A stretch of 64,000 bases of DNA from Marsupella aquatica (lineage: Eukaryota > Plantae > Marchantiophyta). Below are positions 1-64,000 of the stretch, in pieces. Numbering within the stretch: position 1 is the first letter of the stretch; each line of letters begins with the position of its first letter. Both the position numbers and the translations under genes were made by a program. The notes under the pieces were generated by a model, which had not been told where the DNA came from, made no database searches, and saw nothing but the letters and a program-made list of their open reading frames with translations. The stretch lies in the NCBI GenBank assembly GCA_973895155.1, contig OZ316899.1, forward strand, positions 13,209,934 through 13,273,933, written 5' to 3'.

Positions 1-1194
1 CCCGTGATTCGACTCGATGGTCACCTTCGGGTAATCTAAAGATCATCTTGAGCCGTTCTTCCGTGAGGGACATATTGCTTCCCCGCAGCCAAGTATGTTG
101 ACGTGCGTCATCATAATTCTTGGCGAATTCCGTCATGTCCTCCCCGTAGTACCTGCAAGTGTTCCAGGGGAGAGAGGCGAGGTGCTCGAATCCCTGAGTC
201 TTCAGGTACACCGCATGCTTGGGATGGAGGATGTTCTTATGCAAGTTTTCCCCCATGCGGTGCATTGTCACCTTGGCCACGGCTACCGTGGCCAATGGTA
301 ACCCGGATGCAGTGGCGGGTTCCTTCCTCTTCTTCCCCCGTGACTGGCTCGGGGAGGGTGACACCTCCCCATCCTCTCTATCGGGCATAGGTAGTGCTAC
401 CGCCGTTAGTATTGGGCCCGGGCGGCCACGGTCACCGTGTTGTCTGCTGGAGCCGCTCCTTGGGTCCGAGCATGGGGAGGGGACGATGTAGTGTCGGCCC
501 CCTGAGTGTTTGCTCCTCTGGGCCGCCCGAGCAAGGGTGGGGTAGCCTCGTCGTCGTCGCTAAGGTCCACAGCGTTGATGACGGAGCGTACTTGTACTGC
601 TGGCGGGGCGATCGGCGGTGGGGGTTGGCTAGGCTGAGACTGAGACTGAGACTGAGACTAAAGCTGAGCCTGAGTCTGAGTCTACGTTGGTGCGGGTACG
701 GGTATGGGGTCGACTGGGCCGGCGCCGGCGGTTGCGGGTCTAGTTCCCATGAAGCTCTGCAGGTGCTGGTAGAAGTTCTCCAAAGCAAGTGCAGACGACC
801 TTGTCGAACGGGTAGTGCTGGACTCGCTATTGATGATAGCCCGAACCTGAGCAAGGATGTGGTTGAAGTGATGTCGTTGCAAGTCCATCGTACCCAGGAT
901 ATTGAAGACCTCGTCCGGAAGCCAAAGCAATGCTTCCCAAAAACCGATATATTTGTCTCCGTTGAAGAAGTACCCAGATACCTCTGCTGGTCGGTAAAGC
1001 TCGCTTTGAGACGGGTAGTCAAAGTTAAGGATGTAGTGGTGTCGTCCTGCTAGGCGGATGGCTCTCTCGTACTCGCGTTCAATTTCATATTGGCACGGGT
1101 TGGCGTGTTTCAATGAGTCGGCCAAGTGTCTTCCGGTAGATAGGAACTGCGTCCAGAATCAAATGGCCAAACTGGAGAGGATCGTGTGCGACAT
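1..1194 (-). pseudogene. 3'-LTR copy of the LTR-encoded accessory ORF (N-terminal part, premature stops)
   Basis: Same protein as 11298->10110 (MSHTILSS..., SLKHANP..., FGLPEGDHR), with stops near 1160 and 682. Confidence 0.8.
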
Positions 1195-1651
1195 TCAGAG
1201 GAGATAGTAGTGGCGACTAAGAGCGAATGAGAGAGATGGGGTCAAAGCTGGCGCGTGGACTGATGGACTGGTGCACTACAAAGGGTCGGCTCCCTTGAGG
1301 GCTTGTTGATCCCCTGGCATCTCCTCATTGCCTATAGGCTGAACCGTTCACGCTCATAGTGTACCGGCCACTCCGCCAGTCTGAGTCACCGTGTGTCAGT
1401 GGACGCCTCCCGAAGTTTGTTATACGGACCCAAGGGAGGGGCCCCTCCACGCTCGTAACTCGGGCATGCGAATGGCGACGCGCCACTAGCCCAAACATGA
1501 ATTCCTCTTATTGACTAATGATTTCCTACTCATAATGGCTACCTAAATACTATCGTTATGCTAATCATAGTGACCTAAGAGACCCCTAACGCGCGTGCTA
1601 AGCATGGTTTAGACTGAATTACTCATTACTCGCCGTACCGGCAGTAGCACA
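1..1651 (-). repeat. 3' LTR (partial, cut by window edge) of the Athila-like element
   Basis: Starts TGTGCTACTGCCGG on the minus strand immediately after the PPT and is colinear with 11765->10110. Confidence 0.9.
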
Positions 1652-4600
1652 TAGCTCCCTGCTTAATTGTGAAGCGTCCTCGCGAACATCACTCTCGGCG
1701 TCGTCGTCTTGATGGTGGTATTTCTTTACACGATCGTAACTGACTCGCGTGGGGAGTAAATCGCCGGCGTACGTCGCAAGCTCCAAAGATCCGTTATGGT
1801 AGATCTGATTGACTAGGAAGGGCCCTAACCAACGGGTATGAAGCTTCCCTGGAAACTGCATATACCGACTATCGTACAGAAGAACTAGATCGCCTGTCAC
1901 GACGTCAACCTTCTGTAGTCCTTTGTCGTGCTGTTTCTTGGAAGTTGCCTGCTTCATTACGGCGTGTCGAGTTGCTAGTAGCCGTGCCTCTTCTAAGGCT
2001 TCAATCTGATAAGCTTGGTTTGACGAACTTTCAGATTCAGGTAAGCGATCCCGAATACTGACCCGTGGAGTGTGTACTTCAAACTTGACGGGTACCAACG
2101 AATGTTGGCCGAACATGAGAAAGTACGGGCTGTGACTCGTAGTAGTTTTGTAAGCTAGATTATACGAGTACACCGTTGCGTACAACTTATCGTCCCAATC
2201 CATTTTGTGCGCAGCTACAATTTTGTTGAAGATCTTCCCAATGATACCATTTGCTCTCTCTGTCATCCCATTGGCTTTAGGATGATACAGGGTAGTCTTG
2301 CGGTGCTTGACTAGGTAACGCTCCGTAAGCTGGGCTACAGTGTCATTGAGGAAGTGTGTTCCATGGTTGCTTACCAACTCTAAGGGTGGTCCGAACCGGG
2401 TGAAAATCTGTTCATATAAGAACCTGGCGCTGGTTGCGGCGTCGTCCTTCACCGTAGCCCGTGCTTCGACCCACTTGGTGGAGTAATCAATAGCTAGCAG
2501 GATGTACTTGCATCTTTGTCTTCGGGTAACGGGAGTAAATGGCCCGATATAATCAATACCCCACTTTTCGAACGGTGCTAATGGAAGCACGGACGTGAGA
2601 GGGTGATGATGAGCTCGTCTCGGGGCCCAGCCCGCTGACACAGGTCACAGCCCTTGATGAAGCGTTGTACATCCCGATGCAACGTAGGCCACCAATACCC
2701 TGAGTCCAGAATCTTTTGGGCTGTCGTGATAGCCGTGAAATGGCCTCCAACTTCTTCTTCATGCAAGGCCCGCATCACGATAAGCGTCTCCTTATACTCC
2801 AAGCAGCGTCGTAACTTCCCATTAACTCCTTCCTTATATAGGTGACCCTGTACCATGACGTAAGGCCCGACTTTCCGTAGAAACACAGCGGCGGCTTCCT
2901 GATTGATGCCGTCAAGGATGCGGCCTGTTAAGAGGAAGGTGATTATTGAGCCGTACCACGTTGGCGTCCCCGCCCCTACGTGGAACAACTCCTCATCCGG
3001 AAAAATATCATCAATTGGCTGATCGACTGGTATGCCGTCCAGCCTTGAAAAGAAGTCGGCATTGAGGTGTGCCTTTCCAGGCCGAACCCGAACTTCGTAG
3101 TTAAATTCCTGGAGAAGTAGCACCCACCGGGCTATCCATCCTGTCACGTCCGCTTTGTTGACCATGTACTTCAGGCTATCATGATCCGTGTGGAATATGA
3201 CCTTGTAGCCTAGTAGATAGTGTCGGAACTTTTTACATGAGTAGATTATTCCCAGAGCTTCTCGATCAGTGGGGGAATAATTCTTTTTGGCTATGAATAA
3301 TTGACGGCTAGCAAAGTAGATGGGGTGGTCGCGTCCGTCCTCATCAAGCTGACTGAGCACGGATCCAATACAGAACCCTGACACATCGACATACACGTGG
3401 AACTCCTTATTCCAGTCCGGAGTGACCATGATAGGTGCGGTGGTGAGTCTTTTATGGAGTTCTTCGAAAGCAATCCGTCTCCTGGGTGTCTCCTCGATCA
3501 CCGCGTCCTTTTTCATCATCTCAGTCAAGGGCAACGCTATTTTAGCAAAGTCTTTAATGAACCGACGGTAATACCCTACACAGCCCAAGAAGGATCGTAT
3601 CACTTTTTGATCTACGAGGAACACCACCGCCATCCAGGCCGCGACCTTCTCTTGGTCCACCTTGATACCCCGTTTGGACACATGATGCCCGAGTAACACT
3701 CCCTCCTCTACCCCGAAAAAGCATTTAGCGGGATGTAGTTTGAGGTTAACCTCTCGGCATCATTGTAACGTACGTCTTAGGTGTTCGGGGTGCATGGCGA
3801 TAGTTCCAAAGATGGCGAAGTCGTCGATAAATATCTCTAGAAATTCCTGTAGGAAATCATGGAAGATATTCATCATGAGTCGCTGAAACATGACCGGAGC
3901 GTTACACAGTCCGAACGGCATTCTCCGAAATGCGAAAGTCCCCCATTCCGTAGTGAACGTTGTTTTGAGCTGATCCAAGAGGCAAATCCAGATTTGGTTA
4001 TAACCCGAATACCCGTCAAGGAATGTATAAATTTCATTTTAGGCTACCATATCTAGAACCATATCCGTGAATGGTAACGGGTAATGGTCTTTTCGGGTCA
4101 CGTCGTGCAGCTAACGATAGTCCTGACAAATCCGGATCTTAGGTTTTCCGTCCGTTCCCCCCTTTTTTGGTACAATGACGATGGGAGAGACCCAGTCGTT
4201 GGCCATTACCAGGTAGATGATATCTGTGGCGAGGAGACGATCAATTTCCTCCTTCACTAAGATGGAGTACCTCGGGTTCATGCGACGTTGTTGCTGCCGT
4301 ACTGCATGGGCCCCCAGATTCAAATCGATCGTGTGTTCTCCTAACTTGGGGGAGACTCCTGTTAAATTGTGATGGCTCCATGCAAACACATCTTCATATT
4401 CCTTGAGCAGAGCTTGGATAGATTTTTCCGCCTCCCCCATCAGAGCGTGGCCCAGGTTAAACGATTTATCCATCCCAATGGTGTACTTCCGATAGTGCTC
4501 CTTCGTGATGACTTCAACCTGGTTCCGCAAGCTCGGGTCCAGGCTCGCATCAAGTTCAGCTAACCGAACTCCTCCGTACATGGGTGGAACCGGGATTGGT

Positions 4601-7600
4601 CTCGGGATTGGAGTTACTTCCTCCAACTGCGGGATGGACGGATCCCAGAAGACTCGTTTCTTATGTCTCGATCTCGGGTTTTCGGCCTCGGGTGGTTGTT
4701 TGGCTGGTTCGTGGTCACGAGGCTCTACACTGGTAGAAGCAGCATCGGCTCCTTGCTTAGCTGGAGCCGTGTCCTCCGTATCGATGAGTCGTTTTTGCGT
4801 TTCCTCATCCCAGGCAGTAGAGGTGCTCGGGGTGGGCTCAATAGCAGCCTTTGGGTAATTCAGGAGATGTGTTTCGCGGGTTGCCTCAACTCCGAAGACA
4901 TCTTCCTCGGACAGGGACGAGATGAGTTCAATCATGTTGAGTTCCCCTTCCTCTGAGGTCTCCGAATCATATTCCTCGGGTCCCTATGGGGTTTCGCCCT
5001 GATAATTGTCCATTGCCCATGATACCCGTACTGTGGGTGTCCCAAACCGTAGCTCCTTCTTTCCCCAATCCGTGACCACACGGCCACCGTATAGCCACGG
5101 CCTGCCTAGGAGGACCGGATAAGAGGAGGGCCGAACCGGCCTCATGACTAGGAAGTTGAGATAGAACTCCACCCCTCCTACCAGAGTGAGTACCCGTGTA
5201 AGCGTGCCCAATGGAAGTACCCTTGCCCCGTTTGCTAATCTGATAGCTCGGGCTGTGGGTTGATACGTGAGGTATCCTAACTTGATTGACGTTTCTTCAG
5301 TCATGATGTTGACTCCCGCTCCTCCGTCTACGAGAACCATCTTGATGGTACAATTATTAATTTCAATCGAGATGTCCGGCGCTCCCAGGTCCTCGCATAT
5401 CATGTTGCAATCCGCGATCCCAACTCGGGGTAGTCGTCTCCATCGTCGACCTGTAAGCAACTCCCTCAATTGCCGTCTGTACTGTGGATTGTTTTGCAGC
5501 AGTTGTCCTACCGTTGCTGTAACCGGGCAACTCTTCACGTCTTCCTTAATATCATAGTCCTCCTTCTTTTCTTCCTTCGGCTACTGCTTGGCTTCCTCTT
5601 GCTTATCTTGCTTTTCTTGCTCCTGTCGCCGGGCGGTCTCAACTGCTTTGATGTCCTTATCGATTGCCTTCTGGTATTCCCGAGCTTTGTAGGCCTCCAG
5701 CTGTTTCTTTACCAATTCTTCGATGCAGGGGAAAAATAGCTTCGGGTCGTCCAGTCGGTAGTCATCGTCCTTCTCCGGGGGTATATCTATCGCTGGCTGC
5801 ACCGGAGTAGTATCTTGCTTTTTCCTGCGTTTCTCCTCCTGCTTCTCTTCCTTCCGTTTGGCTCTTGTTGACACACGATAGCACTCAGCCTTGTTAGATG
5901 GATTAGGGTGTTCCGCCACGTCCACCAGATTCACCCACTCGGTGTTGTCATCTTGCCATTCCACCGCAATCATTTGGACGACCGCATCACTCGTGGCCGA
6001 TCCGCCCTGGGCTGGTCTTGTTGCATTTGTTCGAGCGGCCATTACCAATGGACAGTTGGCCATGGAATGAGTTTCCGTTTTGCAGACTTGACAAAGTGGC
6101 GTGCCACGGCCATCCCCCTGGCGTCTTGGTTCTGTGCATTCCCTCGCAAAATGGCCTGGTTTCTCACAGTTGTAACAAACCGGGGATCGCCAAATCCTTG
6201 GTTTAGGAGGAATGCTAGGGTTACTGATAACTTGGGAGCCTCGGTCATTGTTTGGGTAGGGGTATGCAATTCTACTTGCTAAGTTACGCGGACCCACCGT
6301 TGAAATCTGATACACCGAATCAGGAGGGTCTTCAAAGAAATTTTCTGTGGACTCCGCTTCAGGTCCGGGGTTGTCGACATCATCTAAGTCCACCTGGTGA
6401 ACTCGGTTCTTCCATCTTGGGCATTCTTGCACGACATGCCCGGATTGGAAGCACTTTGAACACCACGCATGGGCTCAAATCTCAGATGGCTTCTTCTTCT
6501 CCACCGGCTTTTCCGCGAGATGTACTGATAGTGCTTTGAGGTGATCCATGATTTCGTTAAGCTTGTCTGCTTCGGCAGCCTTTGGATTGGGTATCGTTAT
6601 GCGAGTACAAGATTTGATTTTCCCCTCCTTCTTAACCCGCCTTTTCTTCTTCTTGCTCCGGCTCTCACTCTCCGAATCACTTCCTGATGAGCTGGAGGTG
6701 GAGGACCCGCTGTTCGAAGTTGAATCCGAACTAGATTTAGTCTCCGAACTGGATGAGGTCGAACGATGTTTCTTCTTCTTCTTGCGTTTCTTCTTCTTCT
6801 TGTCGTCTGATTCGGAGTCACTATCACTGAAGGTCTCGTACTTGCCCTTCTTGCGGCGTGCCCGCTGGCTTCGCCGGGAGTTATAGGTGGACTCCCGGTA
6901 GGTTTTGGCGCACGCTATGGCTGCTTGCATTGAAATTGGATTATTTTGGCGCACCCAGAATTGCATATTCATGGGCAAACCATGGAGGAACCATGTAAGC
7001 TGGAGTGCATCACCAGACCTGGGCCGTATTTTGGCAGCAAGTTTTTGAAACTTCTGAATGAACTTTCGCAGAGACTCCTTTTTTCCCATGCAAAGCTGGC
7101 CGATCTTTAATAGCGAGCGCTGCTCGGATCCAATAGCACAAAATTCTTGCAGCAATGCAGCTTGGAATTGTGCCTATGTAGTCCCGGGTGGCAGCGAGTT
7201 GTACCATGGACGAGCTTCTCCCTGCATCACTCCGGGGAGGACGGTTAACTTAATGGCGTCTTCCCCGTTAGCCTTAGCAGTGGCTTCAAACTCATCCAAC
7301 CATTCATCCGGATCATCCCCATGACGCCCTTTGAAAGGTCGATAATGAAACCGCGATCATTGCGATATTTGTGGAGGAGCTTGGGCAGCGCAGGCCATCG
7401 GTGGGGCAGCTGCCATAGGTGGTGGCGGTGGTGGCGGTGGTGGCACAGGAACCGCAGTAGGACCGGTCGAACCGGACCCCGAAGGTCCCGGTGGTATATT
7501 CATTCATCGGGGCGATTGCGAGTCCTTCGAGCCCAAAGAATCGGAGCTTGTTGTGGTCGCACCTTCTCGTTCGCTGGTCAATCTCCTCAAGTAAGCTGCT

Positions 7601-7620
7601 TGAGAACGAGTGACGGGCAT
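1619..7620 (-). pseudogene. gag-pol: gag-pol polyprotein (Gag with 3 CCHC knuckles, protease, RT, RNase H, integrase); several in-frame stops and one frameshift near 2620
   Basis: Starts MPVTRSQ at 7620. Knuckles CFKCFQSGHVVQEC, CYNCEKPGHFAREC, CQVCKTETHSMANC. Protease VLVDGGAGVNIM. RT WVSPIVIVPKK, MPFGLCNAP, IFIDDFAIF. RH FHVYVDVS...TDHDSL. Integrase WGIDYIGP...ANGMTER. ORF pieces from 7155 to 3699 share one frame. Confidence 0.95.
1652..1664 (-). promoter_or_regulatory. Polypurine tract of the Athila-like element
   Basis: Minus-strand AAGCAGGGAGCTA directly before the TG that starts the 3' LTR; homology to the 5' LTR stops here. Confidence 0.7.
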
Positions 7621-7712
7621 TTACTCGTGTAAATGCGACGGTTAGTACTAGGGCCTGGTGTATTCTGCCTAGGCAAATACGCACATGTCTCCCCTCTACG
7701 ATATGTAGAGTG

Positions 7713-7731
7713 CCCCCTCCATCTAGCACCA
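7713..7731 (-). promoter_or_regulatory. Candidate primer-binding site (TGGTGCTAGATGGAGGGGG)
   Basis: TGG-initiated motif between the inferred LTR end (7745) and the gag ATG (7620). It lies 13 nt from the LTR end, which is atypical; the tRNA was not identified. Confidence 0.45.
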
Positions 7732-8646
7732 AAAACAAAGGCTATGTCACGTCATCAGCCTTGGCCTTAACTCGGGCTTCAACTTTAAATGGACACATCC
7801 TTCGTAAATATGAGGGTTCGGGCAGGGAGGGAAGAACGTAATGCACCTAATTCATGTAAACTAGCGCTAAGTGCGCCTACTGTTAGATACGGACATCTCC
7901 TAGGTATGGTTTGTATTCCACCACCGGAACGTACCTTAGTCGATAATAGGATTGACCCCGGCTTAAGGACTTCTAAGCCTTCGTGTTGTCCGCCTTCGAT
8001 CCGGATTCAATGATACAGGTCCTCAACCCGTGCTCGCAACCACATACCCGCAAGCTGCACCCCATGCACGACTCGGGTAGTGCGTTCGGCCCGGCGTTGT
8101 CACCTATACACAAGATTCACACACACACATACACGCGCACAAGCATTCAATCTTGATTTACACGAAGGAAATAATGGGAAAGGATTTTACTACATAGGGG
8201 ACATATGCGTACACTTGGTTGACCCGACAGCTCCAGAATGAACAAGTTCAAGGCCGAGGGAGTACACTACAACGGAGCCCGGCTCCGCACTCGCCCGACG
8301 AGCTTAGTCCTACCCCCTCCCCTTGGTACTCTTTCATTCCCAGTGGTCGGGACTCCCCGCACATACCACGGATGTCCAACTCTGAGACTAAAAACCCCCT
8401 CCCTGCCTCTACCAAGGGGTGCACTAAATACTAAGGGCCGAGGGACGGAGTGTCCTCTCGGCCGAAGATTCGCTGACTTAGGTCCTAACTAATCTGACTG
8501 TCAGGCCGAAAAATGGCTGTGTCTTATTAGAAGATCCTAATTTACGCAGGCTGGACAGCATGGCAGTGCTGCTGTAACTAAGGCAGGTGCCTGTCCCAAT
8601 TGCCTGACTTAGCTATTCCTAACCCTATTCTATTCCTACTCCGCCA

Positions 8647-11298
8647 CTAATGCCTGGCACGCTTGCCAGAGCCGCCCGAGTGGGAGCGGCCATCCCGCTG
8701 CTTACGAAGTTTGTCGTTGTCTGCCTTGAGGAGCTGGACCTGGTCCAGCAGAGATTCGTTCTCTCGCTTCGCCGTGTCTGTCTCCTCCGCTGCCTCCTGG
8801 CATGCCTCCTCCAGCTGCTGGGCGTCGCTCATCAGCTTGCCCGCCAGCTGGTCCTACTTCTCGGCTTTGGTTTGGAGCCGCGCCACTTTGGCCTGTAGCG
8901 TGGCTATCTCCGTAGTGTCTCGCTGGGCCCGTTCTTTGGCCTCCTCCAGTCTTTCTGCCAGATGACAGTTTGATTCTTCAAACTATCAATCTGGTTCCGG
9001 AGTCGTGCAATCTCAGCCTCGTTCCCAGCTTTGGCCTGCTCGGCTAGGGCGGTAAGGGCGTGCGCCTTTACTAACAACTCATCGGCGGCTGCAACTTTGG
9101 GTCGTAGTTGCAGAAGCTCAGCCTCTTGAGCCGCAACTTCATTCTTTAAGTATACGGACTCCACCCGGTACCGCTCAATCCTCTGAAGGGCCTCTGACTG
9201 GGCCCGACCTGCCTTTACTGCGGCAACTAACTCCTGATTGAAGAAACAGGCTACCTTCCGGGCCATGAACTCCCCGATATCCCGGGCAATTTGATGAGAG
9301 AAATCTCCCAGAAGCCCGTTCAGAAATGTACCCGGTATGAAGAGTTCCAAGTGGTCCAGGTTGTGCCTATCTGGAGTTAGGCACGGGGTAGACGTCAACA
9401 CGCGCGGGGGCCGGGGCAGTGACATCCAACCCTGGGGACGTAATGTTGGAAGGGGCTAGAGTGTCCTCCTGCAGCAATGTCCGGCGCTCTGGAATAGCCA
9501 CCGGTGGGTCGTTGGGAGACCCGGGCTCGAGTAAGGCCTCCGCTGTACTGACTTCTGTACTTAGCCCGGCCTGTTGGATCGCATCTACGGTTGCGATAAC
9601 CGACCCATCCGGTACCTCCTCGGTTATGACTACAACTACTTATGGAGGTGGGGTGGGTGAAGCTTGCTTGTCCGCTGGACTTCGGGCCTCGGGTTGGGGC
9701 CGTCTCTCCAAGGCCAGGAAAACCCACCTAGTTGGGCCCAACTTTGTAACGTTGACACAGGGAAGGGTTCGTCGATCAAACCGAGCGTACCACTCAAGAA
9801 TGATCTCGATGTGGCTAGCGAAATACGCCTTCCCGCCAATGTACAGCGTCTTCCTTCGCCGCTCCATCTCTTCATGGAATTTCTTAGCGAAGTACAATGC
9901 CCACTTCCTAGGTCGATAGTTCTCGACCTGGATAACCTGGGCGGCGGAGATCTCCCCCCGGGGTTCCATCATGTGGAGGGCGTACCTTTGGAACTCCAGT
10001 CGCTCAGCTATCTCGGGGATGAGGCAGGTCCTCATCACGAACCCGTTGTCCACTGCTCCCTCTGAGGGAAAACTCGAGGATTGGTACTTGGCTCCCTTGC
10101 CCCCGGGAGCCCGTGATTCGACTCGATGGTCACCTTCGGGTAATCCGAAGATCATCTTGAGCTGTTCTTCCGTGAGGGACATATTCCTTCCCCGCAGCCG
10201 AGTATGTTGATGTGCGTCATCATAATTCTTGACAAATTCCGTCATGTCCTCCCCGTAGTACCTGCAAGTGTTCCAGGGGAGAGAGGCGAGGTGCTCGAAT
10301 CCCTGATTCTTCAGGTACACCGCATGCTTGGGATGGAGGATGTTCTTATGCACGTTTTCCCCCATGCGATGCATTGTCACCTTGGCCACGGCTACCGTGG
10401 CCAATGGTAACCCGGATGTAGTGGCGGGTTCCTTCCTCTTCTTCCCCCGTGACTGGCTTGGGGAGGGTGACACCTCCCCATCCTCTCTATCGGGCATAGG
10501 TAGTGCTACCGCCGTTAGTATTGGGCCCGGGGCGGCCACGGTCACCGTGTTGTCTGCTGGAGCCGCTCCTTGGGTCCGAGCATGGGGAGGGGACGATGTA
10601 GTGTCGGCCCCCTGAGTGTTTGCTCCTCTGGGCCGCCCGAGCAAGGGTGGGGTAGCCTCGTCGTCGTCGCTAAGGTCCACAGCGTTGATGACGGAGCATA
10701 CTTGTACTGCTGGCGGGGCGATCGGCGGTGGGGGTTGGCTAGGCTGAGACTGAGACTGAAGCTGAGCCTGAGCCTGAGTCTGAGTCTGCGTTGGTGCGGG
10801 TACGGGTATGGGGTCGACTGGGCTGGCGCCGGCGGTTGCGGGTCTAGTTCCCATGAAGCTCTGCAGGTGCTGGTAGAAGTTCTCCGAAGCAAGTGCAGAC
10901 GACCTTGTCGAATGGGTAGTGCTGGACTCGCTGTTGATGATAGCCCGAACCTGAGCAGGGATGTGGTCGAAGTGATGTCGTTGCAAGTCAATTGTACCCG
11001 GGATATTGAAGACCTCGTCCGGAAGCCGAAGCAATGCTTCCCAGAAACTGATATATTTATCTCCGTTGAAGAAGTACCCAGATACCTCTGTTGGTCGGTA
11101 AAGCTCGCTCTGAGATGGGTAGTCAAAGTTAAGGATGTAGTGGTGTTGTCCTGCTAGGCGGATGGCTCTCTCGTACTCGCGTTCGATTTCATATCGGCGC
11201 GGGTTGGCGTGTTTCAATGAGTTGGCCAAGTGTCTTCCGGTAGATAGGAACTGCGTCCAGAATCGAATGGCCGAACTGGAGAGGATCGTGTGCGACAT
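8647..11298 (-). pseudogene. LTR-encoded accessory protein, ~880 codons (N-terminal domain, P/Q linker, conserved plant-transposon-type domain, coiled coil, basic tail); one stop and two frameshifts
   Basis: A 552-aa ORF (11298-9640) continues in frame past TAA to ~9370, then shifts into 9425-8904, then into 8832-8647. Domain GFEHLASLPW...EFVKNY...TRLRG...LT...IFGLPEG...NGF...C..P; C-terminus ...GSGKRARH. Confidence 0.8.
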
Positions 11299-11399
11299 TC
11301 AGAGGAGATAGTAGTGGCGACTAAGAGCAAACGAGAGAGCTGGGGTCAAAGCTGGCGCGTGGACTGATGGACTGGTGCACTACAAAGGGTCGGCTCCCT

Positions 11400-11406
11400 T
11401 TTTATA
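11400..11406 (-). promoter_or_regulatory. TATA box (TATAAAA) ~108 bp upstream of the LTR-ORF ATG
   Basis: Minus-strand GGTATAAAAAGGG. The corresponding 10 bp are deleted in the 3' LTR copy (~1296). Confidence 0.55.
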
Positions 11407-11978
11407 CCTTGAGGGCTTGTCGATCCCCCGACATCTCCTCGTTGCCTATAGGCTAAACCGTTCACGCTTGTAGTGTACCGGCCACTCCGCCGGTCTGAGT
11501 CACCGCGTGTCAGTGGACGCCTCCTGAAGTTCGTTATACGGACCCAAGGGAGGGGCCCCTCCACGCTCGTAACTCGGGCGTGCAAATGGCGACGCGCCGC
11601 CAGCCCGAACATGAATTCCTCTTATTGACTAATGATTTCCTACTCATAATGGCTACCTAAATATTGTCGTTATGCTAATCATAGCGGCCTAAGATACCCC
11701 TAACGCGCGTGCTAAGCACGGTTTAGACCAAATTACTGATTACTCGCCGTACCGGCGGTGTCACATTTCGCATTGCTCCCCCTGAGTCATTCACTTTTGT
11801 GGCTCTCTTATAGTCATTCTTTCCGTCATGTTGGCGCGGCTGCCATTTCTTGTAAATTTCTGTTGTGATCTTTGTTCGAGATCTGTTCGAGTTGAGCTGG
11901 TCCAAGCTTCGCGGTGTAGCCTACGGGTCGGTCTCCCCTTGAGCAAAACGAGCGCGGCCACTGTAAGTATAATTGTGT

Positions 11979-14900
11979 TTAATTTTGTAGTTCAATTAAG
12001 GTCCGTAGACCTATTGAAATGGCATGCTGCTTATGTAATGCAGGGGGTAGGGATTTGGTAAACATATCGGCAATGTTCTGTGAGCTTTGTATCCATTTGA
12101 CTTGAATACTACTGCCTTGTTGTTCATGCGTAAAGAAGAACTTAGGAGCGATGTGCCTCGTGCAATCTCCCTTGATAAAGCCTGCTTGAATTTGTTCAAC
12201 GCAGGCTCGGTTATCTTCATGGATTTCTGTCGGTGTTGACAGTGTAGGTATGCCGGTATTCTCATGAATGTGATTAATAACGTTGCGTAGCCAGATACAC
12301 TCCCTGCTTGATTCATAGAGAGCTATGATCTCTGAGTGGTTTGACAATGTCGTGGTTAGTGTCTGCTTGCAGCTTTGCCATGAAATGGCTGTCTCTCCCA
12401 TCAGGAAAATGTACCCTGTCTGAGACTTGGCGTCCTCAGGGTCTGAAAGGTAACCTGCATCAGCATACCCAGTGAGCAAGTAATTAGCATTTGATGGGTA
12501 GAATAGTCCCAAATCCATGGTACCTGTTAGGTAGCGGAAAATGCGCTTTATGCCATTCCAATGCCTAATAGTCGGCTTGGCACTGTGGCATGTCAGTAAA
12601 TTTACTGCAAAGGCTATGTCGGGCCTTGTCTGGTTTGAAAGGAACATCAAGACACCTATAGCAGATAGGTATGGCTTTTATGGGCCAAGTAGTGGCTCTG
12701 TCTCGCTCCTCTTCCGGAAGAGATCCTTTTCTTTGTCAAGTGAGCGAATGTCTATGGGACATCTGACTGCAGTGGCTTTGTCCATGTTAAATTTCCTTAG
12801 TATCTTTTTGAGGTACGTGGACTGATGCAGTAGAATGCCATTGTGCAGGTGCTCAAATTGCAGGCCTAGGCAGAAAGAAGTCTGGCCAAGGTCGCGCATC
12901 TCGAAGGCCTTTTTCAGTAGTGTAATAGTTTCAGTCAGAATCTTTTTAGTTCCAAACAAGTTCAGATCGTCCACATAGATGGCTACTATAATGAATTCTT
13001 TGTTCTCCTGCTTCAGAAATAAGCAGGGTGCTATATCAGCATTCTTAAATCCCATAGCTTGCATCTCGGCCTTAAATCGTTTGTACCATGTCAGGCCACT
13101 TTGCTTAAGGCCATACAGTGATCTTAACACCTGTACTGTGAATCTAGTTCTCCGGGTGATGTCCCTCTGATTTGGTGTAGGAGCTTTAAGGGCTATCTTG
13201 GCTGTAGTCTTGTGGAGTATGGCTGAATTTGTATGTTCGAATGTTTCCGGCTGATTTCGAGTTGCTGCTGTATGGAGTTGTTTCCCTTTGTTGTGGTATG
13301 CGACTTGTTTCACCAATTCTGGGGGGGCCTCCATGTATATAACTTTGTCTAAATGGCCGTATAAATATGCTGTTACAATATCCATTTGATGCATGGATAA
13401 GTGATGGCGTTGTGAAAATGTAATGAGGTATCTGTAGGTAATAACATCCATTACCGGGGAGTATGTTAGGTCATAGTCCCTGCTGGGGACTTGAGTAAAT
13501 CCTCTGGCCACCAGTCTGGCCTTATGCCGTGTCACATCACCTTTCGCATTTCTTTTCTTGACTAAGGTCCATTTATAGCCAGTGAGATGGGCTTCAGGTT
13601 TAGCTATTGTGATCGGTCCGAATACCTGGCGAGCTATGAGGGAGTCCAGCTCTAAGTGAATGGCCTATTCCCATTCGGGCCAGTCAGGTTGGGCCTCAGC
13701 TTCTTTAATTGTGCGGGGGTCCGGCTGTTCATCGTCGATCTGCTGTGCTATATGAAATGCAAATTGTTTGTCTATAGTGGTGTGCTCTCTGTCCCATACA
13801 TGCCCAGTTCTTCCATAGTTGATTGAGATCTTGGCATTGTCTTCTGGTACATTGGATTGACTGGGAGTTGGGTACAGGTGTTGGGGCAGCTCTACGTTGT
13901 CGTGGTTGTCTGTCGACAGCTCCCAATGGGCGGCCTCTCTTTGCTTTCGGGGCTGTTGTTGATGCTGGTGTGGTCTCCATTTGGATTCTGGATGGTGCAT
14001 TTGCTGCTGGGATATGAGAGCGTGTCACCTGGGCGGCATCTGTGAAGGAGTCTGGTAGATGTTCTACCATCCTTGCTAAGTGTAAAATTCGTTGTACTTC
14101 AGTGTCCGTGTGACTGTCCCTGGGGTTGTTCCAGAACCCGACATCAATTTGCCAAGTCAATTGGGAGTTTTTCTCTGTGTCGTGTTGCTTTGTATGTAGG
14201 CTGGGGAATATATCTTCATAAAAGTGGCAATCTGCAAAGCGTGCTTTGAAGACATCAGAGGTTGTAGGTTCCATATACCTGATAATGGAAGCTGAGTTAA
14301 AGCCTATGTATATCCCTGGGTGTCTCTGGGGGCCCATCTTGGTTCTCTTAGGTCCCAGGGTGGGTACCATTACCTTACAGCCGAATGTTCTCAGGTGAGA
14401 GACATTTGGTATGGTCCCTAGTGCTAGATGATGTGGGGTAGAGGAATTAAAGGATGATGGTCTGTAGCTGAGTAGTGCAGCAGAGTGGAGAATGGCATGG
14501 CCCCAGGCAGCTGTTGGTAGATTCGACTGCATTAGGAGGGGCCGGGCAATCATCTGTAATTGTTTGATCAGGGATTCAGCTATTCCGTTCTGAAAATGAA
14601 CATGGGGCACTGGGTACTGTACATCTATGCCGGTAGCGTGGCAGAAATCTTCAAACGTTTTGGAGGTAAATTCTCCGGCATTGTCCACTCTGAGTGTTTT
14701 GATCTGGTGTTCGGGAAATTGTGCTCTCAGTTTTAGTATGTGTGCTAGAAGTCGGGAAAATACCAGGTTTCTTGTGGATAATAAAGATATTTGACTCCAT
14801 TTGGTTGATGCGTCTATGACCGCCAGGAAAAATTGGAATGGGCCGCTGGGAGGATCGATCGGCCCACATACATCAGCGTGTATGCGCTCTAGGAAGTGGG

Positions 14901-16528
14901 GAATTTGGCGCTCAGTTGTGGGTGGTGAGGGACGGATTATGAGCTTGCCCTGTGAGCAAGCTAAACAAGGGGCTTTTATGGACGTGGGGTGGACCGTTTC
15001 TGGTATGCCGTGGGTTTCTCTGATAAGTTTCTGGAACATTGTTGTGCCAGGGTGGCCTAGTCGCCTGTGCCAGATCTCGGTGAGTGTGCCCTGGGGTGTT
15101 GTAGTGTGAAAGCTATGGATTTCAGTAGTGTAACAACCGGGGGTGATGCTCTCAGGATCTCTCTGATCTTGATATTTGGTGGTTCCCCCGAGGTGATGTA
15201 CAGGACTTCCCGTCCTTGTTGGGTGCCCGTCTTAATATGTAGCTTGTTGGCGCGGATATCCCCAAAACTTAGTAAGTTCCTGGTTGCCTTGGGGGCGAAC
15301 ATCGCAGACTCCACATGGATTATTGTTCCACGGGGTAGGGTGACCAATGCTGGTCCAAATCCCTCTTCCAATTGGTGCTGGCCCATAATCGTTGTAAGTT
15401 TTCTTTGTGATTGAAAATGGAATGTGATGTACCACTGTCTACTATGCAGTGAGAAAATTTGTCTTTTATATTAGAATCAGGTGTGATGTTTAATGTGACC
15501 ATATGTATAGATGGTATGATCTCTGTAGATTCTAAAAAGGACCCGTACGTCTCAGGTTCATTTTGTTCAATGCTCTTCTTATATAATTGTACAAGGTGTA
15601 TAGGGGCACGGCAGAATTTTTGAATGTGGCCCTTAGTGCCGCAACGGAAACATATAGGGGGGTTTTCTTATTAATCTCTTTGAGCGCTTTGCTGATGAGG
15701 TATCCTCGGTCGGGGTTGAGAATTGTCTCTTTGCCCATTGTTTCTGGAGTTGTATCCATTGTTTTGATATCTTCCCCTGGATCTGCCTCTAAAAGAGTTG
15801 TTTCTGCCCCCGCGTCCTCTGGAGGGACCTCCTCGACCTCTATTTGTGTTTCTCCCCCTGAAGCTGCGTCGGCCGCGGTAAGATGGTCCCTCTCCCCTTT
15901 GAGTTGTCACGTAATGAGATTCTGTGTTTGTGACTGGAGGGAGGGTGTCGGGGGGTCGTTTTTGGGAGTTCTGTAATAGCAATAGCTGATGCTTCTCAGC
16001 TAGGAGCATATGTGCGATCAATTTGGAGTATTTGGTGAATCGCATGTTGCAGTATTGAGTGGAGAGGATGAGATTGGTAGAGTGGAGGGTGGATAGCATT
16101 TTCTCGATCTGTTCTTCATCATTTACAGGGTGGCCACATATGGCCAATTGTGATACTATCTGGAATAATTCATAGTTGTAGTCTGCGATCGTCTTATGGT
16201 CTTGGACTCTAAGATTGATCCAATCGTGTTTGGCTGCAGGCAGGTATATTGTGCGGGTGTGATCGAAGCGGGATTGAAGTTCTTCCTAGAGGATCCTTGG
16301 ATTGTATTCGTTCATGTACTGCCGCTTCAAGGAGTCGCTCAAATGGTGTCTGATTAGTATCAATGCCTGCGCCTTTTGCTGGAGAGTTAGGCCATTGTCA
16401 GTTATTACAGTATCCTGTAGATTCTTTGAAGTTAAATGAGCTTCCGTATCAAGCGACCAGGACAAGTAATTGGCGCCATCGATGCTGAGTGGTTGAAATA
16501 AAAGTTTCTCCATGGAATTCGTTGACAT
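11979..16528 (-). pseudogene. gag-pol: Bianca gag-pol (Gag, PR, INT, RT, RH), disrupted
   Basis: ORF pieces 16528-16286, 16147-15671, 15502-15320 (CIVDSGTSHSI), 15039-13729 (INT), 13535-12678 (RT), 12650-11979 (RH). Confidence 0.92.
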
Positions 16529-16815
16529 TTTTTGGATAATTTGTTATTGATAAACTCAATTGGTGAAGTTGAAGGAATTGAGGATAGACTTTCAAATCGT
16601 GTTTGGAAAATTTGGAGTTTCTTATCTCATTGTCCGATTTTGTATCCAATTTGCTTCGATCATTAACATGCAGTCTTGCGGGATGATTTCGGCCACCGCT
16701 GCTCCTTCGTCTGCCTTTAATCATGCCCTTAATGATAGAAAAAAAAGTCTTGCTATGGAGGAGAAAATGTAATCCCTAAAAAAATTGATTCAAATCCAAC
16801 ATCGTGCTGATAACA

Positions 16816-16973
16816 TGTTGTGAGGTATAGAACAACTGATACTTCATTCCCTTCCATATCCTTACATATAGGCTATCCAATAGCCAGGCGGTTAGACAGT
16901 TAGTGTGGTCTAACCTGAGTAGGCGTAAACCTAGTTAACCTCATGTATGGTCTGGTTAACTCGGGTTACAACA
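16816..16973 (-). repeat. Bianca 5' LTR (158 bp), with PBS at 16802-16815
   Basis: TGTTGT...ACAACA inverted termini; followed on the minus strand by TGTTATCAGCACGAT; outer flank TTAAG is the expected TSD. Confidence 0.8.
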
Positions 16974-17251
16974 TTAAGAGATTTATGTGCCAGAAGTTGA
17001 ACGAAGCAATCAAGTACTGAGACGCCAAGAAAGTACAAGCCTTGGTGCTTTGAGGGAATCAAGAGAAGAGGAGGGACTATTCAGGTCCAGAATTTATCAT
17101 TGCTATCGAAGGAACGTTGAGCGATTCTTAAAGGCAGTGGCAGAGTACTGTGAGCAAACGTTTTCTTCTTGGGAGTGGAAGCAATCTGATCCATTGAAGG
17201 GAGGCTTTTAGCAATAGACGAGAGTTTCTTGATCCAAGATTGGGGAGAGCG

Positions 17252-19655
17252 ATGGGAAAGGCAAAGATGGTTTTGATGCCACCTGATTCAGAGATCGTGG
17301 CGAATGTAGACAACTATCGGAAAGTGGGGATAGAATCGCTTGCGGATTTCCTTTGGGTGATTAGTAGCGCAAGTTTGGTGGATGAAATTCAGTTGCGGAA
17401 TAGGACCTCGAAAGGGTTGAGCCCCAGGTCGGATTATACTGCATTCAGTCTGAAGGCAGTACCGGACTGCTATGTCATTTCATCTTTAGGTCTTACCCCT
17501 GAGGATTTTACATCTTCCCGTCTCTTCCATGACATTTGCAAGGATCGATTTTTGAGTGCGTTTACAAAGGAAGGTTTCACGCCCGATTCTGCTTGTGATC
17601 CTGCGCTTAGGGTGATTTTCCGCTTCATCGTGCCCATCCTTACTCCTAATAAGCCAAAAGGATTATTGGAAAGCTGGCAACAATGATTATCACTGCATAT
17701 GAGAAGGGGAAGCCGGTCAACTGGGCAAGTCTTCTTTGGGAGTCATTTCAGCTATGATGCAAAAAGGTGAAGGATGGGATGGATTTCTTTATTTCGCCAA
17801 TGTTGTATCATCTGTATCGATCGGAGGGGAAACTGTCACCTATGGAACTCCAAGAATATGAAGAGGCCTTGGCCAATTGGTCACTCATGGAAGATCCGCC
17901 TTCAGCTGAGGATGCCACTGACAGCGAAGAGGAAGATTGTGCTGAACCGATCATCAAATCTAAAGTGATCGGCGGCCGAGTGTTGCGGAAACGACAAGAG
18001 ACAGTCAAATTGCCTCCTAGAGCATCAAAGATCAAGAAGAGAGAGGGGGCAGTGCCATTTGTGAATCTGGAAGGCAAAGAAGACATTTCCCTGATTGAAG
18101 CAAAATTTTGTGCTGTTACAGAGGAGTTTTGTAAGGCAAATTCCGCAAATGCTAAACTTGTGGAGGACTTGTCGAATCATTTTTCTTGCCCTTCGATTGA
18201 CCTTCTTGATCACATTGACAAATTGCTAGTTCAAGTTGCTGCTGCCAATAAAGAGAAGCAGAACCATGATACAAAGACGAAGCGCTTGGAGAAGCAAATT
18301 CAAGAATTGGTCCAAGGAACTGTTTTGCCAGCGATTCAGCATTCTGTTGTACAGATCGGAGAAGCAGCTCAAACAATCGCTCTGTTGACAGTAGAACGAC
18401 TCCAACTTGCAGCATTGACCTCTGAAGGGTGGCAGACTGATGAAAAGAGTTTGAGCCGGATTGCCATAGCCATTACTAATCAGAAAGGACTTCTGGACCG
18501 GAAGTATGAAGTACTATTCAAGGTGGTAGGCGAATTGAAGGATTTTGTTGACCACCGTCTTCCTGCCATTCCTCCACCCAAAATGATTCTTGAAGAGAGA
18601 CCTCAGACAGAAGCAGTCATTTTACCAATCCGTAATGATTTGACTGTATTATCGTGTGAAGGGAGACAAGACTTAGAGCGGTTTTCCCATGGGTTAATTC
18701 GTTTCATTACACCCTCGGTCGATTTCCTTTGCTACTACCGTATTCAAAAGTTCATGGTCTGTTATTATTATTGTTTACCTGACTTTGAAAAGACCAGAAA
18801 GGTATCATTGACCCTAATCTATAGTGTCTGGAGTAAATCCACTACGGATGCCCGAGAATTGCTAGCGTTGCCTTACTTTTTGGAGACCTGCAGGTTGATG
18901 ATCTTTCTCTAGCTACCAGACTGCTTGGAAACCTTGCAGGGTGGGCTACTAAGTTTCAATGTGGCTATCTAGCCAAGTTAGATGAGCATCTTTCAAACTT
19001 GGTCGCTGGTGACATTGAGATTCACTCTGGCTCTACTGTCAACTTGATACCAGACGTTTCCAGTGGTTCATGTAATTTTGATTCCCTAATCCAGAAGCGG
19101 AGGGCGACTGTCACTTTGGAGAGCCAGGTACTTTTGGAAGGCTTGAAGTCAAATCTTGAAGTTTTTCGAGAACAGGAAAGCCCTACAGTCTTTGACCAGA
19201 TACAGCAAATTGGAGGTGATTCCGGATTCAGTGTCAAAAAATTGGAGAGGGCGATTCTTGCATCAGCCCGAGTTCAGATACTGCTTCTCACTGATGAAAA
19301 GTTTGAGTTGTCAGAGGAAATTCGCCGGTACTCCTGCCCTACCCCGATGATTGACCGTGAATATGTTTTTGTTGCTAAGATGGTGGAAGACAATCAGTTG
19401 TTCAATCCTCCATTGGTTACTCCTGAATTTACTCAGCCTCAGTTTGAAGAAGACCAGGACTTATCTGAACCGATTCCTTCTGTTGAGCCTTGCAATTCTT
19501 CTCCAGTTAATGACATTCCAACAGAGGATGTTTTAGAAGAGGATGAGGAGCCAAGTACCGAGATCATTCAGATGGAGACTATTGAGGACTCTTTTCCCCC
19601 TGTCTGCCGATCCGGTCTTGAGAAGCGAAAGCAATTCCTTGGCCAGAAGTCTTAA
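17252..19655 (+). pseudogene. Degenerate retroelement accessory ORF (distant relative of the LTR-encoded proteins; coiled coil, acidic tail)
   Basis: Pieces 17240-17686, 17767-18912 and 18999-19655. Motifs GIESLADFLW, TKEGF...CDP...FIVPILTPNKP, VNWASLLW, FISPMLYHLY; coiled-coil-like AANKEKQNHDTKTKRLEKQIQEL. Confidence 0.6.
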
Positions 19656-19699
19656 GAAGACCCGAAGATTCCCACCCGCTGTCCTCAAGCGAAAGATGC

Positions 19700-21783
19700 C
19701 ACCAAGCGATAGTTGAGGCCTGAAGTACATGCTGCCATTTTGTGAGAAGATTTCTGAATTTCAGGGCACTGTTTAAAGAGCCTGATGTACTACAGAGATT
19801 CGAAGGAGAGCTTTATAAACTGTGACATTTTTTCAGCTGTGCTTACTTGATGACTCTGAACTGAGATGTTTTCTATTGGCGAATTTCCCCCTTATGTTTT
19901 ATTCTTCCTACTCTAGATCCTTTGCAAAACTCTATCTCTACTGTACCTCAATCGCTTTTAATCAGGAATTATGAAGCGATCTCTTTCCTTTCAATAAGTT
20001 TATTCATTTCTTTTCTTTCATCCTCCCCATGTTTATCCCTTAGTGCTCAGTCCCTGAAAACTACCTTTTGCTTTACATATTTCCCAAAAATCTCCAAAAG
20101 TTATTAAAATCAGAACCGTTTCTATCCTTTGAGTCAAAATACCTCAAACCGTTTCATTTTTAACTTTAAAACTCTCTTTGTTTTTCCTTAGCTTACCCAT
20201 CTTTTGATTTTTCCTCAATGAATTCTCCCTAACTTTTGACCTCTCCTCCATTAAATCTCCATGTCTGGCCATAGAACTCCTGGTTCTATAAGGATTGCTG
20301 CTTTGAGAAGAGCTTTTCTTCAAGCTCAGACCTTGAGTTTGAGAGGAAGGAATGGCTTGCATTGGATTGCCATTACTTGGTGGGAAGATGTTACCCTGCA
20401 TATTATCCATTTTTCTACAATGGGACCATCAATAACATTGAGCATTTGGTACTGGACATTTATGCTTTGGCCAATCCTCCAACAAGAAGAAGAGGCCACC
20501 CTAGAAGATCATGATGCTGGAGGAGACCATGACCCGGTACATCCGAAGAAGAGAATTTTCCACGACTCAAGTGTTTGCGAGGTCACTTCACATTTGAGGA
20601 GGGGGTTATGTGGAAAGGTAAAAAGGAACTACGGAGTGAAAGTGATCCATTTTAAAACATTTTAACCTTACTTGAAGCTTATTTAGGTTTATCCATCACC
20701 CCTTAATCCATTTTAAGCCTCAAAGGAATGTTATGGAAGAAAGCTAAGAAGTTTGAGTTTGGAAGGAAGAATCGCTTCAGACAAAAAATCGGTTTCAAAG
20801 AAATCCGAAAGAAATCGCTTCGGGAGGAAGCAGAAGAATCGCTTTGCAGAAAGACCAGCAGAAGAATCGCTTTGGAAGTTGGAAAACCGGTTTAGACTTT
20901 TGGAAGCAACTTTGACGGACGATTGTGATCGGTCCCATATCGGTTTGAGGAGATTTTTGGTGCGTTGGAAAGATCTTATCAAGGGCTATAAGGAGAATTT
21001 AAGTTTGGTCCCAAAAGACCAACTTCAGAATAACCCAAACCGATTCTCCAAGGTTTTTTGGCATATGTTACTTAAATCATTTTCTATCTCTTTTCTCACC
21101 TCTTGAACCTTTCCATGAGTTAGATAGAGTAGGATATAGAGGGACATAGTTTAGTGTACCTTTAGGAATTAGATTTAGAGAGTTTTTAGGCTTCTAAACC
21201 TTTTGGCATCTTAAACCTTTTGAGGGAGCCTTACAAGTGGACTCCCAAGATCATGATTCATTGTCTTTTCTTCAACATTGATTTTTGACCAAGTGTGGGT
21301 CTTTTTCTCATGCCAAATTGGGCTTAGGAGAAAGAATTTAATGGAGAAGACTTGTACCACTCACATCAATTGAATTTCAAACATTTCATGAATCAAACTT
21401 AAGTATTCAAGTTTTGATGTTTGAATTAGTTGTAGGAAATAGATTTGAATGGATAACTAAGGTGTGCCTTTGAAATCTAGTTGAAATGGGAATTGTACCA
21501 ACCTTCGTGACGTAAAACCGATCACTACTAAGTGTATAAGGAAGTTAGAGGGAAGAGAAAACCTTTCAATCTATCGAGAAGAAGCCGAACCTAAGGAATT
21601 TCATTTCAGCATTTGTGACATACTAATCGTTTCAGGATTATATAAGGAAAAATAGCAAAGAAATCACTTGAAGATTTTGAACATCACAAAACCTTGGTAA
21701 ATCACTTTGTTTATTCTTTACGGGACCAAATCTTGGTATTTAAGGATAAAAGTATATACATTTGTATGATTCCACTTACCACA
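19700..21783 (+). repeat. Probable LTR sequence (U3 repeats, TATA, CT-rich R/U5) ending ...TTACCACA; start undefined
   Basis: Repeated AAGAATCGCT-type motifs at 20767-20875, CTATAAGG near 20985, a pyrimidine tract after it, and a CA end resembling the solo-LTR end GCACCACA. No second copy in the window. Confidence 0.4.
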
Positions 21784-24239
21784 GTCCTCAAGTTGTTTCG
21801 TCTTTCCGGCCGCACTCTCCAAGAAAATCCGGACATGCTCCAACTCTGCTGATGCCGTCCACTTTGAACTGGGGGTCACACCTGGAAGACTTCCTCTACT
21901 TTCCGGTCTCCGGACAGGTTCCGGAACTTCAACAGGATCCGGTTCCCGTTATGAAGGGACTCTGTTCTTGTAATGTGAGAAGGACCTTGATCTTTCCATA
22001 CGGGGATGAATTCCTCATTGGGAGATGATAATTATGGCATTGTGAATAGATACTAGAGAGGTTGGATTTGACATGGTGCTGAAACATTGCTAGGTGATTC
22101 AAGAGATCCCCCTCTCTTGAATCATGCATCCTCTTGCTGCAGCGGCGGAAACAGGCTTGGATCTCACTACATCATTTTCTGGAAAAATGTTCATCCGAAA
22201 CAACCAAGGAAGAAGAACATTCAACAGTGCACATTATGTTCTGAATACGGTCTCTTCATTGAGAGAAAAGTATATATAACCATTCAAGGGAGTTTGCAAA
22301 TGCAAGATCATTGTAGCATTCATGCTCCCTTGCTGCTGATTTGCGATCATTGCCTGCAATGTATGGATTGTACTAGTGCCTCGGGCTCCAACACGCTTTA
22401 CATCATTCTTTCCATCTTTAATCTAGAGACATTTCAAGGGCTGGCAAATACTTTAAGGTCCTACCTAGCATGCATCCAAAATACGCTTACGGAAGCCCGT
22501 GTGTTTATAGGTATACATCCTTTGGAGTCTCAAATGAAGCGGAAATCCTTAAAAAATGTTCATGAGTCTCTTGCAGCATTGATCAAGGACTCGGCAAATG
22601 AATTGCTGGAGGGATGGACGGACGGATGGATTGACGCAATTGAGGGATCTAGGGAAGCCATCAACCAACCGGGACATGTCGTGTGAGCCTCACATCGCGC
22701 AAAGAGAAGCAACAAACTATGGCCAATAAAAAATCTTTTTTGAGGGAGAGTAGGAAACAAAAGAAGCGACAGAAGCAACAACCTTCTTTGCTTGCCCTAA
22801 ATTCCATTCCCCTCCCTCCCCTACCTCTCGCGTCGCCCATTTGGCCCCTCTGCACGGGGAGGATGATGTTTTTGCTGAGGGGTGGAATCATGATGAGCGC
22901 GAGTGCTTGATGATCGATTCTACTATTGCTCTACTTCTGCTTCTAGTCTGGCAAGCTCGAAGATGCTATTGTAGGCTGATGCGGGGTTGAATTTTGAGGA
23001 CAAAGGACTGGAGGGGGGATATAATTGTATAATTATATGGCAGGGAGAAATGGGTGGGCGGGTGCATGGGGACGGCCTTGCGGAGTCCCAGGTCCTGTAA
23101 TTTGGTCTGTGAGGTACGTCCCAGCCAATGAGGTCCTTCTTTGCTTGACTTGTTTGGCTGAGATGACAGGCTTCTTGTGTCGTTGTGCCTCCGTTGAGTC
23201 TGAAGGGTTGGCTAATTTGCTTTTTTTAATTCTCTTGTGGGAAGGTTGCATAAGCAATAGGGTCCCTTCTTGCCATTATTGCTGCTCTAGCCGCTACGGC
23301 CGATGATTCCCGATGAATGAAAGGGGCGAGGGGTGTTTGTTGATGTGTTTAATTTCTAGGCGGATTGGATTGGATTGGAGGGGAGGGGCGGGGATCGAGG
23401 GGACCAATTAATCCTTGCGTTTGCATACTCTGTCGGTGTGTTTGCAAGGCAACGGGCGTTGATTGAAGGGGTGCTTTCTAGTCTCTATCTCAACTTGATG
23501 AGTGTCCCTCTCCGGCAGATTACCAGGACCTGTTCCACAAACTTTGACACCGACAAGAGTGAAACAATGCAAAAGGTTTTTGCAAGTTAGGCTGGTTTGA
23601 CAAAAAATTGTGAGTCAAGCTACTGGAGGTAATTATGTTCTTGAACAATTCAGGTTTCTCCAGATAGTGTCATAATTCCTTATTAATGAAAGAATTTGTT
23701 TTTAAAAACCATTATGGCTTTCATTTATACAGGTTCAGCCCATCCAAGGGTGGACCTTATTCTTCTAGCAGCTCATGCCAGAGTGCCAGAAGGAGGCTTT
23801 ACACCATGCCAGGAAACAGGAGATTTTTTAACTGATACGAGCAAAAACTTTCCACATATTAGGAAAGTTTTACTGTTATCAACAATGTTTTTACTCACAT
23901 CAGGAAAAACATTTATGGAATTGTCATCCTCCGTACTGTTGTGAGCAAAACCAAACAAAAAAACATTCAAAAATGCCATGAAAAGTGGAGTGCCAAGTCT
24001 CTTCAACCACTTATAAGAGTGTTCAAAAACCAATTTTTATAAAAAACGGGGCACTGCCCTAACCTCAAAAGGCACATTTTGAGCAAAATATGTAAAGAAT
24101 ACTAGCGCCAAGCGCTAGCAATGATCCAACCCTATTTTACAAAACCAAACATTGTTTAATACACTCATTCTAAATAAGCTTCTCTATATGATAATGCCGT
24201 TGGAAAATGACAGAGTACTGACCAATTTAACGTAAACTA

Positions 24240-26251
24240 CATAATAGACACCTCTTTAAATACTACCCTAAACTTTGTCGTTCCAACAAGAGACGTATTT
24301 CTCCAACGGTGATTCTCGAAGGTCCAGTTTGACAACATTCTTATAAATCCAATATAGATGTTTGCAAGGCAAGAAGGGTTTGCGGTGGGCATGACAACGA
24401 TAGAAATCTTTGCAAGAACAGCACAAGAAGCAGCAAATCTAAACCCAATAGGCAATGACAGAGTGGTGACCAATGTGTGTTTGGATGCAAAATTGTTTGC
24501 CCCATCCATTTCCTGTCGCAACGTCCCTGGAATAGATTATTTTCATTTCTTCTTTCTCAGCTGCCTCAATCTTCTTATAGTGCGACTTAGTTAGATGCAC
24601 TCTCTATAGGCACGTCCACCAGTTTTGAGATAAACATCAAATTGTTGACTGAAGTAGATTGATCCTTTCTGGGAAAACATTGACATTGATTCAGAGATCT
24701 AGTCCACTTGGTGCATTTCTTACGTACACAATCCCCTTCACCTCCAATCGATATTCCGTTGTCCTTCAGAAACTCTACCTCCGCAGTAGAAAGATTTGTA
24801 GTCAATGCAACGGGCAAGTGATCACAAGGAGGCGAAACATTCATCGCACCTTTTCAAGGACAACTTTTGTAACAAACATTATTCGGACAGAACCAGATCA
24901 GTTTTGGATGTGGTTCCCCTCTAAAAAGTCGCGCTGCTCGAACTGCGATACCAACGACTCCGTTTGACGTCCGGTAGCCTACTTTCTTCAATCAATTTCT
25001 ACATTCATCACGATCTCCATGTCCGCCAAGGGATCCATTGCACATTGGGCCAGCACCATGCTTCAAAGTTCTCCTAATATGCCATTCTGTATTAAATTTA
25101 TTCGCGGTTCAATCAAACTTGAGTCCAGAAGGAACATTGGACTCCAACACGGACGTGGTTACTTCTTCAATAACATGTACTGGGGGCGTGACTAGAGTTG
25201 TAGATGACCTCGTCTCCATCGGAGGAGGAGGTGTCCGCTCTTCAAGACTATTTGAAACATCGCTCTCTGAAATATTGACGACTACACTCTCTTGGGGACC
25301 TGGTTCAGAAGGAATCGTGAAGAATTCCGTTCTATTGAGATTTCTTCGCTTCAAACCTCGAGTGTTTGGGGTTGTAATGAGGATAGTGTCATGCCCGTGG
25401 GAGTCCTGCGTAGAGATGTTTCCAGCAGCATGTCCCTTCCTCTTTATTGACTGCGTATGTACATACCCGTTCAAAGGGGAATTCCTTTCCAAATTGAATT
25501 CAGCCGCATTGGAAAGGAAAAGGTTTGAAGCTTCTTCAAACAACCGCGGGGAACCCGCTAGATCTGCAGAGCGGAAAGCCAGCTCAAACACAGTTGGACC
25601 ATTCCCTCTGTTCAATCCTCTCTTGTAAGCCGTATAGGCTGCAATTTGAGAGATTGCTCTGTTCTGGTCGGTTTCACACCCTTCAAAGACTCCAACCTTC
25701 TTCTTCGTTTGCCAGGCAATCATCGACGCGTGAGACAACTCGGATCCACCACAATTTGGAATCATTGCCGCTTCTTCGGCACTCTTGCTCTGCAGAATTC
25801 ATCTGACAAGGTTAGATATAGGAGTTGAATAGCGTTGGGCGCTAGCCAATGAACACATAGAAATAATAGCAGATGTAATCACTTTGAACCTGTATGAGTA
25901 GCGCCAGGTGCTAACCAACAATTGTTTAGAATACTTACCAATTGAATAAAGTGTCCCCATTGGCGCCATCGGACAACCCACCATGAAATCCAACCTTGCA
26001 ACATTTGTAATTTACCAGGATAACAATTCCCTGCTCTCCACCAAGAATCAATTTCTCTAGAAATACGATATGCCTCGATAAATGACTTTGCATTCCGCAA
26101 CCTATCCCATAGGGCACGATGTTCACCCTGCTTTCCCTCAGGAATGCCTTCAATTGAGTGTCTCCAAAATGACTGGAAGAAGTGAAATGCGTATGATCGC
26201 TCACGTTTGGGATCAAGAAGTCCCCCAAAGAACACATTCCTTACAGCATTC
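24240..26251 (-). pseudogene. Mutator(MULE)-like transposase fragment with C-terminal SWIM zinc finger, truncated by the chromovirus insertion
   Basis: NAVRNVF...RERSYAFHFFQS...WISWWVVRWRQWGHF (26251-25940). IPNCGGSELSHASM...DQNRAISQIAAYTAYKRG.NRGNGP (25765-25570). SWIM-type CSCKDF...PCKHLYWIY read manually at ~24420-24340. Confidence 0.55.
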
Positions 26252-28681
26252 AGTGGTGGACCTTGCCACCCAGCGCCCTCCCCAATCCCAGCACTCGCGC
26301 CTAAGTGCCCTTGGTGTCCGAACGCCTCCACGAAATACCTCGAGCAAGCACCCAAGTGCCTCTTGCACCACTAGCGGCCCCTCCCATAAGAAGCCGCACT
26401 TGCTCACCTACACGACCGCTACTCAACAATCCTCACTATTTGCACAAGCAACCAAGCAACTCGGTAAGTAACCCCTCAGGATCTAGAATTCCCCAAGTCT
26501 AGCATCCTAACTCAAACTCAACAGACGTTGGTAAATAAGTCAGCGATAGGTCCTCCCGACGCCATAAGCCGGAACCAGAACCCACGCCCACTGTTCGTCC
26601 AGAACAGTTCCTTCCTTGGGCACGGCCCGGGTTCCCCCTCGTACCTATCAATCACCAACTGACCGCCTGACCCCAGGACATGCTCATGGCCCAAATAGCG
26701 TAGCTTGTCCCAAAGCTTGTCCTAAGCTTGTCCCAACATGTTGGGACCAGAACGGCCCCCGACTCTAGCAACCGCTCCTGGTTCGCCCCACTGGTGGTCT
26801 AGGGGCCGATCACCCTTGGAACTCAGCCTCCACACCTACTTGGCCTTGCCTCCCCAACGCAAGCTCCCTTGGGAGATTGAATGCGGCTTGGTTGCTGTTC
26901 GGCAGGATTCGGCAAGCGGGCGAGCTAACACCCACAAACCACGAGAACCCACGGCATCCCTAGATCCAGCTGAGCTCAGGAGGATGTAGCCCTTCTCAAG
27001 AGCTTTCCAACGCACCCAAGAAGTCCTCCAACGGACTTCCCATTGGGAAGATATCATCATTTCCGTTTGGCGGTTTCCCTTAGTGTTGCGACCGCCACGG
27101 CTCACGACTTCGGCTCGGCCTTAGGGCAGGGTTCCATGGAGCGAGGAGTAGGTACGGACAAGGAGTAAAGTCTGCTCCCTGGGCCCACCACCGACGCCCC
27201 AATGACAAAGCAAAACACGGGCGCATGGAGGCATCGTCTCCTGCTCCCTACTCCCTACTCCCTACTCCCTGCTCCCAGCCATCGACCGGGAATGGCCCAG
27301 GTTGCGGCCGGTGAAGAAACTCTGTGCAGCAAAAGAAACGGCACTGCATGACTTTGACCACCATAGCTTTTATTGTGTCGCTTGTTGTGAGAGTTCTTTC
27401 ACATTGGGCATCGCTACTTCCTTCCTCTCCTCTCTCTTGTGTAGGTTGCAGGGGATTTTCTTCCCAAGGATGCAGTGAGATGGATTTCAGGTCTGCAAAC
27501 ACGTCTCAGTAATTGCTGGCGACCAGGATCGGAAGAAATACATGCAGGCCGCCTACTGAATACAAACACCTTTTCCTTCTTTGCTGACTGCCAGGCACCG
27601 TCATCTTGGAGGTAAGTTACAGTCAATAACTTCCAAAGTGCGCCCACATTTCCATTTCGCTAGTTTGGTGGAGGGTGTTTGTTCTTTGGAGGCCTTGAAA
27701 GGAACACCGATACCAGTTAGTCCACTGTTTGATCTAAAGTCCAGGTTTACCAAAAAGTCAGATACCACATTGAATGGGGCCCTCTGGAGATTTGTTTTAA
27801 TAGTATCCATGGTCTTCGGCTATGGCAATCAAACAAAACCAATGCTGTGCAAACGGAAAAAGGGGATTACACAATTTGCATATCACTGCTTTGACCGGAG
27901 GTTTTTGTTTTTGGCCTTTATTGGGCGCTTATACTTGTCAACTGTAAAAAGCAGAGCTTCTTGCTTCTTTCTTTCATTTCCCGACCCCTTGCATTTCGAT
28001 TCACTGCTTTTTATTTCCATTTCACTGTTTTCTTTGGATCAGGATCAATGTGGGGTTCACCGCAACTTTTGTCCCTATCTGGCTGTGGTAAAGACACCTT
28101 CAAGTGGAACAGCAGTGAATCGCAGACCTCAGCTGCCACAAACTTTTTCTTTAGATGAGGGTAAATGTGGGGTTTTGTCCCTATCTGGCTGATCAATGTA
28201 GATTGGGGCAATTGGAATAGAGTATGTCTTTTTGTAATGTGAAGCCAGCAATACCTTAATTGCTAGTTCTTTGTAGTGAAGCTGAATAAAGACCTCGTAC
28301 TTCTACAGTGTGAATTGTGTTGAGATGCTTGTCCAGGTCTTTTGTTAGGTGGGCATGCATTGACTTGAGCTCTACAGTATGACTTGTGTTGAGATGCATG
28401 TCCAGGTTTTCATTGCTATTAGATGGGCATGCGTGGACGACTGATTTGGGTGGTGTGGGTTTGATAATTATTTCTATATCTCTGACTTCCATGGACCCTA
28501 AATTTCTTTACTTAATGAGGAATTCTCTTTCGTGAATGGGGGTAGTGTGATTGGAGTGGACATGTGTCTAGCTAAAGTCATCCATTAATCCGTTAAATTT
28601 TTGTGATTGGCAGGTACAAGCAAATATATGGCTCATCAATGACCACCTCCCGAGTAGCTGGATTGGTCTGTTCTTATAGTT

Positions 28682-30157
28682 ATGTTCATCATGGAAGGGA
28701 GCACGAGTGGAACTTCAATGGAAATAGATATTCTTGACTTGAATGTGACCCCTCCAACCCAAGAGCCACCTATTCAGTTACCTGATGGAAACGTACCTTT
28801 AACATATGTCGACCGCAATGTTCGTCCATATCCTAGAAGAGATGTCTCTCATCTACTAGTTAGAGTATTAGCTTCTTTGATGGCAGCACTTGCCACTGTC
28901 ACACAGGCTTTGTTGCCTATGTTTGATGCCTCGAACCTCTTGCTGTCAGGGTCTGTTAATAGCAATGCAGTAGCACATGCTTGTATGGTTAGAACAGGAC
29001 TTGTTAGACACTTAATGCCAACATATTTGCACCTGATTGGTTTAGTCTATGTGCGGCCACGTGAGATGCTAGATCAATGGTACATCAAACCACGAACTAG
29101 ACACCGGTTAATGTTGTGGATTGACGACACACCCTAGGAGGATCCACAACGTTTCCGAGAGTTCTTTCGCATTGGGCCTCAATTGTTTTTCTATATTTAT
29201 GAACTTGTGCATGATGATATGGTGACGGATCCACCCGAGTCTTTGAGAATCTTGCCTAATCGCCAATTACTAGTGATTAGGCAAGTTGCACTTGCATTGA
29301 GGCGTTTGGCAGTCGGAGATACCTTTCTAACTATGGGTGAACTATTTGGTGTTTCAAAGAGCTCTGCAGTGAAGGTGACCTGGAAATTCATTTGCTCTTT
29401 GAGAAGACAGGCTGGGCATGCCATTAAGTGGCCAGATGATGCAGGCCTTACTGAGGTGAAAGTTGGATTTGAGGAGAGATGGGGTTTTCCAAACTGTTGC
29501 GGAGCAATTGATGGGACTCGCATTCCCATTGAGTTGCCTGCAGGTGAAGACTCAACATAGTACTATGATTGGAAGCATAAACTTTCTGTCACTATGCAAG
29601 CCATTTGTGACCACAAATTGCGCTTCATGGATGTCTATTGTGGTCTGCCTGGTAGCATCCAAGATACAAGGTTGATGTGACTATCATGATTTTATACTCA
29701 AGTGACACAGTCTCAGACCCGGCTAAATGGTCCTCAATTTTGTTGTAGCAATGGCAGCATGGTCCAAGAGTATATTATTGGAGATGCAGGCTATCCATTG
29801 CTCCCTTGGCTTATTGTTCCCTTTCCAAAAGGTATGACAGAGAGAACTGATGACTTCAACTACATGCACTCAAGTACAAGAATGTGTGTCGAACGTTCTT
29901 TTGGAAGGCTAAAAGGGACTTGGAGAATACTCAGCAAGGCATTGTGGAAACCCAGAATTGATAGAGTTGGAGCAAGGATTTATGCATGTTGTATTTTGCA
30001 TAATTTGATCATTGATAGAAATGACGGTTTGCCAAATGTGGTGTGGCAACATTGTCCACTGCATCCAGCAGGGTATGCTGGAGTTCTACGTCCCAATTTA
30101 CAAATGTACAGAGGAGGACCAGAAGCTAGAGATGCTTTGTTAAATCATGTATTGTAG
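28682..30157 (+). pseudogene. PIF/Harbinger DDE transposase (HARBI1-like), premature stops
   Basis: GFPNCCGAIDGTRIPI, QAICDHKLRFMDVYCGLPGS, YIIGDAGYPLLPWL, FNYMHSSTRMCVERSFGRLKGTWRIL. Confidence 0.93.
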
Positions 30158-30785
30158 TAGTAGTGAATGCCATGGTTGTTAATGAGAAGACAACACTTTC
30201 CCTTGTAAGAGACCAGCATAAATTAAATTTTGTAATCAGAACTTGAGTTGCCAAGAATGTGACTATTTGGTACATAATGCAGTCCACTTTGTTTGCTTTG
30301 TTGTATAATGTTTCATGAGCAAAAGTAGTTACCAATATCAAACTCACAATGCATTGAGTAATTTCAATGAGAGATATAATATTTACAGGGCTCATAGTCT
30401 TAACTCGGACCTTTCAGGATTAGGTTCCATTGTCAAAGCAGTGACTGTGATGAATTTTAAAAAAGTGTAGATTCAAAGTAGTAGTGTAACTCAACTTGAA
30501 CTCAAAGAGTGTCAAGGATGTGCAAATGTACTCATTTCAACTAAGTAAGATGAATTGAAAATGTTGACTATGGATTGAATTGCTCTATCTGGCTACTGTA
30601 TCTCAAATCCAAAATGGCTGTACTCAATTTCTCCCATCTCTGAGTCCGTTTGCCAGATAGCGGATAGAATCGCCAATAAAAGCAAGGGCGTTTGCTACAT
30701 CTCTTCCTGCATCCCTTGTTGATGACATTGCCTCTCGTTGTTGAGACAGAGAGTCTACATGTTTTTTCTCTTCAAAACTCAAATG

Positions 30786-31727
30786 CTATTGGTGCTCCTC
30801 TTTGCGGGCAAGACGGTCTTCTGCAATTGCACCTATAAAGTTCTGAGTTACCTTATTTAACTCACTTGTTGTCCTCTCTCCATGTGTCCTCTTCCATCCC
30901 CTTGTTGTCCGTTCAGAAGATCCATCCGCTCCTTGTGCAGTCACTGAAGTAGGACTTGGTTGGTGTAAGTTATTGGCAGCACCAAAGCCAGACCCCTGCC
31001 TTGGTGCTCCATTCACACCCTGTCCTACTCCTCCATTAACACTTGCAGGATTGGGATCAGAGCCATCGTTTGCTTGTCCAGAGGGAGTTCCCTGCCTGGT
31101 TGCTCCTCCACTCACACCACCAGAACTAACATTGTCATCATTAGCTTGATTTGTATGGACTGTGTTATCGCTGTGAAAAGCCTCAGTTCTAGGGTCTGCA
31201 CCATGAAAATCTCCCAATTCTTCTAAATCAATGCTGGTAGTTGAGATGAATACAGTGGGAGGGGTCCTGCTTGCTTGCTCAGCTTCCCTGATCTCCTCCT
31301 CAAGGCCACTGTCCACAAACTGAGCAGGATCAGGATTGACTGCCCGGTTAGAAGGCATGAAGACCACCATTTCTTGGAAAAGTTCCTCTTGAAACGTTGG
31401 GGGCAAACTCCTATCCTTTTTCTCTGTTCTGGACATCTCAAAATATCCATTTGTGCCATTGGGAGTGTGCTTTTGATGATCAAATACCTTCTTGAAGTCA
31501 GTTAACATCTTCTCCCATCTCTTCTTGCATTGCTTCCAATCCCTGTTGATATTATTGGTCCTACAGATGGATTCGACTTCTTTCCATCTCTGTTCAGCAG
31601 TCCTTATTCTCTCCCGGGATGAATCCAAGCTTGCTTGATCTTGTAGGAATTTCTTGGCAGAAATGAGAGCATGAAGCTCTCTAATGTCCCATTTAGAACT
31701 AGGAGTAGGTGCTTGTGCTTCTGTCAT
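30786..31727 (-). CDS. Harbinger Myb/SANT-like (trihelix) DNA-binding protein; probably extends to ~30620 past a stop
   Basis: KWDIRELHALI...RWKEVESIC...RDWKQCKKRWEKMLTDFKK tryptophan spacing; lies inside the TIRs, convergent with the transposase. Confidence 0.85.
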   Translation of the reverse strand: MTEAQAPTPSSKWDIRELHALISAKKFLQDQASLDSSRERIRTAEQRWKEVESICRTNNINRDWKQCKKRWEKMLTDFKKVFDHQKHTPNGTNGYFEMSRTEKKDRSLPPTFQEELFQEMVVFMPSNRAVNPDPAQFVDSGLEEEIREAEQASRTPPTVFISTTSIDLEELGDFHGADPRTEAFHSDNTVHTNQANDDNVSSGGVSGGATRQGTPSGQANDGSDPNPASVNGGVGQGVNGAPRQGSGFGAANNLHQPSPTSVTAQGADGSSERTTRGWKRTHGERTTSELNKVTQNFIGAIAEDRLARKEEHQ

Positions 31728-32228
31728 CGATCTGCATCATCACAAAACAAAAAATTATTGAGTAAAATGCCTTGAGTACACAAACCTATACAATATTGAG
31801 CACTTATTTTTGCAAAAGAGTCTCGAGTGCTACTTTGAGTTCACAAATTAAGTACTATTCCTCTAGTTCACTTTCTTTGCTGCATGTAACTACTCAATCC
31901 CTATTGACTGTGTGTGACATCACATCCAATTTTGTCCTCACTCTAAAGAAGAACCATCGTACATTCTCAATTGAAGGGATAATCAACACAGACATCAAGA
32001 CAATTCCCTTTTGGGTTGACATCATATGATCACATCCAAGTTTGTCCTCACCCAAAGACGAAGTCATCCTAAGAGTCTAATAATTAAAGGGAACAAACAG
32101 AGACATGAAGACTGTTTCCTTTTGGATCAATGCGCCAGTGTAGTGCCTGCCAGGCTTTTTAGAGGAATCTTAAAATTAATTTATAGCTATAACAGTGAAA
32201 TCTTCTTTTCAGCAACAAAAGTTACTGC

Positions 32229-32600
32229 AAACTTGAGATAGGTATAATGACAAGCAGAAGGAAAGCGCAACTGAATGAGGTAATAAATCAAGATTCTAAT
32301 GAAATCAGGAGCAACAAGTCTTACTACAAACTTGAGACAAGTATAATGACGAGCAGAAGGAAATTGCAACTGAATGAGATAATAAATCAAGATTCTAATA
32401 AAATCAGGAGCAACAAAAGTCTTAGTGCATACAGGTTTAATGACAAGCAAAAGGAAAGCGCACTGAATTGAGGTATTAAATCAAGATTCTAATGAAATCA
32501 GGTAGTAGATTCTACTATAGAAGCTATCGGACAGACGCAACTGAGTGAGATAATAAATCAAAATCAGGCAGTAGATTCTACTATAGAAGCTATCAGATAA
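32229..32600. repeat. Degenerate tandem repeats (~100-bp unit x~3, then a shorter unit x2) upstream of the Myb ORF
   Basis: Recurrent AATGACAAGCA...GGAAAGCGCA...AAATCAAGATTCTAATGAAATCAGG, and GTAGATTCTACTATAGAAGCTATC twice. Confidence 0.75.
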
Positions 32601-34225
32601 CTTGCGCATCATCAGATCCCTAGTAAACAATAGGAAGAAATACAGCAACAGTTTGGCAGCGGGCACTGAAATTATGTTCTCTGTGTGAAGGCATGAAAAT
32701 TTTAAAGCACAAAACTACTAGCGCAAAACAGAGCGCATAACCAAAGGACAAAAGTGCGGCCAAATTTTGTGTACGCTCTCACTTGCTTGCTTTGCAAACA
32801 ACGGCAAGCAGCAAGTTATGGTGGCAACAATGCAATTTTTTCCCCGCCCCGCTTCCCGCATCGATCAATCAGCATCCTGAACTCATGGCCGGGCTCATAG
32901 CTCAAGTCAAACTACTATGTTTGCAAGTCGCTCAGCCAGTTGCCGACCGGCTGTAACAGGTGATATCAGGGCAGGAACCGACCACGCTGGTAACAAGGAG
33001 CGCAAAACAAGGGGCGTGAGGGGAACCCGCACTCCCTACTCCTTGCATTTGTTGAGGGAGTGCCCCTCGCCCGTAGTCACCTCTCATTGGCTGTGGCAAA
33101 CTCGAAAATCTCTGTCCGTACTCCTCGTCCGTACCTACTCCTCACTCCATGGAACCCTACCCTTAGCCCCTAGGGAGACACCACTCCCCTCATATATGCT
33201 TCTAGAGACCTGCCACCCCCGGACCAGCTTTGGTCCCTAAACATTTGGCCCCCAACCCGGATCCCATCGCGCATAATGGGCGCGCCACCAACTGGCAACG
33301 CCCATAACTTTCTTGATAGGCATCCGCAAGCGGAGTGCCTTAGCCCGTTGTGACCGGGCCGACCCAGTGCTCATGCCTAGGCCCTCAAGTCTGATTTCTG
33401 CTTGGGGCCCCTGACCGCCCCAACCCGGATCGGGCCACAACTTCCGCCCCAAGCGTCCGTTGCCAATGGCGTCAACTCCATTGGCTTTGGGCCCAAGAGG
33501 AGCTCGCTCCCAAGCCCTCAGAACTCAAAGTCCATCCAAAGGTCCGGACGACCATCCTTGAGCCCGGCCCATTTCCCCTTGACCCGACCAGCCATAGGCT
33601 AGTCCAAGTCCTTAGTGTGTGTTCCCAGCTTGGCCCCTTGCCTCGCCAGTGCCACGTCTCATTGCCCACAAGTCTCCCCATGCTAAGTCCTCCCCGGATG
33701 GCCTATCCGGGCCTGGACCATAAGGGAGCTCGGCGTCGGAGTCAGCGATGCCGGAGCTAAGTGTTAAGGTAGTCAAGTTCCGCGACTTGCACCCCCCCTT
33801 AAAAATGGTCACATACGCGTGACCTCAGTAAATGCTCCAACACGCCTAGACCACTTTGGGCCTTAAAAATTTTATGAGGTAACAAATGGTTTGCCCATAA
33901 GGTTGATGCAAACCAGGTTGGTATGCGCATTCCAAACTTAGGAAATTCCAACCTATCCCACTTATCCAAGTAGGATGCCAGTCCAAACGGGTAAGCTAAC
34001 TCCAAACTTGTCGGACTCATTGTCCTTCCCTTGGGGCGCTCCCCTTTGGTTAGAACTAGCCCGCCCACAGATGTAGGGCGGGCACCATCAACTTCCACTC
34101 GCAAAAAGCAAATCGGCCGCCCAACAACCTCTACCACCAACGCAATCCGACTTTATCCTTAAGAGGCCGAGAGGAGTAAAACCAGGATACAACTCACAAA
34201 GGTAGCTACAACTGCCTGTACCAGT

Positions 34226-35971
34226 TCACAATGGCGGTAGGCCGCTTCGCTTACAATAGCTTCCAAGGATCTCTGAGGCATTACCCAAATTTTTCTCCAG
34301 TTCCCAAGTACTCTCGGCCTGATCATAGCCAGCCCACTTCACCAAATACTCTAAGATTTTCCTTCCCAACTTGCGTTTGTAATGGTGGTCCAAAATTGCC
34401 TCCACCTCAAACTCCTGAGCGTCCTTTACCAGCATGGCGTCCGGACGCAAGACCTGATCCCAGTTGGGATCATTGTCTTTGACAAACTTCTTGAGCTGGC
34501 TAACATGGTAGCTTTTGCCCATGCCCATTTCCTTGGGTGTCTCCAACACCACCGAAACCGGATTATCCTTGTGGGCCCATCGTATAATGCGATAGGGCCC
34601 TGCATATCTGGGAGCCAGCTTCCTACTTATGTTTCCGTGGTATTGCTCAGGTCTCAACTGCAACCAGACGCTCTCCCCAATTTCAAAGCTTACCTAGCGT
34701 CGATGTTTATCCCCTTGCTCCTTGTACCGACTTTGGGCAAGGGTCATACCCTTGGTAGCCGCTTCCACAACTAGGTGTCGCTCTCAAATAAAATTGTCCA
34801 CAGAAGGAACCTTGCTTTTCGTCCGCCAAGCTTCCGGATTTATAAACCAGGAGGGCGCCCTTGGCGTCCTCCCTGTGGCCAACACAAACTGCGCAAACCC
34901 CGTCTTCGAATGCTTGGTCGAGTTATATCTACACTCGGCCATTGTTAAATGCTTTGCCCAATCCTTTTGATTGGCCATCACAAAGTGATGCAAGTAGTCC
35001 TCCACGATACCATTAACCCGTTCCATTTGGCCATCTGTCTCGTGATGATACGCTGATCCCCTAGTCAGGTCTGTTCCGAATAACCGAAACAACGCCTTCC
35101 AAAAATGGCCCATGAACTTGGTATCGCGATTGGACAGGATATGCAACGACAATCCCCATTGTCGGAAGACATTGTCAAATACTAGACCGGCAATCTCTCG
35201 GGCCGAAACCATCTTCGTAGTAGGCAAGAAATACGCCATCTTGGAAAAACGATCCACGATTGTTAAGATGGAGTTACTGCCATGGGACTTAGGTAACCCA
35301 ACAATGAAGTCCATGGAGATAGACTCCCATGGAGCCGCAGCTACTGGTAAGGGTTGTAGTAGTCCTCCTTTTGCCCTATAGACCGTTTGATTCTTTTGGC
35401 ACGAGTAACAACTTTGCACGTGTTGAAGGACCGATTGTTTCATGTCCGGCCAATACACATCTCGCGACATGCTGCGATACATAGCGGCTTGTCCTCCATG
35501 CCCTCCCAGGGCGAGTTGTGGTACTTTTGCAAAACCTCTAACCTTAGAGACTCCGGTATGTACACACGCCTCTGCTTGTATTGCCATAACTGGACATTAT
35601 GCGTCTTATCCAACCCCAACGATACGTGCCTTACCTTGCCTTGGCTACCCCCATTGCTTTGCCATTCCTTAACTAACCTGTCATCCCCATACGCTGCCTT
35701 TGGCCACTCGGATTTGAGCATTGTGATCCCATTGACACGATGTTGGTCCTTACGTGATAATGCGTCCGCTGCCATATTTGTCTTCCCTGGAACGTGGCGG
35801 ACTTCAAAATCAAAATCCGCCAAGAACATCTGCCAGCACATTTCCTTGGGGTTGAGCCTTGGCTTAGAACTGAAGTACCCGGCCGACAAGCTATTTGTGT
35901 GGATTACCACTTTGGGACCATTTTTAAGGTAAATCTCCCACTTCTTCAACGCATAGATCACAACATACATT
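34226..35971 (-). pseudogene. pol: Chromovirus pol 3' part: RNase H end, integrase, GPY/F motif and chromodomain
   Basis: HVPGKTNMAADALSR; PWESISMDFIVGLP; HETDGQMERVN; KLAPRYAGPY; EFEVEAILDH...EYLVKWAGYDQAESTWE. Confidence 0.93.
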
Positions 35972-36315
35972 TGTTAGATATTGCTCTAGTCTTGTAACTC
36001 ATGAGCTAACTACAGTTAGGCTAACTTGGGTTAGGACATAGCTAATGTTAGCGGTAGTGCTATTGTGTATATAGCCAGGGCTGATGCCAGACCCTGGTGG
36101 AACTTAGGCTCATTGTTACGGAGCTAGTTGAGAGATAGGGAGAGCTTGTGCTGTGGATGCTTGGTATGGCCGGTCGGCCTAGAGTGCAGTAAAGCTCTTG
36201 TGTGTTCCCGTGGACGTAGCCTCATGTGGAGGTGAACCACGTATCTCTCTATGTTGACTATTGTGTGTTGGATGGTTCATGGGCTTGCCGTTGCAAATGT
36301 CATCTATGCTCAACA
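35972..36315 (+). repeat. copia 5' LTR
   Basis: TGTTAGATATT...GCTCAACA, repeated at 42419-42756. Confidence 0.95.
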
Positions 36316-38158
36316 AGTGGTATCAGAGCATGCTTGGGAGGTGACGAGGTTTTTTTGTGACGGTTTTTCTAGCGTTCATTGTTGATGCATGGTACATTCG
36401 GAGTTTCGTCGCATGAAACTTGAATGTGTGTGGCTGTGCGGATAGGTTAGTGAGAGGGCATTCTAACGATGGTTAGAACTCGCTGATCGGTATCCATGGT
36501 GCGGAGGAATTGAAGTTTGCGTCGTTTAGGGTTTTATTCGTGTTCAACGGCTTTTCGGGGGAGAGACCAGAGTTTGCATTTTTCAACGGTGTGAGATGTG
36601 CGGTATGGGAGGGATCGCACATTATAGCTCATGTTGAAGGTTGAAGCGAGCTGGTCGTTTTGGTAGTTGAGTTGCTCCCGAGTTGTGACCGAGTGTGTCG
36701 TGACGAGTGAAGGAGGCATTCAGGTTTTTTCACAAGCTATGGAGCTTGTTCGCATCTGAACCGGGTTTCTCCTCGTGACGTCCGTTCGGTGGAAGAAACA
36801 CTAAGTGCTATGGCTCAACAGTTTGATCACGGTGAGACTGTCATTTTGAGCCCAGGATTGGCACTTGACGCGAAGTGAAGGCGACGCGGTGGAATTTTTT
36901 TCTCTGTTGGAGCTGCAGACTGTGCCGGTGAAATTTGAAAACTTTTCCCGTCAGCAGCGTTCACTTTCCTCACTTGGAAACGACAGTGCTTTAGGTGTGT
37001 AACCGGCTTTTTTCTTTGAAAATGGCATTATTTTTTGGGGGTTACTTTAGTCAAATTTTCGTGTGTATACACACCCGGGCGCCCCGTACCCCTCCATTCG
37101 AATCCCTGACTCTTGCTTGTCGCGACCGGCTACGCAGTGCCGGCCGGCGAAGCAACCGGGCGATTTTTTGTGTTTACTTTGGGGGGGAAAGTTTTTGTGC
37201 CTTCCTCCCTTCGGCCGGCCCCGACGCCCTTTTGCGCCCTGCCTTAGGTTGCCAGCGCCTCGCTGCCACCGGCCTTAGGCGCCCGCCTGCCTCAACGCCT
37301 CGGCCTTCTTCTTTTGACCCTCCCGAGCCCCTGTTTACCAGCGTACGTAGCCGCCCTTGTACCCCCGGGCGTACCCCCCCGACCCGCGTCCTCCCCCTTT
37401 ACGCCCGGACCCTCTTGTACACGGCCCCATACGGGGTGTATTTTTTTTAAAGGGACTTAAGGGCCCCCTTTAGGCCCCATTTTAGCTTTTTTCTTCCCTC
37501 TTGTTCTCCTCGTTATCGGGACCTGCCGCCCTCCAATTTAACCATTTTGACAGGGGGAACGGCCCCTTGTGAGACCTGTCAGACTGTGCAAGAATATTCC
37601 CCCAAAATAGAGAGTTGTTTTTTGGCCGTCCGACAAAGATTTTGTCCGCCGAACGGTAACTTTTTTGGTTCTTTTTTGGTGAGGACGTTGCCACTGGAGT
37701 TAGCTACGCGGCGCACGGATCACATTGCGATTCCGATGATGGGTTGTATTGGGTATTTTGGTTATTCTCTGAGGTGGTCAAAACGGGGGAGTTTCCCAAG
37801 GTCTTACCCACCCTGACTGAAATTTGAATAACTTTTTTGTCGAATTTTGATTTCGATTTTGGCTTTCAGTATTGGACTCCTAGCTTCGTGGGCTACGCGG
37901 CGGTGTTGAGTTTTGAGTTTTGTGAGAAGTTTTGAAAAAAGATGTTTTGTTGTGATTGTTTCATATGAGTGACTCGGAGGATACTGGAAGAATTGGCGTC
38001 GGTGGAGCTTCAGGATCACGACGGTCAGACGGAGAGTCTGAGGAGGAGCTGCTACCGTTTGAGGAGGAACTTGTATCACCGGTACGATCATTGGTGCGGC
38101 ATGCAGTGGAGGAAGCTATACTACTACCAGAGCTATGGTAGTAGGGAAGAAGGCGGAG

Positions 38159-41100
38159 ATGGCTAGATTTGGAGGAGTGAAGTTTGAGGTGGAGATGTAC
38201 GATGGTCGTACTGATTACTTGCTATGGGAGAAGCAAGTGAAGGGTGTCCTTTGGGCCATGGGCTTAGCTCATCTGCTTTCTTCGCGAGAGCGGTATGATG
38301 GAGAGGAGGAGATTTCTGTGAGACAATGGAGACAGGAGCAGGTGATTGCTGTCAATGCAATGATGCTATATCTCAAGCCGCACATCATCAAGCAGCTGGA
38401 AGATTATGCAGATTGCGCGTCACTATTCAAGGCTCTTAGAGAGAAGTACTACCGGGAAGATGCGTCAGACCGGTTGTACAAGAAGTCTCTCTTGATGAGC
38501 CTCAGGCTCAAGGAAGGGAGCAAGCTGCAGGATCACCTAGATGAGTTTGACAGTCTAGCGGTGGATCTATCAAACCTGGGAAAAAGAGTTGAAGATAAGG
38601 ATAAGGCCTTGCTTCTGCTAAGCTCCTTACCACCGTCATATTAGGGCTTGAAACAGGTGCTCTTGTACAAAGATCTGAAGTCCATTTTATATAATGAGGT
38701 GGTGAGCTCTTTACTGTCTGATGATGCTCAGAAGAAGCTGGGTCAAATCACAGACAGCATCTTCTTCTGGCACTGCGCTCAATGTGAACAGGGGAAGAGC
38801 AACACAGGGCACAAATGGGCAGAACAGGTTTAGATTTATATCACGGGGCAGATCTAAATCCAAAGGGAAATTGCAAGAGAGGAAACCTCTTGCATGTTGG
38901 AATTGTGGCAAGCATGGCCACATGAAAAGGGATTGTCGAGTAAAGGTCCCTACTGCCTCTGCTAACGCGGCATCGAGCTCGCATGAGGTAGATTTACTCG
39001 ATGATGATGACATATTGTGATGTCAAGGTTATGCTCTCAACGTAGTGTCAAATCCAGGTAGTGATGACTGGATTATAGATAGTGCATGTACTTTTCACAT
39101 TTGCTCTAGGAGAGATTTTTTCAGTTCTTACACGGTTTCAAACGGGTCAGTGTTGATGGGAAATGGAATCCCATGTCAAGTTGTTGGACTTGCATCTGTA
39201 AGATTTTAGATGTTTGATGGTGCTACGAGAACATTAAGAAATGTGAGACATATTCCCAGCATGATGAAAAATCTTATTTCACTTGGAGTTTTAGAAACAA
39301 ATGGCCATCAGTAGAGTTATGCTAATGGTGTTCTTCAGGTTTCAACTGGTACTAAAGTTGTATTGAAGGAAAAGAGACATAGCAATCTATACGTTTTGGA
39401 GGGCAATGTAGTCTGTGATGAAGCCAATGTAACCTTATCTCATGAGGAGACGGCCCGGCTGTGGCACTTCTGTTTGGGTCACATGAGTGAAAAAGGTTTG
39501 GTTATTCTTCAGAAGAAAAGATTACTTTCTAATTTGCAATCTTGTAAGTTAGAATTTTGTGAGCACTGTGTGCTAGGGAAGCAGCATAGGAAACCCTTCG
39601 GAGTTGGAACTCACACCAGCAATGAGGTACTTGAGTATGTACATAGTGATGTGTGGGGTCCAGCCCCTACTCTCTCACATTCTAGACGGTTATACTATGT
39701 CACGTTTATTGACGATTACTCAAGGTATGTGTGGATATACTTTCTACACAATAAGTCTAACATTTTTGCCACTTTTAAGGAGTGGAAAGCCCAAGTTGAG
39801 AATCAGACTGGTAATAAGGTGAGATATTTTCGATCGGATAATGGCGGTGAATACAGTTCTGGTGAATTTGGAACGTATTGTAAGGAGCAGGGGATTACCC
39901 GCCATCTCACAAGTTATACTCCTCAGCAGAGTGGTGTTTCTGAGAGACTCAACCGAACACTATTGGACCGTTCTAGGAGTATGTTGAGTCAATCATGCTT
40001 ACCACATGAGTTTTGGGCTGAAGCTGTCAACACTGCAGCTTATTTGGTAAATTTTTCTCCATCCAGTTCTATTGGATTCAAGACGCCATATGAAATGAGG
40101 TACAGGCGTCCAGCAGATTACTCACATCTGAGGATTTTTGAATGTGATACTTATGTGCTTACACCTTCCCAGCTTTGATCCAAGCTGGAGTCCAAGTCAA
40201 AGAAGTGCATTTTCCTTGGCTATCAGAAAGGTGTGAAGGGTTATAGGTTATAGGATCCAGTAACCTGTAAACTAATTGTCAGTAGAGATGTGTCATTTAA
40301 TGAATCCAGATCATCAAAGGAGGGGGAGAGTTCTCAAGACTCCCATACTGACAAGGGGAAATCTCCCATCTCGGGTTGAGGGGGAGATTAGTCATGATGC
40401 AGTTCATGACAGGAGAGATGGAGAAGCTCCGGGCTTGGAGCTGGTTCTTGTGATGGAACAAGAGGAGCAGATTGTTGTTGGGGTACCTCAAATTTAACCA
40501 GCAGCAGCAACTGATCAGCCTGAGTCATCTACTAGAAGAACTTCCAGTCGTTCTACTAGAGCTCCTACCAAGTATGGTCAATGGGCAGACTCATCTAAGC
40601 TAGATGATATTGACATTGCACCTGATGATGATGACATGGCTTTGATCTTGGAAGAAGGAGAGTCTTTTTCGTATAGTGAGGCTTGTGCTTCAGAGCAGAA
40701 GCATGAGTGGAATGCAACAATGTAGAGGGAGTTGCAATCTTTGAGTGACAACAAGACATGGGAGCTGGTGGAGCTTCCAAGAGGTCAACAAGTGATGGAC
40801 AACAAGTGAATTTACAAGTTGAAGGACAGTCCTTCAGAGGGTGGAGATAAGATCTACAAGGCAAGGCTTGTTGCCAAGGGGTTCACTCAGGAGAAAGGAG
40901 TGGACTACAATGAGGTCTTTTCATTGGGGGCTAAGTATTCCATAATTCGGATCTTGTGTCAGCTTGTTGTGTTTTTTGGTCTGGTGATGGATCAGATGGA
41001 TGTTGTTACTGCTTTTCTCTATGGCAACTTGGAAGAGTTGATCTTCATGAGACAGCCACTAGGCTTTATGAAGAAGGGCCAAGAGAACTTAGTTTGCAGA

Positions 41101-42211
41101 TTGCTCAAGTCCTTGTATGGATTGAAGCAGTCTCCCAGACAGTGGAACAAGCGGTTTGATGATTTCATGTTTGCTCAAGGTTTTACAAGGATGGTGTTTG
41201 ATCCTTGTGTGTATACAAAATCAGTCAAGAATGATGTATATGATTTCATCATTCTGGTGATCTATGTGGATGACATGCTAATTGTGGCTAAAGATCAATT
41301 TGAGGTTGACAGTCTCAAGGCAAAATTGAGTGTTGAATTCAGGATGAAGGATCTTAGGGATGGAGATTTTTAGGAACTCTGAAACTGGACAGTTGTGCTT
41401 GAGTCAAGGCCAGTATGCAAGGAAAGTACTTGCACGATTCAACATGGAAAACTATAAGCTAGTGAGTATTCCTTTAGCTTCACATTTCAAGTTATCATCG
41501 GCTTTCTCTCTTACGGATGCTGTGGAGAAAGGTCTGATAGCTAAGATTCCTTATGAGAAGACAGTAGGTAGTCTGATGTATTTGATGACTTGTACTAGGC
41601 CTGACTTGGCCCTAGCGATAGGCAAGGTTAGCAAATTCATGTCAAATCCAGGGAAGGTACACTGGGAAGCTGTGAAATGGATTCTCGGGTATGTGAAGGG
41701 AACACACGACTATGGATTACTATTTGATAACATATCAGATAGAACGTTAGTTGGCTATGTAGATTCTGACTATGGAGGCTGTATGGATACAAGGAGGTCT
41801 ACAACTGGGTTTGTATACACTCTTGGAGGAGGATGTATCAGTTGGAAATCTACCTTGCAGAAGTGCATTTCTCAGTCTACTACAGAAGCAGAGTATGTTG
41901 CAGCAGCAAAAGCAGCAAAGGAAGCAATTTGGTTGGATAAGTTGATTGCGGAGATGGGTTTAGAGCATGGCAAAATGACTCTAAACTGTGATAGTCAAAG
42001 TGTTCTTCACTTGGTTGCTAACTAGGTGATGGATAGCAGGGTGAAGCACATTGATATCAGGTACCATTTTATCAGGCAAGCAGTGTCTGATAAAACTTTT
42101 GAGCTAGTCAAGATTGATGGAAAGCTCAATCCCGCTGATGCCTTTACCAAAGTGATTCCTTTGGAGAGTTTCTCAAGACATCGTGCTATTTTGCAGGTTT
42201 TGCAATTATAG
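38159..42211 (+). pseudogene. gag-pol: copia gag-pol, disrupted
   Basis: KFEVEMYDGRTDYLLW, CWNCGKHGHMKRDC, WIIDSACTFH, LEYVHSDVWGP, KARLVAKGF, IYVDDML, GYVDSDY, KHIDIRYHF. Confidence 0.95.
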
Positions 42212-42418
42212 TGCAAGTAGAGTTATTTAGCAATGTGTGACTATTTGTATATGGATTACTCATTCCTATTTGGCTACGGCTTAGTTCTAGTTAACCCTTA
42301 GTTAACCCTTGTGGTTTTTAGGGGGAGACCTGGTTTGGTGATTGTCTAGAACTTCCCACTGAGGATTCCATATGGTAGCATTTAGTCCAGTCCTGAAGAC
42401 AAGAGTCAAGGGGGAGTT

Positions 42419-42756
42419 TGTTAGATATTGCTCTAGTCTTGTGACTCATGAGCTAACTACAGTTAGGTTAACTTGGGTTGGGACTTAGCTAATGTTAGCG
42501 GTAGTGCTATTGTGTATATAGCCACGGCTGATGCCAGACCCTACTTAGGCTCATTGTTACGGAGCTAGTTGAGAGATAGGGAGAGCTTGTGCTATGGATG
42601 CTTGGTATGGTCGGTCGGTCTAGAGTGCAGTAAAGCTCTTGTGTGTTCCCGTGGATGTAGTCTCATGTGGAGGTGAACCACGTATCTCTCTGTGTCAACT
42701 ATTGTGCGTTGGATGGTTCATAGGCTTGTCGTTACAAATGTCGTTTATGCTCAACA
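42419..42756 (+). repeat. copia 3' LTR
   Basis: Direct repeat of 35972-36315, following the PPT. Confidence 0.95.
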
Positions 42757-42761
42757 ACATT

Positions 42762-45700
42762 TCCCTTTGCGGCGTGATCCAGTGATTTTCCAACTTACAT
42801 GACTCAAAGGCCACAGGACGCCCATCTTGGTGAAGACAGGCGCCAATGGCATAATCACTTGCGTTTGTCCAAATCTCGAACGGCTTCCCCATCTCAGGTA
42901 ACTTTAGAACCGGCGGCGTTATCATTAACCTCTTAAGTTCTAGGAATGCTAACTCGCAATCCTATGTCCACACAAACACTTTGTTTTTCAACGTTAGCGC
43001 GTTTAGGGGCCTTGCGATCCTCGCATAGTCTTTCATGTATCTCCGGTAGAACCCCGTAAATCCTAAGAAGGCTCTAACTTGCCTTACATTGGACGGGCGC
43101 TCCCATTCTTTGATCTCCTTAAGCTTGTCGTGACTAGGCGTAATCCCTTCCGGGGTAAAGGTATGGCCGAGGAACTGAATCTCGTTCATCGCAAACTTGC
43201 ACTTGCTAGGTTTAGCAAAGAAACGAGCCTTACAAAGGCGAGAGAACACTTCTCTGAGCAACTGCTCATGTTCCTCCAACGTTTTCGAGTAGATTAGGAT
43301 GTCGTCAATAAAGACGACCACTCCTTGGTCCAACAAGTCATGAAATATGGTATTCATCATCTTCATGAACATTGCAGTTGCATTACACAACCCGAATGGC
43401 ATAACCAAAAACTCATAGGATCCGAACCTTGTGCGCATCGCGGTCTTATACTTGTCTCCCTTAGCCATGCGGATCTGGTAATACCCAGACCGCAAGTCCA
43501 CCTTTGAAAACTTCTTAGCCCCGGAGAGGCAATCAAAGAGGACATCCATATGAGGTAACGGGTACTTGTTCTTTACCGTCTGCTTATTGAGGGGGCCTGG
43601 TAATCTGCGCACAATCTCAAAGTACCATCCTTTTTTGACACAAACAGCGCGGGCGCCCCGTAAGGACTCTTACTAGGGCGAATGAACCCTTGGTCAATCA
43701 ACTCTTCCAAGGCGTTCTTCAACATCATTCGCTCATTCAGGTTCAGACGATAAGGAGCTTTAGTCTGAGGAGCCAATCTTGGCTCCAACTCAACTTGGTG
43801 ATCCACTTCTCTCATTGGGGGTAAACCTTTAGGTAGCTTTTGCAAAAGCACGTTGTTGAATTCCTCTAAAATTTCAGGAATTCGACCGCAGTCGGGCTTG
43901 ACCTTAGCTGACTTGACCTTTGGCTGCGACGCAGCCTCCTTAGTTGGGTGGAGATGAAAGAAGAAACATTCATGTCCACCCTTGAAGTCTTTCCACCCTT
44001 GAAGTCTTTCCACCGTTGCTTCACCGATACAGACGGAGACATCCACGACACTTTACTTACTTTAAGACATCTTTCTTTATTTTCGGTAATTTCGTGTACA
44101 ACGATGGGCTCACCGCCCTTATTGGGAAAATGGAGCACTTCACCCCCCGGTTTCAAGGTAACATTGTGCTTTCTGAGATAACCTACCGACAAAATGAAGT
44201 CTACGGCTAGACCGTCTAGAACGTAGAACATCTCTTGACTAACAAAATTTTGTTGTTTGCCTATGACCTCTACCCAAAGTCTATGCACTACTCTCGACAC
44301 TATCCCCTTCGTGTCGTTGGCGAACTTGCACACTAACGGTTGTAGCAACTCTTGCACGTCCACCCCAAGACTAGCTGCCGCCTGCCCTCTTATGAAGTAG
44401 GCGGTCGCGCCTGTATCCACCAAAGCAACACCCAGATTACCGTTAGAAGTGACATTCACAAAAATCAGTTTTCAGGATCCATTGTCTTAACTTTAGTATC
44501 TTCTCTTGCAACAACACCCTCTCTCCGTCAGGGACATCCCCTATAGGGACCTTGTCAGCTACTAAGGGTTTGGTTAGAGCGATACTTACCTTAATGCTCT
44601 TCTGCCCTCCACCATCTCCGTTTGGCTTGCCACCTTTTGTGGGACAATCCTTACTTTGATGGCCCATGGCACCACATGTGAAGCACAAACCTTCAGCCCG
44701 CCTCTGCTCCATGGTCGCCTGCTTCTTTGCTTTCTGTGCCGATGAGGCTCCTTTCTCAAAGTTGCCGGCCTTCTGGTTTCGCTTAGCTTCTCCATTCTGG
44801 GGTTGGGGATCCAAACCACCGGCCCCCGCCCCCTCAGATTGCTTACGCTTATTCCCGGGACCTTTTGCTTTCCTAGCTTCCCCCTCGAATCCCTTGCCAC
44901 CCACCTTCGCCAAGTCCGGTTGGTTATTCACCAACGTAGTGGCCTTGTCGAACGCATCAGAAAGCGTTTTGAACTCATGACACTTTTCCTGCAACTTTTC
45001 CCTGAGCAACGGCGGGAGCTTTACGATAAAGTTGTGAAGCTATGTATGTAGGGTCTCTTGTCCCGTCGGGATACACGCCAACTGATTTTGGTAATAATTG
45101 ATGAACTTTTGGATATCACCCCTGAAGCTCATCTCCATTACACATTTCTGGGCGTGCCGCTCCGGGTACTTAGTGGTGACATGAGCACAGAGACCCTCAA
45201 CCAGGTTTTCCCAAGTTAATAGCAAGGAGGAGTCCTCTCACGACTTCTTCCATGACTTGTATCAAGTCAAGGCATAGTCCTTCAGGTAAGGAGCGGTTGC
45301 GGTAGCCCAAGTGGAACGCTCAACGCACGCTCGGAGATGAATCTCCATCGTGGAGAGCCAACTCAAGAACTTTTGTCCACTTTGTTCGTAGGCCCCTTCG
45401 TAAGTTGGAGGAGTTGGTAGCTGGTTCACTTGGAACATACTCCGTCCAACTACCATTCCCCCCTCGGGATGCGACGCACTCCGACTACCCAGACTAAGTA
45501 AGTACTTAATCTGGGCCCCCTTGTTGTGTTCCAACTGCTCATAGATGAGTTGTTGGTCTTGAGTCAAAAGACCCAGACTGTCGTCAGTGGCCGGGCCCTT
45601 GCGGGTTGTATGAGGACGGTCCTCCAACCGTCTTTCCTTTGCGGGCCGCCTGTCCTTAGGTTCTTTTGTGAATTTTGGTGATACCCCCCGTGTCTTGCGA

Positions 45701-46146
45701 GCACCATGACCTCCCGGGACTGAGGTATCACCCGTGTCATCCTGGTTTTGCTTGGTCAAATTATCCATGATGACGTCTGGCTTGACATCATCCTTTGGTT
45801 CCGCATTCAACCCTCTCAAGGCTGGGATCAGTTCCTCCTCTGGATCTTGACCCTCTTCCTCTATTTTGGCTTCAACCTTGTCGTCGCTTCCTTCTGCGTC
45901 GGAGTTGTTGTCATCCGACCCATCCTCTAAAGGATCAACCACCTCCTTCCCTTTAAGTTGATGGTGCTCTGCACTTGACGTGTTTGCCGTAGCGGTCGAC
46001 GGTTCGGCCGTTGCGTCTTCTTCGTCCTGCTTATAACGTTTGTCTAGGGAAGTTGACCCGTCCTCCTTCTGTTCATCTTGGACTTGGGCTCTCCCCTTGG
46101 TGGGGGGAGCCTGTTTGCCACTCTTTGATCGAGTGTTTTTAGCCAT
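42762..46146 (-). pseudogene. gag-pol: Chromovirus gag-pol 5' part (Gag with CCHC, protease, RT, RNase H start), disrupted
   Basis: MAKNTRSK start; CFTCGAMGHQSKDC; ALVDTGAT; PSKSPYGAPALFV; VMPFGLCNA; VFIDDILIYS; FEIWTNASDYAIGACL. Confidence 0.93.
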
Positions 46147-46290
46147 GTTCCCAGCGACCAAATCTGCCCGCAGTCGACCCACCGGGCACGTTGAAGCACT
46201 AAGTCCCCGCAAAAATCCGCTAAGATTTTGGATTCCAACTTAACACAACCTCGGCCCAGTGTCTATGCCAGCAATCGCTCTGATACCACA

Positions 46291-46511
46291 AGTGGTGGAC
46301 CTCGCCACCCAACGCCCTCACCAATCCCAGCACTCGCGCCTAAGTGCCCCTTGGTGTCTGAACGCCTCCACGGAATACCTCGAGCAAGCACCCAAGTGCC
46401 TCTTGCACCACCAGCGGCCCCTCCCATATGAAGCTGCACTTGCTCACCTACACGACCGCCACTCAACGATCCTCACTGTCTGCACAAGCAACCAAGCACC
46501 TCGGTAGGTAA
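46291..46511 (-). repeat. Chromovirus 5' LTR, PBS-proximal 220 bp only
   Basis: About 93% identical by eye to 26252-26471; ends ...CCACCACT followed by TG-TGGTATCAGAGC; homology breaks abruptly at ~46511. Confidence 0.88.
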
Positions 46512-46920
46512 ATTCAAAGCGAGGGCCCGCAAGCAAGAACTTCACACACCGCCTTCTGAAAAGATTGAGAAGGCCAAAGGAGAGGCCAAGAAGCAAAGAT
46601 CAATTAGATTCTCACATGGTGCTTTGTCTGATGTAGGCAGTGCGGAGGGTATTGCGCTGGACAAGAGACTGCTACTCACCCTTCCTGGCAGGAGTGATAG
46701 TGATGCGCTGGTCCAGGGGAATGCTCCTTTTGGTGGTGGAGTGGTGAATCTAGCCTCCCCCATGCGTGTCTCTCCTGCAGGCTCTATAAATGGATATATG
46801 AGTGGACCTATGGGCCGGGATGTGACGGGGATGTCCCTAGGGGGACGTCATAGATTATGAGACGCAAGGAAGGGTGGTGGTTGTGCCAGGATTTAAATTT
46901 ATATTTGGCATAGCAGGAGG

Positions 46921-48843
46921 ATGGATGGAAGGCTTAGAGTAGCATCTTGGAACATTTGTGGACTTTGCAAGCCCAACCGTAAGCATATTGTTAAGAATTG
47001 GGTAAGATCTCTGAAGGTACCTCTAGGGATTCTGGCCCCACAAGAAGTTAAAACTGATCAATTTAGACTTGATATGGCTCTACGGGCTATTCTCCCTGCA
47101 TATCAGCACTTTTCTTCTGAGCCAGACAAGGGAAGGGGAGGAACGGCTCTTCTGGTACACCCAGAACTGAGGGTGGTGGGCTCGGGAACACTGGATATGG
47201 GAAGGGCAGTATGGGCGGTGGTAGAGAAGGGAACGGTGACATTCGGAATTGCATGTATATATGCTCCCAATTCAGCTAGACTAAGGGCTCTACTATGGAA
47301 TGATCTTAAGGTGATGCTGCCACACAACGACTGGGTGTTGTGTGGCGACTTCAATATGACAGAACGCAGAACGGACTCAACAGGTACATCGCCGCTGATC
47401 CGAGGTAGAGAGGCTGAGTTTTGGAGATTTTTGAGGATGAGATTCAATTTGACAGACGCGTGGGACATTAGGGGAGGTGCTGTAGGCCCGCGCTTCACGT
47501 GGAGGAGGAATCAAAATGGAGCGATGTCACAGTCTCGACTTGACAGGATTTACGTTAGTGAAAGGGGAGAATGGCTTCAAGAGGTGGAACTCTTACATGA
47601 CGGGGGCTCTGCCCTCTCGGATCATGATCCAGTAATGCTGAATGTGCGGCTCTTTGGACTGACAGAGACGGTGGAGAGAGGCAAAGTGAGATTGTTCATG
47701 GCCAACCCGACGTTTCTGCGAAGAAGGGAGGACATTCTGCGGTTGGAAGCTGCTTGGAGGGTGGGACGGGGAGATTTTGTGGACCCACGGCTGCGCTTTG
47801 CTAAGGGCAGCTGGAAAATGCGTCAAACACTAAAGGAGATACAAGCCCAACCAAGGACGACTGAGATGGAGATGGCTGCGCAGCAAGCTCAGCAGCGTGT
47901 ACTCAAGATGGCCATTGTAGAGCACCATTCAGAGGGAGACATTGCAGAGTTCATGGACGTGGAGGCCTCTGAGATGGAGATGGCTGCGCAGTGAGCTCAA
48001 CTGCATGTACTTAAGATGGCCATTATAGAGCACCATTCAGAGGGAGACATTGCAGAGTTCATGGACGCGGAGGACACTCTACATGCCTCTGAGCTGGAGG
48101 AAGCACACAGAGGAAGACGGCTAGCTAGAATTAAGTGGCTAAGTGAAGGAGACAAATCAACAAAGTTTTTCTTTGCCACAGTGAAGGCTAAACGATCTTG
48201 TGAGTCTATGCCTTCATTGAGTAGGGAGGACGGGAGTACAGTATCTGACCCTGGGGGAATCCTGAAGGAGGTGGAAAGGTTCTGCCAAACATTATACTCG
48301 CCTGAGTTGCAATTGGAGGCGGAGTTGGCAGAGGTACGTGTGGCCATGGACAGACTGCTTGGCAACACGCGGTTTGCGCTCTCGGGAGCGGAGATTTTGA
48401 GGATGGAGAGCCTCCCGTCATACCAGGAGGTGAAGGAGGTGCTGTGGCTCCTGCCTTGCGACAAAACACCAGGACCTGATGGCATGACGGCTGAGGTCTA
48501 CAGAGCATGCTGGGAGTTTCTCGGGCAAGATCTGGTGGATATGATACAGGAGTTTTGGCTTACATGTGCTCTGGACGCTGGCATCTGTGAAGGGATTGTG
48601 AAGTTCATACCCAAGAAACCTGACAAAAGATTCTTAAGGGACTGGCACCCCTTGACAATGTTAAATACAATTTACAAGCTCATTGCCAAGATCCTCGCTA
48701 TTTGGCTCAAACCGATTCTACACATGATTATCAGCCCACAACAGACTGGATTTATACCTGGAAGACACATTCTTGAAAATATTTCCCTTGCCTGGCTTAC
48801 CTGCAACTGGGTCCATAACAAAAGGAGAGAGACATTGTTCCTT
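46921..48843 (+). pseudogene. LINE ORF2 5' part (AP endonuclease and start of RT)
   Basis: VASWNICGL, QEVK, IYAPN, LCGDFN, SRLDRIY, SDHDPV, EGDKSTKFF, KTPGPDG, QTGFIPGRHI. Confidence 0.93.
47861..48066 (+). repeat. In-frame tandem duplication (108-bp period) in LINE ORF2
   Basis: CTGAGATGGAGATGGCTGCGCAG...GAGTTCATGGACG starts at both 47861 and 47969. Confidence 0.85.
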
Positions 48844-51800
48844 TGTGATGCCTAGCCAGGAATCACTCGGCTAGTTTAAGTGGAATTGGGAAGTGTACCC
48901 TAGAAACACCTTAGTATAGTTACAGAAATAAGAAAATATAAACAATTAAGGGTGACTATGGAACCCGAGCCGAGGCTGGAAGTAAGGACGCCAGGGGAGA
49001 GAACACGATTAGGGTTAGGGCACGATAAATGCCGGCGGCTAGGGGTCACCAACGGGAGAGAAATGCCAAGGAGGAGAGGGGTAAGGACCGCTCGTGAAGA
49101 GTTGTGGCTCATTTGCAGGCACAAACTGGGCAGACGACTACGGGCGGCCAACTACTATCAGTTGCTTAAGCAAGCACTCAGGGGGGGAGCAGATACCGAC
49201 TATCAACTTGATAAGGGTATGAGCAACGTCAATCAAGCGGCACATTTTTGGGGATGCCTGTTCGAACGGGCAACTGAGTACATTGGGACTTACGAGGACG
49301 AAGAATCGAAGAGAGCAGCTCGAGAACGGCAGGAGCTCGCTCGATTGTGGGAGCTGCAGAAAGCTGCCTTCTTAGGAGGAGAACTCATCAAGGCCGAATT
49401 CTTGTGGACTCCTACTACCAATCAACTCGACGACCTTCTGTTTTGCGAAGACAGAGTCGTCGGCATCCGCGAAGCCATCAAGCGCTGCAACGGCCTACAC
49501 TGGGAGTTGAAGGGTAGCACGGAGGGGTGGACAAAGGCAACCGTGCTTGGAGAGACATCCACGGCAGCCGAGATGAAGAGGAAGGGAATTAACAACGACG
49601 AGGCCACCCCGGCAAAAAGAACGAGGTCGGCGGCACCAAAGAAACCAGCCGAACAGCAGAGCAGGAGGCAGAGAGAAGCCGAGGAGGAGGAGGTCGACCC
49701 CATCAATGCCATTCCAACGAGAGATGACACCTGGAAAGGCTGGGCGGCGATCCTCCCCGAGGAGGTCCAATTACACTTTGCAAGAGAGGAGGATGCATGC
49801 TTTACAGCTATACAGACTCGGAAATATGAGGGCTTCATGGCCGGATCCGGCTTGGAAGCCTTCGTAAGGTTACCGTGACTGAAGCCGGAGGTGTCGAATT
49901 CAGACTTACTGGAATTCATGGGATCATGGGAGTCCGAGACCAATTCCACAAGGGTGTATGGGAAGGAATTCTATCTCACTCCTCAGGTGATTGCCGAAGT
50001 ATTTGGCTTGCCGATGGGCAATAAGACCAAGGTAGATACCAGGAAGACCTTGCCAGACACGGAGTTCAGGTTGTTTCCAGGGCCTTCAACAAAGAATGGT
50101 TTTTTCCGTAACACTTGCACCAACCCGCATATAGGAGAGATGATCGATTTCTTGCGGGTGACCATGCATTGCAACTGGCCGAGAGCAGAGATCGGCAAGG
50201 CATAGGTCTATCTGGCAGAGAGGCCAGACCCAAGCCGGGACTACAACGGTTACCTCCTCACTCAACTAAAGAAGATCTTGAAGGAGGAACAGCTGGTGAT
50301 CGGCAAGGGAAGCGTATCCCGGCTTGGCTATCACATGCCGCTATTGTGCCGGTATGCCCGAAGTAAGACCTTTGCCCCGGTACTTCCCCTACAAGCAAGG
50401 GCACCAGAAGAGGTTCCGGAACAGAGGCCGGCAACGGAGAAACCTAAACCGCCCGACAGTCCTACAATCGAGCAGGTGTTTAGGCCAAGGACAGAGGACT
50501 TGCCGATGCAACAACCAGGCATGCAGAATCTGTTGAAACTGCTGGAGAAAGAAAAGAGAACGGCTACGGCATCGGCAACAACAACAACAACGGCAACGGC
50601 AACAGCAACAATACAGGACACTGCTCCATAGGTAGGCCTAAACCGGCTTACAAGGGCAAACCCCTTTACTGGAATCAAGGAGAGAAGGAGGCCGGAACAC
50701 GAGCCGGGAGTCCGGATGTATGTAGGAGCCTCTAGTCCCGAAGCTGAAGAGAAGCAGGCCGTAGCTCCCGGCCCCAACAAGGAGAACAAGAGATCAACAC
50801 GGAAGCCGGAGGAGGAACCAAGACCGGCAAGAGGAGAAGCCGTGTTCACAACAAAATCAGGAGAACAGCGGGAGAAGCCGGTAGTCCAAGCCGAGGAGGA
50901 GGCGGTGGAGGACTACAGCAATGATAACTCCGGCTACGGGTCAGATCATCATGTTCCAGGACTAAGGACATGTGGCCGGTTTATCCCCACACTCCCAAGA
51001 GTAGTCCGAGGGGACCCGAGCCAGCAGAGCAGCCCCGAGTCTCCCCCGCCAGATGTCGCTCCCCCAAGCTTTGACGGCATAAAACAGACGGCGCAGGAAT
51101 TTCAGGAGCAAATGAGGGAGGAAGAGGAGGCAGCCCTGGCTAGGGAGAAGGATTTACCAGGAGGAGAATGGCCAGAGAACATCAGACGGCTTGCAGAAAA
51201 ACGAAGCAGCCCTCCGGCCACGATAGAGGAGATCCGCAAGGCGGCTTGGGAACAAAGGCCGCGGTGGATGATGCCGATGACTTCTACTTCCTCCACCTAT
51301 GCTAAAAATAGAGCCATGGAGTATGGGGAGATGTGTGGAGAACTAGCGCTCAGCATCTTTGGGGAGGAGTTGGAGCAGGGACCCTTTTTCCAGAGGGAGA
51401 TGTTGGAGAAGCGCCATTTAGAAGAAGCGGTGGCCTTGGAAAGAAGCAAGAAGGACGAGGTCATCCGTCGGCTTAGGGAAAGGGAAGCCAAAATCAAGGA
51501 CCTAAGGGCGGCCAAGAAAGCCCAAGATGAGCTGCGGATTAAGCGGCATGAGCTAAATATCATGCAGGGCCAGTTGGATACCGCACAGTCTGATAATCGG
51601 ATGATCGAGAATCTACTGATGCGGACCCAAGGAGAGTTGGCCGATGCGATCAAGGAGCGGGAGAAGTGGAAGCGAGAGCTAAGGGATGCAGAGGAGGCCC
51701 ACATAACAGCCAACAACCGGGCCATGGCGGAGACCCAGAGAAGGGAAAGGGCGTTGAAGGGGGAGCTCGAGGTTATCCGTGGAGCCCTTAAGCAGAAGGA

Positions 51801-53579
51801 GGCTGAGTTAGGGAAATCCTATCAAGGGATTATTGCACTGCAGCAGGAACTTGCATCCCTGACGGCCAGCTTCAAGGCCGACCTACGGGAGAAGGACGAC
51901 CAGCTCGACCAGACTTATGCCAAGATGAATAAAATGGAGTCTGAGGTCGTAACGGAGCTCGACAAAGAGCTAAGAGAAACCTAGGAGGAGAGGGCTACCT
52001 TGAAGAAGGAATTGGAGGAAGCCCACAGGGAGTTGGAGGAAGCCCAGAAAGAACTGGAGGAGGCGTGCAAGGACCTGGACGAAGTACAGGAGGAGTTGGA
52101 GGAAAGCACGCGGAAGCTGGAGAACTTACAACGGCGAGCCAACAACTAAACAGAGCGGCTGAAGAAACAAGCCGCAGTAATTAAAGGCTTGGCTCCATCA
52201 GGCCCAACTCCAATTGGGGCAACCAAGTTACCAGGAGTGGTACTGGCCGAAGAACAAGCCGCGCCATTTGCACTAGTACCGGAAGTAAGTGGGAAGGGGA
52301 AGGGGCCAGCTGCCGAACCAGAAAAGAAGAAGAAGCGGAAACCTTCAGGGTCAGGGAGTAATACGGCTCCACAGGCCATGGTGACCAAGGAGGCAGACCC
52401 AGCACCGACCCCAGGCAGGGTCACGGCAGAGGATCCAACTACCCTAGAAGCAGGGGATGACGAAGCTGAGGCTCAGGCCGAAGCCGTGGGTGATGCCGAA
52501 GCCGGTGCCGGTGCCGAGGCCGAAGCCGAAGGTGGACCCAGTCAGGCCGATGGAGAGTTGACTCAGTCAAGGGCAGGTAATCTGTCAGAGAACGAACCTA
52601 CGACAGTGGCTGAGGTGGAAGCGTTGGGGGCGTCCACTGAGGAACAGACACCGCTGCCATGACGGTGGTGGAGGGCCGCTCCTTTCAGGGAGGGCGGACG
52701 TGGAGGGAGGAGGCGTGAGTGGGCAGGGCGGGCTCGGATCTCTAAGTTTAGGATTAGGATCAGGACCAGGAGACGGCCCTGGCACTTAGCTTAGTGGGAT
52801 TGCGGTTCCACTAGTAAGAGCAACACTTGTACTCCTACCTTGCTGTACATAGGTAGATTCAGTTAGGTAGATTCGTTAGATAGATTTGGCTTACGCTGCA
52901 AGGAATTAGGCGGATCCGTGTCCAGGATAAGTACTTGGGCAGCGGGGAGCTCAGGGCCTCTTCTTTAGCAAATTTTTAGTTGCACCAGCCGGGCTGGGAT
53001 CAAGTAGTAAGAGAAGCTCTCGGTTAGTCATATAGTGACCCTTGTGTATATTCATGTTTCCTCATGCCTAAGAGCTGAATAGAGTTGGCCTCACAGCTTA
53101 GTTTGCAGAGCTTGTGTATGAGATGTACTGTTTGTATGGCAAGTGCATGGTATGACTCAGTCAGAAGGAGTCATTTTGCTATTTGTGTGTCGCATTAACT
53201 TGTGTGAAGAGTGCCCACATCAACTAATAGATGAAGGAAAGTAAGCAAGGGAGTGAGAGTTGGATGTGTCGAGCTGAGAGAGGTCTTAGCGGCTTAACCA
53301 AGCCTATTGGGGATCATTCCGGTGGCGGAATCCAAATATACCCAACCAGAAGGAGAGGAAGAGAAGGGAAGGCCCAGATTAGGCCGGCTACATATCTCAT
53401 GACCCGATGAAGGATCTGTCCAGTATATGTGTGTAAAATGTTAATAGTAGTAGTAGAAGGAGGTTAGCAGCGTCCCATGCCACTAAGCCGCGAAAATGGC
53501 CTCGCCAAGCGCAAAACCTGCGGGAATCGGCTTGTGCTGGGGGGTTTCTTGGGTTTAGGGAGCCATGGGACGCACCACA
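48844..53579 (+). mobile_element. Giant solo LTR (4736 bp) carrying one long ORF; TG...CA ends, TSD TCCTT
   Basis: TCCTT (48839-48843) TGTGATGC...GCACCACA TCCTT (53580-53584). Removing it restores the LINE RT sequence ETLFL-KLDFEKAFDRV. No gag/pol inside; the ORF is homologous to the ORF in the 7745-11765 LTR. Confidence 0.85.
48958..52662 (+). pseudogene. LTR-encoded accessory protein, ~1200-1234 codons in a single frame with five in-frame stops
   Basis: ORFs at 48952, 49891, 50278, 50716 and 52189 share one frame. GLEAFVRLP*...LLEF...TRVYG...LT...VFGLPMG...KNGF...C..P domain; long E/K/R coiled coil (~51400-52170); KKKKRK motif; acidic tail. The start could be ATG 48958 or 49063. Confidence 0.85.
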
Positions 53580-53584
53580 TCCTT

Positions 53585-55688
53585 AAACTGGATTTTGAGA
53601 AGGCTTTTGATCGTGTTTCACATGACTACTTATGGGAATGCATGCACCTCCTGGGTATCAGCGGACGATTCACTATGCTGGTCAGGGCATTGCTGGCACA
53701 GGCGTCTTCTAGAGCCTTGGTGAACGGATTACTATCTAACACATTTGAGCTTAAACGAGGGGTAAGACAGGACTGCCCACTATCACCATTATTGTTTGTC
53801 ATCTCCATGCAACCTCTTATGGACTTTCTTGAAACTGAGATGGCGGAGGGCAGACTTAGTGGCTTGCAGATCACCCCTAGATTCACTATCTGCTATAGAC
53901 TGTTTGCGGATGATGTTGGAATGTTTGTCCCGGCCACAAAGTGCGCCTTTGAGGAAGCAACCACTGCTCTCGAATGCTATGAGAAAGCAAGTGGGGCCCG
54001 ACTGAATCTGAAGAAATCCGTGGTGATTCCATTGTCAATGGAACCGATCCCTGAGTGGCTGAATAACACGGGCTGCCTTATCAGTCAACACGGTGAGATG
54101 CAGAAATACGTGGGGGCACCATTGGGTGAGAGCTTGAGCACGAAACAACTGCACAAATTCTGCCTTGATAAGATTTGTGCCAGGCTTTCAGTTTGGTCCA
54201 ACAAACTCCTTTCCTTTACTGGCCGTTCACTACTGGTCAAACAGGTACTATTTGCTATTCCGATCTACCATGTCATGTATTGCAAGGCGTCCGTTGGCCT
54301 GGCGAAGAAGATAATTGCTTTGAGCAGAGAATTTTTATGGGGATATAATGCCACAGGAGGACAGAAGGTCCCCCTGGTGGCCTGGGATCGGATGGCTTTG
54401 CCACGCGTGGAGGGGGGGCTGGGATTCCGGGACTTCCGCTGTCACTCTGATGCATTGCTCTCTCAATGGTTTACTAAGGCACTTAACGCGCCTGAGACGG
54501 AATGGTCTAGGATGTTGGCAACCAACCTGACCTTGATGGGTTGGATGAACTACAAGATTATTAGGCGCAATGGATACTCCTTCCAGGACCGGGTTCTGTT
54601 GTGCACGCCTTGTTCATTTAGTGGGCTGCCATACACGACTGGTCTCTGGAGAAGTTGGGAGCTAGTGAGAGCCCACTTATCCTTTGATCCTAGCCTGACG
54701 GGGCTGCCTTCCCGGTGGAGCATCATGGATACCCTCAGATGTATGGTAGGCTTTAATTCTCTTCCGAATAAGGCAATGACAGAGATTGCTGCAATTTGTG
54801 GCAGGCTGGGATTGAGGTCTATTGGTGATGGATGGTCGACGGAGGATGGATGTTGGAAGGACCTCCCGTTACATTGGCACAACATGCGTGGCTTTTCTGA
54901 TGAGCATTGAACAATGGCACGCTCGTTCTTGGATTGCCTTTGGCGTGCTAATAACTGCCGATCTGAGTACTACTTGTATGCCAAGCAATGGAGATGGACA
55001 GATTGATTGGAGCCGCTGAAGGACTTCAGAATCAAGAATTGTAGAGTGTATGACTTCTTAAGGCCTAAGAATTCTTCCCATGACCGCCTCAATAGGATCT
55101 GGTCGCTGTCTTGGCCTGAGATGTGCTGGAATGTGTGCTGGGCCAAGCTTTGGGGGTCTGACTTCCAATTAGAGGCAAGACCTTTTTTTGGAGGATCATT
55201 GTAGGGGGCCTATTCACAGGGGCTCGTGCGCTCAGAATGGAGGTTAGTAATGGAGATTGCAAGCTTTGTAATGGCTGGCTTGAAACGATCTCCCACCTGT
55301 TTTTCCACTGTACACATGCTGTCCGCTGCTGGTGCCTCTGTCAGACTTTGTTGCGGAGTCTGGGTTTGCCAATTGGACAAGGATTGATGGCTCTTATAGA
55401 GGCGGCCTGCGGGAAGGAGCATGTTCAAGTGGCTCGGATCTTTGTCTTGCATCAAATTCCGTGGCGACTCTGGTTGGGAAGGAACACCCACATGTTTCAG
55501 TTGGGGGGAGACGTGTGTTTGACTTAGGGCTTGTTCTGAACAAGGCAGCGGAGAACGCGTTTGCTGTTAGCAGGCGCTGCCCCCCGGGCAGGAAGTGCAC
55601 CCACCTGATTCGGGCCAAGGCATGGATTGATGACCTGCGTAGGGAATGGTTGGGCAGTGGCAGCACTGCTGTCAACTCTTTTGCTTGA
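53585..55688 (+). pseudogene. LINE ORF2 3' part (RT core and CCHC zinc finger)
   Basis: KLDFEKAFDRV, GVRQDCPLSPLLF, LFADD, KYVGAP, GGLG, CKLCNGWLETISHLFFHC. Confidence 0.92.
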
Positions 55689-58600
55689 TCATGGTGACCG
55701 CGGCTCCAGGCTGATCTGAATGAACAATGCCCTCTTATGATGCGCTTAGGCTTGTGTTGGTGATAAATGTTCCCTCTCCCACTGTTTTGTGGGTGGAGGG
55801 TTGCGTGTTATGCGCTGGTTGTGTGTGTCTGTGCACTGTGTTTTTGGCTTTGTTTTAGGTTGCTTGGTCTGGCCTTTTGGACTGTCTGTTTGCCCTCCCC
55901 GTGGGGATTTTTGCGGGGGAACCAAAAATTATTAAAAAATGGCCCATTCCAAGGAAGGGTGGGCCAGTTAGGTCTCAAGGGTGTGGGGGTCAGTAAAGGG
56001 GGTTGTCCAGTAGGAGAACACTTGATTGAAATAGTGATGCAAGGGTGCGGTGAAGGAATAGGGACCATGGACCCTAACTTGTTTGCTGCCTTGGGAGGAT
56101 CTGGAGAGCTAGAGGTGACATGCTTCATTGAACCTGAGCTTGCAAGCAGCGCTTTAAAACGGCCCCTAGCATTGCAAAGACAGTTTGCCCATAGTGGAGT
56201 TGTCAAGACGTTTAGGGGGGTTTATATGTCAAGGCTAGGGGGTGGCCAGGTTTTCACTAAAGGGGGTTTAGGGGGGGTTAAGATGTCAAGGGTGGGGGGT
56301 TGGATTGTAAGGGGATGGGGGGTTTAGGGAGCATTGGATGGAGTACATCCCCACCATTCAAAAATTTCCCGTTCCCGCGTCCCATTCCCCCTTCCCGTTT
56401 ATGTATGGCATGTCGTCCCTTCCTTTGGTCCCGATCCTTTGGTTTCCCGATCCTTTGGTTGCCTGGTGCTAGGGTTTTTGTTTTCTGCCTCAATGCGTCC
56501 TTGAGCTTTTGTTCCACTTTGAGGTCGTTCTAGTAGTGCTGTCAGTCTTGTCGCTGCCTGCCCCGTTGCTGTGTTGCTGTGTGTTGGTTGAAGCTGCTTC
56601 AGTAGAGGTGGCCGCTCCTGCTGCGGAAGGCATTCAACTTGAGGGAGCTCATTCCTGATATTGCGGAAGGTGATTGCTACTCTTTGCGGAAGGTGATGAA
56701 AGCGGACTTGAAGGGAGGTGATTGCTTTATTCTGTAAGGTGGACTGCAGAGCTCACAGAGGCAGTGAAAGTTTAGTCATGGCAGTTGGGAAGGGGGCACG
56801 AGGAAGTTGGGAAGGGAGCCAGGAAGGGAGCCAAGTTTAGGCCTGCATGATTGGGGCCTGCAAATGCGATAGTTGCAACATTGCGATTGACATTGCAGGA
56901 TTGGGGTCTGTATGAACAATCTCCACGGTCTGCCAATTCATACTCCATTTTGTGCCATTGCCCTTGCTTCATTGCTGATTTCTCCTTGTCCTCAAAGTAC
57001 TTATGTTCACTGAGCTGCTGTTGGGAGGAGTTGCGACACTTGCGGTTTAGGGTGAGCTATGAACTTGTTTACTCTTTGAAGTTTTGGTGGTTGTGGTGCC
57101 CTTTTTTTAGGAGCTTTGAAACAGGTATGTGACCTCCCTCATTTCCAATTTCAAGGTTGCAATGTGGCTGCTTAGTTTATACCAAATTCTTTTTCTTAAA
57201 TCCCATGAGTGTGTTCATAGTTGGAGGTGATCGGAGGTTGTTTTCAAGCTATGAACAATCTGCACACAACTGCTGCTTGTCCATACTTCCCTTTGGCTGC
57301 ATCACTGCCCGCATTGCTCAGCTCTGATGACTCAGTTCCCTGATATGTTTGTTCCTCCGGTCTCTCTTTTTGAAGTTTCTCTTTGCATTGTTGCTTCATT
57401 TGGCCACACAGCTACGCAATTTCTATTTGTTGTTTCTGTACTCTATTTCTGTATTTGTGCTGCATTGAATGATCTGCTATCATTTGCAGCAGATTGAGTC
57501 AAAGGGCAAAGAAGAGCCGCTCTTTGATCTGGCTGATGAAGCTATGGCGCCAATGCGGAATTCAAAGCACTGAAATTGGTGCCTAGGAGGAGGAGGTGAA
57601 GAGGCAGAGGAGCAAAAACGGTGTGGTCTGGCTGGCTTGTTGGATACACTGTTTACCGTAATTAGTATCATAACTTATATAGTCTCCCTGCATAAATAGT
57701 ATCACACACACTAATAAGGGTGTGACTACAAATCTGAAAAAATATATATATTAGTACAAGTAGAGAGTTCAGTCTATTGTCATTCGTTCTAATTTGATTT
57801 TGATTGTATTTATAACCTGGTTTTCATTTCATCATACTTTAATAAAATCTGACTTTCAATTGACATTCATTTTTAATTTTATATGCCATTGCAAATATAT
57901 CTTACTACTAGAAATATTTGTACTTTTCATAAGCTATATACATAATATGTGTTCATCACACACTATTTGAGTGTGACCAAAAGTAATCTCACTTACTCTA
58001 ATTTAGAATAACATGTATTTAGTCTCACTTCTTATATAGTCTCACACAACAAGAAGCCTTAAAAGATGGGTCCAAGGCCTTAATTCTCTTTTTCAAAATT
58101 TTATGATTTTCCAAAATGTCATTGAAAAACAACACAAATAATCATCATATATTTAAAATTTCCTCACCTGGGATTTCACACCACAATTAATACAATGCTT
58201 CAGACACAAGTTTTTCCATAATTAATATTTCCAAATTTAACTCCTCAATATAAGTCTCAACATTAGAGTTTGGGCTCAAAGATCACCAACAAATTAAATG
58301 TTATGAGAAAATATCCTCTTTATGAACAAAGTCACTAACAACATCAGAGATCACAAGCCTTTGCCCATCACAAATCAACACTCAGTTGCGCTTGACAACC
58401 TATGTTTAATTGCTAATTGCCCATCATCCTCTATCCTTTACGGGATAAATGTTGTCATTTGCCCATCGCAGCGGGTTGCACTCGCCCGTTGCAATGTGCC
58501 TATCATAGCTCACTCCCAAGCTCACTCATCTTCCATCATGTATTGTCATTGCCCAACGTTTCCCTTCGCCTTTTAAAAACCTAAGCTTAGTGTGTTCATG

Positions 58601-60789
58601 AACCTGTTTTCACGATTCCTTAACCTTGATCCAAGATTCTTTTTCATGAATTCATGAAGGGAATCTGGCATCAAGTTCAAGAATCTTGAAGAGAGAGAAA
58701 AAAGTGCATACAAACATAAAGAAAATGATTAAAAGAAAGTCTACTCAAGACAAAGAAAATGACAAAAAATGAACAAAAAGTGATTCAATTAAGACAAAAG
58801 GAGTTATGGATGAAAAATTTGACAAGGAACACAAACTCAAATGAAGACAAAGAGAGTAATGAATGATTATTTTGGAATAAAGTACAAGAAACATCAACTC
58901 CGATAAGAACAAAGAGTATTATAAATGCTAGGAAAACTTTGGTATTTTACTATGCAAGGTTTGAATTAAAAATTATTGAAGTTTCTTTCTAAGTGAATGC
59001 AAATAAGTATTCCAATAGACTAAAACTTATGTGAACATTAGAGATTTGGGAATGGGATATTTGGAGCAACTATTGCTCCTTAGAGTTTGTTGAGATTCAA
59101 AAACATTAAAATGATTAACTCATGAATTCATGAATCATTTATAAAGAAGTGTCACACTTTAAAAATAATAATTTTTTAATTGATTAGTATGACATAGATT
59201 AATTACAAACAGTTCATTACAAGACTCATTTGAAATTTGTAGGGTATATTTGAAGTGTTTTAGATATTTCTGATTCCAGTCAATTTTAAGATGGTATTTT
59301 AAGGATAAATTAGACAAATGATCTCTTGAACATGTGCAAGTGTAAATTGTAAAGATTGAAATAGATCATCCAGAGATTAAAAATTAATTTATTATGGTCC
59401 ATTTCATGTTTTTAATGGTTCATATTGATAACATATTTCGAGCATCTTTTCCATCCACGAAGATTTTGCAAAGAAAGGGATAGTTTTTAGGCTCATTTTG
59501 GGGCATTTTTTAGCTTTGTGTACTTTTTGAGCAAAAGTTCTTTTAGTTTGTGCTTATTACCCATCCTTTTTGGCTCCTTGTTACACAGTCACATTAATTA
59601 TGGTGACAGCTTTCATAAACCTTTGTTCCCAAATGTTGTGTGTGAGATTAATTACTGTAATCAGTGTAGTTGGGAAGTTTCCTAAAGTAAATTGTGAATG
59701 AATGATTCAGGTGGGTCTAAAGCATGGGGTGGGTCCTTTGTCTTAGCACACTCAAGAGTCCAATCTAGGCCACGAGTGATCTTCTTTCATAAAACATTTA
59801 TAATGCATGTTTGGGAGAGAGGGGAATGTGAACAGATGGGTTACAGAGATGTGTATTTGCACAGAGGAGGATGATAGTGGAGTAGAGCAGAGTGGAGACA
59901 ATTAGAGTGTAGTGCAAGGGCAAGTATTTTGATTTTAGAAGCTTTGGATTTTGTTTCAAATTGATTTAAGTTGGGAGATCAGGCCGGTCAAGAATTGGGT
60001 CTAAATGACTGTTAAGTCCTATTGTGTTGACGAGAGAGAGGTACATTTTAAAATTCTGAGAGTGAGGGGTTTTGGTTAAAAAGTACACTAGCTTTTGATT
60101 TATAAGTATACGGAAGAGCGACAAATTTGGGAGCCCTAAGGCAACTTCTACCGCAACAATATCTCTATCTATCTATCTCAGTCCCACATCTAGACAAGGG
60201 AGGGTCACCTTGAAATGAATGCACAACTTGCATAGGCAGGGGGAAAACGGCTTTCATTGGAGGGTCTAGGATCTCTCAAGGAAAGAAACTGTTCTAAACC
60301 AGACCAGCCATTTTACCGGATAAGTCAGAGGGCCATGAATCCCTGCACCTTGATGGACAAACACTAATGGGACCAAAGACTCTTGAATTCAATTGAGCTT
60401 GATTACCTCTTGAATTCAAATGAACTCGATTACCATGGAGAGTGCACCAAAAGGGCAGGAGATGGACAAGTCAAGACACCTATTTTGAGAGATATTTGGG
60501 GGATTGTATATGTCCTACCTCATGATCTTTTTCATTATTGTTTCATATGATTAGTTCCATATTTCTCAAGCAGTCTCCGTTGTGGCGGCTGACCAGGTCG
60601 GAATCTCCACAAGGGATGTGAGAGTATTATTGTTGAAATCCAATGATCCTTACTGGACTTTGTGATGAGGACATAGTGGTCTAGAAAAGTACCTCAGAGG
60701 GGCGTCTGATGATGTTCCTAGCGAGGATAGAGATTATAGACACGGTCAGTGCAGTTTTTGGTGAAACAAGAATGAACTCAATGTGAATG

Positions 60790-61361
60790 AGTCGCGGAAC
60801 TCGACTACCTTAACACTTAGCTCCGGCGTCGCTGACTCCGACGCCGAGCTCCCTTATGGTCCAAGCCCGGATAGGCCATCCAGGGAGGACTTAGCATGGG
60901 GACACTTGTGGGCAACGAGATGTGGCGCTAGCAAAGGCAAGGAGCCAAGCTGGTGACACACACGAAGGACTTGGCTAGCTGAGAGCTGGTCGGGTCAAGG
61001 GGAATGGGCCCGGCTCAAGGACGACCGTCCGGACCTCCGGATTGACTTTGAGTTCTGAGGGCTTGAGTATGAGCTCCTCTTGGGCCCAAGGCCAATGGAG
61101 TTGACGCCATGGGCAACGGACGCTTGGGGCGCAAGTTATGGCCCGATCCGGGTTGGGCCGATCGGGGGCCCCGAGCGGCAATGAGACCTGAGGACCTAGG
61201 CATGAGCACTGGGTTGGCCCGATCACAATGGGCTAAGGCACTCCGCTTGCGGATGCCTAACGAGAAAGTTATGGGCATTGCCAGCTGGTGGCGCGCCCAT
61301 TATGCGCGATAGGATCCGGGTTGGGGGCCAAATGTTTAGGGACCAAAGCTGGTCCGGGGGT
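60790..61361 (+). repeat. Inverted fragment of the chromovirus LTR (first ~570 bp)
   Basis: AGTCGCGGAAC... is the reverse complement of 33787->33216 at about 90% identity by eye; preceded by GAATG. Confidence 0.9.
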
Positions 61362-61529
61362 CCCGGTTTGAGCTACTGGACACCTTGTCGTGTTTTTGGA
61401 CACGACAAGTTGTCATTTGTCCGACCAAAAACAAAGAATTTGTCGGATATTCTCAAATATTCCTTGGCCGGGTCCCAACATTTCTCGAACACTCCTGAAT
61501 TCTCCCGAACCCTCCCGGCCGAGGAAAAA

Positions 61530-61980
61530 GACTCGGGGCCGGGTGAAGGTTGGGTCGGGGAGGGCAGGTTGGGTGAAGAAAGGGTCGGGGAGGGTAGGTC
61601 GGGCGAAAAGGTTGGGGGGTGAAGGGTCGGTCGGGGAGGGGAGGTCGGGTGAAAGTGTCGGGGACTCGGGGGTGAAGGGTCTGGGAGGGGAGGTCAGGCA
61701 AAAAGGTCAAGACCTTGTGAAGGGTTGGTTGGGGAGGGGAGGTCGGGTGAAAGGGTCAGGGGTGAAGGGTCGGGGAGGGTAGGTCGGGCGAAAAGGTCGG
61801 GGCCTGGTGAAGGGTCGGTCGGGGAGGGTCGGTCGGGTGTTGGGTCGGGGAGGGGAGGTCGGGTGAAAGGGTTGGTGAAAGGGTCGGGTCGGGTCGGGTT
61901 GGGTCGGGTCTGGTTGGGTCGGGTCGGGTAGGGGAGGGTAGGTCGGGTGAAAGGGTCGAGGCCGGGTGGAGGGTCAGGCC
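61530..61980 (+). repeat. G-rich degenerate tandem array (GGGTC / GGGTGAA / GGGGAGGG units)
   Basis: Directly visible repeats, including a (GGGTC)n run near 61881-61930. Confidence 0.85.
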
Positions 61981-62199
61981 ATCTTGGTCGGGATATGCGG
62001 ATTAGGGTACTCCTTGTGTGGAGATGGCACTCCTTGTGTGGAGACCCAAATTCCATCACAGCCAGGTGACATACAGGGTGTGACCATGGACGTTGGAGTA
62101 GAAGTAGAACTCTCAGCTGCTGGGAGACCTATTCGGAAGGTGAAGAGTCGGGCCAGGGCAAGTGGTAGAGTGACAGCGGCAAAGAAGCGTAAAGCTGAT

Positions 62200-63391
62200 G
62201 CATAATTGAAAACTCATGCACATCCTGAGTATGTATTGTTCTCACCACAGCAAAATGAGTTGTGTGTAGGGTATGGAAAATTGTGCCCTTAGCAGATTAC
62301 ATTCCATTGCAAAGAAGTACCAACAGGGTATTCTGTAGTGTTGTTGACAAAGCTTGTGAAGCCAAAGACCCCTTTACCAGTTCCTAATTTGAATGATGAC
62401 CCGCCACAGACAACTATTGCAGATGCTTTGAACTCTTTGGTGTTGTGGCCAACAGATTACATAGGGACACCTGAAATGTGTGGTTTGTAGTTTTTTATAC
62501 TTAAAAACAGCTGCATGATTGGTGCCAAATGTTACCAAGATATTTCATAATGCAGAGTCAAATTGAGATTCACTAGATCATCCACTGATCATGTTGTGAC
62601 AACTTTGTTTGTATGAAATTATGCATGTGTGTTCAATAGTTAATATGAGTTCTAAGATTTGAATAGAACTATGTTGTCTCTCATGTTTTCATGTAAGACT
62701 TGTGTACTTGTATGCTTGAGTGCTTGAATGTATGCTTGTATGCTTGAGTTGATTATTAGTCATGGTTGTAGTGCTATGTGCAGGCTGCAATTGCCTCAGG
62801 TTGAGTCAAAATGTTGACCAAAAGGGTCAAAGAATGCAGTCGTGAACTAGACTAATGAGTCATTTTGGGTCATTAAGATATGACCGTGATATATTACATC
62901 GTGGTCCCCAATAAGACTAACCAGTCTAGCCCAATCTTAAGATTTTTAAGAATCATTAGTCATCTATAGTCATCATTGGTCACAAATGTGACCATATACT
63001 CTAAACTTTTAAGACCTACTAGTCATAATCAGTCGCTTGTGTTCCAATATTGAACCATAGCACCAATCATATATGCGAAAGGCTACTCTTCCTCACTGAC
63101 TGTGTGTGACTAATTCATACCTCATTTTGAGTCATGAAAATGACTACTTTGCAGTCACTTGTAAGACTACACCTTCTCCTAATCCCAAAATGCCCAAGTA
63201 CGGATTTGGTCATTATTAGTCACAAAATGTGTCTTAAACCCTAGTCACATAGCTGACCACTCGATTTCAGTCACTTTAAATAAGACGCTATGTCAAAATT
63301 ACGACTGGCTTGATACCCCCCAAACTTTAGTCACAAGGAGTCATGGGCAATCGTAAAACTTAGTCATAAAACACCCCGGTTTCTACTAGTG
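62200..63391 (+). mobile_element. CACTA (En/Spm) element 3' end: TnpA-like C-terminal remnant, subterminal repeats, TIR
   Basis: FHCKEVPTGYSVV...PLPVPN...TIADALNSLVLWP at ~62300-62460; many AGTCA/TGACT repeats at 62800-63370; TTTCTACTAGTG (reverse complement CACTAGTAGAAA) ending at 63391. Confidence 0.6.
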
Positions 63392-64000
63392 TTTTATGCC
63401 CTTTGGCTAATGAAGAAAACAAGTAGAAAGGTATGCCTTGTTTCAAATTGAAGTTTTGATTGGTTGTAGTGTTGTTTATGCTTCCTTCTATGTGATTGTT
63501 TTATAATTCTCATTATGTTTATTTTAAATGGAGGGATATGTGTGAATTCTTGTACACGTAGGCTTGGAGCCTCGGCTCAGCTTGGGATATTTTGTGCAAG
63601 AGCTTTCCATATTTCCTTAACAATGAGACATCATTTTTTGATGAAGCAAAATATTTTTGAGGATGGAGAAACTCATGTGCGTGTACCTGGAGCCTTGGCT
63701 CGGTATGTGATATTTCACATGTGTACGTGTCATGATTCCTTTAAAATATTTTCACTTCATAGATAAATGGTTGTTACATTATATATTTTCAAAAACTTAG
63801 GATGAAGTAGGGATGTAGGGGAGTATGAGAGATGGGGAAACTTTGTTGCGCAATCTTCGAGTTTCAACTCAGGTTGGGATAATTCAACAGAGTGTCCTAG
63901 TCTTTTATATTCGTCACAACCAAGAAATAAAAAAAGGAGAATAACAATCATATATATCTTGGGAAATGTGGTTGTTTAAGTTGCTCGTTATTTTGCTGGC

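Follow-up and report, generated by a model that had tools for sequence, protein, structure and literature searches.

Element structure and LTR boundaries

The window analysed in this study was a 64,000-nucleotide stretch of Marsupella aquatica DNA. A minus-strand element at its left end is a Ty3/gypsy retrotransposon whose accessory gene is almost certainly borne in its LTR (Table 1). Its domain order, gag-PR-RT-RH-IN, was that of Ty3/gypsy. Positions 1-1651 and 10110-11765 formed a repeat with 94.5% identity (K2P 0.046; 63 transitions and 9 transversions over 1,645 bp). Both copies opened with TG on the minus strand, one at 1651, straight after the PPT, and the other at 11765. The 4,021-bp segment starting at 11765 ended in CA at 7745, 13 nt before the TGG of the PBS-like site at 7731. 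Two LTRs were present together with PBS and PPT, the twin repeat extending over the visible 1,651 bp. The far end of the 3′ LTR would lie 2,365 bp to the left of the window, followed by the second TSD half. The integrase frame passed through the PPT into the 3′ LTR. The total length of the element would be about 14 kb.

Table 1. Positions of the element, its accessory gene and related features in the window
Feature	Position	Strand	Remarks
5′ LTR, TG...CA, 4,021 bp	7745..11765	-	Twin start, depth step; 3′ end inferred from relative-like PBS spacing
3′ LTR with first part of ORF	1..1651	-	Repeat match; cut at window edge
Lineage-conserved motif and PPT	1652..1687	-	Adjoins integrase end
PBS-like site	7714..7731	-	Behind 13-nt T-rich spacer
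5′ flank, expected TSD half	11766..11770	.	Partner sequence beyond window edge
gag-PR-RT-RH-IN	1619..7503	-	8 in-frame stops; frameshift near 2625
Accessory gene within LTR, 884-codon span	8647..11298	-	Collinear with P0163
TATA box, only canonical one in LTR	11400..11406	-	108 bp before ORF start
D1, conserved helical domain, ~120 aa	10927..11298	-	Model pLDDT 82
D2, ~205 aa, predicted VANC21/DUF1985/PMD-like fold	9781..10401	-	pLDDT 87.8
C-terminal coiled-coil region, in broken pieces	8650..9455	-	C-terminus aligns to P0163
Solo LTR, related family, TG...CA, 4,736 bp	48844..53579	+	5-bp TSD at 48839-48843 and 53580-53584
Homologous accessory gene in solo LTR	49219..52662	+	1,148 codons, one frame, 5 internal stops
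Likely sister-element remnant, decayed ORF before PPT motif (20573) and TG (about 20609)	17200..20610	+	

The exact 3′ end of the LTR (7745) was placed from the spacing to the PBS and from a depth bin of 355 bp. The order of CA, T-rich spacer and TGG was shared with the metagenome relatives L003, L004 and L005, whose spacers were 3, 7 and 11 nt versus 13 nt in the window. Summed contig depth, which differs from copy number and would also be raised by non-autonomous derivatives, jumped 4.2-5.8-fold at the bin containing 7745 in four of four runs, one of them possibly the source of the window itself, and was raised across the whole 4 kb. Across the four runs, which came from two studies, 42 of the 44 LTR bins were deeper than any internal bin of their run.

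The solo LTR on the plus strand interrupted a LINE RT frame, which picked up exactly beyond it. It contained neither gag/pol nor an internal terminal direct repeat, and its ends formed an imperfect 8-bp inverted repeat. Leader and trailer were 375 and 917 bp, versus 467 and 902 bp in the 4,021-bp LTR, and the ORF encoded D1 (iE 0.006), D2 (iE 2e-27) and a coiled coil. Because of the matching build and the homologous ORF, a full-length parent element with two copies of this sequence would be expected. The remnant at 17200..20610 gave weak D2 matches (iE 0.005 and 0.025).

Accessory gene and encoded protein

From the ATG to the last stop, the accessory gene spanned exactly 884 codons. In this copy, 552 open codons came before the first of two stops (9642 and 8856), between which the frame shifted near 9386 and was restored near 8948. 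The broken ORF represents one gene, since the intact natural 906-aa protein P0163 aligned with it end to end (11277 to 8653). In the 3′ LTR, the ORF was visible for its first ~1.2 kb only, with one stop and one frameshift, and a 10-bp piece with the TATA box was deleted. The initial annotation had placed one repeat start at 1651, with TG right after the PPT, the other at 11765 and the inferred LTR end at 7745, with an ORF beginning about 460 bp into the LTR and ending about 900 bp before its end. These coordinates were correct: the ATG at 11298 lay 467 bp in, and the last stop at 8649 lay 902 bp before the end. The long ORF that it had described in both repeats was confirmed in span and position but not as an open frame, the 5′ copy having two stops and two frameshifts.

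The dN/dS values between the twin LTRs were 0.86 and 0.67, near neutral, as is expected after insertion, and say nothing on past selection. The twin LTRs differed mostly at CG (16% of sites, versus 2% of CHH sites), a substitution pattern that makes methylation of this copy after its insertion likely. The observed/expected CpG ratio was 0.81-1.09 in the element and 0.32-0.54 in five other TE stretches. It was left out as support because an unrelated gypsy stretch had 0.81 and the solo LTR 0.57-0.68.

A full HMMER search found 41 homologs of D2, and a word-indexed protein search with the 552-aa part found none. Several homologs were unnamed deposited proteins of Calypogeia fissa. No Pfam family was above cut-off for the ORF or for 24 real homologs (two repeat-type rows ignored), and the coiled-coil region had weak Pfam matches to coiled-coil families, all under cut-off. 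Sequence searches of the PDB yielded nothing beyond coiled-coil noise, and the viral fold library gave no match. Viral contigs held no close copy, and GTDB only four short contigs.

The VANC21-DNA structure was the best match for the predicted model of D2 in both structure searches. The Foldseek match had prob 0.98, TM 0.49 and E 0.021, and the VIA match had Z 8.3 and rmsd 4.1 with 208/246 aligned, the next Z being 2.2 among 48,161 chains. The fold match was modest, with 9-11% identity. A VIA Z of 8.3 is near values that unrelated models can reach. ESM Atlas neighbours of D2 included DUF1985 and PMD at 0.88, which served as a lead only. Two of ten relatives, L012 (E 6e-5) and L050 (E 2e-4), matched Transposase_32, both below the Pfam cut-off. 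Transposase_32 is related to Athila ORF1 according to PMC11728184. The D2 of the window had no DUF1985, PMD or Transposase_32 match at the curated Pfam cut-off. These models suggested that D2 belongs by predicted fold with the PMD/DUF1985/Athila-ORF1 group.

For D1, no fold was above background (Foldseek best E 1.4; VIA best Z 5.6), which is not evidence of a new fold. The Kyte-Doolittle 19-residue maxima were 1.3 for the N-terminal 552 aa and 0.8 for the solo-LTR ORF, with no transmembrane-grade stretch in either window protein, and 0.9-1.8 in three homologs. An env-like ORF was rejected, as Kyte-Doolittle analysis gave no transmembrane helix.

Relatives and classification

The lineage motif with PPT and TG was found in 10 of 65 relative loci. 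It lay directly behind the integrase in eight of these, five of which (L002, L003, L008, L009 and L010) had a D2-family ORF after the PPT; all five were incomplete, with only the LTR start visible. In the other two (L005 and L012), it lay behind the ORF, and L005 had a ~1.0-kb LTR without ORF. No second motif was found within 218-1,100 bp past the ORF in L002, L009 and L008. The initial proposal that the ORF lies within the LTR was upheld by these five relatives with the order PPT-TG-ORF, the solo LTR, the depth step and the 4 kb free of a second PPT or PBS. Its further proposal, that the gene persists in solo LTRs, agreed with the TSD-flanked solo LTR and its full-length homologous ORF.

In the integrase tree (24 rows, none of them a REXdb reference), the PPT-first elements grouped as a single clade (97/93) within the ORF-first elements, and a rival topology was not rejected (AU p 0.13). 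The D2 tree put the LTR-borne ORFs in two groups, with a single clade in 0% of 200 bootstrap trees. The LTR-borne ORFs were under coding selection: between L003 and L010, dN was 0.28 versus a dS of 3.1, dS among relatives being mostly saturated.

The nearest named RT-RH relatives were liverwort proteins with 63-65% identity. A chromovirus was rejected, as the integrase stops at the PPT and Pfam found no match in its C-terminal 215 aa. Tat (TatI-III, Ogre, Retand), defined by the aRH domain (PMC6317226), was rejected because of a single RNase H region without aRH. The element resembles Athila (non-chromovirus, OTA) in having neither chromodomain nor aRH (PMC6317226). The likeness extends to the Transposase_32-related extra ORF of relatives (PMC11728184) and, in the ORF-first sisters L005 and L012, to the extra ORF between pol and PPT; it may also extend to the 5-bp TSD, which was seen in the related solo LTR. 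Unlike Athila, the PPT here adjoins the integrase and the ORF lies within the LTR. The Athila PBS is of the tRNA-Asp, Asn or Ala type. The PBS-like site at 7731 may be Asn-like, and those of L003-L005 may be Asp-like.

Phygy and Selgy, the non-chromoviruses of moss and clubmoss, share the lack of chromodomain and aRH, a polyprotein filling nearly all of the internal region and a non-seed-plant host (PMC6317226). They have 4-bp TSDs, no eORF and 4-10 kb, whereas here an eORF, an estimated ~14 kb and, in a relative, a 5-bp TSD were found. Phygy (4-bp NCGN TSD, no eORF, 7.7-10 kb) was rejected because of the eORF and the length of probably about 14 kb. Ogre ORF1, Retrosat2/RIRE3/RIRE8 ORF0 and the Retand TRP28 ORFs are likewise conserved extra ORFs of large plant Ty3/gypsy elements, and Retrosat2 LTRs exceed 3.2 kb; in these sources, however, they are placed outside the LTR, either upstream of gag-pol or in the interval from pol to the 3′ LTR (PMC3485330, PMC7264820, PMC11963269).

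No description of a gene inside a plant retrotransposon LTR was found in the literature searched. Among retroviruses, MMTV sag lies wholly in U3 and HIV nef overlaps U3. These are similar in that a protein gene is doubled in both LTRs and retained in solo LTRs, but they are far shorter and encode unrelated proteins. The predicted fold of D2 is like that of VANC21 of VANDAL21, a Mutator-like DNA transposon, and of the MAIN/MAIL1 PMD proteins. VANC21, too, is an accessory protein encoded by a TE, and it has a coiled coil (PMC13547354). VANC targets are dense motif arrays (PMC5735166). The present protein, of putative activity, differs in being LTR-encoded, in its extra D1, in its 9-11% identity and in that no target motif array was found in the window LTRs. 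A test for ungapped 6-mers gave no enrichment in any of the four LTR leaders and trailers of the window. A 6-mer above all 100 shuffles was found in the 3′ part of L004 (top count 35 versus a shuffle maximum of 14), the trailer of L008 and the leaders of L003 and L007.

Proposed origin and function

Plus-strand priming at the PPT fixes the left edge of U3. The content of U3 is copied to both LTRs, and LTR-LTR recombination yields a solo LTR. The functional PPT may have moved from behind the ORF to directly behind the integrase, where sister elements have a spare purine tract; such a shift would place the ORF inside U3. The LTR gene probably derived from a 3′ internal position. Relocation into U3 likely occurred once or twice; a single origin is not secured, given the two groups of LTR-borne ORFs in the D2 tree and an alternative integrase topology that was not rejected. 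The lineage has both layouts side by side, so that the passage of a gene from the internal 3′ position into U3 can be traced.

The accessory gene could have a promoter of its own, at the TATA box near 11406; transcription of the genomic RNA would depend on a second promoter, in the 900-bp trailer, where a second TATA was not found. DNA binding is predicted for D2 and oligomerisation for the coiled coil, and the protein may act in trans as an anti-silencer or activator. By its predicted fold, it is probably a DNA-binding regulator; a specifically anti-silencing role has somewhat less than an even chance. Overall, we favour, with fair confidence, a decayed non-chromovirus Ty3/gypsy element whose LTR-held gene came from the pol-PPT interval and is predicted to encode a VANC/PMD-fold DNA-binding protein that would act on the element's own silencing or transcription.

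The ORF might instead lie in R/U5, the single TATA at 11406 starting the genomic RNA with the ORF as first cistron and gag-pol expressed via splicing or read-through. This would suit the sole canonical TATA of the 4 kb, 360 bp in, but it requires a ~3.6-kb strong-stop DNA, and the TATA box is gone from the 3′ copy. Moreover, the ORF lies just upstream of the PPT in L005 and L012, from where a PPT shift leads into U3. It is improbable. The same low probability is given to a product that is a structural or targeting factor (an integration-site tether or particle scaffold) rather than a silencing regulator. The long coiled coil, a D1 without assigned family and window LTRs without motif arrays would agree with such a role, as would a fold found also in PMD proteins, for which direct binding to DNA is unproven (10.1101/2024.09.27.615353). 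Against it, the sole clear solved match is a sequence-specific anti-silencer on DNA, and strong enrichment of a 6-mer was seen in the non-coding LTR parts of several LTR-borne relatives.

It is very unlikely that the 4 kb is something other than one LTR, namely a segmental duplication or a tandem array with a short LTR and an internal ORF. The left copy is cut after 1,651 bp by the window, with the TSD outside view, and in the sister L005 the LTR is indeed ~1 kb long and the ORF internal. The repeat nevertheless starts exactly at the TG behind the PPT, the 4 kb contains no second PPT motif, PBS-like site or short terminal direct repeat, depth is up over all of it, and a TSD-flanked 4.7-kb unit of like build is present in the window. 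Least probable of all is that the unit is a separate TG..CA mobile element, a non-autonomous DNA transposon carrying the ORF. The 48844-53579 unit stands alone with its imperfect inverted ends, but neither a longer terminal inverted repeat nor a transposase-like catalytic domain was detected; flanking gag-pol on either side, the 4-kb unit lies exactly between the positions of PPT and PBS, and the PPT-TG-ORF order is repeated in relatives.

Solo-LTR formation is usually taken to remove coding capacity, whereas the solo LTR here retains a full gene. With the favoured LTR-held gene, every leftover solo LTR would keep a copy of the likely regulator, and if the protein acts in trans, it would be supplied by those that are intact. 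By a rough measure, the depth ratio of 4-6 as opposed to 2 for intact elements only, there appear to be more solo LTRs than internal regions. Solo-LTR recombination, the usual removal route of hosts, would then create a standing source of a trans-acting factor. It is a tentative and rather doubtful proposal that a bryophyte lineage built an anti-silencing gene into U3 through a PPT shift, which may have happened twice, with solo LTRs as a standing trans-factor source keeping the family unsilenced; the gene for the protein would then share the LTR with the DNA that the protein targets. Through the predicted fold, the extra ORFs found in Ty3/gypsy elements of plants (Athila ORF1, Transposase_32) would be tied to an anti-silencer whose structure on DNA is solved, and this link opens the function of these long-unexplained ORFs to testing in a liverwort model. 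For annotation, such solo-LTR ORFs resemble free-standing host genes. The initial annotation had overlooked the gene decay in this copy, the VANC/PMD/Athila-ORF1 resemblance and the sisters with the classic pre-PPT position.

A large LTR with an accessory gene

The Ty3/gypsy element lay on the minus strand, and its 3' LTR (1-1651) was cut by the window edge. Its LTR contains a very large accessory gene, which is a real feature. The twin repeats 10110-11765 and 1-1651 were 94.5% identical (K2P 0.046; 63 transitions and 9 transversions). TG opened both copies, at the flank in one and directly after the PPT in the other; the integrase frame continued through the PPT. Neither an aRH nor a chromodomain was found in the gag-PR-RT-RH-IN region, and this copy is dead. 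Among the best 120 of 285 RT-RH matches, the closest named relatives were from the liverwort Calypogeia fissa (63–65%), and lower-ranked matches were from Marchantia, Physcomitrium, and Riccia, so a liverwort host is likely. A decayed Ty1/copia pol (11979-15039, minus) started at a distance of ~200 bp from the 5' LTR flank.

Features of the element, its accessory ORF, and related LTRs
Feature	Position	Strand	Remarks
Ty3/gypsy element	11765 leftwards past window edge	minus	
3' end of LTR segment (CA)	7745	minus	
PBS-like site (TGG)	7731	minus	13 T-rich bases after CA
gag-PR-RT-RH-IN	7503-1619	minus	8 in-frame stops, one frameshift
Accessory ORF	11298 to 8649	minus	884-codon span
Stops in accessory ORF	9642, 8856	minus	
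Frameshifts in accessory ORF	near 9386, near 8948	minus	
Solo LTR, second family member	48844-53579	plus	4,736 bp, TG..CA, 5-bp TSD
6-mer-rich LTR parts	L004:1-1395, L008:4986-6092, L007:2626-3314, L003:6148-6660		

The extent of the LTR was investigated with public contigs from four runs of two studies, excluding the first bin, at the PPT. Summed contig depth, which is not copy number and for which one run is possibly the source of the window itself, had a median in LTR bins (7687-11591) of 4.2, 5.6, 4.9, and 5.8 times that in internal bins (2007-7686). The step was located in the bin with position 7745, and 42 of 44 LTR bins were above the highest internal bin of their own run. No second lineage PPT motif, PBS-like site, or terminal direct repeat was found inside the 4 kb. 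The CA-spacer-TGG junction agreed with that of three metagenome loci with related integrase (L003, L004, and L005). With the second family member, four lines agree that the 4 kb is likely an LTR.

The initial annotation had proposed that this LTR holds an entire ORF of about 880 codons. The span was confirmed, but only 552 codons were open in this copy, which carried stops and frameshifts; at both frameshift sites, contigs of other copies differed from the window. The protein consisted of conserved domain D1 (~120 aa), a linker, conserved domain D2 (~205 aa), a linker, and a coiled coil. A full HMMER search of 1.84 billion proteins yielded 41 D2 homologs at E ≤ 0.001, with Calypogeia names on 4 of the 10 clusters looked up. 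The intact natural homolog P0163 (906 aa) aligned from the N-terminus of the window ORF to its last residues (33% over 543 columns). For the LTR-borne ORFs of L003 and L010, dN was 0.28 and dS 3.1; three more distant pairs had ratios of 0.2–0.3, and dS was saturated in the remaining pairs. These substitution patterns indicated that coding selection acts on the LTR-borne ORFs of relatives.

A gene cassette had also been predicted to remain in solo LTRs, and one was present in a distant family. The second family member interrupted a LINE, whose RT frame picked up exactly on the far side, and contained no gag or pol. Its homologous ORF was a single frame of 1,148 codons interrupted by 5 internal stops, whereas the other frames contained 49 and 36. 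Profiles built without the window sequence detected D2 (iE 2e-27) and D1 (iE 0.006). The leader and trailer were 375 and 917 bp, compared with 467 and 902 bp in the LTR of the Ty3/gypsy element. The LTR-borne accessory gene is directly visible in this TSD-flanked solo LTR. The two LTRs were otherwise unalignable, apart from an 18/20-nt match near their 3' ends (~7910-7929, minus; 53317-53336, plus; E 0.056), possibly a conserved U5 signal. The interrupted LINE endonuclease-RT ORF (46921-54910, plus) had a 108-bp internal duplication at 47861-48076.

Predicted fold and role of the accessory protein

VANC21 in complex with its target DNA was the only clear match of solved structure for the D2 model (pLDDT 87.8, from 40 sequences). 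This match ranked first in Foldseek (prob 0.98, TM 0.49, E 0.021), and VIA gave Z 8.3 and rmsd 4.1 over 208 residues, with the next Z at 2.2 among 48,161 chains. In the ESM Atlas, unnamed Streptophyta clusters came first (0.90), followed by DUF1985 and PMD clusters (0.88), the latter as leads only. Transposase_32 matches below the cut-off occurred in 2 of 10 relatives. D1 was also predicted to fold (pLDDT 82), and no known fold matched it above background. Kyte-Doolittle analysis of the window's N-terminal 552 aa, the solo-LTR ORF, and three homologs did not indicate an env-like membrane protein.

According to the accessible text of the cited papers, VANC recognises a short motif that forms arrays in the non-coding DNA of TEs, and it removes methylation (PMC5735166). 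MAIN resembles VANC, and coiled-coil oligomerisation is predicted for VANC and Athila-domain proteins (PMC13547354). Athila ORF1 is related to Transposase_32 (PMC11728184). PMD-C is DUF1985-like and counteracts Polycomb silencing, with direct DNA binding unproven, and PMD-A is encoded by retrotransposons (10.1101/2024.09.27.615353).

The models suggested that the accessory protein likely regulates the element as a nuclear DNA-binding factor. Anti-silencing would be its most likely role, with a probability somewhat short of even. The twin-LTR decay, mainly at CG sites, counts against an anti-silencer, as does the result that no 6-mer was enriched in the leaders or trailers of the window's LTRs. 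Several LTR-borne relatives had an enriched 6-mer. In one LTR-borne sub-clade, the non-coding stretches of the LTR were densely filled with the ATCCGG/TCCGGA family, with 35 copies in L004 compared with a shuffle maximum of 14. It is a candidate binding site for the VANC-like protein of this sub-clade. The predicted link between the LTR-borne gene and an anti-silencer of solved structure is testable.

Origin of the LTR-borne layout

Scanning metagenome contigs for integrase yielded 312 candidate stretches, from which 65 integrase loci were obtained. At 10 of the 65 loci, a conserved motif preceded PPT and TG, a count that leaves out one 2-mismatch match without PPT. This motif lay ~90 bp (L005) and ~30 bp (L012) past a D2-family ORF located after pol (ORF-first). 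L005, a circular contig with a PBS and an ORF-free LTR of ~1.0 kb, has the classic internal ORF. At eight loci and in the window, the motif directly followed integrase (PPT-first); a D2-family ORF was downstream in five of these eight, and the other three contigs ended too early. ORF-first elements also had a purine tract, without TG, directly after integrase.

The careful integrase tree was built from 24 rows, consisting of the window plus 18 close loci and 5 rows as outgroup. The nine PPT-first rows grouped in a single clade (97/93), which had one ORF-first clade as its sister, and another ORF-first clade was deeper; ORF-first labels were confirmed for 2 of 7 and inferred for 5 from the absent motif after integrase. 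A quick tree of 43 rows agreed. Because the PPT-first clade nests among ORF-first clades, the LTR-borne layout is likely derived. In the D2 tree (29 rows), the five metagenome LTR-borne ORFs grouped with L005, L006, and L028, apart from the window's two (100/99), and an integrase topology matching this tree was not rejected (AU p 0.13); both results weigh against a single origin. Two relocations, or a single relocation followed by ORF exchange, would fit these trees. Plus-strand priming defines the left edge of U3, so a shift of the working PPT upstream of the ORF would suffice for copying the ORF into both LTRs, a step that we infer. The LTR-borne gene has a traceable origin.

A likely ORF-first sister element from the same genome lies in the window at 17200-20610 (plus), where a decayed D2-family ORF precedes the lineage PPT motif and TG. 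L066 and L067, two short contigs binned into a cyanobacterial MAG, carried integrases that belong to this plant retrotransposon lineage (47% identity) and probably reflect contamination of the bin by the host plant.

Known elements and other window features

In the accessible text of earlier reports, extra ORFs precede gag or occupy the stretch from pol to the 3' LTR (PMC7264820, PMC6317226), Retrosat2 combines long LTRs with an ORF0 that precedes gag-pol (PMC3485330), and Retand ORFs are internal and antisense (PMC11963269). The accessible parts of PMC12885004 and 10.1101/2021.07.15.452536 contained no further information on LTR-borne genes. In the literature, which was partially covered, no plant retrotransposon was found to be described with a gene in its LTR; supplements may contain such examples. 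MMTV sag and HIV nef are the retroviral comparison cases. The element functions like an Athila-type element whose extra ORF was relocated, but it was not filed under Athila, from which its ORF layout differed. It was not assigned to Tat, Phygy, or chromoviruses.

A copia-like element (35970-42757; LTRs ~340 bp, 93% identical) was nested in a gypsy pol. A Myb/SANT-like (trihelix) ORF (30786-31727, minus; PF13837 E 2e-9) is a host gene or a Harbinger-type accessory gene. More dispersed repeats and two tandem arrays, one with a 99-bp unit and one with a G-rich ~45-bp unit, were located at 33215-33787/60790-61361, 26252-26471/46291-46511, 32211-32597, and 61533-61990.
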